In this document: piece by piece, positions 1-64,000 of the stretch
How positions within the stretch are numbered: the first letter of the stretch is position 1
Layout: each line of letters opens with the position of its first letter
Origin: an uncultured virus (IMG/VR IMGVR_UViG_3300006924_000001)
Lineage: Duplodnaviria; Heunggongvirae; Uroviricota; Caudoviricetes
Virus record (IMG/VR): IMGVR_UViG_3300006924_000001
Direction: 5' to 3' (one strand)
DNA: 64,000 bases
The notes under the pieces: model-generated
Told to the model about the DNA's origin: nothing
The model's database searches: none
The model's input: only the letters and a program-made list of their open reading frames with translations
Position numbers and translations under genes: made by a program

Positions 1-39
1 GAAGCCAACCTTTATATGGCTACAACAGGAGGAAATAAT

Positions 40-972
40 ATGTCTTGGGGAACTAAAGCAACAGAAGCGACCGTCACTAAAACGGGATTTGACAAGGACT
101 ACTACCGTGGTCTTTTTGAGAACAACACCGCACAATCGGTGCCTGTACGCATGGCACTAATCGGTAAGGAGAACTGTGCCAAGACCGGTACAGCCATCAG
201 CATTTGCCGACAGGTACGACCGAAGGGTCGCATCTATGTGTTCGATGTTGATAACTCGGCGAAGGCCACCATCGACTCCGCATACGCAGGCGACGATGAA
301 ATCACAGTCCTTCCCCTTCTTGACGAGCGTGACGACAGTATCTTCAACGGGGATGCTACTGTGAACTACGCTAACTTGATTGACAAGGTGAACTACTTCG
401 TGAACATTGTCGCTGACAAGTCAAAGGAAGGAGAAGATATTGCCGGAATTGTATTCGACGGCGGTTCGACCTTCTTGAAGTGGTGCGAGTTCGCAATGAC
501 TGATGTTCTGCTCCGAAAGGGTGTTATCAAAGAAGAAGGCGACTCCTTCAACCAAAAAGAATGGCGCACCCGCAACCAATTGTTCCGCCAAGTTATGACT
601 CGACTTCACGGTCTTGCTGTGCCTTGTGTGTTCTTCACCTTCCACCTCAAAGATGTGTCGAACTATGTTGACAACGGCTCCGGTGGCAAGGTTCTAATGA
701 AGGTCGGCGAGCGACCGGAATGGGACAAAGGTACCATGCGCTTGTTCTCCCAGCAAATCTTCTTGTCACGCTACATGAAGAAGGCTGATACCGCCGCTGG
801 CGTCAAGGCTGACCCGACTCTCAAGAATGACGACGATTGGGTTGTCAAGGCTACCATTGAAGAAATCAAGGGGCAACACATGGAGTTCATCGGACAGACC
901 AACACCATCCTCTCTATTATCAAGGGTAAAGTACAATGGACTGGACTTCCAATGCTCACATGGGGTGCTTGA
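40..972 (+). CDS. RecA-fold P-loop ATPase (AAA_24/Sak4-like recombination ATPase)
   Basis: Walker A variant IGKENCAKT and Walker B IVFDGGS. GGAGG RBS before ATG 40; TATA-like AACCTTTATAT at 7-17. Confidence 0.7.
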   Translation: MSWGTKATEATVTKTGFDKDYYRGLFENNTAQSVPVRMALIGKENCAKTGTAISICRQVRPKGRIYVFDVDNSAKATIDSAYAGDDEITVLPLLDERDDSIFNGDATVNYANLIDKVNYFVNIVADKSKEGEDIAGIVFDGGSTFLKWCEFAMTDVLLRKGVIKEEGDSFNQKEWRTRNQLFRQVMTRLHGLAVPCVFFTFHLKDVSNYVDNGSGGKVLMKVGERPEWDKGTMRLFSQQIFLSRYMKKADTAAGVKADPTLKNDDDWVVKATIEEIKGQHMEFIGQTNTILSIIKGKVQWTGLPMLTWGA

Positions 973-973
973 A

Positions 974-1186
974 ATGAACAGTGAATTGTTTGAAGCGTTG
1001 CAAGGTGTTATCATCGCACTGAAAGACAGAATCGAAGCGATTGAATCTCGCCTTGCTGATTTGGAGTTCACGCTTGATGAACTTCCCGAAATAGGCAACA
1101 TTGTCGCCGCAGTCCAAGAACTTCAAGAAGTTCACGAAGCACCCGCTTCCAAGTTCACACACTACATTTCGGGGGCGAAACAATGA
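974..1186 (+). CDS. Small coiled-coil protein
   Basis: ATG directly after the upstream stop; heptad pattern LKDRIEAIESRLADLE; ATGA overlap with the next gene. Confidence 0.7.
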   Translation: MNSELFEALQGVIIALKDRIEAIESRLADLEFTLDELPEIGNIVAAVQELQEVHEAPASKFTHYISGAKQ

Positions 1187-2076
1187 GCAATTGCTCCGTT
1201 GAAATCGCCAACGCTGACCTCGCTCGCCTCTTGACGGTTATGAAGCGCAAGCAGACTGTGAACGGAAAGCAACAGTCACAGGTTGAGTCACTACTCTTGA
1301 CTTGTATGCACACCGGCTACGACAAGGCGGAAGGCAAGGGTGGACAAGCAATTGCCACGAGCCTAACGAGGGACTTGTCGGGATTGACACAGGTCACCAT
1401 GCCTTGCACTGTCAACGGGTCCGATGTTTGTAGCATTCCCATCCAAAGCATTGACAATATGCTGGGAATCATCAAGTACCACGGTACTCAATTAACGCTC
1501 ATCTTCGATGAAGAGAAGAATCGTTTGAAGATTAAAAGTACGGGAAAACAAACAACGCTCGACGCTTCAAAGAACGCTAAGGCATTCTCCCACAGTCCGG
1601 ACACTATCTCGGAGTTCCACATGAAAGGTATTGAACTTACGAACCGTATTTGGCACAATGACGGTATGTATTACATCAGTGGTACCGGACAGCGCATCCA
1701 ACCTTTCGCCAAATACAGTGTTGATTCGACACAAATGTACGAGGCTTTGCGTTGCGACACCATGAACGGTCAACGACTCAACCGCTACACTATTGGTGCG
1801 GAATACGGCTCTCACCACTTGAAAATTCAAGTCGGCGATATGCACCTCGGACAAACCACGACCAATGTTGCACTTGAAACAATGGCAAAAGAAACATGGG
1901 AATGGCAGTTCGACGGTGGTCTTGATGAAGTGTTCAAATTCATGCCATCCACTTGCGACCTCTACATTTACGACTTCCGTGAATACGGACAAGGTATGCG
2001 AATCTTCATGCACTGGCCTAACATTTTGGGTGCCAGTGAGTTCTTTGCTTTCCAAGCGGGAGTTCTTACTTATTGA
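1183..2076 (+). CDS. Putative divergent DNA sliding clamp (PCNA/beta-clamp-like)
   Basis: 297 aa with two apparent repeats of a strand-helix-strands pattern. Lies in the replication block of a genome encoding RFC and PolB. Fold inferred only. Confidence 0.45.
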   Translation: MSNCSVEIANADLARLLTVMKRKQTVNGKQQSQVESLLLTCMHTGYDKAEGKGGQAIATSLTRDLSGLTQVTMPCTVNGSDVCSIPIQSIDNMLGIIKYHGTQLTLIFDEEKNRLKIKSTGKQTTLDASKNAKAFSHSPDTISEFHMKGIELTNRIWHNDGMYYISGTGQRIQPFAKYSVDSTQMYEALRCDTMNGQRLNRYTIGAEYGSHHLKIQVGDMHLGQTTTNVALETMAKETWEWQFDGGLDEVFKFMPSTCDLYIYDFREYGQGMRIFMHWPNILGASEFFAFQAGVLTY

Positions 2077-2077
2077 T

Positions 2078-2180
2078 TACGACATGGTGGGGTTTGCACC
2101 TCGAAAAAGGGTAAAAGTGTACCTCCGACGCATGAGGGAGATTTGTGTTTCTCTTCCGTACCCGCCCCGCCGCCGTCGTA
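2078..2180 (+). ncRNA. Candidate structured RNA element (multibranch)
   Basis: TACGAC/GTCGTA and GGTGGGGT/GCCCCGCC closing stems enclose three hairpins in an intergenic gap. Confidence 0.35.
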
Positions 2181-2196
2181 TCGTTTGGTGATTGTC

Positions 2197-2526
2197 ATGG
2201 AAGACAATACCATCAACACTCTCAATGGTAGCCTCAAAGGGCTATCAATCGAACAAGTACAGGAAATGTACGACCACACTGGCGGTCGCCTCAAGGGTAG
2301 GAAAATATACCTTAAATTGGCCTGTCTTGCTGTTCTCAAATATCAAAGCAACGGGCGACCGTTGAGCGCACGACAAGTTCGTGCGTTGGGTGACAAATAC
2401 ATCCCTAACGGACAAGGGTGGTCGAATCAAGTGGTGGGAAGTATTCTCGGAATGTTAGCCCGTATGGGTTTGATTGACCGCTCATACGACAAACCTCATA
2501 CATATTGGTGGAAGCATGAATTTTGA
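2197..2526 (+). CDS. Winged-helix DNA-binding protein
   Basis: RPLSARQV...SNQVVGSILGMLARMGLI...YW pattern; GGTGA RBS. Confidence 0.6.
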   Translation: MEDNTINTLNGSLKGLSIEQVQEMYDHTGGRLKGRKIYLKLACLAVLKYQSNGRPLSARQVRALGDKYIPNGQGWSNQVVGSILGMLARMGLIDRSYDKPHTYWWKHEF

Positions 2527-3484
2527 AATACGCACCGGAGATTGTGTCGAACTGATGGCGCACATGGATGATGAGTCCGTTGACACCTGCGTGACCTCCC
2601 CTCCGTATTGGGGACTTCGTGACTACGGTGGTGGTGAAGGTCAATTGGGACTTGAAGCCACGCCCGAAGAGTACATTGATAATATGGTAAAAGTATTCCG
2701 TGAAGTCAAGCGTGTACTCAAGCCCGAAGGTACGCTGTGGCTCAACATTGGTGATTCGTATTGTGCAGGTTCCCGCAAGTCCGGAGTGCCGGACAATGCC
2801 GGTGGCGACCGTGGACTTCCTACTACTCAACGCAACCAAGCCTCCGGCGACCTCAAGCAGAAGGATTTGGTCGGCATCCCGTGGATGCTCGCATTTGCTC
2901 TTCGTGCTGATGGTTGGTATTTGCGACAGGATATTATTTGGGCTAAACCAAATTGTATGCCGGAGTCTGTTCGTGACCGATGTACGAAAAACCATGAGTA
3001 TATCTTTCTTTTATCGAAAAGTAAAGATTACTACTACGACAACGAAGCCATCAAAGAGCCTACTGTGAGCAAGCCGGATAAGAACAAGTCTGCCAACAAG
3101 TACGCCGAGAATGAGGCATGGGCCGCAGGCGACCCCAACCGCACAAGCAAGGCGAAAGGAATCGCAGATGCTCGTGTTAAACAATACGATAAAAGAAACA
3201 AGCGCAGTGTTTGGTGGGTCGGCCCCAAGCCATTCCCCGAAGCGCATTTCGCAGTGTTTCCCGTCGAACTGATTGAGCCTTGCATCCTCGCTGGCTGTCC
3301 CCTCGACGGCACCGTACTGGACCCTTTTGGGGGTGCTGGGACAACCGCCATCGCATCCATTAAGCATGGTCGCAATGCCTTGCTCCTTGAGTACAGTGAA
3401 AAATACAGCGAGATAGCGCAGAAGCGAATACTGGCGTATCGCCAAGAGGTGGGGCTTGACAAACAGGACAGGGAGTGGTTCTAA
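2516..3484 (+). CDS. DNA amino-methyltransferase (N4-C/N6-A, beta class)
   Basis: Catalytic TSPPY motif precedes the SAM-binding VLDPFGGAGTT motif; HFAVFP. Confidence 0.92.
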   Translation: MNFEIRTGDCVELMAHMDDESVDTCVTSPPYWGLRDYGGGEGQLGLEATPEEYIDNMVKVFREVKRVLKPEGTLWLNIGDSYCAGSRKSGVPDNAGGDRGLPTTQRNQASGDLKQKDLVGIPWMLAFALRADGWYLRQDIIWAKPNCMPESVRDRCTKNHEYIFLLSKSKDYYYDNEAIKEPTVSKPDKNKSANKYAENEAWAAGDPNRTSKAKGIADARVKQYDKRNKRSVWWVGPKPFPEAHFAVFPVELIEPCILAGCPLDGTVLDPFGGAGTTAIASIKHGRNALLLEYSEKYSEIAQKRILAYRQEVGLDKQDREWF

Positions 3485-3645
3485 TGCCACGGAACTGTCT
3501 TCGTAAATGTAACGGTTGCGGTCGGGTAGTTATGTCCGCCGCCAACAATCACCGTGTTAGCATCAACGGGGAGCGGAAATACTGCGGAACCCAGCGTGTT
3601 GTTCGTGATGAAGAAGTGATTCGGGTTTATATGGCTGACCAGTGA
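3484..3645 (+). CDS. Small Zn-finger protein (53 aa)
   Basis: My translation: MPRNCLRKCNGCG...H...YCGTQRVVRDEE. TAATG coupling to the MTase; paralog at 36708. Confidence 0.65.
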   Translation: MPRNCLRKCNGCGRVVMSAANNHRVSINGERKYCGTQRVVRDEEVIRVYMADQ

Positions 3646-3675
3646 CTTTATATCCCCCCGCCCTAATCAAGTATC

Positions 3676-4005
3676 ATGGCGCAGTACCCGCTAACCGAAG
3701 CCCTAAAGGAAAATCTAATTCTCAACACCATTAGAATGATGGATGTTGACGAGGATGTCAGCCCGAATTGCGAAACAGAATTTCAATTCGATTATGGTGG
3801 CCGAACAATTGTTGCTTCGGTTAAAATTACCGAAATACCAAAGGACAAATTGTACAGGGACCGAGATTGGTTGTATAACGAGTATGTCACCAAAGGTAAA
3901 ACGCTCAAGGAAATAGCATCAATTTTCAATATCACCCCGATGAGTATTCACCAGTGGCTCGTGAAATTGAACATCCCCGCACGACCTCGTGGTCGCCGTC
4001 AATAA
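3676..4005 (+). CDS. HTH DNA-binding protein
   Basis: YRDRDWLYNEYVTKGKTLKEIASIFNITPMSIHQWL is a typical archaeal-virus HTH; own TATA box at ~3646. Confidence 0.75.
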   Translation: MAQYPLTEALKENLILNTIRMMDVDEDVSPNCETEFQFDYGGRTIVASVKITEIPKDKLYRDRDWLYNEYVTKGKTLKEIASIFNITPMSIHQWLVKLNIPARPRGRRQ

Positions 4006-4047
4006 CCTTTATATGCCTACAATACAAGGGTATATTGGGGCAGACAG

Positions 4048-4407
4048 ATGATTGACTTGACCAAATACAAAGGACACTTAGCAAGCGAAGGACAGACTTG
4101 GGCTTGGTCTAAGTGGATGCTAAAGAACGCTGAAACGGTTGACCAACACACGACCACAGCCTTTCTACTGAACGACGCACCACTTCTCCTTGAAGAAGTC
4201 AAGCGGCTGAACCGCTTTGCCCATTGTGCTATGAACTTCATGTCCAAGCATGATTTACATTTTCAATTCTTGAATGAGTATGGTGTTTATACCTCACCCG
4301 ATGGTGGTTCAATTTCCATGTTTATTCCATACTCATACAAATGGGATGATGAAACCAAAGTATCAAATGAATCAATTCAATTCACTGTAAGGGGTGAAGA
4401 AGAATGA
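4048..4407 (+). CDS. Hypothetical protein
   Basis: ORF follows promoter AACCTTTATATGCC; ATGA overlap with polB. Confidence 0.7.
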   Translation: MIDLTKYKGHLASEGQTWAWSKWMLKNAETVDQHTTTAFLLNDAPLLLEEVKRLNRFAHCAMNFMSKHDLHFQFLNEYGVYTSPDGGSISMFIPYSYKWDDETKVSNESIQFTVRGEEE

Positions 4408-6647
4408 TTGTTGAACAGAAAGGTAAGAACGATGTGGTCGTTCGCTATCGTGACAAAGACGGTAAGCGACAGGAAACAGTAATCAAGAAGTATCTTCCGT
4501 ACTGTTATGTTAGTGAAGAAGACTCAAAGTACATTCACGGTTATACTAAGACCAACGGATTCACAGGAGTCTTTGGTACGCCCCTCGTGAAAATTGAGGG
4601 TTATTCCACTTGGGACATTCGTGAAATCAACAAGACTGGTCACACTTGGGAAGGGAACATCCCCTTCACAAACCAAGCATTGAGTGCAAGAGTTAAGGCT
4701 GGCGAAAAGCCGTTTGATTCCTACAACCACAGGGTTTGGTACCTTGACGGTGAGTGGAAAATCAACAGTGGCGAAATCACAATGCTCTCGGTCTATGATT
4801 CTTTTACCGAAAGACTATACTCGTGGGCTGTGATGCCTAAAGGTGCTTATTGGGATTCTCTCGGCAAAGGGAAATACAACATGCTCAAGGGTGAAGACGG
4901 TAAGGAGTACCACTACGAAACACCCGTCATTCTCTTCGACACCGAGGCTGAACTCTTGTCGCATTTTGTATCTTTCATGCGGAAGCATGACCCCGACATT
5001 ATCACCGGTTGGTATGTCACGGGAGCCGACATAAAGCAAATCATCGAACGCTGTGGCAAAACCGGCGTTCGTGCCAGCACTATGTCGCCAATGAACAAGT
5101 TACGCTACGAGTACAGGGATTGGTCGCAACCAATCGTTGGTCGGAACATTATCGACTTGCGCCTCGCATTCCCCAAGTTGTACGAGTTGAAGAATGGCAA
5201 GTTACCGAACTACAAGTTGGATGATGTTGCTTGGGAAGCATTGGGGGAAAAGAAAGTCGAACTCAAGGATGGTCACGATACCTACTACACTGACCCCGTT
5301 CTGTATCTTCACTACAACCGCATAGATGTTGAACTCCTTCCGAAGTTAGACAAGATGGTGAACGCTTTGGAATACTTCATCGCTGTACAGCACATTGCTC
5401 AATGCGAGATTCGCTCGACACCACACATCACGCAGGTTTTCTCGTGCCTTGCTTTGAGTGACCCACAGTTCAAAAAACAATTGCCAAGTGAGCCACGATT
5501 TCAAGCCGAGGCGTATGAAGGTGCGATTGTCATGGATGGTGAGAAAGGTGTGTATGACGCCATTGGTATTTTTGACATAAAAGCAATGTACCACAGCAAT
5601 GTCGCTTTGCATAACATTTCATGGGACACACTCTCCGAGGGTGGGAAGGACTGTGGGAATGGGACTTGTTTCTCACAGGATGAGAAGGGGTTGTTGGTGC
5701 GACAAATGGACAAAATGACTGTCTTGCGTGACCACTACAAGGGCTTGATGAAGGAGGCTACGAGCGAAGCAGAAAAGGTCCGATACGACGCCTTGCAGTA
5801 CGCTACAAAGTCCCTCGTCGCTTCGATGTACGGTGTGGCCGGTGACAGCAAATACGGGCTGTACCACCCCGAAATCGCTTCGGCCATCACATACACCTCT
5901 CGACAGACCTTGCTGAAATTAGCATCCGTCGCAGAAGACATGGGTCACCCTGTTGTGTACGGTCACACGGACTCGGTGATGTGTCAAGTACATAGTCCCG
6001 AAGAAGGAATGCAATCGGTCATTGAAATGAACAAGCGTATGTACCCAATCATTGTGCAATTTGAAAAGTGGTCGCAGTCATTCCTACTGATGGAGAAGAA
6101 TCGGTACGCCGGTTTGGTGACTTGGACCGATGGGGAACTTCACGAACCCAAGCGTTATGTTAAGGGAATAGAAATGAAGCAATCAAGGATGCCGAGCGTG
6201 ATGAAGAATGCGATGGGTCTTGTCATTGACTCGGTGCTAAAGCACTACTGCTCCGATGATGTGAACGCTGAACTGACTGAACTTATTGAAGGCGTCATGG
6301 AGAAGAAGTTCCCCGATGAAGACTTGTGTATGAAGGGTAAATTGACGAAGGACTTGAAGCAATATACGAGCGTTGCTGGCCCAGCCGCAGGCGCACAGTG
6401 GGCCAACCGTGTGTTGGGTAAAGGTTACCGAGGTGGTGATTATTTCCTTTGTAGTATTGATAAGGATGGGAATTACATAGCCTTTGACAACCCATCCGAA
6501 ATCGAAGGTATTGCCGAGATTGGTCGGCAGGTCATGGTCGAACGCTTCATCATCAACAAGGTTTTACCTTATTACAAAGTGGCTAATTGGGACATAGAAC
6601 CGTTGCACCGAGCCATGAACGGTAAGTCGAAGGTACAGTGGTTCTAA
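4404..6647 (+). CDS. polB: Family B DNA polymerase with 3'-5' exonuclease
   Basis: ExoI YLDGE, ExoIII YNRID, motif A FDIKAMYHS, motif B KSLVASMYG, motif C YGHTDS, KNRYAG, VKGIE. Confidence 0.95.
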   Translation: MIVEQKGKNDVVVRYRDKDGKRQETVIKKYLPYCYVSEEDSKYIHGYTKTNGFTGVFGTPLVKIEGYSTWDIREINKTGHTWEGNIPFTNQALSARVKAGEKPFDSYNHRVWYLDGEWKINSGEITMLSVYDSFTERLYSWAVMPKGAYWDSLGKGKYNMLKGEDGKEYHYETPVILFDTEAELLSHFVSFMRKHDPDIITGWYVTGADIKQIIERCGKTGVRASTMSPMNKLRYEYRDWSQPIVGRNIIDLRLAFPKLYELKNGKLPNYKLDDVAWEALGEKKVELKDGHDTYYTDPVLYLHYNRIDVELLPKLDKMVNALEYFIAVQHIAQCEIRSTPHITQVFSCLALSDPQFKKQLPSEPRFQAEAYEGAIVMDGEKGVYDAIGIFDIKAMYHSNVALHNISWDTLSEGGKDCGNGTCFSQDEKGLLVRQMDKMTVLRDHYKGLMKEATSEAEKVRYDALQYATKSLVASMYGVAGDSKYGLYHPEIASAITYTSRQTLLKLASVAEDMGHPVVYGHTDSVMCQVHSPEEGMQSVIEMNKRMYPIIVQFEKWSQSFLLMEKNRYAGLVTWTDGELHEPKRYVKGIEMKQSRMPSVMKNAMGLVIDSVLKHYCSDDVNAELTELIEGVMEKKFPDEDLCMKGKLTKDLKQYTSVAGPAAGAQWANRVLGKGYRGGDYFLCSIDKDGNYIAFDNPSEIEGIAEIGRQVMVERFIINKVLPYYKVANWDIEPLHRAMNGKSKVQWF

Positions 6648-6701
6648 GTGCCGGTTAGACAGGTTTATAAGAAGGCGGTACTTGGGAAGGGTTGATAGAG
6701 G

Positions 6702-7019
6702 ATGGCAAACGGCGTTCGTGGAATCAAAAAAATGAGCCAAAATCAATTGACGCAAGCGTTGGTTGAATTGAATGCGAGGGTCCACATGCTTTCCACTGCT
6801 GTGTCTAACGACATGCAACGGGTCAATGTGGTGATGTTTTCTCTATTGCAAGAACTCGGTTTTGCCGACAAGAAAGAGTGTCCGGCGTGTGAGGTTGTGA
6901 ATATGCGACCTATGCTGACCGGTATTGAGATTGACCCTCACTGTGTCGAATGCGGTCACCGTATCGACCCACTGCCGGAAGAAGCATTTACCGGTGAGAT
7001 GCTTGACTCCGAGGAATGA
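6702..7019 (+). CDS. Zn-ribbon protein
   Basis: CPAC...CVEC; TATA (TTTATAA) at ~6664. Confidence 0.7.
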   Translation: MANGVRGIKKMSQNQLTQALVELNARVHMLSTAVSNDMQRVNVVMFSLLQELGFADKKECPACEVVNMRPMLTGIEIDPHCVECGHRIDPLPEEAFTGEMLDSEE

Positions 7020-7050
7020 TTTATACAACACTTTAGAGGTGAAATTACTT

Positions 7051-7320
7051 ATGCAATACATTGTTGACTCCGCAGAAATTTCCGACTTGGAGAAAGCCAT
7101 TGCTCAACACGGTCACCCTAATGTGTGGTGGCTTGCTGATTCGACCCGCTCCCGTGAGGCTACTCTTTTGGGCCTCCCTAACAGCCGTATGCTTGCTAAA
7201 CAGAACTTTACAGCGGAGTCTGCTCTCGCTCTCTTTGGGGAACACGGTGCCATTTGGGTTGAGAAGGTGCCTGCCAAGAAAGCACCTGCCAAGAAACCTT
7301 CTTCTAAGAAGGAAGAGTGA
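7051..7320 (+). CDS. Hypothetical protein with Lys/Ala/Pro-rich tail
   Basis: GAGGTGA RBS; PAKKAPAKK C-terminus. Confidence 0.7.
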   Translation: MQYIVDSAEISDLEKAIAQHGHPNVWWLADSTRSREATLLGLPNSRMLAKQNFTAESALALFGEHGAIWVEKVPAKKAPAKKPSSKKEE

Positions 7321-7321
7321 C

Positions 7322-7350
7322 TTTAGTCGCCTATCCCAACCTTTATATGC
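7322..7350 (+). promoter_or_regulatory. TTTAGTCG box + BRE/TATA promoter (probably leaderless)
   Basis: TTTAGTCG, then CCAACCTTTATAT; ATG 28 nt after the TATA box. Confidence 0.65.
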
Positions 7351-7370
7351 CTGCCCGTGTATGTATATAC

Positions 7371-8291
7371 ATGGGAGAAGTAAAGAACTCGACATATGAC
7401 CCTACTAAGGTCACTGACGAAATGTGCTTGCGCGTTAGCAAGTCTTCGTACACGCAGTACGCCATGTGTCCTCGGCAGTATTGGTGGAACAAGATAGCAC
7501 TTCCGGACTTGGAGTTCAAGTCCAGCGACGCCGCTATTCGTGGTACTGCTATCCACCAAGTTATGGAGGATTCGCTACGGGAAGTGTCTTTGAACAAGAC
7601 TGTTGAAGTTGGCGTCAATACGCAGATGCACAATGTATTCGACAAACACGCTGTCGCTCAAGATGTTCAAACCGAAGTCGGTGTTGATGCTCTTTGTGAG
7701 ATTCTTGGCGAGGTTGCTAATGCTTGGGGTCACTTTGAAATTGTTGAACTTGAGGACAAGCACATCATCCCTCACACAATCGAAGTCTTGGTGCCTAACG
7801 AGGCCGAGGATGGCGTCGATACTGTCACCTACTCGGTGGAACTCGTCGGCATGATTGACGGCGTTTTCCGACATCCCGACGGTCACCTTGTCGTTGTCGA
7901 ATTGAAGACCGGCAACGCCAACATGAGCAAGTTATCCCGCACCCGTGGGGAACTGTGCTACTATCGCAAATTGTTGATGCTCGCAGGTTACGACGAACCG
8001 ACTCACTTCTTGACCATCTTCCCCGACTCCGACGACGCCGAGTTCATGCTTAAGTTAGAAGGGAAAAGAAACACCGAGATTTACTGCGGTTTGATGCAGG
8101 GCGTTGGTGTGTACGAGAAAATTAACACGCGTAGTATCACCGCTATGGAGAAGAAGTTAAATAACTCCGTACACGGCATTATGACCCAACAGTGGCCTAT
8201 CAAGTGGAACGAATACTTTTGCACCCAATGGTGTGACTTCCATTTGTCGTGCAACGAAGAACTTATTGGAGTGGACAACGATGAATTGTAA
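7371..8291 (+). CDS. Cas4/RecB-like PD-(D/E)xK nuclease with Fe-S cysteines
   Basis: CPRQYW, RGTAIH, GMIDG, ELKTG and C-terminal CTQWCDFHLSC. Confidence 0.85.
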   Translation: MGEVKNSTYDPTKVTDEMCLRVSKSSYTQYAMCPRQYWWNKIALPDLEFKSSDAAIRGTAIHQVMEDSLREVSLNKTVEVGVNTQMHNVFDKHAVAQDVQTEVGVDALCEILGEVANAWGHFEIVELEDKHIIPHTIEVLVPNEAEDGVDTVTYSVELVGMIDGVFRHPDGHLVVVELKTGNANMSKLSRTRGELCYYRKLLMLAGYDEPTHFLTIFPDSDDAEFMLKLEGKRNTEIYCGLMQGVGVYEKINTRSITAMEKKLNNSVHGIMTQQWPIKWNEYFCTQWCDFHLSCNEELIGVDNDEL

Positions 8292-8418
8292 GAAATGTGA
8301 TAGTGGAGATATTAAGACAGAAGTAATGTGGAGAGTAACGGGTCAACAAGGGTTGGCTCCCGAATCAATCACTGTAAATAAATGTCAAGGGTGTGGAACA
8401 CAATGGACAACCTCTTGA
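8281..8418 (+). CDS. Zn-ribbon protein
   Basis: CKKC...CQGCGTQW. Confidence 0.65.
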   Translation: MNCKKCDSGDIKTEVMWRVTGQQGLAPESITVNKCQGCGTQWTTS

Positions 8419-9410
8419 ATATGCCTCGTGAGATTGGTTTGAAGCGTAGTCACTGTACCTCCGAAAAACAGTTACGCTCTTACATAAATAAGTTAAACGG
8501 TAAAGCAAACCTTTACACTTCCCTGTACTCATTTCGTGACAAGGACCGTAATGCGCCGTGGAAGTATGACGCTTCTTCGGCCATTATTGACCGAGCGTGG
8601 TGGGACTTCGATGCTGGAAATAACGGCGGAATCGAGAAGGTTAAGAGCGAGGTATGTATTCTTCTCTCTCGATTGGCCGGAGATGTTAGAGTCGTGGCTA
8701 CTGGTCGAGGGTTCCATATCCACCAATTGTTCTCCCGTTCTGTTATGGGCAGTGAGTTCCACCGACACCTTTCTCGCTATCAACGATTGATGGCAGACGG
8801 ACTCAAGACCCTTGATGGGTTTGCTTTTCCGGCTAAACTAACTCGCCTTCCAAACACATACAATGTGACCCGTGGCCGCTACGCCGTTGTCATTCCCCCG
8901 AAGGCTTTGTTGGATGATTCCTTCAAGATACCGAACAAGCCACAGGACTTGTGGATTCAGTTCTGTCCCTTCTTTGGCGAACCAAACAACAGCGACTTTG
9001 ACTTTGTTAAGTGGGCCGCTGACAACCCCGAACCAAAGGTTGAACTTCAAGAGTTCAATGGGGAAATCGAATTGGCTGGTGATGTTCCAATCATGCCATG
9101 TTTGCAAAAAGCAATTGAAGTTCCGAACCCAACACATCCTATTCGTGTCGCTCTCGTGCAACACATGGCACAGGAATTGCGGTGGTTTGCTGACCCCAAG
9201 AGTCTATCGACAGAACAGCGAAAGTCAATTGAAGAAACGATTTTCCAATACATTAAATCATTGGGCTGGCGTGACTTCAACGAGTATTACACCCGACAAG
9301 GTATTAGGACTAATCTAAACTACGCCAACGCCCCATCGTGCAATTGGTACAACCTGCGAGGTATGTGTGCTGGCAAGTGTTGGAAATACGACGGAACAAT
9401 AGGTTCATAG
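8403..9410 (+). CDS. Archaeo-eukaryotic primase, PriS fused to a PriL-like Fe-S domain
   Basis: AEP motifs WDFD and TGRGFH, RLPNT; C-terminal PC...PSC...C...C. Confidence 0.85.
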   Translation: MDNLLNMPREIGLKRSHCTSEKQLRSYINKLNGKANLYTSLYSFRDKDRNAPWKYDASSAIIDRAWWDFDAGNNGGIEKVKSEVCILLSRLAGDVRVVATGRGFHIHQLFSRSVMGSEFHRHLSRYQRLMADGLKTLDGFAFPAKLTRLPNTYNVTRGRYAVVIPPKALLDDSFKIPNKPQDLWIQFCPFFGEPNNSDFDFVKWAADNPEPKVELQEFNGEIELAGDVPIMPCLQKAIEVPNPTHPIRVALVQHMAQELRWFADPKSLSTEQRKSIEETIFQYIKSLGWRDFNEYYTRQGIRTNLNYANAPSCNWYNLRGMCAGKCWKYDGTIGS

Positions 9411-9422
9411 ACCATTGGTTGA

Positions 9423-10151
9423 GTGGCGTTGCTAATGCTCCTTGTTGACCATCGAGAAAACCCCAAGTTAATCCACAAATTACTTGTCAAGATGGGTGAC
9501 GCAGATAACAACCCGAAGGGACAGGCACGAGTTCTCTCGATGAAGTCCGGTGATTATGTCATTGGTGGTTGGGGTATTGAGGCAAAAGAAATCAATGACC
9601 TTTACCGTAGCATCCTCGGTATTGGCCGCTCCCGAACCATCGTCGGCCAATTGAAGGACTTATGCGAAACCTATGAACGACCATTCCTCGTCGTGTACAA
9701 TACCGAACTTAAGCCGTGGTTCCACGGTCGCAGACCTTCTGCTAAGGAATTGTCCGAAGAGCGCAAGAAGATGGCGGCTGTCATTAACTCGTTCAAAATG
9801 ACCATGCACCAACGGTTTCCTAATCTCCACTTTTTGCAATTGACCACGATGGATGATTTTGTCGAATGGTTGTACACCAATCACAGGCAAAATGTTATCG
9901 CAAAAATAAAACCACCAAAGAGCCACTTGCCGAAACAGGTTGTCAATATCAACGACGACGACCGAATCAAGTGTCTAATGACTTGCGGAATCAATCGAGA
10001 ACAGGCCACTGCTCTCCTGTTGGAGTATGGTAGTATTCCCGCAATTCTAAGAAAGAAGACTCGGCAGAAGGACATGGTTGCCTGTGCTAACATCACGAGC
10101 AAGCAGGCCAAGAAAGTCTTGGCGTTGAGAAAGGACTACACCCATCAGTAG
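9423..10151 (+). CDS. ERCC4/XPF-family nuclease with HhH domain
   Basis: VDHRE, GDY, IEAKEINDL and a C-terminal HhH-like region. Confidence 0.85.
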   Translation: MALLMLLVDHRENPKLIHKLLVKMGDADNNPKGQARVLSMKSGDYVIGGWGIEAKEINDLYRSILGIGRSRTIVGQLKDLCETYERPFLVVYNTELKPWFHGRRPSAKELSEERKKMAAVINSFKMTMHQRFPNLHFLQLTTMDDFVEWLYTNHRQNVIAKIKPPKSHLPKQVVNINDDDRIKCLMTCGINREQATALLLEYGSIPAILRKKTRQKDMVACANITSKQAKKVLALRKDYTHQ

Positions 10152-13100
10152 GGGTTCAGTCCATTCCCGACAATGCCCTTCATGCTGTATCGTTGGAAGT
10201 TCACCTTGATTGAGTGGATTACCAGTGAGGCGTAGAGAGCATCATCTTCGCCAGTACCCGGAGTACGCTTCAATTCGATGTTGATGGTATTACCTTCGGT
10301 GTTCGCTCCTGTCAGCGGTGTCCCTCCCAAGATTGCCGTTGTTCGTCGGGTAGCCCCTCCGCTTAAAGCAAATGTTCTCGAAACAGAATTACCGTACAAT
10401 TCTTCTGTGACTGTCGCTGTCAAGACTGCCGTCAGTTCCGGTCTTGTATTAGCGAGGGAATAGACAGCCGTGACGCTGATGATTTCGTCGGCAACATCGT
10501 CGGGTACCTTTACGCTTATGTTGTGGGTCTGCGTCAGTCGGGTCGATGAGTCGGGGTCAACAATTCCTGTGAAGACCATTCCTTCCCCCGATACGACAGC
10601 AGTTCCGGAAGTGGCCTGTATGTTATCTCCCAGCCCATCTACGGCCCTTTGTGCGTTGAGAGGGGGTGCAACCCTTGTTTGTCCAAGAATGCCGTAGGAA
10701 GAGTCGCTAACGCCATTATTGAGCAAGTCCATTCTGCCGGTCATTCTTCCGTGAACTCCGGATGCCAATTGGTTGCTTCCCACGCTGTTAGTGAAGGTGC
10801 CATTACCTTCAAATGGATTTCTCCCACCTTCTTGTTGTCCGGGTGCGACGGGGTTGGTACCCACAGGTCCGCCCGATGGTGGGACCATTGGTGGTGGTAA
10901 TTGTGGTCGGTTGCTTGAGCCACCGTTGGACCCCCCGACGGTACCACTGCCGCTACCTTGTCCACGACCACGAGCAACACTGGGGTAAAGATAAGCACCG
11001 AGTCCGCCAAGACTCTTTGTTTGGTCCCTTTCCATACTCAAGGCCACATCTTCAATATCTCGACCCGAAACACTCCACTGGATATTTTGGATGGTTAGGG
11101 TTTCGTTAGACAAACCGAGTCCGGAGTCTGTGAACTCGACAGTCGTTGCGGGTCGCCATCGAACATCGTTGGTGATGTGGATGCGTGGACAGTAGTACAC
11201 ATTTCTCACACCCCACAGTCCGGACATGTTTTCGTACTTGCGAAGCCCCAGCGGGAAGATTGAGTCGGTGTTAGTGGCTGTCCATGTCGGCACACCTGCT
11301 TCCGTTATATCGTGAGCGTTGTGCAAAATTCCCGATGCTGATGGGTCGCCACAACGGTGTCGTAGCAATTCCTTGAGATAGTCAACATTTACCGAAATAG
11401 TAATCCTTGCTCCGGATGGCAAAGAAGACCAATAGTTCGGTGGGATTTCGATTTGGTAAAATCCGTTACGCTTGACATTGACAGTGGTGACAAAGGCACC
11501 TCCGGAAGTATTAGCGTATGTTGGGGCGTAACGCACCGACGCTCCACCATGCGAATTAAATTTGGCTGACTCGGTTGTGTCGAATGAAGGGTCAGTGAGT
11601 CCAATCGTGAACTCGGCGTTATCAATGTCGGTTCCGGTTTGCCCGTCTTTTAGGGCGACCCAAATTCGCAAGTCCTCGTTGCTACCGTCGCTCACCAAAG
11701 GCATATCTGTTGGTATGTGAACGATACCGACAGCGTGACTAAGACTGTGCGCTCCCCACCACCAATACGATTTGTCGTAGGTGTGGTTGGTACCGGCACT
11801 GCTACCTGCTGGGGGGACATGTCCTTTACCGTAGCGGTCACGATTCAAGGTGTCTGCGCCGTTGATACTCATGTGTCCATCTAAGGCGTTGCACTGTCCG
11901 TTCGCAAGACTTCCGTTGAGAGAAGACCATTGGAAGTTAAGTGAGTTCGATACAGCAGGGTAAGCAGGTCCGAATGCGTATTGTTGAGTAACGCTTCTTT
12001 CTGCGAAACGGGTTGGGTCAGCGATATATCCATAGCGACCACCGGCAAGCATTTTGTCGTCGTGAGTCAAATCTCTCATCACATTTCCAGTGATGCGGAT
12101 AGACTTTGTTTTGGCTTTATAGTATTCTTCTTGGGCCACCAAATTCGCTTCTTCTTCCACTCCGATTTCCGGAACTTCGATAATCTTCCATCGGTAGGTT
12201 TGGTTGAGGGATGGTGCTGGGTAGTCCGAAAAAGAGCCACCGTTATTGTAATAGACTCGAACATTTGTAATTTGTTGTGCCATCGAAGCGTCAAGACTGT
12301 TGACATTCATACTATCTCGTGTCAATGCTTCCCCAAGACTGTATGACGGGCGGAGTTCCAATTTGTTATCTCTTCCCATTTGGTATGTGAGTCCGAGCCT
12401 CTTGCCGTTCTCTCGACCTACGCCACTTGCTTCTGTCGATTCACGGACCAAAGACAATAGGGACTTGCCACCCCGACCGTCGTATATGCCACCGAAAGAA
12501 TCCCAATCGGCGTCAGTGCCATCAAGCGTCATGTTGTTCGTCTGCGGTACCGATGATAGGTCAAACCAGCAAGGACTTGCTGATTGGGTCAGCCATGTAT
12601 CGGACAGCGTGAAAGACCACAGGAAGCGTAATTTGTCGTGTACCATGAAGGTTCCGAGGTTCGGGCTTGACACATACCCTTCTGTTCTCATCAAGAAGCG
12701 AAGAGCATATCGTGGTGCCGCACTACCGCTGATTACCACTTCGTCATATGCTCCGCTCACTTGGCTTTGGTTAGGCAGATTGACTGCTATTTCGGCAGTG
12801 CTTCCGTTGGCTTTGATAACATCATCCATTTGAATCCCTTCAAGCAAGGCTTCCGCCGTTTCACCTGTGTAGTTCGTTGCCGCATCGGACTGCGTGTAAA
12901 TTCCGTACAATTGTTGTGGAATGCTAATGCTATCTCCGATGTTGACATTCTGCCGTGTACTGCCGGTTTCTGCACCAGCAATACTGTCGTCAACGACTAT
13001 TGTTGTTGCCGTTAAAGAAGTAATTTGGGCAACCCACTTAGCGGTCACATTTCTAACTCGCATACCTACCTTGATGCCGTCATTTACGAAGTCGGCACCA

Positions 13101-16100
13101 CTGCAAAAGATGGTTAGTGCGCCAGCGACCGCCGAATTTGATGTGGCTGTTTCGACAACCGCATCATCTAACTTGCCGTCGTAGGTGTACCAAAAGATTT
13201 CAGTGGATGGGTTCTGTCCGCTCGCATCTCTCGTACATTTAATTTTACCATAACCAAATTCGGGGAAGTCGGCGACCAGCGAGGTCGAGGGTTTGGTTTC
13301 GATTACCTTGTCACCTACCTCGATTGTTCGATTGAGTTCTGCGCTTGCGTTGACCCATCTTCGGAAGTTAGGGTTGAATGCGAATGGTTCGGCGTTGTTG
13401 TTATTGGTACTCGTGGCTTGGACCCAATAGTTATCCATCAATACGGGGAAGCCATGATACTCGGTTTCGTATTCGCCCACGCTAACTGTGCCACCACTAC
13501 GCTGATTGATAGTACCCTTGTTGATAAAAGTATTGAGGTTAAAGAACTTTGAACAGTCGTACACCAACAAGGCTCCGGCCTGTTGCTCCCAGCCTTGAAG
13601 TTCGGAAACACGATGCTCCTGTTCCGCTTTCCGTACAAATGGACCGGTCGCAGTGTATGTTTCCGTCGTAGTGTATGTACTTGTGGCACATGTGATTTCT
13701 TTGGTGGTAGTGCCTGTGATTCCGGAGATAGTATGGATTCCGTCGTAGTTATCGCTGTTGAAGATAATCACTTTGTCGCCAGTCGCTAAATCCGATACGC
13801 CGGAGTCAGCGTTGAGAACCTTGAACTTAATACCTGTTGAGCCGTCACTAATAATAGAATCACCGGAATACCCATTAGTCAATTGGATTGTTGCGCCACC
13901 ACCTAACGGGGTTGACCACGGAGCGTTTGTTGTTGGGTCTGTGGTTGCGTCGAGTTCCCAAATGTCCAAGTCCTGTCCGATGTTCATGGAGATAAATGAA
14001 TCGTACTCTCCGTTGTTGTTTGTTTGGTCTGTGAATGAAATTGACACATCGTAATTGTCCTTGATGGGCTTGAGCAGTCCGAAGGCCTTGTTTCTCCACC
14101 CACCGTCTGCGTTAGCGTCACCGTTGTTTCGCATGTCGGCCCACTGCAACCAAAGGTGCTTGTAGTCCGTACCGGCAGAAAGAGTGTACACCGTTTCCCC
14201 GCTATCGTGGTCAATGGATAGTCCCTTGACTCCGACAAGATAATGGTTGCCGTCGTCTGCTGGGCTGATGTAGCCGTTGTAAGTGAAGGTGTCAACGAAC
14301 CCTGCGCTATTGACGACTTGGCCTACGCCGTGACTCTCCGAAGAATCAATGAACGAAGACCCTACTTGGATAACATTGGAGTCTGCCGTGAAGGATGCTG
14401 ATGCTGTTCCAGCATCGACAAACGAGAATCCATAAACAGAAAAATGCTTTTTGAACCATGCTGATTTTGGAAGGTCACGCATCCAAATAGCGTGAGCGTC
14501 ACGATGTGTTAAGTCCTGTGCTGTTCCGGAAATTTTACCTTGTTCGATGGTGTACTTACCTGTCGAAAAAGTGACTGGTGTCAATGCTCCGGTTGTCGTT
14601 TGCGTTTTAGCATAAAACACCCCACCTATGGTTTGGGTGGCAATAACCGTATGTACCTTGTTGCGAAACGATGTTCCGACTTGGGTTTCGCTTGCTGGGA
14701 TTGTGACCAAATCCCCTGTCGAAAGGAAAGTGTTGTCGTTGCGACTTGGTGCCGAAGAAAAGCGAAGTATGAGGTAGCCGGATTCGGCGGCTGTTCTTGG
14801 GGATGTTGATTGGTAGCCCGTGAAGTTCGCTGATGTTTCACCCGTGTATGTCATTCCCGAAATAGTAAGTAATTGACCAAAGCCTGTGGGTCCGGAACCC
14901 ACCGCACTGATTGTCACGCCGTTTTCATTGTGGTCGTCAAACGAAAACAAATCCGGAGTGTCGCTTGTGGTGTATGAGGTTCCAGTATGTCGCAAGATAA
15001 CCTGTGCATCACCACTGGCCGTCGCTTGGGTAATACCGGCCACTTCGTAGCCTAACCAACCGTCTTCAACATTGTTGGGTCCGGCCACATCTTCGTTGTT
15101 GTACATTTGGATTGGGTGAGCCGAAAACAAAGTCGCTCGCTGTCCTTCCAGTTGTTTGTACCCTGTTCCCGATTCAAACCCAAGTGTCGGTTGTCTGTCT
15201 TCAAGACGAGCGGCACCGAAGAACATTGTGTCGGACAATAGTGCTATTTCTTCCTTTCGTGCAAGAACTTGGTCTTGGTTACCAAGACCTACTTGACCTA
15301 CTTCCCAAGATGAAATTTGTCTATCGAGAACAGAAAGTGAGTCACGCGCGGTAACTGTTATTTCCCTTGTTCTATCCGAGGCCACTTGAGCAACCTTTAC
15401 TCCTTCGATAATACCATTCCAAAGAGGTCTGTGGATATTGTCGCTAAACATGAGCAATCTCCAATCTGTAATTTCGTCGCTAAGAAACCACGGGGTTAGA
15501 TTTTGTTCACTGTCGTCGTCAAGAATCTTAATCGTTCCGTCGCTAATCCCGTTGACGGGCGTGTTGCACTGCCACTCCGCTACGGGAGAGCGGTCACCGC
15601 GATTGTCGGGAGTATCAGTGAGTGGTCGATAAACCGCAAAGCGGTCAATCATTGTCGCAACAATACACTTGTTTGACGCCGTTCCGAGGGGGGCTACGAA
15701 AAGTTCCCATCCTGTCATTTCTGTTGCTTTGAATGCGGCGGAGGTATCACTGTTGTTCGCCATATCGTACCCTCCGTTGGCACCGGCAGTGTATGCGCCT
15801 GCTGTTAGGTTAGTGGCTGTGACTTCGGTTCCTTCGTGGTACACCTTGAACTTATTGTTGGTGTAATCTATTTTGAAATCCAAGTCGTACCACGGGTCAC
15901 GGTTTGGGTCGCGCAGGTCTTGGCTTGCCAACCAATCGACATGATACAGGTTTTCATTTTCGCTTAAACCCTCTCCACTTGAGGGTCTAAAAGTCCAATT
16001 GATTGCTGGTGTCGCTCCACCGGAACCTGCTGTACCAAAGGTCGTTGATGTTGGGAAGCCTATTTTCAAAGTGTAACTAACGGGTGCGCCGGACTCCACA

Positions 16101-16999
16101 CTTTCATCGGGTACTATTGAGGCAAAACCAAGCATGGCTTGAGTACACATTCGGATTGTGAAAAAGTCGCCATCGGACTTGGTGTTGAGGTTAGCGGAAG
16201 ATGCAATCACTGGTCGGTATGCTCCGCTTGGTGCTACATTGTTGATTTGGTTGGCCGTAGCGTCAGCAAGATAGGTTGTGACGCACAGGAATGGTTTTCC
16301 GGAATTACTTTTTATCGGGGAAAAAATAACTTCGGGTGTGTCTTCGTGAGTCGTTGCCGCCCCTGTCGTTAGACTGTATGCGTTGCATTGTATTCTTTCT
16401 CCCATCCATACTCCGGTTAGGCTTGCGTGTTGCATAAATTCGGGAGCGGTACCACCGGTAATTTGCCCAGCGATTAACGCAGTCCAATTCCTACCATTCC
16501 AATCGTATAGTGACTCACGACCAAAAGAGGAATCAGTATCTCCGGTGGGGATGTAGTAACGGTTTGAGGAATTGTATGAAGACGACATAAGCATGTACGC
16601 ATCGTCGGCGTTATTGTTGCCTGCCTTGTCGTATCGGAATCTGTTGGCGTTGGTCAATGAGTTAGGGTACTGTAATTGCGCTCTCCCACCCCAATTCTCG
16701 CCCTTTCCGAGCCGAATAGGGTCAAGGGTAGCCCAGCGAGAAATGCCGTCGTTAGAGGCTAAGTAATTGGTCGCTGTTGAGAACTCGTTATTGTTGGCTC
16801 GGTCCCGAATACTCCATCGGTATCGGGGACTTAGGGTCGCTTCGCCGTTTAGGATGTTGCCGTAGTGTGTTTTGTCAGCGTCGTATGTGCCTGCGCTCGA
16901 TGGTTGGTTTGCATCGTCTGCGATTACTTTTGACCCAACCCAATCTTCGTATGAGCCTGCGAGCCAAAACCCGTACTTGCTTGTTGCTGTTCTTGACAT
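10145..16999 (-). CDS. Very large tail tip/host-recognition protein
   Basis: ~2280 aa, Ser/Thr/Gly-rich beta content, directly downstream of the tape measure gene; contains hub-like segments. Confidence 0.75.
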   Translation of the reverse strand: MSRTATSKYGFWLAGSYEDWVGSKVIADDANQPSSAGTYDADKTHYGNILNGEATLSPRYRWSIRDRANNNEFSTATNYLASNDGISRWATLDPIRLGKGENWGGRAQLQYPNSLTNANRFRYDKAGNNNADDAYMLMSSSYNSSNRYYIPTGDTDSSFGRESLYDWNGRNWTALIAGQITGGTAPEFMQHASLTGVWMGERIQCNAYSLTTGAATTHEDTPEVIFSPIKSNSGKPFLCVTTYLADATANQINNVAPSGAYRPVIASSANLNTKSDGDFFTIRMCTQAMLGFASIVPDESVESGAPVSYTLKIGFPTSTTFGTAGSGGATPAINWTFRPSSGEGLSENENLYHVDWLASQDLRDPNRDPWYDLDFKIDYTNNKFKVYHEGTEVTATNLTAGAYTAGANGGYDMANNSDTSAAFKATEMTGWELFVAPLGTASNKCIVATMIDRFAVYRPLTDTPDNRGDRSPVAEWQCNTPVNGISDGTIKILDDDSEQNLTPWFLSDEITDWRLLMFSDNIHRPLWNGIIEGVKVAQVASDRTREITVTARDSLSVLDRQISSWEVGQVGLGNQDQVLARKEEIALLSDTMFFGAARLEDRQPTLGFESGTGYKQLEGQRATLFSAHPIQMYNNEDVAGPNNVEDGWLGYEVAGITQATASGDAQVILRHTGTSYTTSDTPDLFSFDDHNENGVTISAVGSGPTGFGQLLTISGMTYTGETSANFTGYQSTSPRTAAESGYLILRFSSAPSRNDNTFLSTGDLVTIPASETQVGTSFRNKVHTVIATQTIGGVFYAKTQTTTGALTPVTFSTGKYTIEQGKISGTAQDLTHRDAHAIWMRDLPKSAWFKKHFSVYGFSFVDAGTASASFTADSNVIQVGSSFIDSSESHGVGQVVNSAGFVDTFTYNGYISPADDGNHYLVGVKGLSIDHDSGETVYTLSAGTDYKHLWLQWADMRNNGDANADGGWRNKAFGLLKPIKDNYDVSISFTDQTNNNGEYDSFISMNIGQDLDIWELDATTDPTTNAPWSTPLGGGATIQLTNGYSGDSIISDGSTGIKFKVLNADSGVSDLATGDKVIIFNSDNYDGIHTISGITGTTTKEITCATSTYTTTETYTATGPFVRKAEQEHRVSELQGWEQQAGALLVYDCSKFFNLNTFINKGTINQRSGGTVSVGEYETEYHGFPVLMDNYWVQATSTNNNNAEPFAFNPNFRRWVNASAELNRTIEVGDKVIETKPSTSLVADFPEFGYGKIKCTRDASGQNPSTEIFWYTYDGKLDDAVVETATSNSAVAGALTIFCSGADFVNDGIKVGMRVRNVTAKWVAQITSLTATTIVVDDSIAGAETGSTRQNVNIGDSISIPQQLYGIYTQSDAATNYTGETAEALLEGIQMDDVIKANGSTAEIAVNLPNQSQVSGAYDEVVISGSAAPRYALRFLMRTEGYVSSPNLGTFMVHDKLRFLWSFTLSDTWLTQSASPCWFDLSSVPQTNNMTLDGTDADWDSFGGIYDGRGGKSLLSLVRESTEASGVGRENGKRLGLTYQMGRDNKLELRPSYSLGEALTRDSMNVNSLDASMAQQITNVRVYYNNGGSFSDYPAPSLNQTYRWKIIEVPEIGVEEEANLVAQEEYYKAKTKSIRITGNVMRDLTHDDKMLAGGRYGYIADPTRFAERSVTQQYAFGPAYPAVSNSLNFQWSSLNGSLANGQCNALDGHMSINGADTLNRDRYGKGHVPPAGSSAGTNHTYDKSYWWWGAHSLSHAVGIVHIPTDMPLVSDGSNEDLRIWVALKDGQTGTDIDNAEFTIGLTDPSFDTTESAKFNSHGGASVRYAPTYANTSGGAFVTTVNVKRNGFYQIEIPPNYWSSLPSGARITISVNVDYLKELLRHRCGDPSASGILHNAHDITEAGVPTWTATNTDSIFPLGLRKYENMSGLWGVRNVYYCPRIHITNDVRWRPATTVEFTDSGLGLSNETLTIQNIQWSVSGRDIEDVALSMERDQTKSLGGLGAYLYPSVARGRGQGSGSGTVGGSNGGSSNRPQLPPPMVPPSGGPVGTNPVAPGQQEGGRNPFEGNGTFTNSVGSNQLASGVHGRMTGRMDLLNNGVSDSSYGILGQTRVAPPLNAQRAVDGLGDNIQATSGTAVVSGEGMVFTGIVDPDSSTRLTQTHNISVKVPDDVADEIISVTAVYSLANTRPELTAVLTATVTEELYGNSVSRTFALSGGATRRTTAILGGTPLTGANTEGNTINIELKRTPGTGEDDALYASLVIHSIKVNFQRYSMKGIVGNGLNPY

Positions 17000-17015
17000 G
17001 TTCTTCACTTCTCTA

Positions 17016-20000
17016 CTACACTGTAATGTTTAGACCACGGGCGTTTAGTTCTCTAACCACTTGCTTAGTGATTTCGTTTGCCGCTTGTCCTGTGGTCATG
17101 CCGTTGAAATTGTTTGTCATAATCACTTCCGTAGTGTTTATGAGCGTTTCAACGCCCTTGTTGACGACTTGCTTTACCATGTCGCCTGTAATGTTTCCTT
17201 TTGCCATACCGAAGAACATTTCTTCTCTTGAGTTAGCGAACTCAAATGCCGCCTCCTTTGCCGCTTCGATTGGTCCGATAATGTCTTCTTGAACTGTCGC
17301 TCCGAATTGGTCTAACTGAATACCGTTAATGTCCGAGGCAATAAAGTCTGCCAAGTCAGCGATAAAATCTTCTGCCGTATCAGCATTTTCTGCTAACTCC
17401 ATGATAGCCCCTTGAAATTCTTGAGGGATAGCGGCGAACGCATCTGCATAGACTCCCTCTAACCTTGCCTGTTTTTGCTTTGCTGATTCGGGGTCAAAAA
17501 GACCGAAAGACATTTCACTGTACACATCTCTATCCGCAAGGAAATTGTTTGGCGCATCAAGGAAATTGTTGGCTTCTGCCGCCGCTTTCGCATCTCGACC
17601 TGCTTGTTGATAGTCTTTAACCATATCAAAGACTTCTGTTGCGGAGGCGGTATCTCCTACTAACGAAGTCGCCGTGTTGATGTTTTGAATATCGAGAAGT
17701 ATTGCTCGCTCTTCCTTTAGAGCCTCGATTCTGTTTGTGTAAGACTTTAGTAGGGAATCGTCGTCTGTACCTGCTTTCAATTTTTGCAGTTCGGCAATTT
17801 CCGAAGTTACTGTCGCCACATCCGAAGCCATTGTAGCACTATCAACACCTTGATAAGCATCAGCCATTTCTTTGTATTGCTCGGCAGTGTAATTGATGGC
17901 CTGTCCAAATTCCTTCATCGAGTCTGCCGCATTATCCGCTTCGTCTGCGCCTGCGAACAACCATGCCGCAAGAGAACCAATAGCGACAACCGCAATTCCT
18001 ATGCCTGTTTTTAGCAATGCGCTCTTTAGTCCCGCAAGAGAAAAGGAAAGTCTATTCACTCCAACGGCGGCACCGTTCATACCTGCCGCAAGACCGATAG
18101 ATGATTTGGTCATAGCGAGCATTTGAATAGTGGAGGGAACCATAGCGATGTTCATTAAAATCATGCTCGCTCTTGCCGACCTTTCGCTATCACCAAAGGT
18201 ACTGAATCCCATAGCCAATCCGCTCAATACTCCGGAGGTCTTCATCAGCATTCCCTGCAACCTCATACTTGCGGCGACCGTTGCCTTTTGTTTTGCTTCG
18301 ATTTCGGAAAACCCTTGAGCAAAAATTTTCATTTTAGGAAGCATCTTCATAATTGCATCTTCGTCAAGACCGTAGGCTTGTGCAAGTTCCCTTGCCGCTA
18401 CCGTCATGGCCTGTACTATTGCCTTGCTTTGCGTTTCTGTATTGGACTTCATTTCGGTGATTTGCTGTACTCGTTGCGCCGCCGCCGCAAGAATAACCTC
18501 GCCTTGCGTCTGTCCTTTGATTTCGGATTCTAAGGCGTTTGCCATAAGTATTCTTTTGCCTTCGTCTGCAATAATCCCAGCCATCACCATTTTTTGTTCT
18601 TTCAAATCGGCCACAAGAATGTCGTTTTGGAAGATTTCTCTTTGTGTTGATTCAGCAAGTTCGCCTTTCATAAAGATTAACTGTTGCATAATGACTCTTC
18701 GCCTTGCGTCGCTTTCCTCCATTCTTTTAGCGTTTATTTCATCGGCCATGTTTTGTGTTTTTTGTGTCATTCCTTTGTTTCTCAACACTTGGTCTATCTG
18801 TGTTATGCGCTTGAAGTGACCATCGTCAATCCTCTTCTGTGCCATTTCTTCAACGGTCATTAACTTCAAGTTGTCTTCCTGTCTTAGTCTTTCCTGTAAA
18901 TTAAGTATGTGATTGCTTTGGTTTCTGCTAACTTCCCTGTTCTTTATGTCGAGAATGGCATTAGCCACATTCATTCTTTTCTTGTCGGCTTCCAATTGAG
19001 AAATTTCTGTTTGAAGGTTTCTTTCGGATAACTGTGCCTCTTTCAGTTCTTCGGAAGTTAATGCTCTTTTCATTTGTGCTTGTGCCGACATTAACTGTTG
19101 CTGTGAATTTTCTATACCAATCCTTGCTATGCTTAGGTTGGTCATTACGGACATTTTTGAAAGTTCCGAATCGAGCATGTCCAATGACATTTTTTGCATT
19201 CCCATTTGACTGCCGTATGCTCCGGCTCGAACTAACTGTTCGTTGTTAAGCGCACGAGCAATCTGCTGTTGTGTTCGCATTGAAACATTGAGGCTCATCA
19301 TGTTCAATTGCGCTTCCACGATAGGAGCGTACAATTTTCCAATCTGTTGTGCGGTGAACATTCCGTCAATAATCGAAGCGAAGAATTTGTTGCTTTCGGC
19401 AAAGTCTGCAAAGGCAAAGTTAAGGTCTGCCTGTGCTTTTGTGGCTCGTATTACTGCTGGGGTAAAAACATTACCAACCGCCGCCTTTGCGTTAAACAGT
19501 CGGGATTCTTGAATTTTCAATTGGAACGAAACATCTTCCATCTTTTTGTTCAATTCACTTTGAGCAGTGTCAAGTTCTTTCGTTGCTTGTGTGTCAAGTC
19601 GAAGTACACGGGAATGGTTCTCAAACAATTTGATTGCACGAACATAGTGGTCGTTTCCAGCCATAGCCTGTGCAAGAGCCAATTTGTCAGCATCCTTGAG
19701 ATTGCCGTAGCGCATAGAAACATCGTGCAGAATATCCTCCATGCTACGCAATTGACCGTTCGCTCCCTTTACCTCAATACCATATCGCTTGAGAACTTCT
19801 GCGTTGTTCCCTGTGTTGGCACCAAGACGGGCATACATCATCTTGAGCGCACGACCAGCCTTTCCTTGCTCTTCACCAGCCTCAATCAAAGTGGCGGACA
19901 TAGCGGCCATGTATGAGGTCTTATCGCCAGCCAATTGACCCGAAGATGCGAACTGATTCATAACATGCGTAATCTGTGACATGGTTGCCGCAGAACGATT

Positions 20001-20672
20001 TTCGATTGTGTTCAATTGGTTGAGCATCCGAATGCTGTTTGCTCGGACTACATTTGCTTTTTGTTCCGAGGTCATTCGGTCAAAATTAGCCTTTTCCAAA
20101 TCGCCGTACATGAAGCCCGTCTGCTGTTGAAGGGAAATCATTTTCTTCATGGCGTCTTCTGTTTCCATGCCACCAATCAAACCGAACTGCATACCGATTT
20201 CGGTGGCCGCAACAGTCGCTTTGCCACCACCAACAATGTCGGATAACTGCGCCATCTTAGCACCGGCGGCAAGGGCTTGGTCACCACTAAATGCGTATGA
20301 TTCTCCAAGACTTACGATTGCTGTTGTCGCTGTATTAACATCTTGGAAGTTAGCGAACTTTTCAAATTCTAATCTTGCCTCGGCAATTTGTTGCGCCAGT
20401 GGGACTGTGCTGTCAACCGCCTTGTCCATTTGGTCGGAAAGCATCTGTACGCCTTCGGTGATACCCGAAAGACCGTCGAGCATTAGGCTTTGCAAGACTG
20501 TAATTTTGGCCTGTGCGTCGCCAATCAAACGGTTGGCTTGGAACGACCCGACAACATCGAAGAAAACACGAGAAGCACCGGCTCGCAAAACGAGCATAGT
20601 GACCATTGCAAAGAGTGCAACAATTGGTGAAAGGGAAAAAATAATCTGTCCAATCACTTTCTCCACCTTCAC
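17016..20672 (-). CDS. Tail tape measure protein
   Basis: Long helical Ala/Gln-rich protein with a TP901-type core (GRALKMMYARL, G.LRS..DIL) and hydrophobic stretches. True start may lie ~20-25 codons downstream. Confidence 0.9.
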   Translation of the reverse strand: MKVEKVIGQIIFSLSPIVALFAMVTMLVLRAGASRVFFDVVGSFQANRLIGDAQAKITVLQSLMLDGLSGITEGVQMLSDQMDKAVDSTVPLAQQIAEARLEFEKFANFQDVNTATTAIVSLGESYAFSGDQALAAGAKMAQLSDIVGGGKATVAATEIGMQFGLIGGMETEDAMKKMISLQQQTGFMYGDLEKANFDRMTSEQKANVVRANSIRMLNQLNTIENRSAATMSQITHVMNQFASSGQLAGDKTSYMAAMSATLIEAGEEQGKAGRALKMMYARLGANTGNNAEVLKRYGIEVKGANGQLRSMEDILHDVSMRYGNLKDADKLALAQAMAGNDHYVRAIKLFENHSRVLRLDTQATKELDTAQSELNKKMEDVSFQLKIQESRLFNAKAAVGNVFTPAVIRATKAQADLNFAFADFAESNKFFASIIDGMFTAQQIGKLYAPIVEAQLNMMSLNVSMRTQQQIARALNNEQLVRAGAYGSQMGMQKMSLDMLDSELSKMSVMTNLSIARIGIENSQQQLMSAQAQMKRALTSEELKEAQLSERNLQTEISQLEADKKRMNVANAILDIKNREVSRNQSNHILNLQERLRQEDNLKLMTVEEMAQKRIDDGHFKRITQIDQVLRNKGMTQKTQNMADEINAKRMEESDARRRVIMQQLIFMKGELAESTQREIFQNDILVADLKEQKMVMAGIIADEGKRILMANALESEIKGQTQGEVILAAAAQRVQQITEMKSNTETQSKAIVQAMTVAARELAQAYGLDEDAIMKMLPKMKIFAQGFSEIEAKQKATVAASMRLQGMLMKTSGVLSGLAMGFSTFGDSERSARASMILMNIAMVPSTIQMLAMTKSSIGLAAGMNGAAVGVNRLSFSLAGLKSALLKTGIGIAVVAIGSLAAWLFAGADEADNAADSMKEFGQAINYTAEQYKEMADAYQGVDSATMASDVATVTSEIAELQKLKAGTDDDSLLKSYTNRIEALKEERAILLDIQNINTATSLVGDTASATEVFDMVKDYQQAGRDAKAAAEANNFLDAPNNFLADRDVYSEMSFGLFDPESAKQKQARLEGVYADAFAAIPQEFQGAIMELAENADTAEDFIADLADFIASDINGIQLDQFGATVQEDIIGPIEAAKEAAFEFANSREEMFFGMAKGNITGDMVKQVVNKGVETLINTTEVIMTNNFNGMTTGQAANEITKQVVRELNARGLNITV

Positions 20673-20932
20673 TCGCTATGCTTCGCTATGGGAACACCAA
20701 GTCCCCTTAACATGTTCAGCCCTTCACTGTCACTTAACAGTTCTCGCTGTCGTTGTCGTTGATTTCTGCGAGCGGCCATTGACTTTCCATCAGCCTTTGA
20801 TTTCTTGGTGGCTTCTGCGATTTTGTCTTGCATTTCCATAGCCACAAGCAGGTCAATAGTCAGTAGGTCTTGACCGCCTTCGCAATCATACTTTTCCCAT
20901 AAATCCGAGGGTAGCGTACCTTTGTACGCCAT
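20669..20932 (-). CDS. Tail assembly chaperone, gpT-like part (likely reached by -1 frameshift)
   Basis: Lies just before the tape measure gene; open in the -1 frame from the CCCTTTG heptamer. Confidence 0.7.
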   Translation of the reverse strand: MAYKGTLPSDLWEKYDCEGGQDLLTIDLLVAMEMQDKIAEATKKSKADGKSMAARRNQRQRQRELLSDSEGLNMLRGLGVPIAKHSE

Positions 20933-20946
20933 GCACAGCGTTGGTG

Positions 20947-21309
20947 CTACTCGGAAGAATTGTCCAAAGGGATTGCACCCTCCGGGTCGTCGCCACGGAC
21001 AAAGCCAAGAATCATTCGTAGTTCTGCGCTTGTGAGGTTGTCAGCATCAAAATCTTTAGGGGAAATAATACTTATTGGAACCCATTCACGGATTTGCGAC
21101 TCCATACCGGCACCTGCTGTTTCCAGTGCGTCAGCAAAGGTAGCCTGTTGTTCTTCTGTCCATTCGGTAGGGTCAGCACCGTAGTGCATATGGTCCCTAA
21201 AAACACTCGCTTGAATGTTCTCAATTCGCAATTTGGACATACCACCGGCTTGTCGCACAGTGATTGTCGTTCCATCATCAAGTTCAAAGTCTTTTGTTAG
21301 TACGGGCAT
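20947..21309 (-). CDS. Tail assembly chaperone, gpG-like
   Basis: Between tail tube and tape measure genes; slippery heptamer near the 3' end. Confidence 0.75.
   Translation of the reverse strand: MPVLTKDFELDDGTTITVRQAGGMSKLRIENIQASVFRDHMHYGADPTEWTEEQQATFADALETAGAGMESQIREWVPISIISPKDFDADNLTSAELRMILGFVRGDDPEGAIPLDNSSE
20965..20971 (-). other. Putative -1 ribosomal frameshift site C CCT TTG
   Basis: X XXY YYZ heptamer in the correct phase; the -1 frame runs without a stop into the 20932 ORF. Confidence 0.7.
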
Positions 21310-21366
21310 CTTTTCTTCACTTCTCTTTCCTTTTAGGGGAATACTACACTATACCTTACTTCGCTA

Positions 21367-22365
21367 TCAAGCGGAGTAAGCGGTGGAACGCTCGTTCTTA
21401 ACAACGATGTCCATCATTTTGCTATCGTCACTACTGAAAAGTGCCACGAATGGCACACTGAATGTTTGGGTGTCACGACCGGACACATTTGCGTCGGGTG
21501 CTTCAAATCGAATCTTGTAAAAATTGAATGTCACAAGGTCTGCGGTTGACTCGTCGCCAAATTGAACCTTAAGTTCAACACCACTACCGGAAAACTCAAC
21601 ACCGTCTTCGGCAACGAGGTTGGGGTATGTAGGCTCGCTGGCTACGGTAGTGTTAAGAATGCGGTTGAACTCAATAGTTCCGGAAATCTCACGGCGTTGT
21701 GCTGGCGGAGCGCGAACATAAGTTCGGTCACCAAGACCACACGCTGAATCTCCGTCACGGTTTAGTGCAACATCAAAAGAGATTGACTTGACGGCATTGG
21801 ATGCTGTCGTGTCACCATTGAAAAAGACCTTTGCGTCGGAGAAGTAAAGTGCTGGCTTTGAGTCGGGGAATGAAGGGGTTAATCCGCTAAGTGGACCCTG
21901 TGAGTCTTCTGCTTTGGCCATAAATGATGCACCAACAGTGGCGTACTCATTGATTGCGGCGTTCACGCTCATGGACTCAACCACTGCACCTGTGTAGTAG
22001 TGAATTTTTTCTTCACGGGCGACTGCCAATTCAAAGGAGTGACCTGTGCCTGCTTCTGTAAAAGTGTGGGTGTATGGTGTGCTTGCACCTGTCACGGTGT
22101 CGGTACCCATGAGGCCGAGCAAGACCATACCCATGAAATCGTCGTTAATCATAGCCATGTTAATGTCGCCTTCCGAGTATTCCTTTCCGGTGACGGACTT
22201 AGAAGAACCGTAGCGGCTCATGTCTTCACGGGTAAGCAAATCGTATGAGTGCTTGATGGTTTCATCGTCAATATCACCAAAAACATACGATGAAGATGCG
22301 GTTGTTCCGTATGTGTCTTCTTTTCCGATTGCAACATATCGGTTGTTCATGTCTTGGATAGCCAT
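21367..22365 (-). CDS. Major tail tube protein
   Basis: KEDTYGT N-terminus, YTHTF, YTGAVVESMS and REISGTIEF patterns of siphovirus tube proteins. Confidence 0.85.
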   Translation of the reverse strand: MAIQDMNNRYVAIGKEDTYGTTASSSYVFGDIDDETIKHSYDLLTREDMSRYGSSKSVTGKEYSEGDINMAMINDDFMGMVLLGLMGTDTVTGASTPYTHTFTEAGTGHSFELAVAREEKIHYYTGAVVESMSVNAAINEYATVGASFMAKAEDSQGPLSGLTPSFPDSKPALYFSDAKVFFNGDTTASNAVKSISFDVALNRDGDSACGLGDRTYVRAPPAQRREISGTIEFNRILNTTVASEPTYPNLVAEDGVEFSGSGVELKVQFGDESTADLVTFNFYKIRFEAPDANVSGRDTQTFSVPFVALFSSDDSKMMDIVVKNERSTAYSA

Positions 22366-22418
22366 TAAAAATCACTCTCTCGATATGTTTTTCACCTGCG
22401 AGGTGTCTATTAAATGTT

Positions 22419-23477
22419 TCATCGGTGCCTCATGTTTATGCGGCGTTGATAAGTCAAGGTGAGCAAGTGAGTACATATTGTGACTTCATCATCTAACTTT
22501 GTTTGCAGTTCTATTTCGTACTCGAAAAGACTGTCGGTTGTTCCGTTTAGACCTGTTGTGGTGTAGAGTTCATCGAAAATTTCTCCGGCGATATTGAGAG
22601 ATTGTCGGTACGCATCCTCGTAAGTCGTTCCTCGACTTGTAATGTAAATTAGTACATCGTACTGTTGGTCAATTCGACCGCCACCAAGAGCGGCAAATGT
22701 AGGGGATGAAAGACCACGCAACACTACATTGACAAACGGAGGCACCATCTTTGACAACATACCGTTTGAAATGTCGTACCCGTACTTGATTGAGCCGGAA
22801 TCCAAGTGTGTTTTGAGGTATGTGCGCCTACTACTGCGTAGTGCCTGTACCACTGATAGTCCCATGCGAATCAATGTGTCTGTTGCAAAGTCGGAAGGAG
22901 CGAGTTCATCGGGAGCAAATGCTCCTGTATCAGTAGCATAAACGCTGGCCCACTTTACAGTCCCATCGGTATTTCCCCACCGGATAACCTTTCCAGCAGT
23001 GCTGGTCGCTCCAAGTGCCGACATTACCATTGATTGACCGTCGTCGTCTTCTGTAATTTCACGAATGTACAATTTTGCATTTCCGGAAGAATCTATGGTC
23101 AGTCGAAGGATAAGTGGTGTTGGGTTAGATTCTGTCATTGAAATGTCTAAGTCGTCGCTCATAACTGCTTGGTCGCCGACCAATTCAATTTTTTGACCGG
23201 AACTACGAACCTCGACCTTTCTGCTTCCGTTGTCTAATCGTAGCAAGACAGTACCATCTGTTGGAACAGAAGTGTATTGTATTGTCGCAAAAATAGTGTA
23301 TTCATCTGTCGTCGGAACTACTTTCCAGTAACCGGCATTTACTACCCAATAAGCATCTGTGTCTGTACCGCTACCGGATTCGGTAGTCCATGTTCCGTTG
23401 TTTGTTCCTACGGGACTTGTGGGGTCGTCACCGTTTAGTCGGTAATTCCAAAATTGGGATGTTGTTGCTATTGCCAT
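22419..23477 (-). CDS. Tail terminator-like protein with an extra N-terminal beta-sandwich domain
   Basis: Position upstream of the tube gene; C-terminal ~150 aa resembles gpU-type terminators. Confidence 0.55.
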   Translation of the reverse strand: MAIATTSQFWNYRLNGDDPTSPVGTNNGTWTTESGSGTDTDAYWVVNAGYWKVVPTTDEYTIFATIQYTSVPTDGTVLLRLDNGSRKVEVRSSGQKIELVGDQAVMSDDLDISMTESNPTPLILRLTIDSSGNAKLYIREITEDDDGQSMVMSALGATSTAGKVIRWGNTDGTVKWASVYATDTGAFAPDELAPSDFATDTLIRMGLSVVQALRSSRRTYLKTHLDSGSIKYGYDISNGMLSKMVPPFVNVVLRGLSSPTFAALGGGRIDQQYDVLIYITSRGTTYEDAYRQSLNIAGEIFDELYTTTGLNGTTDSLFEYEIELQTKLDDEVTICTHLLTLTYQRRINMRHR

Positions 23478-23478
23478 A

Positions 23479-24078
23479 TCAAAGCCTCTTTTTTAGTTCG
23501 TATTTCATTCGTGTTGGGAATCTTGCTTCAAACCTTTCTTCTGCCACACTAAGGTAATCAATAGCAAGATAACCGTAAAAGTAAGCACCACCACCACGAC
23601 CGTACCAAGCAGTATCGCTACCTTTGGGTCCGACTTGACGACCAAATTCCAAAGCACCGGGCGCATTCCATTCAAAATTACCTGCATCTCGACCTTCTTG
23701 TAAAGCCGCTCCTATGTTGTATGTTCCTCCGTTATCGTCGGGGTCAGTATGAACACCAAATCCTATCTCACCGTTTCGACCATCCGGTCCTTTGCTTCCA
23801 AAAATAGCGTTAAGTTCCACATCACCATTTTTTGATGTTACGCTTCTTTCGTAGGCAAGAGAGTTAGCGACTTCTCGTGCCTGTGGGTGCATACCCATAA
23901 ATCCTCGAAGATGCTTGTATGCGTGGTCTTTTGCGGCACTAAGAGCATAACCGCTTGCGTACATCATAGCCTTTTCCACTGCTTCTTCAATTTCGTGAAA
24001 CGCTCGGTTAAAAGAACGGTTGTCGATGTTGACACTCATTCCTTTTGCGGAGCGATTACGGATGTGAAACGCTGGCAT
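23479..24078 (-). CDS. Neck/tail completion protein (HK97 gp10-like)
   Basis: Position and Y...LQEG...YL..A pattern. Confidence 0.5.
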   Translation of the reverse strand: MPAFHIRNRSAKGMSVNIDNRSFNRAFHEIEEAVEKAMMYASGYALSAAKDHAYKHLRGFMGMHPQAREVANSLAYERSVTSKNGDVELNAIFGSKGPDGRNGEIGFGVHTDPDDNGGTYNIGAALQEGRDAGNFEWNAPGALEFGRQVGPKGSDTAWYGRGGGAYFYGYLAIDYLSVAEERFEARFPTRMKYELKKRL

Positions 24079-24614
24079 TAGTCAACACTTCCTAAGTGAG
24101 CAAGTCGCTTGAGGTTATCAAATCCACGCTCACGAAGGTTGTTGCCTCGGATTGTTCCGTTGTTGCTTGATGTTTGAAAAACAGCCTCATCTTCAAAATA
24201 GTATGCGGCGGCAATATCTGCACAAATTTCACGGAGGATGTGAGCGAACTCTCCCTCTTGTACTGTGACGCCGGAAGCGTGGTCAAACGAAATACCTGTG
24301 CATCCGGTAAGGTCGTTGGTGGACTTTCCTGTCCATGAGAATGAATCACCGTCTATATTGCCGTTTCCAGCACTGCTAAAGGCCGCTCCGCTTGTTAGGG
24401 TCACTGTGGTAGCCCCAGCAGAAACAGTGCCGTTAAGGGTGGTTTCTGCGATTGATTTGCTTGGTACATCTCGACCGTAGTCACGGTAAATTTGGTCAAT
24501 GTCGATGGTTGCCCTTCGGATTGCACTTGTGAGGCGACTCCCTGCCCTTGTTCGTTGGGTACTGTCAAGACCAAGACGAGAACCAACATCACTTGTTGAG
24601 CAGTAATACACCAT
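24078..24614 (-). CDS. Head-tail connector with an inserted beta domain
   Basis: YCSTSDV...I..AT..ID N-terminus and LREICADIAAAY C-terminus typical of gp6/gp15-like adaptors. Confidence 0.65.
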   Translation of the reverse strand: MVYYCSTSDVGSRLGLDSTQRTRAGSRLTSAIRRATIDIDQIYRDYGRDVPSKSIAETTLNGTVSAGATTVTLTSGAAFSSAGNGNIDGDSFSWTGKSTNDLTGCTGISFDHASGVTVQEGEFAHILREICADIAAAYYFEDEAVFQTSSNNGTIRGNNLRERGFDNLKRLAHLGSVD

Positions 24615-24772
24615 CACATCATCCCCTGTACATCAACGCCAAGAGAGGCAAGCATGGCAAAGAAAGCGTATCGCAAGTATTTTGCCATAACTGAAAGTTC
24701 AAACACTGCTTGTTCAAGCAATTTGACTCTTTCATCCAAGTCTTCGACTTGTTGTTCAAGATTTTGACTCAT
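24614..24772 (-). CDS. Small coiled-coil protein with a hydrophobic C-terminus (52 aa)
   Basis: My translation: MSQNLEQQVEDLDERVKLLEQ...YAFFAMLASLG; coupled to neighbouring genes. Confidence 0.6.
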   Translation of the reverse strand: MSQNLEQQVEDLDERVKLLEQAVFELSVMAKYLRYAFFAMLASLGVDVQGMM

Positions 24773-25061
24773 TTTCAATCACCTCTTTCGCCTCTTTGAG
24801 TCGGGAAATAAGGTCGGCCTTTGTGCCATCAACATCAAGACCGTTTTCGTTTGCGAGTTCAATTAACTCGGCTTTCTTCATTTTCTTCATGGCGGACATT
24901 GATGGGAGGTCTTTTACAATTTCCTTAATATCTTCTGCCAAATCAATGATTTCATCCAGTGTAATTTCTCCGTCGGCCATCAATTTTTTGTACATTTTGT
25001 ACCCAGCAAGTCCAAGACCCACTGCGATTGCGGCAAGTAGTATCATCATTTCAATATCCAT
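24756..25061 (-). CDS. Membrane-anchored protein with a SAP/HeH-like domain
   Basis: N-terminal TM helix, ADGEITLDE, and MKKAELIELA..GL...GTKADLISRL. Confidence 0.7.
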   Translation of the reverse strand: MDIEMMILLAAIAVGLGLAGYKMYKKLMADGEITLDEIIDLAEDIKEIVKDLPSMSAMKKMKKAELIELANENGLDVDGTKADLISRLKEAKEVIENESKS

Positions 25062-25062
25062 T

Positions 25063-25236
25063 TCATTCACCTTTGTTGTATAGAACTTCTTTTACGGCTG
25101 ATAGCGGAATGACGGTAAAGTGTCTGCTTTCGCCCACCCGATAAACCTTGTAGCCGTGGGGTGTTTCTTCAATGTTCACATTGGTGTAGCACCTTTCCGG
25201 CGGGTGATAAACAATTTTACCTTTTCTTTTGCTCAT
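25063..25236 (-). CDS. Hypothetical protein (57 aa)
   Basis: My translation: MSKRKGKIVYHPPERCY...; AGGTGA RBS. Confidence 0.6.
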   Translation of the reverse strand: MSKRKGKIVYHPPERCYTNVNIEETPHGYKVYRVGESRHFTVIPLSAVKEVLYNKGE

Positions 25237-25333
25237 CCTTTTTCACCTTTTTCTTAAAAATACTGTTTGTCACAATTTGTTGCGCCATTATTTTTTCCAC
25301 ATATTTATCAAGCCATTTATTCATTTTTTCACC

Positions 25334-27838
25334 TCATAGTAGGAAAAGTCCAAGCCTTTGAAGGCCATCCAAAATCAAGTCTAATCGTAGAGCAAGTTCT
25401 ACTTCGTTGGGACTTGGGTTGAACAGGACTGGTAGAATGGGTTGTATTGGCGCACCTTTGTCATCAATTGCGCCCGTTGGTGCGGCCCCTAAGAATCCAA
25501 TTTGCTTCTGCCCCGTTGGGCTATTGTTCTCTCGCTTTAGTTCCAGCAACCGGTCATTATACGAAACCAATGCTGTGCTTAATGCACCGAAAGATATGTC
25601 AAATTGTCCTCCATCACGCTGACCAATAGACCACAAGGGACTGTCTATGGTGTTGCCGTCAACGGGGTTTGAGTTGTCGTTTTGAATGTGCAAGTGGCCG
25701 TACGCATTTATCCGAAGATTGCCTTCGTTTGCTTGTATTCGCACAGGAAAATTGCCGACCCCATCAACATGAAGCGTGTGTGCTGGCGCATTTGTCCCAA
25801 CGCCGAGGCGGTTGTTTGCGTTGTCGTAGTGCAGGTTTGCATCGTCGGAGGCAAAAGCCGCACCGTCGCTGAATTGGATAGCACCGGCCACACCCGATGG
25901 CGTTCCTCCGCCCCCGCCGCCCCCACCGGATATTGTGGCCCAAGAGAGTACGCCAGCACCGTTGGTTTGTAGGACTTGACCGTTTGACCCATCAACTCTC
26001 GGTGCAGTACCGGGGAATGTTAGAATTTCTCTAATTACACCCCAACCATCTTGCACATCTTCCTCTCCACTACGGAAGAACAACGGCTCTTCATCAACAG
26101 AAGAAGAGTTGGTGGAAGAATTGGAAAATAACTGCCAAGCCCGATAATTGGCACTCCAACCTTTCATAGTCATAACTGAATCCCATTGGTTCGGTGAGCC
26201 TGTTATGTCGTCAGTAAAATCAAACGAAACAGACCTTACAGGGAAGTCGTTGGGGTGGACATCTCCATCATTCCTTGAATCACGAATCGCCAATTGGTTG
26301 ATACCACCATTGCTTCTCCCGCTTTGGGTGCTTGGAACTCCACCCCCTCTCGCCCATTCCTTGACCTCGGTGAAGGTGACTTTCCTATTGGTGCCGTTAG
26401 CCCCGTCGTCTAAAAGAAGTAGGTCGGTATCACGAATCGCAGTGTTGGCAGGCAAGGCTGAAATGTCAATGTCGTTTCCATCGGCTCCCGCCGGACCCTG
26501 TGGACCCTGTGGGCCTTGTGGACCCGCAGGTCCGGTTGCACCTGCTGGTCCGGCTGGGCCTTGTGCGCCATCTGCACCATCTGCTCCGTCTGTACCATCA
26601 GTCCCGTCTGTGCCATCGGTTCCGTCGGCCCCATCTGCTCCGGCTGGACCCTGCGGCCCTGCTGGGCCTTGAGAACCCGCACCCGCACCGATTTCGCTTG
26701 AGCCAAGATACAATTTGTTGCTATCCGCACTGTTAAGCCAAAGCGTGTTAGCGGCTACGCCACCCGGATTTGAACTAACGGGGTCTAATTCTAAACCTGT
26801 TGGGTCAATCAAACCATCGACATTTAATTTTCCAGTAATGTGAACATTTCCGTTGATAAGGTCAATTGGTCCGGAAGCGTGTCGGGGACTTCGATAAATA
26901 CCGGGACTAATTTGACTGTACGACCAAGACCCCCTTATTTTGGGGGGAACAATACTTCGTATGTCGGAACCTTGTGCATCCACAGTTTTTGGTCCCACAA
27001 GCATACATCCGTCTTGAATTTCAAATTCTTCCACAGAAATAAAAGTGTTATCGGCAAGTAAAATTTTATCGCCATGAGTATCTGCTTTAAGCACAATTTT
27101 TCGATAGTAGGCTTGGAATGTGGAAGAGTAACCTGTTGCGTTGTGGGTAGGTAGCACTACGCCACTACTTGACGCAGTGAACTCGGTTGTCGCAAGCCCA
27201 AAGTTCACAGTATTTATCGCTGTGGCATTAAATACTGTAAAATCAAACACCTTTAACCGGTCATTATCAACAAGGTCACCTTCCGGTTCAAAAGATGCAC
27301 TTGCGGAAATCTCCATGCTAACAAATGATGCTTTGCCGGAAGTTCCGGTTGGGGTAACATAATTTGGTGCAAATTTTCCAGCGTTTAACCTAACAATGGG
27401 GTGTGAACCGTCGTCAAATTTTGTAATGGGTGTTGATGTTGAACTGTCGAAAGAAAAAATCACATTTCCTACATAGGAAGCGTTGTCACCAAGCAAAAGA
27501 AACCGTTCGTTGTAGTCTTTGTATGAGCCAAAGTAATTTGGTGCCGAACCTTGTTCAAATATGACTACGCCGGAACTACCTGCGTTTAGGATTCCTCCAA
27601 GATACATACCCTTTATTGTTGGTTGAGCATTAAGAATAACTTGAAATTCGTAATTGTCTTCTATCACAATTTCATCAACAGTTAAAGTCACTCCGCCTGT
27701 TAAAGTCCATGCACAGTCTGCAAGGCTTGAGTCATTAAAAAGAGCAACATCCCCAGCAGTGGGGATAGAGGTTGGCGACCAATTGGCCGCTGTTCCCGAA
27801 TCAGTGGAAGTTCCACCTATCCATGTTATTGTTGCCAT
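25334..27838 (-). CDS. Collagen-repeat fibre protein
   Basis: About 20 Gly-X-Y triplets, a Gly linker and fibre-type motifs (NRLGVGT..P..TLHV). Confidence 0.85.
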   Translation of the reverse strand: MATITWIGGTSTDSGTAANWSPTSIPTAGDVALFNDSSLADCAWTLTGGVTLTVDEIVIEDNYEFQVILNAQPTIKGMYLGGILNAGSSGVVIFEQGSAPNYFGSYKDYNERFLLLGDNASYVGNVIFSFDSSTSTPITKFDDGSHPIVRLNAGKFAPNYVTPTGTSGKASFVSMEISASASFEPEGDLVDNDRLKVFDFTVFNATAINTVNFGLATTEFTASSSGVVLPTHNATGYSSTFQAYYRKIVLKADTHGDKILLADNTFISVEEFEIQDGCMLVGPKTVDAQGSDIRSIVPPKIRGSWSYSQISPGIYRSPRHASGPIDLINGNVHITGKLNVDGLIDPTGLELDPVSSNPGGVAANTLWLNSADSNKLYLGSSEIGAGAGSQGPAGPQGPAGADGADGTDGTDGTDGTDGADGADGAQGPAGPAGATGPAGPQGPQGPQGPAGADGNDIDISALPANTAIRDTDLLLLDDGANGTNRKVTFTEVKEWARGGGVPSTQSGRSNGGINQLAIRDSRNDGDVHPNDFPVRSVSFDFTDDITGSPNQWDSVMTMKGWSANYRAWQLFSNSSTNSSSVDEEPLFFRSGEEDVQDGWGVIREILTFPGTAPRVDGSNGQVLQTNGAGVLSWATISGGGGGGGGTPSGVAGAIQFSDGAAFASDDANLHYDNANNRLGVGTNAPAHTLHVDGVGNFPVRIQANEGNLRINAYGHLHIQNDNSNPVDGNTIDSPLWSIGQRDGGQFDISFGALSTALVSYNDRLLELKRENNSPTGQKQIGFLGAAPTGAIDDKGAPIQPILPVLFNPSPNEVELALRLDLILDGLQRLGLFLL
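26480..26670 (-). repeat. Collagen-coding 9-bp periodic repeats
   Basis: GPQ/GPA/GAD/GTD triplets. Confidence 0.85.
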
Positions 27839-27843
27839 AATAC

Positions 27844-28233
27844 TCACTTTTGTTTGGTTTTAGTAGAGCCTATTTGGATAGCGGTTCCACCTTTTTCCGA
27901 AACAAGAGCGAGCAAGTCTTGACCCCTTTTCATAAACCCTCTTAATTGGGCGGTCAAACGAATATCTTGTTCTTTTCTCTCGCTCTCGTTGACATAGGAA
28001 GGTAAGGTATCAATCATAACTTGTAGGCAATCTGCACACACAAGTGCTTTAATGGCTGATTCTTTTTGTGCTGTTGTGACCACATTGACAGAATCTTTTG
28101 CAAGAAACGCATTGTTCCTTGCTGATTTGTTGACTTGTTCAGTACGCATACTGATGTATTCGGTGATTGTGCCTTCGTTAAGACCACGAGGTCTGTTTAA
28201 CAAATCTCGAATGCTGTCGGTCGTGACGGTCAT
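27844..28233 (-). CDS. Putative head-tail adaptor
   Basis: Position after the capsid genes; VT.DSIRDLL...I..YI pattern. Confidence 0.55.
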   Translation of the reverse strand: MTVTTDSIRDLLNRPRGLNEGTITEYISMRTEQVNKSARNNAFLAKDSVNVVTTAQKESAIKALVCADCLQVMIDTLPSYVNESERKEQDIRLTAQLRGFMKRGQDLLALVSEKGGTAIQIGSTKTKQK

Positions 28234-28583
28234 TCTTCTTCACCTAATCCGCTCACAGGCCATCTGTCGTTATAGTCTTTCGGTACTGATATAACAGGGG
28301 TGCCTTTTGGTGCTTGAGCGCATCTTCCGAGAACCATTACTAATTTTGTCTTAACAATTTCGTGCGCCATGCGACTGTCCGGCAACCAATATGTTTCACG
28401 GTCGGGTAAAAGGGATGCTGGGCTGTTTGGTCTTCGACTGCTTGGGCGAACAAGTCGCACAAGCCAACCGTTTCCACTTATCCAGTGTTCTGCTCGGTGT
28501 CGCATATCAACGACCTTTGCATCTTTTGGCACCGGAATGCCTAAATCCTTTAATTGCTTTGCCAATTTGGTGCGCTCACTCAT
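28230..28583 (-). CDS. Hypothetical protein
   Basis: ATGA-coupled within the structural operon. Confidence 0.7.
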   Translation of the reverse strand: MSERTKLAKQLKDLGIPVPKDAKVVDMRHRAEHWISGNGWLVRLVRPSSRRPNSPASLLPDRETYWLPDSRMAHEIVKTKLVMVLGRCAQAPKGTPVISVPKDYNDRWPVSGLGEEE

Positions 28584-28714
28584 TCGTCAGCCACCTTTTT
28601 CTTGGATTGCTTTTTAGGCTTCTTGGCCTTCTTAGCAGGGGGGATAACATCGTAGTTACCATCGGCATTCAAACGGTACACTGTACCGTCTGCTTCTGTC
28701 CATTCTTTAGTCAA
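28580..28714 (-). CDS. Small Lys-rich protein (44 aa, TTG start)
   Basis: My translation: MTKEWTEADGTVYRLNADGNYDVIPPAKKAKKPKK...; fills an operon gap. Confidence 0.5.
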   Translation of the reverse strand: MTKEWTEADGTVYRLNADGNYDVIPPAKKAKKPKKQSKKKVADE

Positions 28715-28724
28715 GTTAAACGCC

Positions 28725-29186
28725 TCAAACGGTGTTCATGTAACTGATGTACACATTTGCAAGACCGGATTGAAGAGCGGCACCAGCAATGGTCAATAGT
28801 ACACTTGATTCAGCAAGAACAAGAGAGCCTGCGCTTGGGTGTCGGAAGTGCGAGGTTTCTCGGATAAGTGCGGCGTTATCGAAAGCGGTTGCTCCCAAAA
28901 GGGCAGTAGCGGCTCCGGTAATACCGAGAGCAATTGTTGCCGAGCCAGCAGAACCAAATGGTACTTCTGCGTCAATCATGTATGAGTGGATGATTGCGCC
29001 AGCAGGTAGCGTCAATGCGGCACCTGTTGCGTCGGTCAATGTCTTTGCACCAGTGGTTAGGCTTGTACCATCGTACACGAACTTAAGCGTGTGCATTTGT
29101 AGTCCGCCGACCTTTGCTTCGGTGACAGCGTTGTCAGCGAGATACTTTGTTTCCACAAAGTCTTGGAATTTACGGTTCTGTGCCAA
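28725..29186 (-). CDS. Putative capsid decoration/spike-base protein
   Basis: GAGGTGA RBS before TTG; LPAGAII...F...GSATIALG jelly-roll-like pattern directly after the capsid gene. Confidence 0.6.
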   Translation of the reverse strand: MAQNRKFQDFVETKYLADNAVTEAKVGGLQMHTLKFVYDGTSLTTGAKTLTDATGAALTLPAGAIIHSYMIDAEVPFGSAGSATIALGITGAATALLGATAFDNAALIRETSHFRHPSAGSLVLAESSVLLTIAGAALQSGLANVYISYMNTV

Positions 29187-29196
29187 GTAAATCACC

Positions 29197-30132
29197 TCAA
29201 ACGACGCCGGTAATCTTGGCAATTCGGTTGGACTTGCCGGATGCGGCACCGTCTTGGTGTTGGTGAACAACGCTTCCCATGTAGCCAGTCAAGAGCCAGT
29301 CGAAACCAACGCCCGGAAGACGGGTAAGTTCGGTTTCTTGGTAGCCTGCACCGTTGTAGGTGAAGAACTCGGCTGTTTCTGCGCCCGGAATGAGCAAGAG
29401 AGCGTCGTCTTCGATTGCACCAGTAGCGTCGCTTGGGAGCAAGGACTTTCCACCGGTGTAGTCACGGGTGTAGTAAATGCTCATCTTTGCGATTCGCTTC
29501 ATGTGGTCTTGAAGGGACTCCACGACATTGCCGTAAAGTTGGGTGTTCAAGAGCGCACTGCGGGTCGAAGCAGGGAGGACAAGAGCCATTGGCTCGTCAC
29601 CGGACACACGACCGTTTGCAAAGACCAAATCCATAGTCTTCAAGAGGTCGCCTTCTTCGTCAGCCGAGCCACTACCGAAGGTTGCGGTTGCGGCTTGGGT
29701 CTGTCCAGCACCAGTGTGGAGGGTGGAGAGAATGTTGTTGTCGATAACATCGGCTCGACCACGAACGATTGCGAGTTGCTGTCGGTCAATGTTCTCAAAG
29801 GATTCGCCACGGAGTCGAACAGTGTCAAGGAAGACACATCGACCTTGACCCTTCTGCAATTTCACAGTGTAATTGGAAGTTCCAATCTTTGTAGGGTCAA
29901 CGGTTGCGGCGTCGTCAAGTGGGTACGAGAATGTGCCTTGCACACCGGTGTACCACTTAAATTCGAGCCACGGGACAGTTCGGGTTCCAACGAGTTGTGT
30001 TCCGACTGCAATGCGAGTGCTTTGTAGTTGGATGAAATCACGGAGGGTTTGTTCGAGAACAGCGTCACCGGTACCAAAAGGTCCGGCGGCGGCTGATGCG
30101 TTCATAATTTGTTCAAGGGATTGGTTTGCCAT
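29197..30132 (-). CDS. Major capsid protein (HK97 fold)
   Basis: 311 aa downstream of the protease/scaffold and cement genes; size and pattern are typical. Confidence 0.8.
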   Translation of the reverse strand: MANQSLEQIMNASAAAGPFGTGDAVLEQTLRDFIQLQSTRIAVGTQLVGTRTVPWLEFKWYTGVQGTFSYPLDDAATVDPTKIGTSNYTVKLQKGQGRCVFLDTVRLRGESFENIDRQQLAIVRGRADVIDNNILSTLHTGAGQTQAATATFGSGSADEEGDLLKTMDLVFANGRVSGDEPMALVLPASTRSALLNTQLYGNVVESLQDHMKRIAKMSIYYTRDYTGGKSLLPSDATGAIEDDALLLIPGAETAEFFTYNGAGYQETELTRLPGVGFDWLLTGYMGSVVHQHQDGAASGKSNRIAKITGVV

Positions 30133-30161
30133 CTTATTCACTTCCATTTATTTTTTTGTTA

Positions 30162-30575
30162 TCAAGCCGTAGCACATTGTGTTGTGTTGACAGGAATTAA
30201 ATCACCAGCAGTTGCAACGACTTCTCCGTCGCCAACATAAACACCGACGAGTTTGTCGGAGCCTGCGGTTCCACCGACTCGGCCAGCACCCTTTAGGTAC
30301 ACCAATTGTCCGGTAGTGTAGGTTTCAGCAAGAGCGGCAATCATTTGCACACCGCCCATTGGGAAGTAGGAGCAGGTTGCGCCAGTGGTTTCGAGAACTT
30401 GTTCAGCGTCACGGCTGGACTCGCCTGCCGAAACACCCAAAGGTACATCGGTTGCGGCTCCCAATTGAACCTTGTTTGCCGTTCCATCTTTTGAGAGAAC
30501 GATGCCAACGCCGCTAACGGTGTTTGCGTCTTTCAAAGTTGCGTTGCGGGGGTCGTTGCTTGTAAATGCTACCAT
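30162..30575 (-). CDS. Capsid cement/minor capsid protein
   Basis: Gly/Ala-rich beta-tulip-like pattern (PLGVS, GQLVY...G.V); located before the MCP gene. Confidence 0.65.
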   Translation of the reverse strand: MVAFTSNDPRNATLKDANTVSGVGIVLSKDGTANKVQLGAATDVPLGVSAGESSRDAEQVLETTGATCSYFPMGGVQMIAALAETYTTGQLVYLKGAGRVGGTAGSDKLVGVYVGDGEVVATAGDLIPVNTTQCATA

Positions 30576-32753
30576 TCAAATCATCTCCTTCATTTCTGTA
30601 AAGTTAGGTGCGCTAATGCGCTCATCTCCACGCTCGTTTCCGCTTAGTGTCTTGTTCCAAGCAGAAGCCCAAGCATTCCATGCCTGTGCGTAAAGACTTT
30701 GTGGGGTTTCGACCATCTTACCGTTTAGGTAATTGGCGACAACGGGTTCAGCCTTGACTTCTTCGGAAGCCACTGCTGATTCGGATGCTGGAACTGCTGG
30801 GGACATTTCGACCACAGGTTCGGCAGGGTGGGATGCTTCCCAAGATGCGATGAGGTTGTTAAGGGTGTCCGAAGAAAGGTCTTCGTGTCCCTTTAGACCA
30901 AGTTCTGTTGCGGAGGCAACGAGGCTAAGTCGGGATTCTTCTGCTTGCGAGGCTTCGTGAGCCTTCATTTCTTCAAGTTCTGCACGAGCAAGAACCAGTT
31001 CTGCTTGTAGTGCTTCCATTTCACTTGCGGAAATGGTTTCTTCGATTTGTTCTTCGGACATATTGCTATTCCCCTTTCGGTATTCTGTCCGAGAAGCCGT
31101 TTGACTTATCAAGGTTTCTTCGGTGGAAGCGGTTTTCTTAGCACGAGGATGCCCTTTGGGAAGAAGGTCATTGTCTTGCTTGTAGTTGGGATTTGATGGT
31201 CTTCCGGTACGAAGGAGATAAATGAAGGCGTTGACTCTTGCGACTCCCCAGCCATTTCTTGACATATTGGGTGCGTGGCTTGTGCTAAAAGCACCAGCAC
31301 CACGACGGAATACAGTGAGAAGTGCGCCCATAGATGCTTTACTACCTTTTCCTTTCTTGTTGTGTTCTTGCATTTTGTTTTGCAAGGTTTTTCGAGTAGC
31401 AGGGGAAACGGTAATTGACTTGTTAGGCTTTTTTGCGGAGCCGGGTGGGTTTTTCTTAGACCCCTTGCGTCGCTCGTCGGGTTTAGCGGGAGTCTTTCTT
31501 GGGTCGTTCTTTCCGGGTTTGCCATGTTGTCCACCGTGTTTTGCTTCTGCGTTTTCTTCGACTTTTTCAACCGACTCAATTGTTGCTCGGTTGTAGGCTG
31601 GCTTATGAACTATCGCCAAGTGGTCAAATGTAAAATCATTGTCAAATACCATACCGGTTTCGCTTGCGGCAATAGGAATACCATAGCCACCAATGCTAAC
31701 ACCGTAATCGGGCTTTAGCCACAGTCCGGACTCAAGAGCCTCAAACAGTTCTTCTCGATAAACATGAGCGGCATAGCGGACTTCATACTTTTCTTTATCG
31801 GGATAATTTATTGTTGCCGAAATAACTTTGCCAACATTTGCTTCGTTGACCCCGCCATCTGTATTTCTTTCAAAGCCCACACTCTTTGCTTTAGGGTGGT
31901 TAAGAGTTAGGTCAGCACCTATCATTTGGTCAAGTACCTTTTCGGCACCACGCTTTGTGATAGCCCAACGGTTCTTGTTGTAACCTTCGTGGAATGCAAC
32001 ACCTTTGATTTCAAGAATGTTCTTGCCTGTCGATGCTTCGACTTTAGCAACTATTTCGTCAACAGTAATTTCCATTGTGACATTTACGGGTTGGCATGAC
32101 CCAGCCACCATTTCTTCGCCAATAGGACATGACCCAGCCGTAGCCTTTTTGTCTTCGTCTTTGTCGTATGCTTTCTTAGGAATATCTTTGCCCTTATTTT
32201 TACTCATGTACTCTTCATGGGTCTTTCCGGGCATGAATACTTTTTCGCCATCTTCTTCATGGGAATGAATACCATCTAATCCCATTTCCTTTGCTCTCTT
32301 AGAGGCTTCGGCTGGGTTATCAAACACATCTTTGCGAATCATCTTTGCTTCTGCGTGTTCTCCACAGGAGTCGCAACATGGTTCGGAAGCAACCGCTTCT
32401 TCGATACCCTCAAGAATTTCTCCTTCATTTTGCTCCCATAGTTCGTCGTAACTTCCTTGAACTTTTGTGGTTGACCATTGTCGGCAAGACCAGTAACCGG
32501 GTGTGGTGCGGTCTTTCTTTTCGGAGCATGAGTGGCGGTCACGGAATGCCTTTCGTCGCTTAGGGTCGTCACGCTTGATTTCCATGTTAGGGTCGCCAAA
32601 GCGCACAATAACGACTTTGCCACTTGAGTTCTGCACATAAACAGCGAACTTCTTAGGTCCGCCTTGTGTACGGAAGGGCTTGTTAAGCGTCACCTTCTTG
32701 CCTTGATATTCTGCGGCTTGAATGATTTGCTCATCATCTTCGACGGTTGGCAT
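30576..32753 (-). CDS. Prohead protease/scaffold polyprotein with extra modules
   Basis: LTLNH, GVSIGG and FDHLAIVHKPAY protease motifs; acidic coiled-coil C-terminus. Confidence 0.8.
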   Translation of the reverse strand: MPTVEDDEQIIQAAEYQGKKVTLNKPFRTQGGPKKFAVYVQNSSGKVVIVRFGDPNMEIKRDDPKRRKAFRDRHSCSEKKDRTTPGYWSCRQWSTTKVQGSYDELWEQNEGEILEGIEEAVASEPCCDSCGEHAEAKMIRKDVFDNPAEASKRAKEMGLDGIHSHEEDGEKVFMPGKTHEEYMSKNKGKDIPKKAYDKDEDKKATAGSCPIGEEMVAGSCQPVNVTMEITVDEIVAKVEASTGKNILEIKGVAFHEGYNKNRWAITKRGAEKVLDQMIGADLTLNHPKAKSVGFERNTDGGVNEANVGKVISATINYPDKEKYEVRYAAHVYREELFEALESGLWLKPDYGVSIGGYGIPIAASETGMVFDNDFTFDHLAIVHKPAYNRATIESVEKVEENAEAKHGGQHGKPGKNDPRKTPAKPDERRKGSKKNPPGSAKKPNKSITVSPATRKTLQNKMQEHNKKGKGSKASMGALLTVFRRGAGAFSTSHAPNMSRNGWGVARVNAFIYLLRTGRPSNPNYKQDNDLLPKGHPRAKKTASTEETLISQTASRTEYRKGNSNMSEEQIEETISASEMEALQAELVLARAELEEMKAHEASQAEESRLSLVASATELGLKGHEDLSSDTLNNLIASWEASHPAEPVVEMSPAVPASESAVASEEVKAEPVVANYLNGKMVETPQSLYAQAWNAWASAWNKTLSGNERGDERISAPNFTEMKEMI

Positions 32754-32778
32754 AGTGTTGCGACATACGGAGTGACTT

Positions 32779-33234
32779 TTAATCCATTCGCCAAATTTGT
32801 TGGGTTTCGTTTAGAATGTCTTCATACATAGAAAGTGACATTATATCTTGTACATCATAATACGAGCAGACTTTTTGATAACCAAGCGACAAAACAGTAT
32901 TAACAAGAGTCTGCATTTTTATTTGCTCTATTGGATTTAATACGGTGACCTTTGGCAAATCGCAAAGAATAGGGGAATTGTTTCTTTCGCTTAGTAAGAA
33001 TGGGTGATACTTATTTTTGCGGTATTTCTTTTTAACATAGGTGTTTCCAACAAAAGCAAAGTCTTCAAGGATTAGAGAACCTGTGTATGCCACTGGCTCG
33101 TCGTCAACAAATAAGACCCAATAGTCCATGTTGTCAAAGATTTGAGGATAGCCCTTTTCGCTTGGGAATGGCAGGTCTTGCCAAATTTCTTCCAGTTCTT
33201 TTCTAAGCAAACATTCCACAATCATGTGGTTCAC
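32779..33234 (-). CDS. GNAT-like acetyltransferase
   Basis: VGNTYVKKKYRK resembles GNAT motif A; AT-rich. Confidence 0.45.
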   Translation of the reverse strand: MNHMIVECLLRKELEEIWQDLPFPSEKGYPQIFDNMDYWVLFVDDEPVAYTGSLILEDFAFVGNTYVKKKYRKNKYHPFLLSERNNSPILCDLPKVTVLNPIEQIKMQTLVNTVLSLGYQKVCSYYDVQDIMSLSMYEDILNETQQIWRMD

Positions 33235-33599
33235 TCTTCAAGACTTTTGAACTTAACAGCATGAACATGCTCTTGGGCTTTCTTTTCCAAGAACATCTTG
33301 TGGTCATGCTCTTCTCCGTCACGCTCACGCTCATGCTTTAGTTCTTGTGGGATGTTGTCGATTTCGATGGTTTGTTCGGATTCCCACATACGCAACACTG
33401 TTGAAAGGGCTGGGCCTGCAACGCCACCAATGATGGCAATAAGTGCAATAAAACCGTCAAGGTTTTGCAAGACTACATCGGGTTTCCAAATACCCATACC
33501 TACTACTGCACCGCTTGCAAGAAGCCATAGGTAAATTGCTGGAAGTACAGTGCGCTGTACCATTTTGTCGTTAAATGAATTTGGGTTTTTCTTACTCAT
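33231..33599 (-). CDS. Two-TM membrane protein (holin-like?)
   Basis: Two hydrophobic helices and a charged C-terminus. Confidence 0.55.
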   Translation of the reverse strand: MSKKNPNSFNDKMVQRTVLPAIYLWLLASGAVVGMGIWKPDVVLQNLDGFIALIAIIGGVAGPALSTVLRMWESEQTIEIDNIPQELKHERERDGEEHDHKMFLEKKAQEHVHAVKFKSLEE

Positions 33600-34959
33600 C
33601 CTTCATACCCTCCTGTTGATTTGTTCTTGGAAGTTCGCCGGTTTTGCCTTTCGTACCTTCCTTTCGGATTGTGCCTTCAGACTCCGGTTGCATTCCGATA
33701 AGTTCGAGTGTTTGATTAAGTGTTAGGATGCCAGCATCATAACCAAGCACTGCTCTCTTCATAGAGTCCATTGGGGATTCTTCTGCTATTGGCTTAAAGT
33801 TAAATTCCGGCAAGTCTTTCTTTTGGTGCTTAATACCCATTAGTTCTAACTGCTTAGAGAACAATTCCATGATACCTTGCTTCACAATAGATTGAAGCCG
33901 AGAGATAGCCGTATTAGCCCACATATTTGCGTTGTAGGTAGCGGCAAAGGTCGAACCCTTTTCTTGCCCTGCGGCGACACGAGGGACATGCAGAACAGCG
34001 GCTACATTAGCACCAACCATGTCGAGGAAACCACTGTTGTCGGGAATTGTGTTTTTGAGGTCAACATGGTGTAGTGTGACATAGGAAGGAAGGATTGGCA
34101 TTTGGTCGCCACGCAGACCTTCAAACAATTTGATAACTTCATCCATGATAATTCCAAGCCTTTCTTGTTGTTCGTCGGGGTCTTGGATGTGTTCAATAGC
34201 AGACTTGTCAATCGTAATGAATTGCTTTGTTAGTACATCTTCAAGGGCAATACGGTTGTTCATTGTGTTGTACTTAACACGAACTACTTGCTCAAGAGAA
34301 GAAAACCGAGATTGGCCCCACACACCATAGGTTTGACGCAATTTTGTGTCTTCGTACCAATTGCTACGGAAGTCGGTTCGGAAGTGAACAATCTCGCTAC
34401 GAGGGAAAACCATAGTGTCGATACCCTGTTCTCGCAAGATGTAAAAGTCGTTTGTCATAATCGGACTGTTTTGGTCAGCGGTGAACGGTAGTCCGTTGGC
34501 TCCACGGTTGTCAACGATAGTGATTTGGCGAATAGGCAGGCTTTGGATATTGGTGATACCTACACCGGTACGACCTACTAACTTGTTAATGTCGTTGCCA
34601 TACACTTGTAGGTTGCGTAGTGCGTTAATGAGAAAGTCGTCAAAGTCAACACGGTCAACCATTTCCATGATTGCGTTGCGGATAGCACTGTTCTTGGCTT
34701 TTTTGTAGTCAATCTCGTAATTGTTAGCAGTCAAAGCCACGCTTCGGACTGCACCGTTTAGTTCGGGGTCTAATTTGACCATGTTGTCGTACAAGTCGAA
34801 CTTGTTGATGAAATTTGTTTCGCTTTGGAATTTCTCGGTTTCCTCAAAGATGTTTGGCAAACCTGCGGCTACTGATAGTGAAATGTTTGAACCAACACGG
34901 TGTACGACCGTTTCTTCTGCGGCAGAAGCGTTGCGTCGAAACCTATCAAAGATACCCAT
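33592..34959 (-). CDS. Portal protein
   Basis: MGIFDRF start, EIVHFR, G.SR.S.L and LTLNQ..E..G patterns; first gene of the head operon. Confidence 0.88.
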   Translation of the reverse strand: MGIFDRFRRNASAAEETVVHRVGSNISLSVAAGLPNIFEETEKFQSETNFINKFDLYDNMVKLDPELNGAVRSVALTANNYEIDYKKAKNSAIRNAIMEMVDRVDFDDFLINALRNLQVYGNDINKLVGRTGVGITNIQSLPIRQITIVDNRGANGLPFTADQNSPIMTNDFYILREQGIDTMVFPRSEIVHFRTDFRSNWYEDTKLRQTYGVWGQSRFSSLEQVVRVKYNTMNNRIALEDVLTKQFITIDKSAIEHIQDPDEQQERLGIIMDEVIKLFEGLRGDQMPILPSYVTLHHVDLKNTIPDNSGFLDMVGANVAAVLHVPRVAAGQEKGSTFAATYNANMWANTAISRLQSIVKQGIMELFSKQLELMGIKHQKKDLPEFNFKPIAEESPMDSMKRAVLGYDAGILTLNQTLELIGMQPESEGTIRKEGTKGKTGELPRTNQQEGMKDE

Positions 34960-35044
34960 GTTGTCAACGAGGTCACCGTTGTTTTATGAAGGTAGCGATT
35001 TATTTTTGTTTATTCTTTCAATTTTAACAAAAATAATTAAATCG

Positions 35045-35210
35045 AACGCTATATTGCGGTTTTTGTTTATTCTTTTATTGTTTCATAGACCTGTAAGAAA
35101 AAGTAGTATTAACCTCTTAACTTAATCTAAGCAGTGGGGGGCATTAAACACCTATGAAGTAATAAAAGAATTAGGTGTTTGGCCTTTCAGTGTATCGTTT
35201 ATTTCTTTTT
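35045..35210. repeat. Palindromic AT-rich element, copy A (candidate origin)
   Basis: Imperfect inverted repeat; homologous to the reverse complement of 53585-53745. Confidence 0.75.
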
Positions 35211-35271
35211 GTTGTGATGAAATCAATAGAAAGATAAATGTTCATAAAGGGCTTCCACATGGCTTAGAGTA

Positions 35272-36711
35272 ATGAGAGCGAAGCCGGACTATGGGAACGA
35301 CTTGATTGCCGAACACTACGACCCTAACAGTTCTGTTCTGTCCATAGCAAGAAAATTAAATGCTTTGGATGGTAAAAAGTCAGTAAAGGGTTGGGAAATG
35401 TCCATTTATCGCTACAAAAACAACCTTAACTCACCTATGCCGGTTGAGGAAATGACTGAAATTGAACCAACCGTTGATGCGGTAAAGCAATCGTACCACT
35501 ACAATGCTATTGAAGACGAGTACCATACCTTTTTGCGAGTAGCAGACCAAATGATTTGCGTTAGTGGTGACAAACACCGAGCAATGAAAGAGGCATACAG
35601 CAATATGGTAGGCAAGCCTGCGTCAATGAACGAGATTTGCAGACAATTTGGTATTCCTCGTGCATGGTTCGATGAGTACCGACGCCGACATGGGTGGACA
35701 CATGACATGTCACCATACACTGATGAGCAATTGGCAAGCACAAAGGTCGAAATGCTTGTTGACGATTTGGTAACAAAAAGAAAGCATCAGTTACATCAAA
35801 AGTTCGAGAGGGCAAAGTGGAAGGCTATTGAAGAGTCTGCTGAAAAGTACAATATGTTTGAGGAAAAAATACTTAACGAGTTCATGCAAATTGTCCCTAA
35901 AGCACCTGCAAGCACACCACAAATGGCTATGGTTGAAGATTCGTTGGAGTATGCTCTTGTTATCAGTCCTACCGACTTTCATTGGGGCAAGTATGGCTGG
36001 GTTGACGAGGTTGGAGAAACCTACAATTTCGATGAGGCAAGAACTCGATTGATGGAAAAGACGCAAGAATTGATTTGTCGCCTTCCTTCTCGACCGGAAA
36101 AGATTATCTTGGCTACTGGTAGCGATTGGTTCCATGTTGATACTGATGCCGGTACAACAACAAAGGGTACGCCACAAGACATGTGTGGAAGCCCTGCCGA
36201 AATACTAATGACCGGTTGCCAAATGGCAAGAGAACACATTGAATTGCTTAGACAGGTTGCTCCTGTCGAAGTAGTGTTTATGCCGGGTAATCACGATAGA
36301 ATGTCAGCAATTGCTTTGATGATGTACCTAAGTGCCGCATACGAAACCGTGGAAGACTGTGAAATCATTGTTAGCCCTTCCACTCGGCAGTATGTCCAGT
36401 ATGGTAACAATTTGATGGGCTTTATTCATGGAGATGGGGCAAAGAACCTTGTCGAATTGATGAGCAATGAGAAGAGAGAACTTTGGGGTGCCTGTGAACA
36501 CCACACTTGGTTCCACGGTCACTTGCACCACAGACAGGTTGTTGAAAAGGGCGGCTGTTTGATTATTCAATTACCTTCACTTGCTGGACATGACAGATAC
36601 CACGCTCGACAAGGTTATACGACAAGCATTGCCGGATTGTCAGCGCACATACTTGACAAAGAAAAAGGTCTTGTCGGAACACTATTTGCTCCTGTGGAGG
36701 GTCAACATTGA
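35272..36711 (+). CDS. Calcineurin-like metallophosphoesterase with N-terminal HTH region
   Basis: DFH, SDWFH, GNHD, HGD and GHLH motifs. Confidence 0.88.
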   Translation: MRAKPDYGNDLIAEHYDPNSSVLSIARKLNALDGKKSVKGWEMSIYRYKNNLNSPMPVEEMTEIEPTVDAVKQSYHYNAIEDEYHTFLRVADQMICVSGDKHRAMKEAYSNMVGKPASMNEICRQFGIPRAWFDEYRRRHGWTHDMSPYTDEQLASTKVEMLVDDLVTKRKHQLHQKFERAKWKAIEESAEKYNMFEEKILNEFMQIVPKAPASTPQMAMVEDSLEYALVISPTDFHWGKYGWVDEVGETYNFDEARTRLMEKTQELICRLPSRPEKIILATGSDWFHVDTDAGTTTKGTPQDMCGSPAEILMTGCQMAREHIELLRQVAPVEVVFMPGNHDRMSAIALMMYLSAAYETVEDCEIIVSPSTRQYVQYGNNLMGFIHGDGAKNLVELMSNEKRELWGACEHHTWFHGHLHHRQVVEKGGCLIIQLPSLAGHDRYHARQGYTTSIAGLSAHILDKEKGLVGTLFAPVEGQH

Positions 36712-36857
36712 CTAACCCACAAGTAAAAAAATTAAGAGAATGTCAAAATTGCGGTCACCGTTGCCATTCCCGTTATACTTCACACAAAAAATGGTGTAAA
36801 GACGAGAAGAAAATGGTGTACTGCGGTTGCTTAAGGGTGGTTCGTGATGAAGCGTGA
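36708..36857 (+). CDS. Small Zn-finger protein (49 aa, TTG start)
   Basis: LRECQNCG...H...YCGCLRVVRDEA; paralog of 3484-3645. Confidence 0.6.
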   Translation: MTNPQVKKLRECQNCGHRCHSRYTSHKKWCKDEKKMVYCGCLRVVRDEA

Positions 36858-36966
36858 ACATGTTGTCTGTACGGCTTGCGGTTGGGAAAGTAAGTACCTT
36901 TCTCAAGCAAAGGCTTTTACGAGAATCTGTCCGTATTGTGGCTTACGCGCTTTGCGACCGTGGTGA
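36847..36966 (+). CDS. Zn-ribbon peptide (39 aa)
   Basis: CTACGW...CPYCG. Confidence 0.55.
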   Translation: MKREHVVCTACGWESKYLSQAKAFTRICPYCGLRALRPW

Positions 36967-37028
36967 ACTTATGACTTTGAAGATTGATATTTTTTGGAAA
37001 TTGCCGATAAGAATGTATGTGATGCCTA

Positions 37029-38519
37029 ATGTCAAGAATTAAATCAGCGTTGGCTTTTGAACGAGCAAGAAATGATGTATCATACTTTTACCGATGGCTT
37101 GGGTATGCTTGGGGTACTCACATTGGGGAATGGATGGATATTTACAGTGACAGGAAGGGAGCGCATGTTCACCGTGTTTGTATTATTGCTCCGAGAAGTC
37201 ACTCGAAGAGTACGACGCTTGGTGTAAAGTTATTGCACATGTGTCTTTTTCAAAAGTTCAACGGAAAGCCTATGGACATTTGGTTGTTTTCTGCGAGTCA
37301 AGATACGGCAGTACGACGATTAGCAGAAATCCGAAAGGATTTGACAAGCCATAAAGAACTGGCTCGATACATTGACCCTAAGAAGGGTGGTAAAAAGGAA
37401 CTATGGCTTAACAATGGCGCAGTCATTCGATGCTCTTCTGTTGGCAGTGCTATTCGTGGTGACCACCCTGCTGTCGTAGCACTTGACGATGTGTTGCTCG
37501 ATGCTAAAAAAGAACTTAACAATGAGCAGTTAAGGCATTGGCTACGAAAGGTTGTCATGCCGATGCTCGACCCCGGTGCATTCCTATATTGTGTTGGTAC
37601 GCCGATGAGCATGGCTGATTTGTACCACACTGAAATGCTTGACAATGACCAATGGAAGACTGGTGTTTGGTCTGCTATTCCCAATTGGGATGAAAAGAAA
37701 CATGAACCGGAAAAGTTAGAAGCCCTTTGGCCGGAGTTCCGACCGTTGGACTTTTTGCTTGAGCAGAAGAAGGTGACAGGCGAGTTAGAATTTGCACAAG
37801 AATTTCTATGCAAAGTCATTGATGATGAGGCGGCTGTGTACCCTCGTAAATTTACACGAGCCAATATGGACTTAGAGCAGGTGTTTGACAGTGAAAAGCG
37901 TGGTGGGTGCAAGTATGTTGTTGGTTTTGACCCGTCACAAGGATTAGGGAAAGACTATTCTGTAATGGTACTGGTTCGCCAAGAATCCGATGGCTCTTTG
38001 TGTGTAGCAAACATTTGGAGAAGGAACGACTTCTCCCCCGACAGACAGGCTGACATGATTGGTGAGTGGTGTAAAAAGTACAGCGCACCTCTTGCGGCAG
38101 AAGATGTAGGATTTCAGCGATTGTTCAAGTCCTTGTTAGAGGCTAAGGGTATCGGTGTTGAGTATCGAGAGTCAAAGGTTAGCAACAAAGGCTTGAAGCA
38201 GGGATTGCTAAACCGATTAAGAGTGTGGTTTGAACGAGGCAAGATTCAATTCCCTTATGGCGACGATTCAACAAGGCGAGTCGTCAATGAAATGTTAGAA
38301 GAATTAGAGTCACATGCTTGGAAGTCCGGCGACATTGTTGATACCGGCAAACACAACGACTTGGTAATGGCTTTGGCACACGCTATCGACCAATTCTCGT
38401 TTAAATCCGATACTGTTCCATTTGCTGGCCGGTCTATGGGTAAAGGCGCATGGCAAGGTGGCAAGTCAAAAAGCCGTGGTCGTGGCGGTATTTTCCGAGC
38501 CGTCAGTAGGCGTTTATAA
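37029..38519 (+). CDS. terL: Terminase large subunit
   Basis: APRSHSKST Walker A, VALDD Walker B, VGTP, FAQEF, GFDP, DYS and HNDLVMA. Confidence 0.95.
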   Translation: MSRIKSALAFERARNDVSYFYRWLGYAWGTHIGEWMDIYSDRKGAHVHRVCIIAPRSHSKSTTLGVKLLHMCLFQKFNGKPMDIWLFSASQDTAVRRLAEIRKDLTSHKELARYIDPKKGGKKELWLNNGAVIRCSSVGSAIRGDHPAVVALDDVLLDAKKELNNEQLRHWLRKVVMPMLDPGAFLYCVGTPMSMADLYHTEMLDNDQWKTGVWSAIPNWDEKKHEPEKLEALWPEFRPLDFLLEQKKVTGELEFAQEFLCKVIDDEAAVYPRKFTRANMDLEQVFDSEKRGGCKYVVGFDPSQGLGKDYSVMVLVRQESDGSLCVANIWRRNDFSPDRQADMIGEWCKKYSAPLAAEDVGFQRLFKSLLEAKGIGVEYRESKVSNKGLKQGLLNRLRVWFERGKIQFPYGDDSTRRVVNEMLEELESHAWKSGDIVDTGKHNDLVMALAHAIDQFSFKSDTVPFAGRSMGKGAWQGGKSKSRGRGGIFRAVSRRL

Positions 38520-38935
38520 AGAAGGTTTTGAAAAATTTTACTGCGGAATTTTCGGGGTACTAAGCAACGCTGTGGGGGTGGCGGGCGGCGATTTTTGGAG
38601 TCAAGACGCCGCAGAATCGACCCCACCCCGAACCCATGAATGCCGTTTCTTGGTGTCATACATGGCCTCTACGGGCCGTTCGTGGGTGCTGGGCGGCATG
38701 GGTACCACCGCAGGGAAAGGCGTCGCTTGTAGGGGGGTCTATGGCGTTTTTTTGGTTCGGCGTTTGGGCCGGTCGGTGGCGGCACCTGCTCAACAGGCTC
38801 GCAGTGCATCGAATAGAACGAAAAAAATCATCCCGCTGGACTGCTCCACGACCGGCACGGGATGAGAACCGGTCGCTGTTGTCGTTTCGTTTGCTTGTCA
38901 ATACCTCCGCAGTGTGTCGTTTTTCGTCTGTCAGT

Positions 38936-40120
38936 TCAAGCCTTGAAGCGTCGCTCAAGAGCGATGCCGAGCAGGGTCACCTGTTGGCCGTCAATGGCCA
39001 CCTCAAAGGAGCATGGGACCACATCGTAGTCCATCTTTGACCACTTACCGCCTTGAATGCGGGTGCTGAATCGGCTTGCATCGCCGTCTTTTGCCAGCAT
39101 GTCGGCCATCAATTGAGCGGTGGTGATTTGGCCACGGTGAGCCATCACAACACGGTTGAACAGTTGCTTGGTGATGCGGCACGACTTGAAGTGAACTCGG
39201 TGGCCGCCGTACACCTTGAGGCCGCCCTGCGTCTTGTTCAGCACTGGAAGGTGCAATGTGACGCTGTTCGGGTCGAGGTTGCGCTTGGGGTTGGCACAGT
39301 TCGGGCAACAGTTGCCACGGCTGACCTGCTGGTGTCCCCATGCCTTTTGGCACACCTTGCAATACCGTTGAGCGGCGTGGCCGTTGTTGGTCCAATCAAG
39401 CACCGTAGAGGTGTTGATGGCAAGGTGAGCCTTGAGGCAATCCACGCCATCGCCTTGAAGGGCGTATTGGTGGACAGTGGAGCCTTCAACACGGTTGCGA
39501 GTGTCAAGGGCAAGGTCCGGCTTGGTGCTGTCTTGAATCTGCTTCAAGGTGTTCATTCCGTCACGAATCAATGCCGCCGAATCGACTGGCACATATCGTA
39601 CTCGGTCGCCTTCCATGAGGCCGAATGCTTGGAGCATTTCGGGGGTGGTGGTCATGAGGTCGAGTTCGACTTCAATGCTGTCCTGTCCACTCTCTTCAAC
39701 GGCTTGGCGGTTGGCTTCTTGGTAGGCCTTGAGGCTGACCAAAGCGGCCAATGCTCGGCGTACTGCTGGCTTGAGAACCAAGTCTGTGGCGTCGAGTTCG
39801 CCGAGGTCGTAGGTTCGTGGTTGCTGGTTTGGTCGGATGGTCTTGACCGGTCGGAATCCGGCGGACTTGATGGCCGCCATACTTGGGTTCTTGATGCCCA
39901 TTTCATCGTTCAGTGCCTTGAGTACCTTTGCTGGTACGGTGTCCTTTGCTTGGTACTTGTTGACCTTCCGAGTCATTGCCCTGTTGGCGTTGCTGTGCTT
40001 TGACACAGCCTCCACCAATGTGGCCATGATAACCTCATGGGGGTTCTCGGTTCCGTTGATGAACTGCTTCATCGTGCTTGCTGGTTGTCCTTGCGTGTTT
40101 GTTTCTTCGCTTGGTTGCAT
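38936..40120 (-). CDS. Hypothetical protein with internal Zn finger (GC-rich, putative earliest gene)
   Basis: GGAGG RBS; CKVC...CPNC; strongly biased codons. Confidence 0.8.
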   Translation of the reverse strand: MQPSEETNTQGQPASTMKQFINGTENPHEVIMATLVEAVSKHSNANRAMTRKVNKYQAKDTVPAKVLKALNDEMGIKNPSMAAIKSAGFRPVKTIRPNQQPRTYDLGELDATDLVLKPAVRRALAALVSLKAYQEANRQAVEESGQDSIEVELDLMTTTPEMLQAFGLMEGDRVRYVPVDSAALIRDGMNTLKQIQDSTKPDLALDTRNRVEGSTVHQYALQGDGVDCLKAHLAINTSTVLDWTNNGHAAQRYCKVCQKAWGHQQVSRGNCCPNCANPKRNLDPNSVTLHLPVLNKTQGGLKVYGGHRVHFKSCRITKQLFNRVVMAHRGQITTAQLMADMLAKDGDASRFSTRIQGGKWSKMDYDVVPCSFEVAIDGQQVTLLGIALERRFKA

Positions 40121-40436
40121 TTGGTTGCCCTCCTGTATCTTAGGCCAGTCAGCCTCTACCCATAAAGGCAACGCCGACTAACCCTTGAAATTCGGCTAAA
40201 TTCGGCCTTTTTGATTTCCGTCGGTCGGCTCGGCACCGGCCCGACAATCGCCCTAAACGGGCTAATTTGGGGGTTTTGATTCATGTTTGAACATGAATCT
40301 GTCATTCTCCCTGTCTAAACGCTGTACTGCGTGACCGATGACCCCTATTTGGCCACCCCAACATGAATGGTTCTTGTTATGGTATCAATTTGATACCACC
40401 CTTCGGTGTAATTGTGGAACCGAGTACCGCCGGTGA

Positions 40437-40482
40437 TACCAAGTACCAACATTGGTACCAAGTACCAACTTTGGTACTAAGT
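40437..40482. repeat. 19-bp tandem repeat TACCAAGTACCAACWTTGG (~2.4 copies)
   Basis: Read directly from the sequence. Confidence 0.85.
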
Positions 40483-40621
40483 GAGAAATTGCACACCGTT
40501 TTTTAGTCGGGACTAAAAACCGAAATCGTTCGCAGAATTTAGTCGGGTGCCAGTGCGATAAAATGCGATTTAGTCGTAGAGTTATCGAAAAAGAAACCCC
40601 TTCAAAAAATCGCTATCGAAA

Positions 40622-40897
40622 TCAAAGAGCCGCTTCACACTTTGCGATTGTCGCCTTTAGTTCGGAAATACCGTTCATGTATGCGATTATACCAGCAGGG
40701 CTAAGTTGCCACGCTTTCCCAATTGGCGAATACTTGGCATCTTTGCCTGTGAACACCTCGGCACATATTTTCTTCGTTTTTTCATCGGAAGGGAACACTC
40801 CTGTGCTAACCCAAGTAGCGAACTCTTCCTCTTTCAATCTCAATTCTTCTTTCAATTTTTCAATCAATTTTTCAATCATGCTTTTCATCTCCGCCAT
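40622..40897 (-). CDS. Hypothetical coiled-coil protein
   Basis: GGTGA RBS; TATAAA upstream. Confidence 0.7.
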   Translation of the reverse strand: MAEMKSMIEKLIEKLKEELRLKEEEFATWVSTGVFPSDEKTKKICAEVFTGKDAKYSPIGKAWQLSPAGIIAYMNGISELKATIAKCEAAL

Positions 40898-41134
40898 TCA
40901 CCGGTTAAGTACCTGTAATCGGTACAAAGGGTGTTGCCCTTTTATACCCTCCGGAGTGGCATTCTCCTTTATTTAGTCGCGACTAAATGACACTACACTA
41001 AGCAGTATTTAGTCGGCACAATTTGACCAAAAATAGGATTTTCGATTAGTCGGTATCGAAATTTTAGTCGAGGGGTGGCCCCCGCCTGCAAGCGCACAGA
41101 CGAGGGCCGGAGGGTGAGCGGTGGTGGGTGCTGG

Positions 41135-41521
41135 TCAACCTTGTGCCTTTTCCCACGGTGAACCGACCGGTTCGGTGTAGTATGCCACCGCTTGCTCATT
41201 TCCAATCTCGTGCATCACAATGTCGGTGTGTGGACACATGATGATGAGGCGGTCAAGGGTTGCGTCGATGAGGTATCGAGGGACATAGGTCGGGACAGCG
41301 ATGTCGGGTGTGGCGGTGTAGGAGGCGGCGGCGGTGGAGTAGCCATGCGAACCAAGTAGGGTTTCGATGGTGTCGCTGAATTGGTTGAGTAGGTCGTCAA
41401 CACTCGGCGAGTTGTGGTCGAACACACACGAGTAGTACATCTGTACCACGGTGTCGAGAACCACAGGGTTCACGGGGTAGGTCGGAAGGCGGGCTTCGGG
41501 GGTTATGGTTTCTTGTGCCAT
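41135..41521 (-). CDS. Hypothetical protein
   Basis: Own promoter ACCGATACCTTTAAG ~25 nt upstream (leaderless). Confidence 0.7.
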   Translation of the reverse strand: MAQETITPEARLPTYPVNPVVLDTVVQMYYSCVFDHNSPSVDDLLNQFSDTIETLLGSHGYSTAAASYTATPDIAVPTYVPRYLIDATLDRLIIMCPHTDIVMHEIGNEQAVAYYTEPVGSPWEKAQG

Positions 41522-41917
41522 GTTTGTACCATAGTCACTCTCCCCTTAAAGGTATCGGTGATAGGCCGTTTTAGTCGGCCACAGGTAGCCCCTAATTGGG
41601 GGCCGCAGGCCCAATAACCGACTAAAGCGAAGGGTAACTAATACCCTTTAGTCGCGACTAAATGAGAAGGTTTGTTATTTTTTTAGTCGTTATTTGAGTA
41701 ATTTTAATTTTTTAGTCGAAATAAAAAAGACAAAAGATTTAGTCGAAAACCAAACCTATCGAAAAATTTAGTCGATAAAAAATTAGTCGAGAAATTAGTC
41801 GGTAAATTGTTTTAGTCGGGGTAAGAGAAAAGTATATAAGGGGTAGCCCAGCCCCCCGCCGAAGCGGGGTTCGGGCGGCTCCGGCATGATGCCGTACTTA
41901 GTCGTTGCTTTAGTCGC

Positions 41918-42121
41918 TCAAACAATCATTGTCCACTTGAACTGGATGAACCGGTGTTCCTTAAGGTTCGTGAACACTGTGACTGTGAAGGTTTGGAATG
42001 ACTCGCCGGTGCATTCGTCATGCTCGGTGGTCAAGCGGCCTGTGGGATAGTACCTCGGAAGGTCGTTCCATTGCTCTTCGTTTTCGTCTGTCAGTGCTGT
42101 GCTAATAATCATGTAGTCCAT
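41918..42121 (-). CDS. Small acidic hypothetical protein
   Basis: GGAGG RBS; box+TATA promoter at 42151-42183. Confidence 0.7.
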   Translation of the reverse strand: MDYMIISTALTDENEEQWNDLPRYYPTGRLTTEHDECTGESFQTFTVTVFTNLKEHRFIQFKWTMIV

Positions 42122-42150
42122 GTTTTTGCCTCCATATGTTGCTCACCTCG

Positions 42151-42183
42151 CTACTATTTAAGGTTATGGAGGGGCCGACTAAA
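42151..42183 (-). promoter_or_regulatory. TTTAGTCGG box + TTAAATAGTAG promoter
   Basis: Box starts 22 bp before the TATA box. Confidence 0.75.
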
Positions 42184-43092
42184 CGCCGATTTTGTGTCAG
42201 CAATGATAGTCTTACTTAGTCGCGACTAATTTATTACCCTCCCGTCGGCGCATTCGGGAAGCGGCACCCCACTCCTATGAGTATGTCGGGGTATATAACC
42301 TTTGCTTTGAGGCGAATTTTTAGTCGGGACTAATTTTATGGAGCGCAGTCGTGCTTTTAGTCGGTATTTGGCTTCGTCGGCTTCCAGTAGGGGGGAGTAG
42401 CGACCCTGTTCACTTTAACCGACTAAACGCTGTACTGCGGACTGATACTTTAGTCGAAATTTAAAATCTAGTCGCGACTAAAAAAGTGGGGCGCAGTCAC
42501 CTGTTTAGTCGTAATTCAGCGTTGGTATGCCACGACCTCCGACACGACGCCGGTGCCTCTAAACACCGACTAAACGAGGTACTGCGTGGCAGAAATTTAG
42601 TCGGGACTAAACAGTGATACGGGGTGCGTTTAGTAGCGACTAGAAAAATGTCTTTCAGTACAGCGTTTAGTCGAATTAAATCAGAATAAGAGTGGACTCC
42701 CCTACACAGCATCGAAAATTTTTAAGTGCGACTAAACGGTGTACTGCGTGGTGCGGGATTAGTCGGGACTAAAGGCATCACTGCGTTTTGGGGGGCGACT
42801 AAATGTTATTGACTACAAAAAAAGCGAATAACGACTAAAGTGACTAAGCATTTTCGGTCAATTTTGCAACATCGAATTTAGTCGAAAACCCAAAAGTTCA
42901 AAAATCGCCGAGAAATTTAGTCGTTATCAAATTGTTGCAAAATCGCCAAAACCACAAAAAAATTTAGTAGCGACTAACCCGCCAGCCGTTGCACCCGCTC
43001 CGCCGGTTTCTGTGGGTTTTATTTAGTCGAAATTATTTTCAGCCGAAAAATCGACAGGCCTCTCTAATAATACACTACGCACAAGATAAGCG

Positions 43093-43125
43093 TTTAGTCG
43101 GGGTACCGAAAGGCTTAAATAGTAG
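43093..43125 (+). promoter_or_regulatory. Early promoter (box-BRE-TATA)
   Basis: TTTAGTCGGGGTACCGAAAGGCTTAAATAGTAG. Confidence 0.8.
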
Positions 43126-43165
43126 TACATGTATGGGTAACTAAGACCCGAAGGAGATACCCCCA

Positions 43166-43318
43166 ATGAACCAACAAACCCGAACTGAAACCCTAACCGT
43201 GAAGGGCGTCGCATGTCAAAAGTGCGGTTGCCGAAAATTCCGACCGATAGGCCATTCGCTTGAGAATGTCCGATGTGTCCACTGTGGCACATTCACTTTC
43301 CTATGGGGTGCTGTGTGA
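43166..43318 (+). CDS. Zn-ribbon protein (50 aa)
   Basis: AGGAG RBS; CQKC...CVHC. Confidence 0.65.
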   Translation: MNQQTRTETLTVKGVACQKCGCRKFRPIGHSLENVRCVHCGTFTFLWGAV

Positions 43319-43437
43319 TGAACCAAACCTGTCAGCACTGCGACAAGTCCCACGACGACATCCGTCAAATCAAGGCCATGCACATTGTCCTCTCATGCCC
43401 TCGTTGCCTCGACATTTGGACAGGGAGGGTTCGCTGA
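43318..43437 (+). CDS. Zn-ribbon peptide (39 aa)
   Basis: TGATG coupling on both sides; CQHC...CPRC. Confidence 0.6.
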   Translation: MNQTCQHCDKSHDDIRQIKAMHIVLSCPRCLDIWTGRVR

Positions 43438-44882
43438 TGGTCACCGTCACTTCCCGCCTGTTCTCGCCGTACCTCCGCAGTCGTGCCGAGTCCTACCTCA
43501 AAAAGTTCGCCAAGCGAGCCAAAACCCACACGCCGGTCGAATGGCGCATTGACGAGAAGACGCTCGATGGAAAAGTATTCCGGAAAAACAAATCCGGCCC
43601 CTTCGTCGCCACCGACGGCTCCCGCTACTCGCTGGCAAAAACGCCTCGCCTCACCCGACTCACCGGAACCTCTCTCACGCACCAGCAACTCACCGCTCTC
43701 AAACATCGGCGACCGCTTCCACCGGAAACCTTCGACGCTCGGTATCTTCCGCACCCGATGCTTCAAATTGTCGTGGACTACGAGCCACCCAGCGATTGGT
43801 CCGTGGTCGCCGTCTGCGACCCAGCCGACCCCAACAATCCGACCGGCTCCCCTGCGATTTGGACCCCGATGTTCGGCGAAAAATTGCCCGACAAAATCGG
43901 TAGGCGGAAACGCCCCGAAAAATTCCTCGACCACTGCGACCACTGCACCAGCGGTCCACGGCGGCGAAAACGCACCCTCATCCTCCGCTCGCCGAAAGGC
44001 TCAACGAAAATCGTTGGCTCGACCTGTCTGTTTTCCTACACCGGTATCAGTCCCGAAGACCTCGAAAAATTGATGAACATCGCCACTCGCCCACCTCCCG
44101 ATGAGGCCGGTGGTGGCTACTTCGGCGGTCGTGCCTACACGACCACACACCCGACCTCGGTCCTCAACGATTTGGTGGCGGCATACGCTCTCAAAAATCG
44201 GGACTATCGCTCCGGCATGGGTTCGATGCTTCTCAACGGCGTTGCCGAGTTCCACGGCGATGAAGTCGCTGTCGGCATTGTCCACATGCAAACGAAAAAG
44301 TTCACCGAATCGTTCCGCATCGCAAATGTGTGGCCGAAACGGTTCAAGGGTCGCCAAAAGATGGAAGACCTCGCTTATCTCGTGGAACACACGCCCGACT
44401 CTCAAATGCTCTCGCTCTCCTTCGCCTCGGCCATCGAAGCGATGAAAGACGACCGGCCCAGCGAATTTTCCCGAAAAGTTCTCTCGGTTGCCGAGTCCGG
44501 CATGGTGTACAAGAAGACTTGGAATGTGTACGCCGGTGCCTCATCACGATGGCTCAAGACCGTTCACGCCGAATGGTTCGATGCTGTCGAAGAGGCGAAG
44601 CCAAAGGAAACCACCAAACGCCTCCCTCATGGTGTGGGCGAGCGCATCACGGTGGAATGCCGATTCGTTGAGCAACGCATCACACGCAACGGCTACACGC
44701 TCACGGAATTTGTCACCGAAAAGAACGAGGCCATCGTATCTTTCGGCAAATTCGATTACAAACGCTATGGCCTCAAACCGAACCAGCGCATCACGCTCAC
44801 GGGTACCGTCAAGCGACACGGCTCCTTCCGTGACAACGAATCCACAACCCTCAACCGGTTGACCGTGGAGGCGAAAGAGTGA
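43437..44882 (+). CDS. Viral protein with a CDHC...VGSTC motif and C-terminal OB-fold
   Basis: GVGERITV...ITLTGTVKRH...TTLNR OB-like tail; GGAGG RBS. Confidence 0.7.
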   Translation: MVTVTSRLFSPYLRSRAESYLKKFAKRAKTHTPVEWRIDEKTLDGKVFRKNKSGPFVATDGSRYSLAKTPRLTRLTGTSLTHQQLTALKHRRPLPPETFDARYLPHPMLQIVVDYEPPSDWSVVAVCDPADPNNPTGSPAIWTPMFGEKLPDKIGRRKRPEKFLDHCDHCTSGPRRRKRTLILRSPKGSTKIVGSTCLFSYTGISPEDLEKLMNIATRPPPDEAGGGYFGGRAYTTTHPTSVLNDLVAAYALKNRDYRSGMGSMLLNGVAEFHGDEVAVGIVHMQTKKFTESFRIANVWPKRFKGRQKMEDLAYLVEHTPDSQMLSLSFASAIEAMKDDRPSEFSRKVLSVAESGMVYKKTWNVYAGASSRWLKTVHAEWFDAVEEAKPKETTKRLPHGVGERITVECRFVEQRITRNGYTLTEFVTEKNEAIVSFGKFDYKRYGLKPNQRITLTGTVKRHGSFRDNESTTLNRLTVEAKE

Positions 44883-45406
44883 ACAGAATTTTACGGGAAC
44901 ATCAAATCGAACAGTCCAACAACCCGGATAATCCAAACCAAAACAAGTGCGCCCAAGCGGTCGCAAAATGGTTGGGTGTTGCCGACAAGGTGCGGTACCT
45001 GCACAGCATTCACGATGTAGTGCGAGCCGCTCGCACGAGATTCACAGTCCGCAGTCGCTTGAGCGAAGCCAAGAAATTATTACCGAAAAAGAAATTGACG
45101 GTTTCACAATTCCGAAAAATCGCACAGGACATTTCCGACAAGGCGTATGGCGGCGAAGTCCGCAAGGCCACATACTATTGTCCCAACACTCAAAAGTCTT
45201 GGATTGAAGAAACCCGCACCTGCTACAACCCTGCGGCGTTCATCATCCGTACCCCAAACCACGCCATCGGCCTCGACAGTACAGGCAAGGTCGTGGTTGA
45301 TACCGCTCCCCGAAAGTCCGACAGGCGAACCGTCACCCATGTGTACATGGTGTGCTGGGACAAGCCAACGAAGACCGAACTCTTTGGAGGTTTTGTCGAA
45401 GAATGA
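44879..45406 (+). CDS. Hypothetical protein, possible papain-like Cys-His-Asp fold
   Basis: NKCAQAVA...NHAIGL...VVDT. Confidence 0.55.
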   Translation: MNRILREHQIEQSNNPDNPNQNKCAQAVAKWLGVADKVRYLHSIHDVVRAARTRFTVRSRLSEAKKLLPKKKLTVSQFRKIAQDISDKAYGGEVRKATYYCPNTQKSWIEETRTCYNPAAFIIRTPNHAIGLDSTGKVVVDTAPRKSDRRTVTHVYMVCWDKPTKTELFGGFVEE

Positions 45407-45417
45407 GGGTAGTAGTG

Positions 45418-45450
45418 TTTAGTCGGGTCACCGAAACCTTTAAATAGTAG
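45418..45450 (+). promoter_or_regulatory. Early promoter (box-BRE-TATA)
   Basis: TTTAGTCGGGTCACCGAAACCTTTAAATAGTAG. Confidence 0.8.
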
Positions 45451-45525
45451 GGCGATAATCTCTATTTGTAAGCGGACAAAGCCGACAACACACTGAAACA
45501 AACAAAAAACATGGAAGGAATTATT

Positions 45526-45918
45526 ATGACGAAAAAAATACACATACCAGCAAACATTGAAGACGAATTTTGGGAGGTCACAGACCCCACCCAATTTGTG
45601 AGAACATACAACGCCCTGCGACGACGACGGGGACAGATTGCGATGGTGCCACGGCTACACGCCACGCCTCTCAAGAACAGCGTACAAATCAACTTGGGTA
45701 CCGGCTACTCCGCCGACGGCTATTGGTTTGACATGACGAACAAGCAGACCGAAGAACTGCTCACCAAACACGCCAACGCACAACCGCATCGGTTCCGTGA
45801 CTGCGTTTCAACGCCAGCCGTTCGATTCAAGATTTCCCGATGGCACATTTCTGTTTGGTGCTATCACGAAACCGACAGCACACGCAACAAGGACAACAAC
45901 TGGGGTGGGGAAGAATGA
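45526..45918 (+). CDS. Hypothetical protein
   Basis: First ORF after the promoter; alternative start at 45511. Confidence 0.7.
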   Translation: MTKKIHIPANIEDEFWEVTDPTQFVRTYNALRRRRGQIAMVPRLHATPLKNSVQINLGTGYSADGYWFDMTNKQTEELLTKHANAQPHRFRDCVSTPAVRFKISRWHISVWCYHETDSTRNKDNNWGGEE

Positions 45919-46409
45919 GCGCACCCAAAGTGTACATTGCTTGCCTCGCATCCTACAACAACGGGATTCTCCGTGGCGCATGGAGAAGTGCCGACGACTT
46001 GCAACGAGGTTGGCGACACCCCAACGGGTGGATTGAAGGCGACGGAGAATGGGCGATTCACGATTATGACGGCGTTCCCAACATCGGCGAAAATCCCGAC
46101 ATTGACTTCCTCATCGAAGTCATGCACTGCATCGAAGAACACGGCGACGGATTCTTCCGATGGTTTGAGAACGATTCATGGAACATGTCGCACCTCAAAG
46201 GCGAACTTTCCGAGCGGTTCCAAGAACAATACAGGGGAGAATACGATTCACCCAAAGCGTTCGCCGAAGAATTTGCCAACGAAGTCGGTTGGCTTTCAAA
46301 CCACAACAACAACCCACTGTTCCGCTATGTGGACTTTGATTGGTATTGGAAAGCCGACCTGCGTCACTCTTTCACCTTCTCTCACGGCCATGTGTGGTGT
46401 TGCGAATGA
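45915..46409 (+). CDS. ardA: ArdA-family antirestriction (DNA mimic) protein
   Basis: KVYIACLASYNNG.L.G.W, EWAIHDYD, YRGEYDS, FAEE and YVDFD; acidic. Confidence 0.88.
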   Translation: MSAPKVYIACLASYNNGILRGAWRSADDLQRGWRHPNGWIEGDGEWAIHDYDGVPNIGENPDIDFLIEVMHCIEEHGDGFFRWFENDSWNMSHLKGELSERFQEQYRGEYDSPKAFAEEFANEVGWLSNHNNNPLFRYVDFDWYWKADLRHSFTFSHGHVWCCE

Positions 46410-46543
46410 TTGGAATTGGAGAAGTGAAGAAAGGCGAGAGTGCGGCTATGAAAATCATGGCACTGATGTTCAACCGACCCGAAGGTGAGGGTTGGATATG
46501 GGACAGGCACACTGCTTGTTGGCAAAGGGAGGTGGTCGCATGA
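46406..46543 (+). CDS. Small hypothetical protein
   Basis: ATGA overlaps on both sides. Confidence 0.45.
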   Translation: MIGIGEVKKGESAAMKIMALMFNRPEGEGWIWDRHTACWQREVVA

Positions 46544-46722
46544 GTCACGAAAAATTCGTCGGCCACTCGGCCAACCGACCTTGCGAATACCCATCATGCA
46601 CAGTCGCCATCTACGGAAGAAGGTTCATCATTTACAGCGACCGGACCCTCCCTCTCACGCAGGGTACCCGTCTTGAAGTGTGTCAGTCTTGCTACTCAAA
46701 GTTCTTCGGGGTGTTTGAATGA
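46540..46722 (+). CDS. Zn-finger protein
   Basis: GGAGGTG RBS; CEYPSC...CQSC. Confidence 0.6.
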   Translation: MSHEKFVGHSANRPCEYPSCTVAIYGRRFIIYSDRTLPLTQGTRLEVCQSCYSKFFGVFE

Positions 46723-47093
46723 TTCACATTCACGCCATCAAAACCCTCGGTCGAAACGACGAACGAGCAGAACTTCGTGCGCTTCCCGCCGATGCCGTTT
46801 GCGCCAACAAAACGCACTTCCATTCCATTGTGCGGTTGTACAACGACGAAGACCACATCATCGACCTTGAACAAGCCACAAACCAAGTTCTCGGACTCAA
46901 CGACGACAAAGAAACAAAGGTGTTCTATTGGTACAAGGTTGGCCCCGAATACTGGTACAAGGCTGACCCCGAAAGCGACTTTCACTATTCCGCTTTCATC
47001 GCCGTCGATTCTTTTGGCTCCGCAAACCACGAGTGGGCCAAGCAAGAAGCAAGGCACCGAAGGTGGAGTTCCGTAGGAGTGTGTACCCGATGA
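46719..47093 (+). CDS. Hypothetical protein
   Basis: ATGA coupling; coding-like codon bias. Confidence 0.65.
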   Translation: MIHIHAIKTLGRNDERAELRALPADAVCANKTHFHSIVRLYNDEDHIIDLEQATNQVLGLNDDKETKVFYWYKVGPEYWYKADPESDFHYSAFIAVDSFGSANHEWAKQEARHRRWSSVGVCTR

Positions 47094-47242
47094 CAATTCT
47101 GTGTTCACTGGTTGAACGGGCCTTGAAGGTCTTGAACTCATGCCCTACGCCCGAAGAGATGAACGAAGAGGGCTTCTGTATGGCCCACTTTTACTCGGAA
47201 ATGGCGTGTGCCGCCGCAGACATTTTGGAGGGGAAAGAATGA
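47090..47242 (+). CDS. Small hypothetical protein
   Basis: ATGA coupling. Confidence 0.5.
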   Translation: MTILCSLVERALKVLNSCPTPEEMNEEGFCMAHFYSEMACAAADILEGKE

Positions 47243-47535
47243 ACGGAAGAAAGGACTTCACCATTGATATTATCGAAAAAGTAATATCCGAAATGATTGG
47301 CGACGAAACCAGCGGCGACGGAGTGTACCTCCAAGACCGATTGATGTGGGTTTCACAGGTCAACATGATACGCATGACATGCCAAACATGCGGCACCGAA
47401 TTTGTCGGGCCGGACTACAATGTGTACCACATGCTCGCCACGCACGACTTCGGCCACCGCAAGGAATTTGAAATGGCGGAACTCAACACCGCTATGGGTG
47501 ACGACGACGAACCGCAAGGGGGTGCAATACTTTGA
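47239..47535 (+). CDS. C2H2-like Zn-finger protein
   Basis: CQTC...H...H. Confidence 0.6.
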   Translation: MNGRKDFTIDIIEKVISEMIGDETSGDGVYLQDRLMWVSQVNMIRMTCQTCGTEFVGPDYNVYHMLATHDFGHRKEFEMAELNTAMGDDDEPQGGAIL

Positions 47536-47882
47536 CGACAAAATTAACTTCAAGGTGCATGGATGAAATGTTCAAAATGATGCGCTACCATTCACGGGTT
47601 GGAAGAAGGCCCGTGACCTTCACCCGTACCGAACTGTACAATTTGATGGAGAAGGTTTGGCCGTATGTGTCAAAATCACCACTGCGGAATCACTTTCCAA
47701 CAACCGCAGTATGGGCGCAGTACACCCGCAAGCACAACGCTCACGAAGAAAACACCTCAAGTATTGTTTCGACAAGACAATGGCGAACAGAATACGAAGA
47801 CGGCACGAAAGTGCAACGCCAAACCACTCGCTGGGCTGTCCACTTGCCCCCACACCACAGGGGGCTTGAGGACTCGCAGTGA
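47532..47882 (+). CDS. Hypothetical protein, possible winged helix
   Basis: FTRTELYNLM...HFPTTAVWAQ. Confidence 0.55.
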   Translation: MTTKLTSRCMDEMFKMMRYHSRVGRRPVTFTRTELYNLMEKVWPYVSKSPLRNHFPTTAVWAQYTRKHNAHEENTSSIVSTRQWRTEYEDGTKVQRQTTRWAVHLPPHHRGLEDSQ

Positions 47883-47897
47883 AACGGTGTGTGTGTG

Positions 47898-47930
47898 TTT
47901 AGTCGGCCTACCGAAAGACTTAAATAGTAG
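47898..47930 (+). promoter_or_regulatory. Early promoter (box-BRE-TATA)
   Basis: TTTAGTCGGCCTACCGAAAGACTTAAATAGTAG. Confidence 0.8.
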
Positions 47931-48026
47931 GAAGGATTAGTTAATTTGTAGGCGGAACAAGCCGACAAGCCGACAACGCACTACACCAAACCCAAAAAAC
48001 AAATGAAAAAAACGGAGATGAAAAAT

Positions 48027-48998
48027 ATGAGCAGAATGATAGCCGCATATATGACGATGGGCCAACAGGCCCGTGGAGATAACACCGCCGAGGTACTTGC
48101 CAATGCTGGCATGGACTTCGGTGTGAAGACCGAACCGCTGTACACAGCACAGGGCCGAGAAGTCCGAAGCAAGTTCCAGCGTGTTGCAAGAACAGACAAC
48201 GACCATACATTGGGAGTCGTGGGTAAAACCTACAATGTCTTGCAAAACGAAGAACTGCTTGCGATGGCTGACACCCTTGTGGGAACAGGCGAGATTGAAT
48301 GGGACCGAGTGGGAATGATTGACGGAGGCTCACGCCTTTACGCATCCTTCGCCTTGCCCGACACCTTCCGCATCGACGGCTGGGATGACCTCAACCAGTA
48401 CATCTATCTCACCAACGCCCATGACGGGTCGCAAGGTGTGCGATGTGTACCGACCAATGTCCGACTTGGTTGCACCAACCAGTTCCGCCACGCTATGTCA
48501 AGCCTCAAGCGGGCTGGCATCAACCCCCGTGACCTCTCAATCCGACACTCATCGAAGATGCACGACCGGCTCGCTGAAATGCGACACGCAATCAAATTGA
48601 CTGACACGCTCAATCAAAATTTTGCGGACACTGCTGGCGAATTGCTGACCGTCGAGATGGATTCTGTTGACAGGGCCGAATACTACATCGACATTCTCGG
48701 CCTCAAGACCGACGAAAAATTGCGTGATGGTGAAAATGAACACGGCCTCAAGACCCGTGGACTCAACACCATGAACCACCTTCTCGCCCTTGAGAAGTCC
48801 CGCACGAACAACACTTCTGCGATGCGTGACACCGCTTGGCAATCGTTCAATGTCGTCACCGAATACATCGACCACGCATGGGTCCACAACGCCGCTGGCA
48901 CCGTGAACCAAAAGCGAGTCGAATCCGCCGTTCTCGGCGTCGGTTCCAACACAAAGGCAAAAGCATGGGATGAGGTGGTCGCCCGAATCATCGCTTGA
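48027..48998 (+). CDS. DUF932 (TIGR03299-like) phage/plasmid protein
   Basis: RTD....LGVVGK.Y.VLQN, NAHDGS, VRLGCTNQ, IRHS and TAW..FN.VTEY.DH. Confidence 0.85.
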   Translation: MSRMIAAYMTMGQQARGDNTAEVLANAGMDFGVKTEPLYTAQGREVRSKFQRVARTDNDHTLGVVGKTYNVLQNEELLAMADTLVGTGEIEWDRVGMIDGGSRLYASFALPDTFRIDGWDDLNQYIYLTNAHDGSQGVRCVPTNVRLGCTNQFRHAMSSLKRAGINPRDLSIRHSSKMHDRLAEMRHAIKLTDTLNQNFADTAGELLTVEMDSVDRAEYYIDILGLKTDEKLRDGENEHGLKTRGLNTMNHLLALEKSRTNNTSAMRDTAWQSFNVVTEYIDHAWVHNAAGTVNQKRVESAVLGVGSNTKAKAWDEVVARIIA

Positions 48999-49088
48999 GT
49001 TGCCGATGTGACCGTGAATGACGGCCAGCCACGATGCTTGCCCGACACCAACACATTCCAAACACAAAAAAACAATGGAGGAAATACT

Positions 49089-49250
49089 ATGCAAAAAATA
49101 CAGATACCAAAAAGAGCCAAGCCAACAGCAGACATACCAGCCGCAGACCTCAATGCGTGGGGCTATCCCGACGCCAACAAGTGGTCATTTGTCGGCTACG
49201 GAAGTACACCGGTGGGCAAAAAAGACTTCGCATGGTGGGTGAAAGCATGA
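49089..49250 (+). CDS. Small hypothetical protein
   Basis: GGAGG RBS. Confidence 0.6.
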   Translation: MQKIQIPKRAKPTADIPAADLNAWGYPDANKWSFVGYGSTPVGKKDFAWWVKA

Positions 49251-49390
49251 AGGTCAAATCGGTCTTGGTTTATTCAAGCGGAAATGGCAAGACCATTTAC
49301 TACTCTTCATCAATCGGTGCTTTCTTCTTTCTCAATGACGAAGGAATGGAAGTTCAGTGCGACGCACAAGGCATGGAGGTGAAGGCATGA
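49247..49390 (+). CDS. Small hypothetical protein
   Basis: ATGA coupling. Confidence 0.55.
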   Translation: MKVKSVLVYSSGNGKTIYYSSSIGAFFFLNDEGMEVQCDAQGMEVKA

Positions 49391-49578
49391 AGACACCCTA
49401 CACCATCACCTACGCCATGTGGCAAGACTACTACGCTGTTCAACAGTCCGGAAGAATCAACATGATGTTGCACCCAAATGTCATTTACTTCATGTCACAC
49501 AACGCTTGGCAAAAGTCATTCGACCACTTTGAAACCAACGGTCAAACAGACGCCCTTACTATTGGGGTGAAAGTATGA
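49387..49578 (+). CDS. Small protein, possibly DUF5049-like
   Basis: YAVQQSGRINM motif; GGAGGTGA RBS. Confidence 0.55.
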   Translation: MKTPYTITYAMWQDYYAVQQSGRINMMLHPNVIYFMSHNAWQKSFDHFETNGQTDALTIGVKV

Positions 49579-50144
49579 GCGGCACAGCGGTCCCCATCTC
49601 ATACTTCTCCACGGAACACCTTTCCACGCACCACATGGAACAAGACGGTACCAAGATTTACCGATTTGCTGTCACCGAAAAAATGGTTCGGTACGCCACC
49701 ATCACCGGCCCAAAATCCGTTGCCGCCGCTCGTAAGTACATCGAGGAATGCGGGTACTCTTTCGGGTACGGCGAACGAGCCGACGACGGTGACTTCTCCT
49801 TCTATGGCGAAGACGAACCGGACTACGATGGCACGACCGAACCACGCCTCATTTCCCGTGGCGTCTTCTCAAAGTGCATGTTCCACGGAAGTTCCATGAC
49901 CCCACCGACCTCATACCCCAAAGAGAAATTGAGGTACATGGCCGGTTCGACCGAGTTCCAATGGGAAGAGGGTATGCACACCTTTGAATCCCGCTTCGGC
50001 TCAAACAAGCACCCAGCCGTCAAGTTCGTCACCTGCAAGAAATTGGTTGACGGTACCACCCGCATCGCCTGCAAAAATTGCCACGACCGACTTCAAACCG
50101 GCTGGCGAATCCTCCAACCACGAGCAAAGGATGGTGAAGAGTGA
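49575..50144 (+). CDS. Hypothetical protein with C-terminal Cys motifs
   Basis: ATGA coupling. Confidence 0.7.
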   Translation: MSGTAVPISYFSTEHLSTHHMEQDGTKIYRFAVTEKMVRYATITGPKSVAAARKYIEECGYSFGYGERADDGDFSFYGEDEPDYDGTTEPRLISRGVFSKCMFHGSSMTPPTSYPKEKLRYMAGSTEFQWEEGMHTFESRFGSNKHPAVKFVTCKKLVDGTTRIACKNCHDRLQTGWRILQPRAKDGEE

Positions 50145-50437
50145 TGGCGGTGGGCGACAGAACAGCGAAGCGACGCAAGCAAATCACCGACCGACTTGCT
50201 TTTGCCTTAACAACAAGTGGCAACCCGTGGACCACGACCCGTGGACTCACGGAAATGCTCGCAGACCAGCGCAAGAACCCACCGGCCAATCAGCGCAAGC
50301 GGTCCACAGTGACCATGCGCTACATGCCGACCAGCCACCAAATCGCAAAGTTCGTCAAGATGGATGAGCGGTTTGAGGAAAACCCAAACGAAAAATTGCG
50401 ACAAAAGGAATACCGACTAAAGCAGGTGGAACAATGA
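50144..50437 (+). CDS. Winged-helix protein (DUF3860-like?)
   Basis: TTTRGLTEML...YMPTSHQIAKFVK. Confidence 0.55.
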   Translation: MAVGDRTAKRRKQITDRLAFALTTSGNPWTTTRGLTEMLADQRKNPPANQRKRSTVTMRYMPTSHQIAKFVKMDERFEENPNEKLRQKEYRLKQVEQ

Positions 50438-50943
50438 TGATTCTATTCTCACTCGATGGTGCCTCACCACAGTTCTTCGCCGGTCTTGGCAGTCCGTGGC
50501 GCATCACCACAGACATTTCGTTCGCCACCAAAGTGTCCGATTCAAACCGAGAACTCTATCGCAGGGGTCTTGAAAAGTACACAGGAATCACTTGGCAAGC
50601 CGCCCCACTCAAAGAACTATTGCCCCAAAAGTTCTTCTCATGTACCGAGTGTGCAATCTCTTGGTCGCACGAAGAAGGCATGTGCGCCATCGCAGGTGGA
50701 GAAGATTTGGTCGTGTATGGTCCCGAAGACTTTGGCATTCCCATCGGCAGTCCACTGTACAACCCAGCGGAACGACAAGCATTCATCAACGCAATCAAGA
50801 GTCCGGCGCAATGCCATTCGTGCCGTGACCTGTTCTGTTCCGAACACAAACCCAACACTCGTGGCAAGGGTGCGAACCTTTGCAAGCCCTGCTACAAGAA
50901 GCAGAAAATCACCGAAAGAAAAGCAAGGGAGAGTCGCCGATAA
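50434..50943 (+). CDS. Cys-rich Zn-binding protein
   Basis: CTEC, CHSC...C..H and CKPC. Confidence 0.65.
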   Translation: MMILFSLDGASPQFFAGLGSPWRITTDISFATKVSDSNRELYRRGLEKYTGITWQAAPLKELLPQKFFSCTECAISWSHEEGMCAIAGGEDLVVYGPEDFGIPIGSPLYNPAERQAFINAIKSPAQCHSCRDLFCSEHKPNTRGKGANLCKPCYKKQKITERKARESRR

Positions 50944-50956
50944 GCCTCTCTCTCTC

Positions 50957-50990
50957 TTTAGTCGGGCCACCGGTACCTTTAAATAGTATG
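50957..50990 (+). promoter_or_regulatory. Early promoter (box-BRE-TATA)
   Basis: TTTAGTCGGGCCACCGGTACCTTTAAATAGTA. Confidence 0.8.
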
Positions 50991-51048
50991 ACAATGTACT
51001 TAATTTGTAGGCAGACAACCCGACACACCCAAAACAGGAGAGATACAC

Positions 51049-51489
51049 ATGACCCAAAACACAGATATAATTGACGCAACACTACGCAAGTACGATTACA
51101 CCGACAACCTTGCAAAGTTCATTGAACGAATGACCAAAAGAGGTTTCACAATCGCTCGCTTCTTCACGATGCCCGACAAGTACGACCTTTACCACCTCAT
51201 CGACCAGTGCGGCCACGCTCTTGACTACCATGAGATTGCACACCAAGCACTGAACTTTGAACACACCAACATCACCTTCCAATACGGCATTCGACACGAG
51301 GGCGTCATGGAACCAAACAGTTACCGACAGACCATCAGCGTGATGCTCACAGGCGACCCGTGGTGCGATGTAATACCAATCAATGATTGGACTTTCAGCA
51401 ACCGAGGACCGGATGCTGTGGAGGAAATCGTCAACGCACTTCGCACCGAGATACTTGTTGAAGACGCACTTCAACCAAAGGAGGTGTGA
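51049..51489 (+). CDS. Hypothetical protein
   Basis: AGGAG RBS after the promoter. Confidence 0.75.
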   Translation: MTQNTDIIDATLRKYDYTDNLAKFIERMTKRGFTIARFFTMPDKYDLYHLIDQCGHALDYHEIAHQALNFEHTNITFQYGIRHEGVMEPNSYRQTISVMLTGDPWCDVIPINDWTFSNRGPDAVEEIVNALRTEILVEDALQPKEV

Positions 51490-51492
51490 AGT

Positions 51493-51681
51493 ATGGAACA
51501 GTACAAACAAATACTTTCCGAAATACTTGACATTCTTGAAGGTGGAGATGTTTCACTTGACTTTGAACACATGCCGACTGCGGCCACAAGCATTCGCATC
51601 ATTGCCGACATTGCCAAAAACGCATTGAGCGGAATCGAAGAGATACAAAAAGTTCACGAAATGTTGGAGGGGTTGGAATGA
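51493..51681 (+). CDS. Small helical protein
   Basis: GGAGGTG RBS. Confidence 0.65.
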   Translation: MEQYKQILSEILDILEGGDVSLDFEHMPTAATSIRIIADIAKNALSGIEEIQKVHEMLEGLE

Positions 51682-51911
51682 GCATCAAGTTCACCATCAA
51701 CGATTACGCTAACAACATGGATGCGTTGCTCGCCATCAACAAACAATGTGCCGCCGATATACAACAGGTTGCGGTTGATGCAATCCGAATCATCACAGAA
51801 CTATGCCACAGCCTCAACATGGACCCGACGACTCTCACAGCAACGCTCACCCAACGACTCATGCAAGCCCACCAAGAAGCCATGAACGCAGTACAGGGGT
51901 TGCAAGAATGA
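51678..51911 (+). CDS. Small helical protein
   Basis: GGAGG RBS; ATGA coupling. Confidence 0.65.
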   Translation: MSIKFTINDYANNMDALLAINKQCAADIQQVAVDAIRIITELCHSLNMDPTTLTATLTQRLMQAHQEAMNAVQGLQE

Positions 51912-52456
51912 ACATATTCGCACTTTCCGACTGCCCCGTCGCGGCGGCTCGCATGGTATGCGATTCTCACGCAAGCAAGATGTGTGTGGAAAGCGTACAG
52001 ATGCTCGTTTCGGGCCTGCTCAACAACGGCGCACCTGCTTACAAGATGCCCCTCACCAAGACGACCGGCAAGCCACACAAGGGCGGGTACAAAAACCACC
52101 CAGCAACAAAGTGGGCCTCCGAAAGTGTCGGCAATTGGATTTGGCTTTTCAGCCACGCCCAAGAACTATGCCGCCAATTCCAAGTACGATTTGGTAAAAC
52201 CCATTTTGCCGAAGAACAATTGAGGCAATTGAAAGGAGCAGTGGTTTGGACAGACTACATACCCGACACAAAAAGAACAGATTTCGCTCGTTGCCTCAAC
52301 CAATCTCAAGGTCGCAATCTCGACCTGCTCGACACCAAAAAGTACACCGCAGTCGAGGCATACCGCATCTTTTATAACCGAGAAAAGAGTGGCTTTGCTC
52401 GTTGGGACAAGGGCGTACCTGCGCCTTCTTGGTGGAACCCGACGGAGGTTATTTGA
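51908..52456 (+). CDS. Pyrimidine-dimer DNA glycosylase-like protein (DenV-related family)
   Basis: MNIF.L...P..AA...CD.H..KM..E..QML, NHP...W and VEAYR.FY. Confidence 0.8.
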   Translation: MNIFALSDCPVAAARMVCDSHASKMCVESVQMLVSGLLNNGAPAYKMPLTKTTGKPHKGGYKNHPATKWASESVGNWIWLFSHAQELCRQFQVRFGKTHFAEEQLRQLKGAVVWTDYIPDTKRTDFARCLNQSQGRNLDLLDTKKYTAVEAYRIFYNREKSGFARWDKGVPAPSWWNPTEVI

Positions 52457-52753
52457 ATGGCACGAATCAAGCGTCTTGCTCTAAAAAATCGAATCATACG
52501 AGTTCTCAAAGAGAATGACGATAGAATTATTTCCGCAAAAGAAATGAAGGACTTGCTCATCGCCTCCGGCTTGAGTTCGTCATACATACCTACTTCCAAC
52601 GGAGTCGCACAGACCATGAGAATTATGAAAGGTGTGAACTCTCGCACTGTCAGCATGAAAGGCGTCGCAGACGAAACATATTTGAGTGAGGGCTACTACC
52701 TTGAAAGCGAAGACGCATGGAAAGCATGGGTCGCCGCTAAGGTGAAACAATGA
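52457..52753 (+). CDS. Winged-helix protein (DUF3860-like?)
   Basis: ISAKEMKDLL...YIPTSNGVAQTMR. Confidence 0.6.
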   Translation: MARIKRLALKNRIIRVLKENDDRIISAKEMKDLLIASGLSSSYIPTSNGVAQTMRIMKGVNSRTVSMKGVADETYLSEGYYLESEDAWKAWVAAKVKQ

Positions 52754-53589
52754 AGATAGGTACTTGGCTCTTTTCTCCAACAGACAAATTATCAGTATCT
52801 TTCTATTACCCTTACAGTAAAAAGAGATACGCCACAAAATCAGCGTCGTACATCTTTCAACCGTACTTCGGAATCGACACGCCGAGTGGCGAAGTCATAC
52901 TACACGGCAAGAGAGCCTTGTGGTCCCTACTCGACGCACTGTTCCCCGACGACCCGCTACCACGCATACCTATCAACAACGACTTGAAGCACCCCACGAT
53001 GGGGAAGGTCGTGCTAAACGGGCTACTGCAAGACCCTACTGCATGGCCCCACCTTCGATTACAAATACGAGATGGGGATTGGGTTGACCACCAAGCCCAC
53101 CCGACTAAAGGAACATTTTGTTTGAGCGCATCGCCAAGTGCATCGGAGATTGACATTACCCCTAATCTTCTGCTACTCGCAGGGGAATACAAAAATTCGT
53201 ACAGTATTCCCTTAACTTTTCAAACGAGAACGAGAATAAAAACAGTTCCCGCAATAGTGATTACTTTACCGGAAGACGAAAATTACAAAGTCGTAATAAT
53301 GGATAGTATTGGGGGAAACCATGTTATCTTTTCGGTTATCGAAAAAGAGGGGTCCGGTTTCCGACCACAAAGGCACGATACCTTTCCTGTTTCGGGACTT
53401 GAAAAAATGACTGAAAATATCGGGGAAAGGTTGGATTTACTTTCCACAATCTTCCGTAGTAATTTTGTATTCCCTCAATTGAAACCTTTGGGTAACGGAA
53501 TGAGGTTTGTCGAGAGGGATGATTTAGAGTTCCGAAGGTTCCAATCGTGCAATTCTTTTTCCTCTTTGAGCGACTCACTGAAAGAATAA
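52750..53589 (+). CDS. Hypothetical protein ending at palindromic element B
   Basis: 279-aa ORF, ATGA coupled. Confidence 0.7.
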   Translation: MKIGTWLFSPTDKLSVSFYYPYSKKRYATKSASYIFQPYFGIDTPSGEVILHGKRALWSLLDALFPDDPLPRIPINNDLKHPTMGKVVLNGLLQDPTAWPHLRLQIRDGDWVDHQAHPTKGTFCLSASPSASEIDITPNLLLLAGEYKNSYSIPLTFQTRTRIKTVPAIVITLPEDENYKVVIMDSIGGNHVIFSVIEKEGSGFRPQRHDTFPVSGLEKMTENIGERLDLLSTIFRSNFVFPQLKPLGNGMRFVERDDLEFRRFQSCNSFSSLSDSLKE

Positions 53590-53745
53590 AACGCTACACT
53601 GCGAGCCTGTTTTCTAATTCTTTCATTACTTCATAGGTATTTCAGTAAAGGCTTCCTATCTTAGTTAATACTTCTTTTCTTAAACCTCTATGAAACAAAA
53701 AAAGAATTAACACATTTGGGCGCAGTACAGCGTTTATTTCTTTTT
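53585..53745. repeat. Palindromic AT-rich element, copy B (candidate origin)
   Basis: AAACGCTACACTGCG...CGCAGTACAGCGTTT arms around an AT-rich core. Confidence 0.8.
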
Positions 53746-53803
53746 CGGATTCTCAAATCAACAAAAACAAAGCCCTTATAACCCTACATACCCACCACAA
53801 GAT

Positions 53804-54220
53804 ATGGGCAAGCGAAACAACAACCGACTGGCGGAGAGGGTATGGTCATTCTTGATTAACCACGACGACGCCATGACCACCACATCTATCCACAAGCACC
53901 TCACCAATGTGTACGGTGTTCGTGACATACCAAAGCAACAGACTTTGACCCAAGTCCTTCTCCAATCTCGTATGTTCAAGAGGGTCGGATGGTTCAACGA
54001 GTCCACCAACCAAACCCATCCCTTCACCGGAAGTATGAGCGCACTGAACCGAGCCACCGGCATTCCAAGCACCAACCTTGTGTGCATCTTAGAGGCCCGT
54101 ACAATGGAAGAAGTATGCAAACCCTACCTCGACCCCACTGCTTCACCTCTTCGCCGCTTAGACCGTATGCCAGCGTTTGTACGAAGGCATGTCGAAACCC
54201 TACGAGGTGAGTCCCAATGA
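53804..54220 (+). CDS. Winged-helix protein (DUF3860-like?)
   Basis: MTTTSIHKHL...DIPKQQTLTQVL...FKRVG; leaderless promoter at ~53775. Confidence 0.65.
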   Translation: MGKRNNNRLAERVWSFLINHDDAMTTTSIHKHLTNVYGVRDIPKQQTLTQVLLQSRMFKRVGWFNESTNQTHPFTGSMSALNRATGIPSTNLVCILEARTMEEVCKPYLDPTASPLRRLDRMPAFVRRHVETLRGESQ

Positions 54221-54975
54221 AGATGATGCAAACCTTCCGTGACATTGACATTTTCCTCAACGACGGCACTAAAAAGATTAACGCCACAAATACTTTCATC
54301 TATGTCGAAGGTGAGTACGGTTTCATCCCTCTCATTTGTGGCAAGGCCGTTGAAGCGAAGGGTTACGAGATTGGCGAGATGGCATCGAGGTATCAAAATG
54401 TCGAATCGTTCAACCGCTTCCCAAAACCAAACCTCCCAACATGGCGAATCACCCAAGTCAATGAAGATACTGTTTTTATCGCTATAACTAATTGGTTCCC
54501 GAACAGTGACGGACAAGGAGAGCCGAACCCCACCCTTTGGAGTAACTCGTACCCAGCCATGAAGTCCTTGCTCACTTGGCTACAACAGAACGGATGCAAG
54601 AAGGTGACCACCTTGACCAGCATGAACATCCTCGACGCAGAACAGAACCCTTCGGTCCATGTGCATGAGTCGCATCACGGTTGGCAATCCAAGTACGACG
54701 AAGACCACGAATCATACCTCGCCCTCCCTGCTTGGTCATTCCCGTGGCTCGCAGACAAAATGGGTATGTACGGTCGATGCGTTGTCACCAGTCAAGACGA
54801 AGGACAGTTCATTGACTACGACGCACTTGCCAAGACACAGATTTGGTTGGCATTGCAAGGTATCGAATGGGACACCGATGTTATGGGCGCAACAATCAAG
54901 ATGTTGAATAGTGTCGAAACGGAACTTTCAAGTCAAGGCTTCGATGAGGATGGTTCGATGGGGGAGTTCCAATGA
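54217..54975 (+). CDS. Divergent PAC2 (proteasome assembly chaperone)-like protein
   Basis: Motif order G.YG.I..I, LL.WL...G.KKV.TL, GM.G.CVV, IDYDA, GI.WDTD. Confidence 0.5.
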   Translation: MKMMQTFRDIDIFLNDGTKKINATNTFIYVEGEYGFIPLICGKAVEAKGYEIGEMASRYQNVESFNRFPKPNLPTWRITQVNEDTVFIAITNWFPNSDGQGEPNPTLWSNSYPAMKSLLTWLQQNGCKKVTTLTSMNILDAEQNPSVHVHESHHGWQSKYDEDHESYLALPAWSFPWLADKMGMYGRCVVTSQDEGQFIDYDALAKTQIWLALQGIEWDTDVMGATIKMLNSVETELSSQGFDEDGSMGEFQ

Positions 54976-56306
54976 CGCAGATTATTGACCGAATACTTAA
55001 CTTCGCAAAGGCGAACTATTATGTCGATGTTGAAGACAAAATCCCAATCTTTGTCACTTCGATTGGCGCACACATTTTCAACGCAATCAACAAGTGTAGC
55101 CGATGCGACTTCGACCCGTTGCACAACGCAGACTTCAACATCCCCACCTGCCCCTTGCGACATTCCTTCGCACCGATTTACACGCCAATGTCACAATTGG
55201 CAGACACACGAGTTCACATCTTGATGCGTGGTGAGAAGGGTTCCGGTAAAAGTATGCTCATCAATATGTTTCTCGCAGAAGGCACCGGACTACTTTACAC
55301 CCCAACGGCGTTTGAAGATGGTTCCGGATTCCGGACAATGCTCGGCCCTAACTCAATCACCGAAGCCGGTATGTTCGGCTCGGTTGACGAAGATGGAAAC
55401 ATCGTCGGTCGCCCTCTCGCTCGTGACATGTGTGGCGGATTCCTCGGCTTTGAAGAATCGTCTTCGCTCACCGATGCAAACAAGAAAGACCACAGCGTTG
55501 ACATGAAGAACCAGTTACTTACCTCCCTCGACAACGGTCGTGTTGAGAAGGCCATGCGAAGCGGAAGGGTTCGTTACAATACTCGTTATACTATGTGGGG
55601 AGGTACTCAACCTTCACGCCTTGAGATGGAGTCCGGTCTTGACCGAAGACTGTTCATCATCGACATTGAGATGAGTCCGGAGAAAGAGGCGGCGTACAAG
55701 ACGGCGCAACACAAGCAGGTCAACATGACCCGTGAAGACCGAGCAATTCTTGCCGAAGAAGTAATCCACATTCGGAATTGGATTAACACACGGATGCTCG
55801 ACGCAATCTTCGACCCGCCGAGCGGAGTTCACTTTTCCGACGAGTTAGGTGCTTGGTTGGACCGACCCGACATTCGTTCTTTTGAGTCCGACCTGTTCCG
55901 AAGAATCGCAATCGGCTACGCCATGATGTGTGACAATTGGGTGGGCAACCAAGTCCTCAAGATTGCTCTTGACGAAAAATTACTCAAGATTCTTGAGGCC
56001 GCTCTTGTCATGCGACGGTCGGTTATGGATTCCGACGCACGACTCATCAAGGATGCGTTTTGGATGCAAGACATTACCAAGTCCACCTTGCTCAAGGAAA
56101 TCGCTCGTATCATCACCCGTGGTGACTACACAGCGGCGAAGCGATGGATTGACGACAACCTCGTCAACCAACCGTGGTACTGTGAATATACCCCCAAGAC
56201 TAAGGGGCGAGGTCGCAAGGGTGTCATGTGTCGAATCGGTACCATGACCGACCCAGCACAAGTCGTACAGAAGTGGGGAGGTGAATCTGATGAGAAGTCA
56301 GCGTGA
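54972..56306 (+). CDS. MCM-like AAA+ helicase lacking the N-terminal domain
   Basis: GEKGSGKS, S.TEAGM.GS, GGFLGFEE, LL.SLD.G.V and SGLDRR arginine finger. Confidence 0.75.
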   Translation: MTQIIDRILNFAKANYYVDVEDKIPIFVTSIGAHIFNAINKCSRCDFDPLHNADFNIPTCPLRHSFAPIYTPMSQLADTRVHILMRGEKGSGKSMLINMFLAEGTGLLYTPTAFEDGSGFRTMLGPNSITEAGMFGSVDEDGNIVGRPLARDMCGGFLGFEESSSLTDANKKDHSVDMKNQLLTSLDNGRVEKAMRSGRVRYNTRYTMWGGTQPSRLEMESGLDRRLFIIDIEMSPEKEAAYKTAQHKQVNMTREDRAILAEEVIHIRNWINTRMLDAIFDPPSGVHFSDELGAWLDRPDIRSFESDLFRRIAIGYAMMCDNWVGNQVLKIALDEKLLKILEAALVMRRSVMDSDARLIKDAFWMQDITKSTLLKEIARIITRGDYTAAKRWIDDNLVNQPWYCEYTPKTKGRGRKGVMCRIGTMTDPAQVVQKWGGESDEKSA

Positions 56307-56913
56307 GATTGAACAACGACTTGCCAGCGAAGGCAACGCATTGAACATCGAAACCCTGCGCTGGGTTCTTGATACTCCCGAATGCCCCATGTGTGGTATC
56401 TCAACCCGAAAAGAACTTGAGGTCGAAATCCATGTGGGCGATGTGAGTACCTCGTATCTTGAAGAGAAGTATTCGTGGCCTGTTGGCACTGTTATGGAAC
56501 ACATGGATAACCATGTGGACTACGACCCCGAAGAGGCGAAGCACATGGAAGCCATGCGCTATGAGTCCATCAACACACTCGATGCGGCACAGGACATTGT
56601 GAGCAGGCTTCTCGGTTGGCTCGATGAACTTGAGTCGATGAAGGACAGTCAAGGTGGCATCACTTCCGAGTGGGTCACCGACGCCGCAAAATTAGTGGCC
56701 CAAGCAAACACTTCCCTCCGACTCGTCGGACAATTGAAGAAAGAGATTGGGGTTGACTCTCAATTATTGTTAGCGCAAAAACAAATGGATGGCGTCATGG
56801 GTGTGCTTGTGAACACCCTCCGTGACGAGCCTAAATTGCTTGACATGATTGAGTTACAGGTTGCCGCTTTGAAGCCGCCTACACACACCGTTGATGTGGA
56901 TTGGGAGGATTGA
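56290..56913 (+). CDS. CxxC...H...H Zn/HTH coiled-coil protein
   Basis: CPMC...HMDNH followed by helical repeats. Confidence 0.7.
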   Translation: MRSQREIEQRLASEGNALNIETLRWVLDTPECPMCGISTRKELEVEIHVGDVSTSYLEEKYSWPVGTVMEHMDNHVDYDPEEAKHMEAMRYESINTLDAAQDIVSRLLGWLDELESMKDSQGGITSEWVTDAAKLVAQANTSLRLVGQLKKEIGVDSQLLLAQKQMDGVMGVLVNTLRDEPKLLDMIELQVAALKPPTHTVDVDWED

Positions 56914-56915
56914 GC

Positions 56916-57197
56916 ATGGAGTGGAGAAAGGGTCCGAAGAACAGCCTCTATGCTCGTCGCATTCAGCGTTCCGAGTACCCGCAGTTAATCGCCGCCATGA
57001 TGGAGCATGGTACCATGTGTTTGATTACAGACAAGGGTTTGGTTTGGTACTACGGACCCTATGTTATCCAAAGTATTGTTGTCCGAAAAGTATGGGGTAT
57101 CAGTCACGCTCAAATGCAACGCTTGAAGACTCACATACTGGAACAAGACCCGTGGGGAGGTACGGAGTATGCAGGGCATCGTTATCTTGACGAGTGA
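56916..57197 (+). CDS. Hypothetical protein
   Basis: GGAGG RBS. Confidence 0.65.
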   Translation: MEWRKGPKNSLYARRIQRSEYPQLIAAMMEHGTMCLITDKGLVWYYGPYVIQSIVVRKVWGISHAQMQRLKTHILEQDPWGGTEYAGHRYLDE

Positions 57198-57843
57198 TGA
57201 ACGAGCGTATCGGGTCGGCAATGTTGTCGAAACCCGTGGTATCGAGTTCCCACCCGTCGCTCCAAACACAACATACATCATTCACGGTGTTAAGGTCACC
57301 GAAAAAGAAATCAAGCGGTGGACCGATGTTGTTTCGTATCGGATGGTTTTCGTTATTGACAAGTTACCTAAATTGTCAAAGAAAATTAAGGAAGAAATAA
57401 TCGTGGACAAGAGTCTTAAGGCTGGGTCCACTGGATTCAAGCGGGAAGTGGACATGATGTTTCGTTGGGACAACCGTACTCGTGTGTTCACAGAAATGGG
57501 CAAGAACCCAATACCTATACCTCTCGCATTGTCTTTCCTACGCAAGAATAGGGTTGAGGAAATAGAACTTTGGAGATTGTTATCACAGACCAAGTTCACC
57601 CTACCGGCGATGTACACCGAAGCCCTTTTCGCATACGCTGTGCGACCACGGAGAGGTATGTGGCAGTGGCCGAGTAAGTCTGTGAAACACGAATCTCCAC
57701 CCGACGGCTTCCGAGAAAGTGATAAGTATTGGCGCAACATTATTGCTCTCGATGTTGAAACAAGAAACGAACTGCGAGAGAAGGGCGGACCACTCCCGAA
57801 GGATGTGAAAAAGAAATCGGAGGCAAGGGTCGAATGGCTGTGA
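57169..57843 (+). CDS. Hypothetical protein
   Basis: 224-aa ORF; GGAGG RBS. Confidence 0.7.
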   Translation: MQGIVILTSDERAYRVGNVVETRGIEFPPVAPNTTYIIHGVKVTEKEIKRWTDVVSYRMVFVIDKLPKLSKKIKEEIIVDKSLKAGSTGFKREVDMMFRWDNRTRVFTEMGKNPIPIPLALSFLRKNRVEEIELWRLLSQTKFTLPAMYTEALFAYAVRPRRGMWQWPSKSVKHESPPDGFRESDKYWRNIIALDVETRNELREKGGPLPKDVKKKSEARVEWL

Positions 57844-58058
57844 TGGATGTTCTTGTTTTCATTATTTTCTTTGCTTCTCTTGGATTCAACGGTTACTTGA
57901 TGATGAGAGTTATTGAACTTCAAATCATGTACGGCCACGCTCCCCGACTGAATAGTGTCGGTGTACCCAACCCGTACCAACCTGCTCACATGGAAGCGGC
58001 TCAACGGGCCGAGGAAGCGGCGGTCGTTATGGATGCGCTGATGTGGTATGACTCATAA
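57843..58058 (+). CDS. Small membrane protein
   Basis: N-terminal hydrophobic helix; TGATG coupling. Confidence 0.6.
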   Translation: MDVLVFIIFFASLGFNGYLMMRVIELQIMYGHAPRLNSVGVPNPYQPAHMEAAQRAEEAAVVMDALMWYDS

Positions 58059-58101
58059 CTGTTGAGGCAACATTAAATAAATCACTTGCTTGGGACCAAC
58101 C

Positions 58102-58506
58102 ATGAGCGCAACGAATCGTCGTGTGCGACGAGCCATTCTCGAAATACTTTGGGAAGGCGGACCAATGACGAAAGAAGATGTTGCCGTCGCTCTCGGAGAA
58201 AAGAAAGGGGTGAACCACATCCCTTCGCCTCACTCGCTTTCCGCACTACTGTGCAAGTCCCATTCGGTTATCACGGTCGGCAAGCGCAAGGTCGAGAATA
58301 TCCTCGGCCACCGTTCGTCGCATTCGTTATACGACTTGGACCGTGAAGTAGTATTGTCGAAAGACGAAATCAAGTTCATCCGTGAACCTTCGACCATGAC
58401 TCCAACGGAGCGCAGACAAGCCGTGAAGTGTGTGGCTTGTGGTCGAACTCGCATCTTTCCTCCGAACTCCGAGGAATGTTTGCATTGTGGTCGAATATCC
58501 GTTTAG
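58102..58506 (+). CDS. Winged helix (DUF3860-like?) plus C-terminal Zn ribbon
   Basis: GPMTKEDV...HIPSPHSLSALL.K....TVG; CVAC...CLHC. Confidence 0.65.
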   Translation: MSATNRRVRRAILEILWEGGPMTKEDVAVALGEKKGVNHIPSPHSLSALLCKSHSVITVGKRKVENILGHRSSHSLYDLDREVVLSKDEIKFIREPSTMTPTERRQAVKCVACGRTRIFPPNSEECLHCGRISV

Positions 58507-58530
58507 TCGGGCCACCACAACCTTTATAAG
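58502..58530 (+). promoter_or_regulatory. Box-BRE-TATA promoter
   Basis: TTTAGTCGGGCCACCACAACCTTTATAAG. Confidence 0.75.
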
Positions 58531-58563
58531 CCCAGCCGTCTATGTATATTTAGAGGCAGGGAG

Positions 58564-58788
58564 ATGCGAGCCAAGACAGTACCACATGTTGAATACGAGA
58601 TTTTGAAAGAGGTGTTGAATAACATACCTCTCGATGAAGTCGAGGATAACATGGTTGACTGTCCGGTGACCGAGAAGCGTTTCACAACAGCGGCCAAGAA
58701 TGTCGCTGGTTTGATTCGCAACCTTATGACCCGACGCCAGCATCGCCTGCCTCCCACACACAAGGATTACAAACAAAAGGAGGAATGA
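58564..58788 (+). CDS. Hypothetical protein
   Basis: First ORF after the promoter. Confidence 0.7.
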   Translation: MRAKTVPHVEYEILKEVLNNIPLDEVEDNMVDCPVTEKRFTTAAKNVAGLIRNLMTRRQHRLPPTHKDYKQKEE

Positions 58789-59225
58789 AACACATGAACA
58801 CAAACACAGAAAAACCGCTACACGCCTTTTCCGGCCAACGCTCGGATGTCGCTTTTATTTGCGGGGAATGCTTTACACCAATGACCTGTGACCACGGTCC
58901 GACTTGTAGCCACGATAAACTTTCGATACTCAACCCGATTATCACATGGGAGAATGTCGATGATTGGTGCGACGCCCTTGCCAGCAATTTTGCGCTTGGT
59001 CAAGGTGACCATCTTAGTGATGCTCGCCGCTTGTCACAATTCTTGCTACACCACACTCAAGCACTTTCGGACTTGAGTCGAATGTATCAATTGTCAAATT
59101 CGCCACATGTAACGGTGTCACACTTGGCTATGGACAGGTCTAAATTGCGTATGCTCGAAATGTCCATGAGCCAAAAGGTGAGTCGAATCCAGTCCATGAT
59201 TCAATTTGGGGTGATTGTCCAATGA
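58785..59225 (+). CDS. Hypothetical protein with Cys/His motif
   Basis: CGEC...C.H...C.H; GGAGG RBS. Confidence 0.65.
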   Translation: MKHMNTNTEKPLHAFSGQRSDVAFICGECFTPMTCDHGPTCSHDKLSILNPIITWENVDDWCDALASNFALGQGDHLSDARRLSQFLLHHTQALSDLSRMYQLSNSPHVTVSHLAMDRSKLRMLEMSMSQKVSRIQSMIQFGVIVQ

Positions 59226-59842
59226 GTCTTCCCGCAATACATTACAACACCTACACACAGGAAATCAAGCATCCTAAGCCGTGGCAATTGGATGAAGACG
59301 GTAAGCCGAATGTCAACGAGTTCATCATCAGCGACCCTTGCTACTACATCAAGGACTCGGAATGGTATGACTTCTGTGATGCGTGGGAAGCCGCAAGAAT
59401 GAGTCAAGGTTACGGCTCCAACCATTTCAAGTGGAAAGGTTTCAACCTCGTTATCCAATCGACGGGTGGCGACGGTTCATGGGAATACTCCGGCTTGGGA
59501 CAGAAGGCTTGGCACTGTGCTGGCAACAGTCATTGTGCTGACACAGCATCTATTTGTTGCATCCCCTTTGCTCTTTGCGACACGAACCCTTTGGAGGGCT
59601 ATGTGGGTACAGGTATCATCGGTCACACTAACTACGGCATGAGGGGTTATCCCGAAATCACTTGTGAGGGTGCTTACACCGGAGTCGGCGAACCATTTGC
59701 TATTGACGGAATAGTACAGAAGGGCTACACTCATTGTTGTGGTCAATATGTCGATGATGAACAATTTGAGTGGTGCGACAACGGCTCATGTGAAGGTTGT
59801 CAAATGTGCTTTGAATGCGATTGTGAGGGTGATGAAGAATGA
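59222..59842 (+). CDS. Conserved viral protein (DPCY...GGDG...D motif) with Cys-rich acidic tail
   Basis: IISDPCY, STGGDG, ADTASIC. Confidence 0.7.
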   Translation: MSLPAIHYNTYTQEIKHPKPWQLDEDGKPNVNEFIISDPCYYIKDSEWYDFCDAWEAARMSQGYGSNHFKWKGFNLVIQSTGGDGSWEYSGLGQKAWHCAGNSHCADTASICCIPFALCDTNPLEGYVGTGIIGHTNYGMRGYPEITCEGAYTGVGEPFAIDGIVQKGYTHCCGQYVDDEQFEWCDNGSCEGCQMCFECDCEGDEE

Positions 59843-60261
59843 GCGAAACACGAAGTCCATTCAAGGTCGGCGAGAAATTGACCGTCGCTCAAATCAAGGT
59901 GTGTGCTGGTCGTGCGCCTGTCCCCTCCAAGACCGGTGGGTTCATCATCACCGCAGTGGTGAACACTAATCATTCCAGTGGTGGCTATCTCTTCAACGCC
60001 GAGTCGGTTCGCTCCGTCAACGGTCGCAAGGTCGAAGTCGCTTGGCACCTCATGCACCCACGCCGTCGGGCCAAGAACGGAAACCAAATGGTTTCAAGGA
60101 AACAATACTTCTCGGCCTTCCGTGTACTCGTGCCGGAGGCGGAACAGAAGCCTTATACCCCTCGCAGTGAAAGGCAACATGAAGCCCCTGCGAGCAAAAC
60201 GCAACCGGCTGGGACACGAAGATACAAAGGCATCGTACTCGCAGACTTTTTGGAGGAATAA
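59839..60261 (+). CDS. Hypothetical protein
   Basis: ATGA coupling. Confidence 0.65.
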   Translation: MSETRSPFKVGEKLTVAQIKVCAGRAPVPSKTGGFIITAVVNTNHSSGGYLFNAESVRSVNGRKVEVAWHLMHPRRRAKNGNQMVSRKQYFSAFRVLVPEAEQKPYTPRSERQHEAPASKTQPAGTRRYKGIVLADFLEE

Positions 60262-60263
60262 AT

Positions 60264-60416
60264 ATGAAAATAACAGTAAGAATTGACCTAAGCCTTGACC
60301 TTGAGATTGACCTTGATGAACTCATGGGCGGGTTATCATTGAGGGACACTATCTACAACATTCTTTCGTCAAATCACATGGATGATATTGTTGACTCCAT
60401 CGAGGTGAGCGAATGA
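60264..60416 (+). CDS. Small acidic protein (50 aa)
   Basis: GGAGG RBS; MKITVRIDLSLDLEIDLDEL. Confidence 0.55.
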   Translation: MKITVRIDLSLDLEIDLDELMGGLSLRDTIYNILSSNHMDDIVDSIEVSE

Positions 60417-60853
60417 GTGTCACGCTAAGTGGCATGACGGAACTCGCCGCTACTATTGCGGGAATACGGGTTGGTAGCGAAATCAGCAGACCGTTCATTG
60501 AACAAATGTGTGACGATTGTGGCGTCGATACCGTTGTCGCATTCCTTGTGGCGTGTGAACGGAATAACAATTGGGACTGTACCCTTCAAATTGGATGGGC
60601 CAACGAAACCCGACCAAGTGAAATGTTTTGTGAAGTCAATCGAGTGATTGGGGATTTGAAGTACCTCGGTCGCCTCGAATACATTACTTTTAAGAATCTA
60701 CTTTTCCCACAGGCTACGGAAGATTACCTCGATGAGAAGTGGCTCTTGTGGAACAACGACAGACTCGGATTCATGTACTCTTGCTCAAGCGACAAGATAA
60801 GGTTGCTTTGTGACTACATCGAAATCTGCAAACATGGCGGGTGTGGCAATTGA
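60413..60853 (+). CDS. Hypothetical protein
   Basis: GAGGTGA RBS; ATGA coupling. Confidence 0.7.
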   Translation: MSVTLSGMTELAATIAGIRVGSEISRPFIEQMCDDCGVDTVVAFLVACERNNNWDCTLQIGWANETRPSEMFCEVNRVIGDLKYLGRLEYITFKNLLFPQATEDYLDEKWLLWNNDRLGFMYSCSSDKIRLLCDYIEICKHGGCGN

Positions 60854-61008
60854 TTAACAAGGTCGCACGATACTTTACTCGTCGGGTTCTTGAGTCGAAA
60901 GGTATGAGGCTTTGTCCTCTATGTGACGACGCAGTTATCGGAAACCAAGAACACGCTTGTATGATTTGTACTCTCGACGCAACCTTTGGTATTGAGGTGA
61001 AAGTATGA
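60850..61008 (+). CDS. Small Zn-finger protein (TTG start)
   Basis: CPLC...CMIC; fills an operon gap. Confidence 0.45.
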   Translation: MINKVARYFTRRVLESKGMRLCPLCDDAVIGNQEHACMICTLDATFGIEVKV

Positions 61009-61211
61009 CATACAAGGTTCTTGGTCGATGGACTCTATGCCAACATTGCGGCAGGTCTTACAGGGACAAAATCATCGGCAGAATCCCCTGCCCTCACTGC
61101 GTCAAATGCACACGACCGGAGAAGTGCTTCCCTCAATTTGAAGGTCGCCACCACTGCAAGTTATGTGCCGCACAGAAAGTGATTACCGACCTAACGGGGG
61201 AAGAGGAATGA
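61005..61211 (+). CDS. Cys-rich Zn-finger protein
   Basis: CQHC, CPHC, CKLC. Confidence 0.65.
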   Translation: MTYKVLGRWTLCQHCGRSYRDKIIGRIPCPHCVKCTRPEKCFPQFEGRHHCKLCAAQKVITDLTGEEE

Positions 61212-62113
61212 GCGTTTGGGCTACACACCACCGACCTACAAGTCTTACGGGAATAGTAGGTCAGCCGGAACTCATCGCAGAATTGCATCAAATCGTTCTC
61301 GGCGAACTGCCGATGCAACACTACCTGTTCTTCTCTCCGGAGGCTGGTACTGGCAAGACCTCCGTCGCTTATGCTCTTGCAAAGGACTTGGGTTGGCAAT
61401 TGGTTACCTTCAACGCATCCTCCAAGAGAGAGCGTGGTATCGAGTTCGTTGAGGATGTTCTCATCCCTATGACCCGAAGTGGTATTAAGGAGAGAATCTT
61501 TTTGCTCGATGAAGCAGACCAATTAACTCCCGCCGCACAGTCGGCTCTCAAGGGTGTGATTGAAAACGCTAACGGTTATTTTATTCTCACTTGCAATCGC
61601 CTTCCGATGGTTTCTCGCTGGCTACAAAGTCGGTGCCAAGTGCGTACCTTTAACCCAATACCAATCTTGGATATGACAGAACGCTTGACCTCTATTGCTG
61701 TGCAAACAGGTAACGGTGACATTTCCAAGACTTCTGTTGAGGTTATAGCAAGGGCGCACAACGGTGACTTGCGGAACGCTATCGGTGCTTTGCAAACATA
61801 CTGTGGTTTGACTGGTCGAACTGCTGAATCATTCCTCGACGGTTTGACTGCACCTCACATCGACTTCTCGAAAATGCTCATTGTATGTTTTCGGGAAAAG
61901 AACTTTGAAACAGCAGTCAAGATGTTGACAGGTGATGTTCGGTACCAAGTCCGAGCGTGTTTCCAATACGCCGTCGAATCCGGCGCAAAAGTACAGTCCA
62001 AGATGCGTGTTATTGAAGCGGCGATTACCGCCGAGCGTGACATAATCAACGGTGTGGATGAAGAGGTAGTGCGCTACAATTTTGTCCGTATGCTGGTCGG
62101 AGGGAGCCAGTAA
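61208..62113 (+). CDS. rfcS: Replication factor C small-subunit-like clamp loader
   Basis: W...HRP.SL..IVGQ, GTGKT, NASS.RG, LLDEAD, SRC and GDLRNAI. Confidence 0.92.
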   Translation: MSVWATHHRPTSLTGIVGQPELIAELHQIVLGELPMQHYLFFSPEAGTGKTSVAYALAKDLGWQLVTFNASSKRERGIEFVEDVLIPMTRSGIKERIFLLDEADQLTPAAQSALKGVIENANGYFILTCNRLPMVSRWLQSRCQVRTFNPIPILDMTERLTSIAVQTGNGDISKTSVEVIARAHNGDLRNAIGALQTYCGLTGRTAESFLDGLTAPHIDFSKMLIVCFREKNFETAVKMLTGDVRYQVRACFQYAVESGAKVQSKMRVIEAAITAERDIINGVDEEVVRYNFVRMLVGGSQ

Positions 62114-62163
62114 CAACCTTTATATCCCCACAACATGACGACAAAATACAGGAAGTGAACCTA

Positions 62164-63390
62164 ATGGTAGCATACGAACAGATGATTGAAAAAGTAGCAA
62201 AGCAAGTCGGAACTGACCCCAAGACGCTATCGGCGAAAGCCGAGGCAATCCTCGCCCAAGAAGGCGCAGGCTGGGAAGCATCCGGCAAGAACGAAGAACA
62301 ACGCAAGACTCTTGCCCTACGAGTATCGGCACGACAATTGGTGGCTGAAAAGGCAAAATTGACCCGCAGTGGCGCAACGATGTACGAAGGTATGTTCGTC
62401 AATGTCCCTCGTGAAAAGGATTGGGCTAAGATGGCTTACAACAAGATGAGCAAGACGCTCAAGGCTATGCCGGACATGGCACAACGCCTCGCTCTCGTTG
62501 GTCAAGGTGCGCTCATCATCTACGAGAACAACCACGACGGTTCGTGGACTCGTCACGCCAACCCATCTTTGTTGAACCAACAGGACTTCGCCGAAGGTAC
62601 CCGTTCCGACGAAATCACCCAAATCCCACCACGCCATGTGGTTCTTGATGCGAACACCTCGTTCTCGCTCATTTGGGACAAGGCAACCACTCACTTCGCA
62701 AACGGCAAGCCGAACTTCAAGTACGGCTCCGCTCGACCGCTTGAAGAACCCGACCGCTCGTGTCAATTCTTGGGTCGCAAGGCTGGTTCCAACGACGCAC
62801 CAAGCCTCCACGACTTCCGATACAACGGTGCTTTGGCAAAGCAATCTTGGCCGACCTTCACCACCGGTACCATCGGTATGAAGCCTGCCAACCGTGAGGG
62901 AATGGCATACGGTACGAAGGTCACTGCCTTCACCGCTGATGCTGAACTCTCTTCAATCTTCACCGCCCCACCTCTCATGGTTGATGAAAACGGTGCAAGT
63001 GGACTCGTCGCTGATTGGCTTGGGGAAACACTCATGCCTTCTCTCGACAAGTGTCACGAACACTACGGGACTCTTGACGACAAAGCAAAGTGGAACACCA
63101 CCTACGCTACCGTTGTCGAAGTCGTTCACATCGACCCTCGTGAAAACGGTGGCTTCATCGTTACCGTGGCTGATGCCGATATTATGTCGGAAACACCACC
63201 AATCGAAGTCTATGTCGGTGCCTCCGAGGAAACCTCGGTTGACTTCGGCGTTGGTTCGGAACTCGTTGTTGTTGGCTCTCCGTGGGTCACCCGTGACGGC
63301 GAGGCTCGCTTTATGACCTCCGCTTGGTGGTGCATGAACCGAATCGCTCCGCTTGCTGACACTGGCGAAGGTGACGACGGCTGGGATTGA
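62164..63390 (+). CDS. Putative OB-fold ssDNA-binding (RPA-like) protein
   Basis: C-terminal OB-like strand pattern, acidic tail ending DDGWD, own promoter at ~62115. Confidence 0.55.
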   Translation: MVAYEQMIEKVAKQVGTDPKTLSAKAEAILAQEGAGWEASGKNEEQRKTLALRVSARQLVAEKAKLTRSGATMYEGMFVNVPREKDWAKMAYNKMSKTLKAMPDMAQRLALVGQGALIIYENNHDGSWTRHANPSLLNQQDFAEGTRSDEITQIPPRHVVLDANTSFSLIWDKATTHFANGKPNFKYGSARPLEEPDRSCQFLGRKAGSNDAPSLHDFRYNGALAKQSWPTFTTGTIGMKPANREGMAYGTKVTAFTADAELSSIFTAPPLMVDENGASGLVADWLGETLMPSLDKCHEHYGTLDDKAKWNTTYATVVEVVHIDPRENGGFIVTVADADIMSETPPIEVYVGASEETSVDFGVGSELVVVGSPWVTRDGEARFMTSAWWCMNRIAPLADTGEGDDGWD

Positions 63391-63418
63391 GTCGCTATAA
63401 CTTTGGGGGGTAAAGTAA

Positions 63419-64000
63419 ATGTCAAATGTAGTTATGGGTGAGCAGGCGCAAGCCGCTCTCTTGGAAGCAATCAACCTTGTCGCTGATGCTGTTGAAGGTA
63501 CGCTGGGACCGCAAGCGAGAACTGTTCTCGTCACGCATCCCGAACGACCACCGACGGTGCTGAACGACGGCGTGAAGATTGTTTCCTCCGTCAAGTCCGA
63601 AAAGCCTGCGGTACAAGCCGCAGTGCAATTGTTCCGACAGGCCGCACTTGAGGCTCAACAGGCTTCCGGTGACGGTACTACAACGGCAACACTACTTGCT
63701 CGTGCAATCTGCAACGCATACGCCGACCATCCCAACAAAGTCCGAGCCGCCCAAGAAATCGCTCAATTCACAGACGCAACCGTTGCATACATCGAAATGC
63801 AAAGTGAAGAGATAGACTTTGGTGCGCTCACTGACGAAGATGAGTGGGATGAGTTAGAACAGCGGTTAAAGTTCGTGGCTACTGTTGCCGCTAACAACGA
63901 CGAACCTCTCGGTGAACTGGTTGCTGAAATCTTCACCGAACTCGGTCCCGACGCACTTGTCAATCTCAAGGTCGGCTCTCTCGACCACACGATTTGGTCA
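63419..64000 (+). CDS. Chaperonin (Cpn60, GroEL-like), 3' end outside the window
   Basis: My translation: ADAVEGTLGP, NDGVKI, GDGTTTAT, VATVAANND. Confidence 0.92.
   Translation, partial: MSNVVMGEQAQAALLEAINLVADAVEGTLGPQARTVLVTHPERPPTVLNDGVKIVSSVKSEKPAVQAAVQLFRQAALEAQQASGDGTTTATLLARAICNAYADHPNKVRAAQEIAQFTDATVAYIEMQSEEIDFGALTDEDEWDELEQRLKFVATVAANNDEPLGELVAEIFTELGPDALVNLKVGSLDHTIWS

Follow-up and report, generated by a model that had tools for sequence, protein, structure and literature searches.

Clustered copies of a lineage-specific 8-bp word precede small genes and mark promoters in a magrovirus-like genome

In several multi-site regulator fields, including the omega heptads of pSM19035, the ParR iterons in parC, baculovirus hr/IE1, and the E2 sites of papillomaviruses, a dimeric protein reads a short word and sets transcription; in some of them, the protein has a further role in partition or replication. 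Iteron origins whose initiator co-evolves with the repeats are known from lambdoid O/ori, plasmid Rep/iterons, and the ori/crr octamers of phage P4, and repeat words that are specific to a lineage and change in concert are typical of such pairs (e.g., plasmid Rep and lambdoid O). In the archaeal tailed virus HF2, a halovirus, the class I intergenic repeats are described as a promoter private to the virus and made of several parts: an alpha motif upstream, a beta motif that contains the TATA box, and a gamma motif at the start site, kept in place and orientation among relatives (PMC8707807; Russ, Pfeiffer and Dyall-Smith 2021). The same study reports seven class I and two class II repeats, one per promoter and with measured promoter activity, as well as a bidirectional promoter region of complex build that contains three 12-bp direct repeats (PMC8707807). 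Finally, the hyperplastic regions of T4-type phages carry promoter-early stem-loop (PeSL) cassettes (Arbiol et al. 2010, PMC2839356). Each of these couples a sigma-70 promoter to a terminator hairpin, and no short word is present in many copies (PMC2839356).

Here, we analyze a 64,000-base stretch of viral DNA (hereafter, the window) together with relative loci and genomes, designated by L- and G-numbers (e.g., L002 and G005). In the surface ocean, magroviruses count among the most abundant viruses and, to our knowledge, none is in culture. The founding paper characterizes these Poseidoniales viruses by a tailed-virus module, replication genes of archaeal type, a PolB grouping with those of haloviruses, a chaperonin within the replication block, and a genome of 65-100 kb (PMC5434244). 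The window is consistent with a magrovirus, as originally suggested, and its host is a predicted one. Pfam matches support both a tailed-virus module and archaeal-type replication genes; PolB has its best matches in haloarchaeal tailed viruses; a GroEL-type chaperonin gene is located in the replication block; and the circular or permuted map measures ~65 kb. We found nothing in print on magrovirus gene control. The words "promoter," "repeat," and "motif" do not occur in the founding paper (PMC5434244), nor does "promoter" occur in a 2025 survey, and a literature search with the box sequence returned unrelated primer-type matches only, among the matches listed.

The array is built from the box TTTAGTCG, of which the window holds 42 exact copies on both strands, 34 within 40502-43100 and 8 outside. 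Dinucleotide-preserving shuffles gave a mean of 1.81 copies (sd 1.33, maximum 6) and reached 42 in 0 of 100 cases, and the original prediction of about 40 boxes in 2.6 kb, in both orientations, is borne out. For the 7-mer TTAGTCG, the count is 51 against an expectation of 5.7, with 43 copies within 40175-43100. In a logo drawn from 54 array TAGTC sites, information is confined to TTTAGTCG and its palindromic partner; the half-site is TTTAGTCG, and the 16-bp palindrome is TTTAGTCG(C/G)GACTAAA. All eight predicted palindromes of the form TTAGTCG(C/G)GACTAA were found (40502, 40972, 41647, 42215, 42319, 42467, 42596, and 42758). Three of these are perfect TTTAGTCGCGACTAAA or at most one base off, and two additional degenerate copies are present at 42629 and 42963.

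Together with head-to-head pairs pooled from four loci (the window, L002, L011, and L024), the eight palindromes give the box a dyad, dimer-type form. Adjacent head-to-head pairs with centers 7 nt apart number 26 in this pool, and 27 of 50 adjacent "<>" pairs at distances up to 110 nt are spaced 29-30 nt; the window and L002 are close relatives, and the pooled counts are not independent. A run of single boxes with spacing of about 27-30 bp was also confirmed (41682, 41711, 41738, and 41767; gaps of 29, 27, and 29), with only its first coordinate shifted from the predicted 41681. A global periodicity test revealed no helical phasing of box centers above a random-position null in any of four arrays. 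Four sequencing runs yielded contigs across the region, which rules out an assembly artefact: single contigs from runs X1, which may be the source run, and X2 cover 38500-45500, and partial spans are provided by X3 (39288-45500) and X5 (38563-43269).

The array lies, as predicted, where transcription diverges, with the minus-strand ORFs of Table 1 to its left and a plus-strand block from 43166 to its right. The idea of a single 2.6-kb hub stands only in part. A dense set of binding sites fits, but the boxes fall into a row of four intergenic clusters, each ahead of a small gene, rather than onto one platform. Cluster 3 includes the arrangement "< 29 nt >< 28 nt >" and a run of eight plus-oriented boxes; its last box, at 41811, starts 22 nt ahead of TATATAA (41833), and the stretch at 41680-41820, with eight tandem boxes, is AT-rich. 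Cluster 4 features box spacings of 30 and 62-64 nt and six composite sites in which a (C/T)GCAGT-like word and TTTAGTCG are separated by 6 nt. Its arrangement is kept in L002 and L005, and its conserved island carries a BRE-like AGCAAAGG on the minus strand. The leftward and rightward class promoters are inverted-repeat partners: the former continues from TTAAATAG to GGAGG and the ATG of the 67-aa gene, the latter from TTAAATAG to AAGGAG and the ATG at 43166.

Table 1. Positions of the array, its neighboring genes, and associated promoters within the window.
Feature	Position	Strand	Remark
109-aa protein (HTH109): C-terminal helix-turn-helix, basic tail	3676..4005	+	next to PolB
Dispersed promoter: box then CTTTATATG	7322..7349	+	near PD-(D/E)XK nuclease gene
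411-aa gene	38936-40171	-	array neighbor
Single TTAGTCG box, 7 nt before CTTTATGG TATA-like element	40175..40181	-	upstream of 411-aa gene
Cluster 1: palindrome TTTAGTCGGGACTAAA and two plus-oriented boxes	40502..40576		
91-aa cassette gene	40622..40897	-	no homologue in 7 compared relatives; missing from L002/G002
Cluster 2: perfect palindrome TTTAGTCGCGACTAAA and three boxes	40972..41070		upstream of 91-aa gene
128-aa acidic small gene	41135..41521	-	kept only in G002 (90% over 106 aa)
Cluster 3: 14 TTAGTCG boxes	41570..41916		
67-aa acidic small gene	41918..42121	-	75% identity in G002; not found in other genomes
Leftward class promoter: box 42176-42183, TTAAATAG 42154-42161	42151..42196	-	
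Cluster 4: ORF-poor 0.8 kb, ~23 boxes, 5 palindromes	42215..43029		
Conserved island: ~67 columns, 2 differing among three viruses	42245..42311		holds GGTATATAACC
Rightward class promoter of early block: box 43093-43100, ACCGAAA, TTAAATAG 43115-43122	43080..43125	+	
Dispersed class promoter: box, 14 nt, TTAAATAG	45418..45447	+	
Dispersed class promoter	47898..47927	+	ahead of DUF932 gene
Dispersed class promoter	50957..50986	+	
Dispersed promoter: box then CTTTATAAG	58502..58530	+	overlaps TFE-like gene 3' end

Pfam, PHROGs, and PDB sequence searches provided no annotation for the small array genes or the flanking 411-aa and 540-aa proteins, the sole match being that of the 540-aa protein to phrog_2319 (unknown function). 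The predicted structure of the 411-aa neighbor (mean pLDDT 74) matched nothing in Foldseek at E <= 0.001 or in VIA at Z >= 5. The array had no blastn match in 50,697 phage records, and the module CGACTAA-N20-24-TTAGTCGSGACTAA had none in 185,579 prokaryote genomes. The 16-bp palindrome occurs in those genomes at 59 loci, all single sites and none in a record titled archaeon; our own chance estimate is roughly 70-140, so the count is at chance level and uninformative on a host factor. At the RNA level, GC-rich hairpins follow two clusters (~41071-41130 and ~41843-41880; z -1.3 to -1.8) and do not accompany every module. Folds of six conserved or GC-rich pieces ranged from z +0.17 to -1.81, none exceptional, and a structured-RNA reading of the array was dropped on these scores; Rfam gave no match to 39800-43400 at E up to 1. 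A look for RNA runs that contain the region returned none, a blank to which we attach no weight.

The box is also tied to promoters by a fixed register. All five TTAAATAG TATA boxes of the window have a box that starts exactly 22 nt upstream, four of the five promoters carry ACC at +4 after the box, and seven of nine TATA-pattern matches in the window carry a box. Within the array, 3 of the 34 exact copies are in this register (41811, 42176, and 43093). Boxes elsewhere are rare and mostly at promoters, as originally noted: five of eight (7322, 45418, 47898, 50957, and 58502) precede a TATA-like box by 19-22 nt, start to start, and three (23434, 50414, and 53102) do not. The combination box-ACCGAAA-TTAAATAGTAG recurs at homologous places in the window, L002/G002, and G005. 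With BRE/TATA-like elements providing an archaeal promoter context, the box is, by its sequence setting, a promoter-linked, putative protein-binding word.

A comparable array is present at the syntenic position in relatives. In each of the seven related genomes mapped, a clustered word lies in the interval that separates TerL from the early block, and TerL identity ranges from 61 to 95% in the six genomes that cover the gene. The array of the window is ~2 kb away from its large terminase gene. The word itself is lineage-specific, with five words and a sixth, weak case: TTAGTCG (48 copies in G002 and 63 in G007), ATAGTCG (24 in G008), TTGTAGT (73 in G010), TTGTAGA (47 in G011), TTGGATT (29 in G013), and, weakly, TTTTGTC (12 in G012). 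In a close relative, G005, promoters and array alike have undergone a concerted change of the word. Its 540-aa protein is 85% identical to that of the window; the box is TTTAGTCGG in the window and RATAGTCGC in G005, where it occupies five of five class promoters and recurs throughout the array (4 copies of TTTAGTCG vs 18 of ATAGTCG and 14 of GTAGTCG).

More distant relatives (G010, G011, and G013) carry 7-12 clusters spread over 6-8 kb. Taken with the four clusters of the window, this layout looks like the multi-site promoters of an accessory-gene block rather than a compact platform. By our own reading of the map, G010 has 9 of its 11 clusters, and G013 has 6 of its 7, upstream of small genes in the same direction, and the boxes of both genomes point with the genes, unlike those of the window. 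In G010 and G011, the word is restricted to the array, with outside copies in ordinary coding context. Promoter use is, therefore, a trait of the TAGTCG clade, and the array may serve mainly for something besides transcription.

The genes behind the clusters turn over rapidly. Among the compared relatives, the three small array genes of the window have no homologue beyond G002. In the one case examined, L002 lacks one unit, made up of the 91-aa gene and a palindrome module, with breakpoints that fall in box repeats. Repeated promoter modules are present in a block of small, non-conserved genes, and 8 of 11 IMG/VR contigs that carry an array break inside it. Box clusters front small, fast-changing genes, and the modules may also be joints at which cassettes are gained and lost.

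On balance, and with modest confidence, we lean toward the region being a set of operator or activator-site clusters for one DNA-binding protein that would control the accessory and early gene block. The four intergenic clusters would be packed with putative sites for a sequence-specific protein, TTTAGTCG serving as the half-site and the 16-bp palindrome as a dimer site. A single half-site 22 nt before TATA, just upstream of the BRE-like ACCGAAA, would mark the early operons and the replication operons at their promoters; archaeal activators suggest by analogy that an activator would occupy this position before BRE/TATA, which favors activation over repression. Because the half-site is common to clusters and promoters, one factor could switch divergent, cassette, and dispersed promoters together, and multi-site clusters could make occupancy cooperative and threshold-like. 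The repeated modules may double as recombination joints for cassette gain and loss. The original prediction of a one-protein platform linked to box promoters is, in this respect, supported by the dyad, the 22-nt register, and the concerted change, and revised as to the single hub.

Two observations on the window sit poorly with the operator-cluster account. No convincing gene occurs in 42215-43029, and the boxes there are more than a promoter seems to need. Likewise, the tandem boxes of the window are mostly plus-oriented, and the genes that adjoin them are on the minus strand.

The word is lineage-specific and changes in concert, so its reader is most likely encoded by the virus and co-evolving with the sites; that is, the reader protein is probably viral in origin. 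If the promoters are immediate-early, a viral activator would still be absent when they fire, and the factor could instead be a host protein or a repressor. The 109-aa helix-turn-helix protein, with TPMSIHQWL as its putative recognition helix, is a weak candidate for the reader. A 70%-identical homologue exists at NCBI; single-protein scans of viral and metagenome contigs placed its homologues in TTAGTCG-type relatives only, and none is detectable in G010, which has 73 boxes. Two other proteins were set aside. The wHTH and Zn-ribbon protein at 58102-58506 matches the TFE/TFIIE-alpha fold, and its likely DNA-facing helix is invariant in 32 homologues while the word varies; the helix of the wHTH-like protein at 53804-54220 differs between the window and G009 despite their common word. 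No G005 protein was closer to G008, with which it shares ATAGTCG, than to the window; the single flag in this three-way comparison, GroEL, is an artefact of a truncated window copy. None of RHH omega, ParR, IE1, and E2 was detected.

A broader form of the same idea is that each lineage has a private regulatory code, one word in an enhancer-like field with a co-evolving viral reader, and that the field could be an origin or tether. We regard this as tentative and, as a whole, rather unlikely. As proposed, the word would be amplified 25-75 times and could be swapped wholesale between viruses otherwise 85% identical. If true, co-infecting relatives would be insulated from one another, much like immunity or incompatibility groups, with consequences for the coexistence of close viral relatives in a single host population; a field acting as origin or tether, like the baculovirus hr elements, would be a first for archaeal viruses.

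That the boxes form an iteron replication origin, bound by a fast-evolving viral initiator that doubles as a transcription factor at promoters, strikes us as doubtful. Like iteron origins, the array is made of short repeats that lie in both orientations, differ by lineage, and change in concert, and it is located at the transcription divergence, with an AT-rich stretch of tandem boxes in cluster 3. The genes just upstream of the 444-aa P-loop protein (54972-56306) are also fast-evolving, at 63%/49% identity vs 97%/94% for the P-loop protein itself. Cumulative GC skew, which the original prediction had put forward as a check, does peak at 42-43 kb, yet it tracks gene orientation and provides no independent evidence. 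Unlike iteron origins, the sites form 4-12 gene-fronting clusters over 2.6 kb in the window or 6-8 kb in G010, G011, and G013 rather than a compact field beside an unwinding element. No initiator gene was recognized, candidates being blank in the Pfam, PHROGs, and PDB sequence searches, and the exact 22-nt TATA register is explained by transcription and not by replication. The gene-by-gene dispersal and the circular assembly map disfavor the origin that had been proposed, as they do the packaging or terminus signal.

We are distinctly skeptical that the array acts chiefly as a titration sink for the factor of the box promoters, or as a hub that tethers or partitions the genome in a carrier state. 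All but three of the exact array boxes are surplus to the promoter register, cluster 4 is ORF-poor, box-rich, and conserved in arrangement, and its spacings suggest a higher-order complex. However, almost every cluster precedes a gene in the distant relatives, so surplus sites are not a general rule, and the window yielded no partition gene, whether of ParA/ParB type or another. A sink also overlaps with the operator-cluster account, since any multi-site region buffers its own factor, and some sponge effect is possible as a side-effect.

A purely structural role is highly improbable. In this case, the repeats would be PeSL-like shuffling joints, with homology patches and terminator hairpins but no dedicated binding protein, in keeping with the cassette indel bounded by box modules, the lineage-specific array genes, the hairpins that follow two clusters, and the contigs that break within the array. 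An 8-bp word alone is too short as a recombination substrate, however, and the hairpin z-scores are not exceptional. Homology patches also leave unexplained the 22-nt TATA register at promoters 2-35 kb away, the dyad form, the 7-nt and 29-30-nt spacings, and the genome-wide concerted change of the word. Finally, we give very little credence to a packaging (pac/cos) field, a genome terminus, or a staged DNA-entry stop, despite the proximity to the large terminase gene with synteny in seven of seven genomes, the many contigs that end in the array, and an ArdA anti-restriction gene among the first genes rightward (as expected for first-entering DNA): contigs from four runs cross the array, G002 and G005 cross the window ends and the window crosses theirs, so that the map is circular or permuted and shows no fixed end there, no small terminase was recognized, dispersed promoter copies and gene-by-gene clusters are foreign to pac/cos sites, and the suggested T5-type injection stop found no support.

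If the operator-cluster account is correct, the box grammar offers concrete, testable regulatory rules in the form of a promoter class recognizable from sequence. The word would define regulatory lineages, the fixed set of sites is suited to binding assays that require no cultured host, and the array marks the site of accessory-gene gain and loss in these viruses.

In comparison with known systems, the array resembles the omega, ParR, hr/IE1, and E2 fields in that a short word, present as direct and inverted repeats, is clustered at several of a replicon's promoters. Unlike in those fields, the sites are 13-30 nt apart rather than contiguous, the predicted host is archaeal with TBP/TFB promoters, and the reader is a weak candidate. 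As with PeSL cassettes, small non-conserved genes each have their own repeated early-promoter module, and the differences between relatives comprise whole units whose breakpoints fall in the repeats (one case here). The promoters here are instead of the archaeal BRE/TATA type, the repeated element is an 8-bp half-site that occurs 3-25 times, and the counterpart of the PeSL stem-loop is limited to GC-rich hairpins after two clusters (z -1.3 to -1.8). The parallel with HF2 is that of a multi-part promoter, here known from sequence alone and composed of the box, BRE/TATA, and a downstream TTTGTAGGCGG-like element, with the repeat built round a TATA box and kept in place among the window, L002/G002, and G005. 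Unlike in HF2, the upstream word is amplified to ~45 copies, takes a dyad form, and occurs 3-25 times per intergenic region, and the word itself varies between lineages.

Across the window, the 8-bp box TTTAGTCG (core TTAGTCG) occurs 42 times, relative to a mean of 1.81 and a maximum of 6 in dinucleotide-preserving shuffles, and 34 of these copies fall within 40502-43100. The exact count and shuffle comparison bear out the original prediction, which had put the number at about 40 within 2.6 kb. Likewise, the 7-mer TTAGTCG is found 51 times (5.7 expected), including 43 copies within 40175-43100, and a logo built from 54 array TAGTC sites confines the information to TTTAGTCG, its palindromic partner aside. 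All eight head-to-head palindromes previously listed were recovered, together with two degenerate ones, as was the run of single boxes (41682, 41711, 41738, and 41767). Independently assembled contigs from four public runs, one of them (X1) possibly the source sample, cover the region, and those from two of the four span 38500-45500 in one piece; therefore, the array is not the assembly artifact that had been considered possible. In four of four runs examined, an 80-nt promoter piece (40891-40970) is matched, with 6 differences, by a short contig (164-184 nt) that runs into unlike sequence at either side. This places the piece in a further setting as well, whether a variant cassette or a related virus.

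The boxes form four clusters set apart by minus-strand ORFs of 91, 128, and 67 aa (see table). In spacing counts pooled from the window and related loci L002, L011, and L024, which are not independent because the window and L002 are close relatives, 26 adjacent pairs lie head-to-head with centers separated by 7 nt; of 50 divergent pairs of neighbors up to 110 nt from each other, 27 are spaced by 29-30 nt; and 8 pairs are spaced by 62-64 nt. The recurring module is '< 29 nt >< 29 nt >', then tandem boxes; no global helical period of the boxes rose above a random-position null. Cluster 4 features six copies (42.3-42.8 kb) of a composite site comprised of a CGCAGT-like word, 6 nt, and TTTAGTCG, and a 67-nt island (42245-42311) with a TATA box inside is identical across three viruses except for two columns. 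Degenerate look-alikes of the composite site, CAGT..CGTTTATTTCTTTTT, are present in AT-rich intergenic regions at ~53715-53750 and ~35190-35225. A second repeat system just left of cluster 1 (~40385-40485) combines the palindrome GGTATCAATTTGATACC with GGTACCAAGTACCAAC, which is present twice in direct orientation; the equivalent place in L002 (~5190-5300) instead harbors four palindromes, TTTAGGG-N3-CCTAAA, whose outer arms are common to the box palindrome.

Coordinates of array, promoter, and marker features in the window
Feature	Position	Strand	Remark
Box clusters 1-4	40502-40576, 40972-41070, 41570-41916, 42176-43100		
Composite sites	42344-42363, 42492-42511, 42654-42673	+	cluster 4
Composite sites	42420-42439, 42567-42586, 42729-42748	-	cluster 4
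Class promoters	boxes at 43093, 45418, 47898, 50957	+	head operons
Class promoter	box at 42176	-	heads 67-aa gene
Further box promoters	7322, 58502		box, then CTTTATA(T/A)G
TTTGTA(G/A)GC(G/A)G	45465-45475, 47945-47955, 51004-51014		~15 nt past TATA
Small array genes	41135-41521, 41918-42121	-	acidic products
Large terminase (TerL)	37029-38519		
ArdA anti-restriction gene	45840-46409	+	first operons right of array
GroEL-type chaperonin	starts 63419		

Outside the array, the box belongs to one conserved promoter, GT-TTTAGTCGG-N3-ACCGAAA-N2-(C)TTAAATAGTAG, in which ACCGAAA followed by TTAAATA would be an archaeal BRE/TATA pair by analogy with euryarchaeal promoters. At all five occurrences of TTAAATAG in the window, the box starts exactly 22 nt upstream (the class promoters), and seven of the nine TATA-pattern matches carry a box. 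The ORF-poor stretch of cluster 4 lies between two promoters that repeat one another, inverted, over 46 nt. Three class promoters share an element past the TATA box whose core, TTTGTAG, the distant relatives G010 and G011 use as their array word.

A search with the 540-aa protein encoded right of the array matched four IMG/VR contigs, three of which hold 48-50 copies of TTAGTCG at the corresponding place, and a search with the palindrome added two further lineages, in which 35 and 57-61 boxes immediately follow the terminase and 411-aa genes. In an unrelated bacterial MAG (CAYQTK01..., L180-L236), the 16-bp box palindrome occurs on 15 contigs, mostly a few hundred bases from the contig end; it resembles a mobile-element terminal repeat and has no visible link to the virus. 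Within G005, whose proteins are about 85% identical to those of the window, RATAGTCGC replaces TTTAGTCGG at all five class promoters, and its part of the array contains 18 ATAGTCG and 14 GTAGTCG versus 4 TTTAGTCG. A word switched at every site within an unchanged flanking promoter is what a change in the specificity of the box-binding protein, or reader, would predict. Elsewhere in the family, the most clustered 7-mer per whole record is TTAGTCG in G007 (63 copies in the dense stretch), ATAGTCG in G008 (24), TTGTAGT in G010 (73), TTGTAGA in G011 (47), TTGGATT in G013 (29), and TTTTGTC in G012 (12, weak and at the contig start). All seven mapped genomes (G002, G007, G008, and G010-G013) have the cluster in the interval from the terminase to the early block, so the anticipated syntenic array exists with a word that varies by lineage. 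The G009 contig lacks the array and begins with the palindrome, adjoining the terminase gene. For G010 and G011, the word is absent from dispersed promoters, and copies outside the array sit in ordinary coding context.

The arrays of G010, G011, and G013 are rows of 7-12 units, each with 2-15 boxes and then a like-oriented small gene; by our reading, nine of the 11 G010 clusters and six of the seven in G013 follow this layout. Homologues of the window's three small array genes were not found beyond G002 among the genomes compared, and TerL identity is 61-95% across the six genomes that cover it. L002 lacks one unit (palindrome module and 91-aa gene), with breakpoints inside box repeats. Eight of 11 IMG/VR contigs with array parts start or end inside the array (L005, L009-L012, L018, L024, and G009), which fits a repeat-rich, polymorphic region; repeats and cassette polymorphism probably make it hard to assemble.

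On balance, we lean towards reading the array as operator/activator clusters, each with many sites, that serve a single and probably viral factor; the repeated modules would double as recombination joints. Such a factor would coordinate the genes of the cassettes with the two main divergent promoters and with the dispersed promoters of early and replication operons. Archaeal activators (Ptr2, GvpE, and TFB-RF1) act just upstream of the BRE, the position held by the box, and by this analogy the factor may activate rather than repress. An iteron replication origin is unlikely given a layout dispersed gene by gene, and a sink or tether for the factor, itself rather improbable as the primary role, may be a side effect of the surplus sites. 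Repeats serving purely as shuffling joints would leave both the register to TATA and the concerted word switch unexplained, and we give this little credence. Finally, a packaging or terminus role, with TerL proximity as the sole point in its favor, is very improbable.

The 134-aa protein at 58102-58506 (+) is encoded by one of the core genes of the virus family, for which 100 clusters of homologues were retrieved; it is confidently modeled (pLDDT 91) as a winged helix and C-terminal zinc ribbon. Foldseek places it near TFIIE-alpha/archaeal TFE-alpha (E 5e-4 to 5e-2; TM about 0.35), and the gene may encode a viral version of a general transcription factor. The helix that probably faces the DNA stays constant as the word varies, and the protein was therefore set aside as reader. 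The 109-aa protein at 3676-4005 has a C-terminal helix-turn-helix and adjoins the family-B DNA polymerase gene (PolB) wherever present. Its variable helix positions go along with the lineage word, a pairing confounded by descent: SIHQ with TTAGTCG (window, G002, G009, G017, and G020), SIHG with ATTAGTCG (G007), TIYA with AATAGTCGC (G008), AVNQ with TTTGTAGATA (G011), and CINN with TTTGGATTT (G013, G015, and G018). No homologue was detectable in G010 despite its 73 boxes, and we regard the protein as a tentative, somewhat doubtful candidate. Two genes at 53804-54975 (+), the first seemingly winged-helix, lie directly upstream of a conserved 444-aa P-loop protein and, judging from identities to G002 (73% and 63% versus 97%) and G005 (50% and 49% versus 94%), evolve much faster than it.

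On its minus strand, the window has a tailed-virus module (10-35 kb) with genes for portal, tail-tube, and tape-measure-like proteins, and it also encodes PolB, a clamp-loader-like AAA protein, ArdA, and DUF932; the polymerase matches haloarchaeal tailed viruses best in a search of 50,697 phage records. G002 and G005 cross the window's ends and the window crosses theirs, which indicates a circular or permuted map of about 65 kb with only about 1 kb missing here. The small array genes encode acidic proteins without known family and, with ArdA nearby, fit an early, host-takeover or anti-defense block. Magroviruses are described as having genomes of 65-100 kb, a PolB that groups with those of haloviruses, and, in groups B and C, a GroEL gene within the replication block (PMC5434244). 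The window's traits agree with this description.

We found no account of magrovirus promoters or repeats in the main texts of the papers examined. The predicted dispersed promoters and the cassette row resemble the class I intergenic repeats of halovirus HF2 (PMC8707807) and the PeSL regions of T4-type phages (PMC2839356), respectively. In these two accounts, neither system shows a short dyad word in 25-75 copies or a word that varies by lineage.
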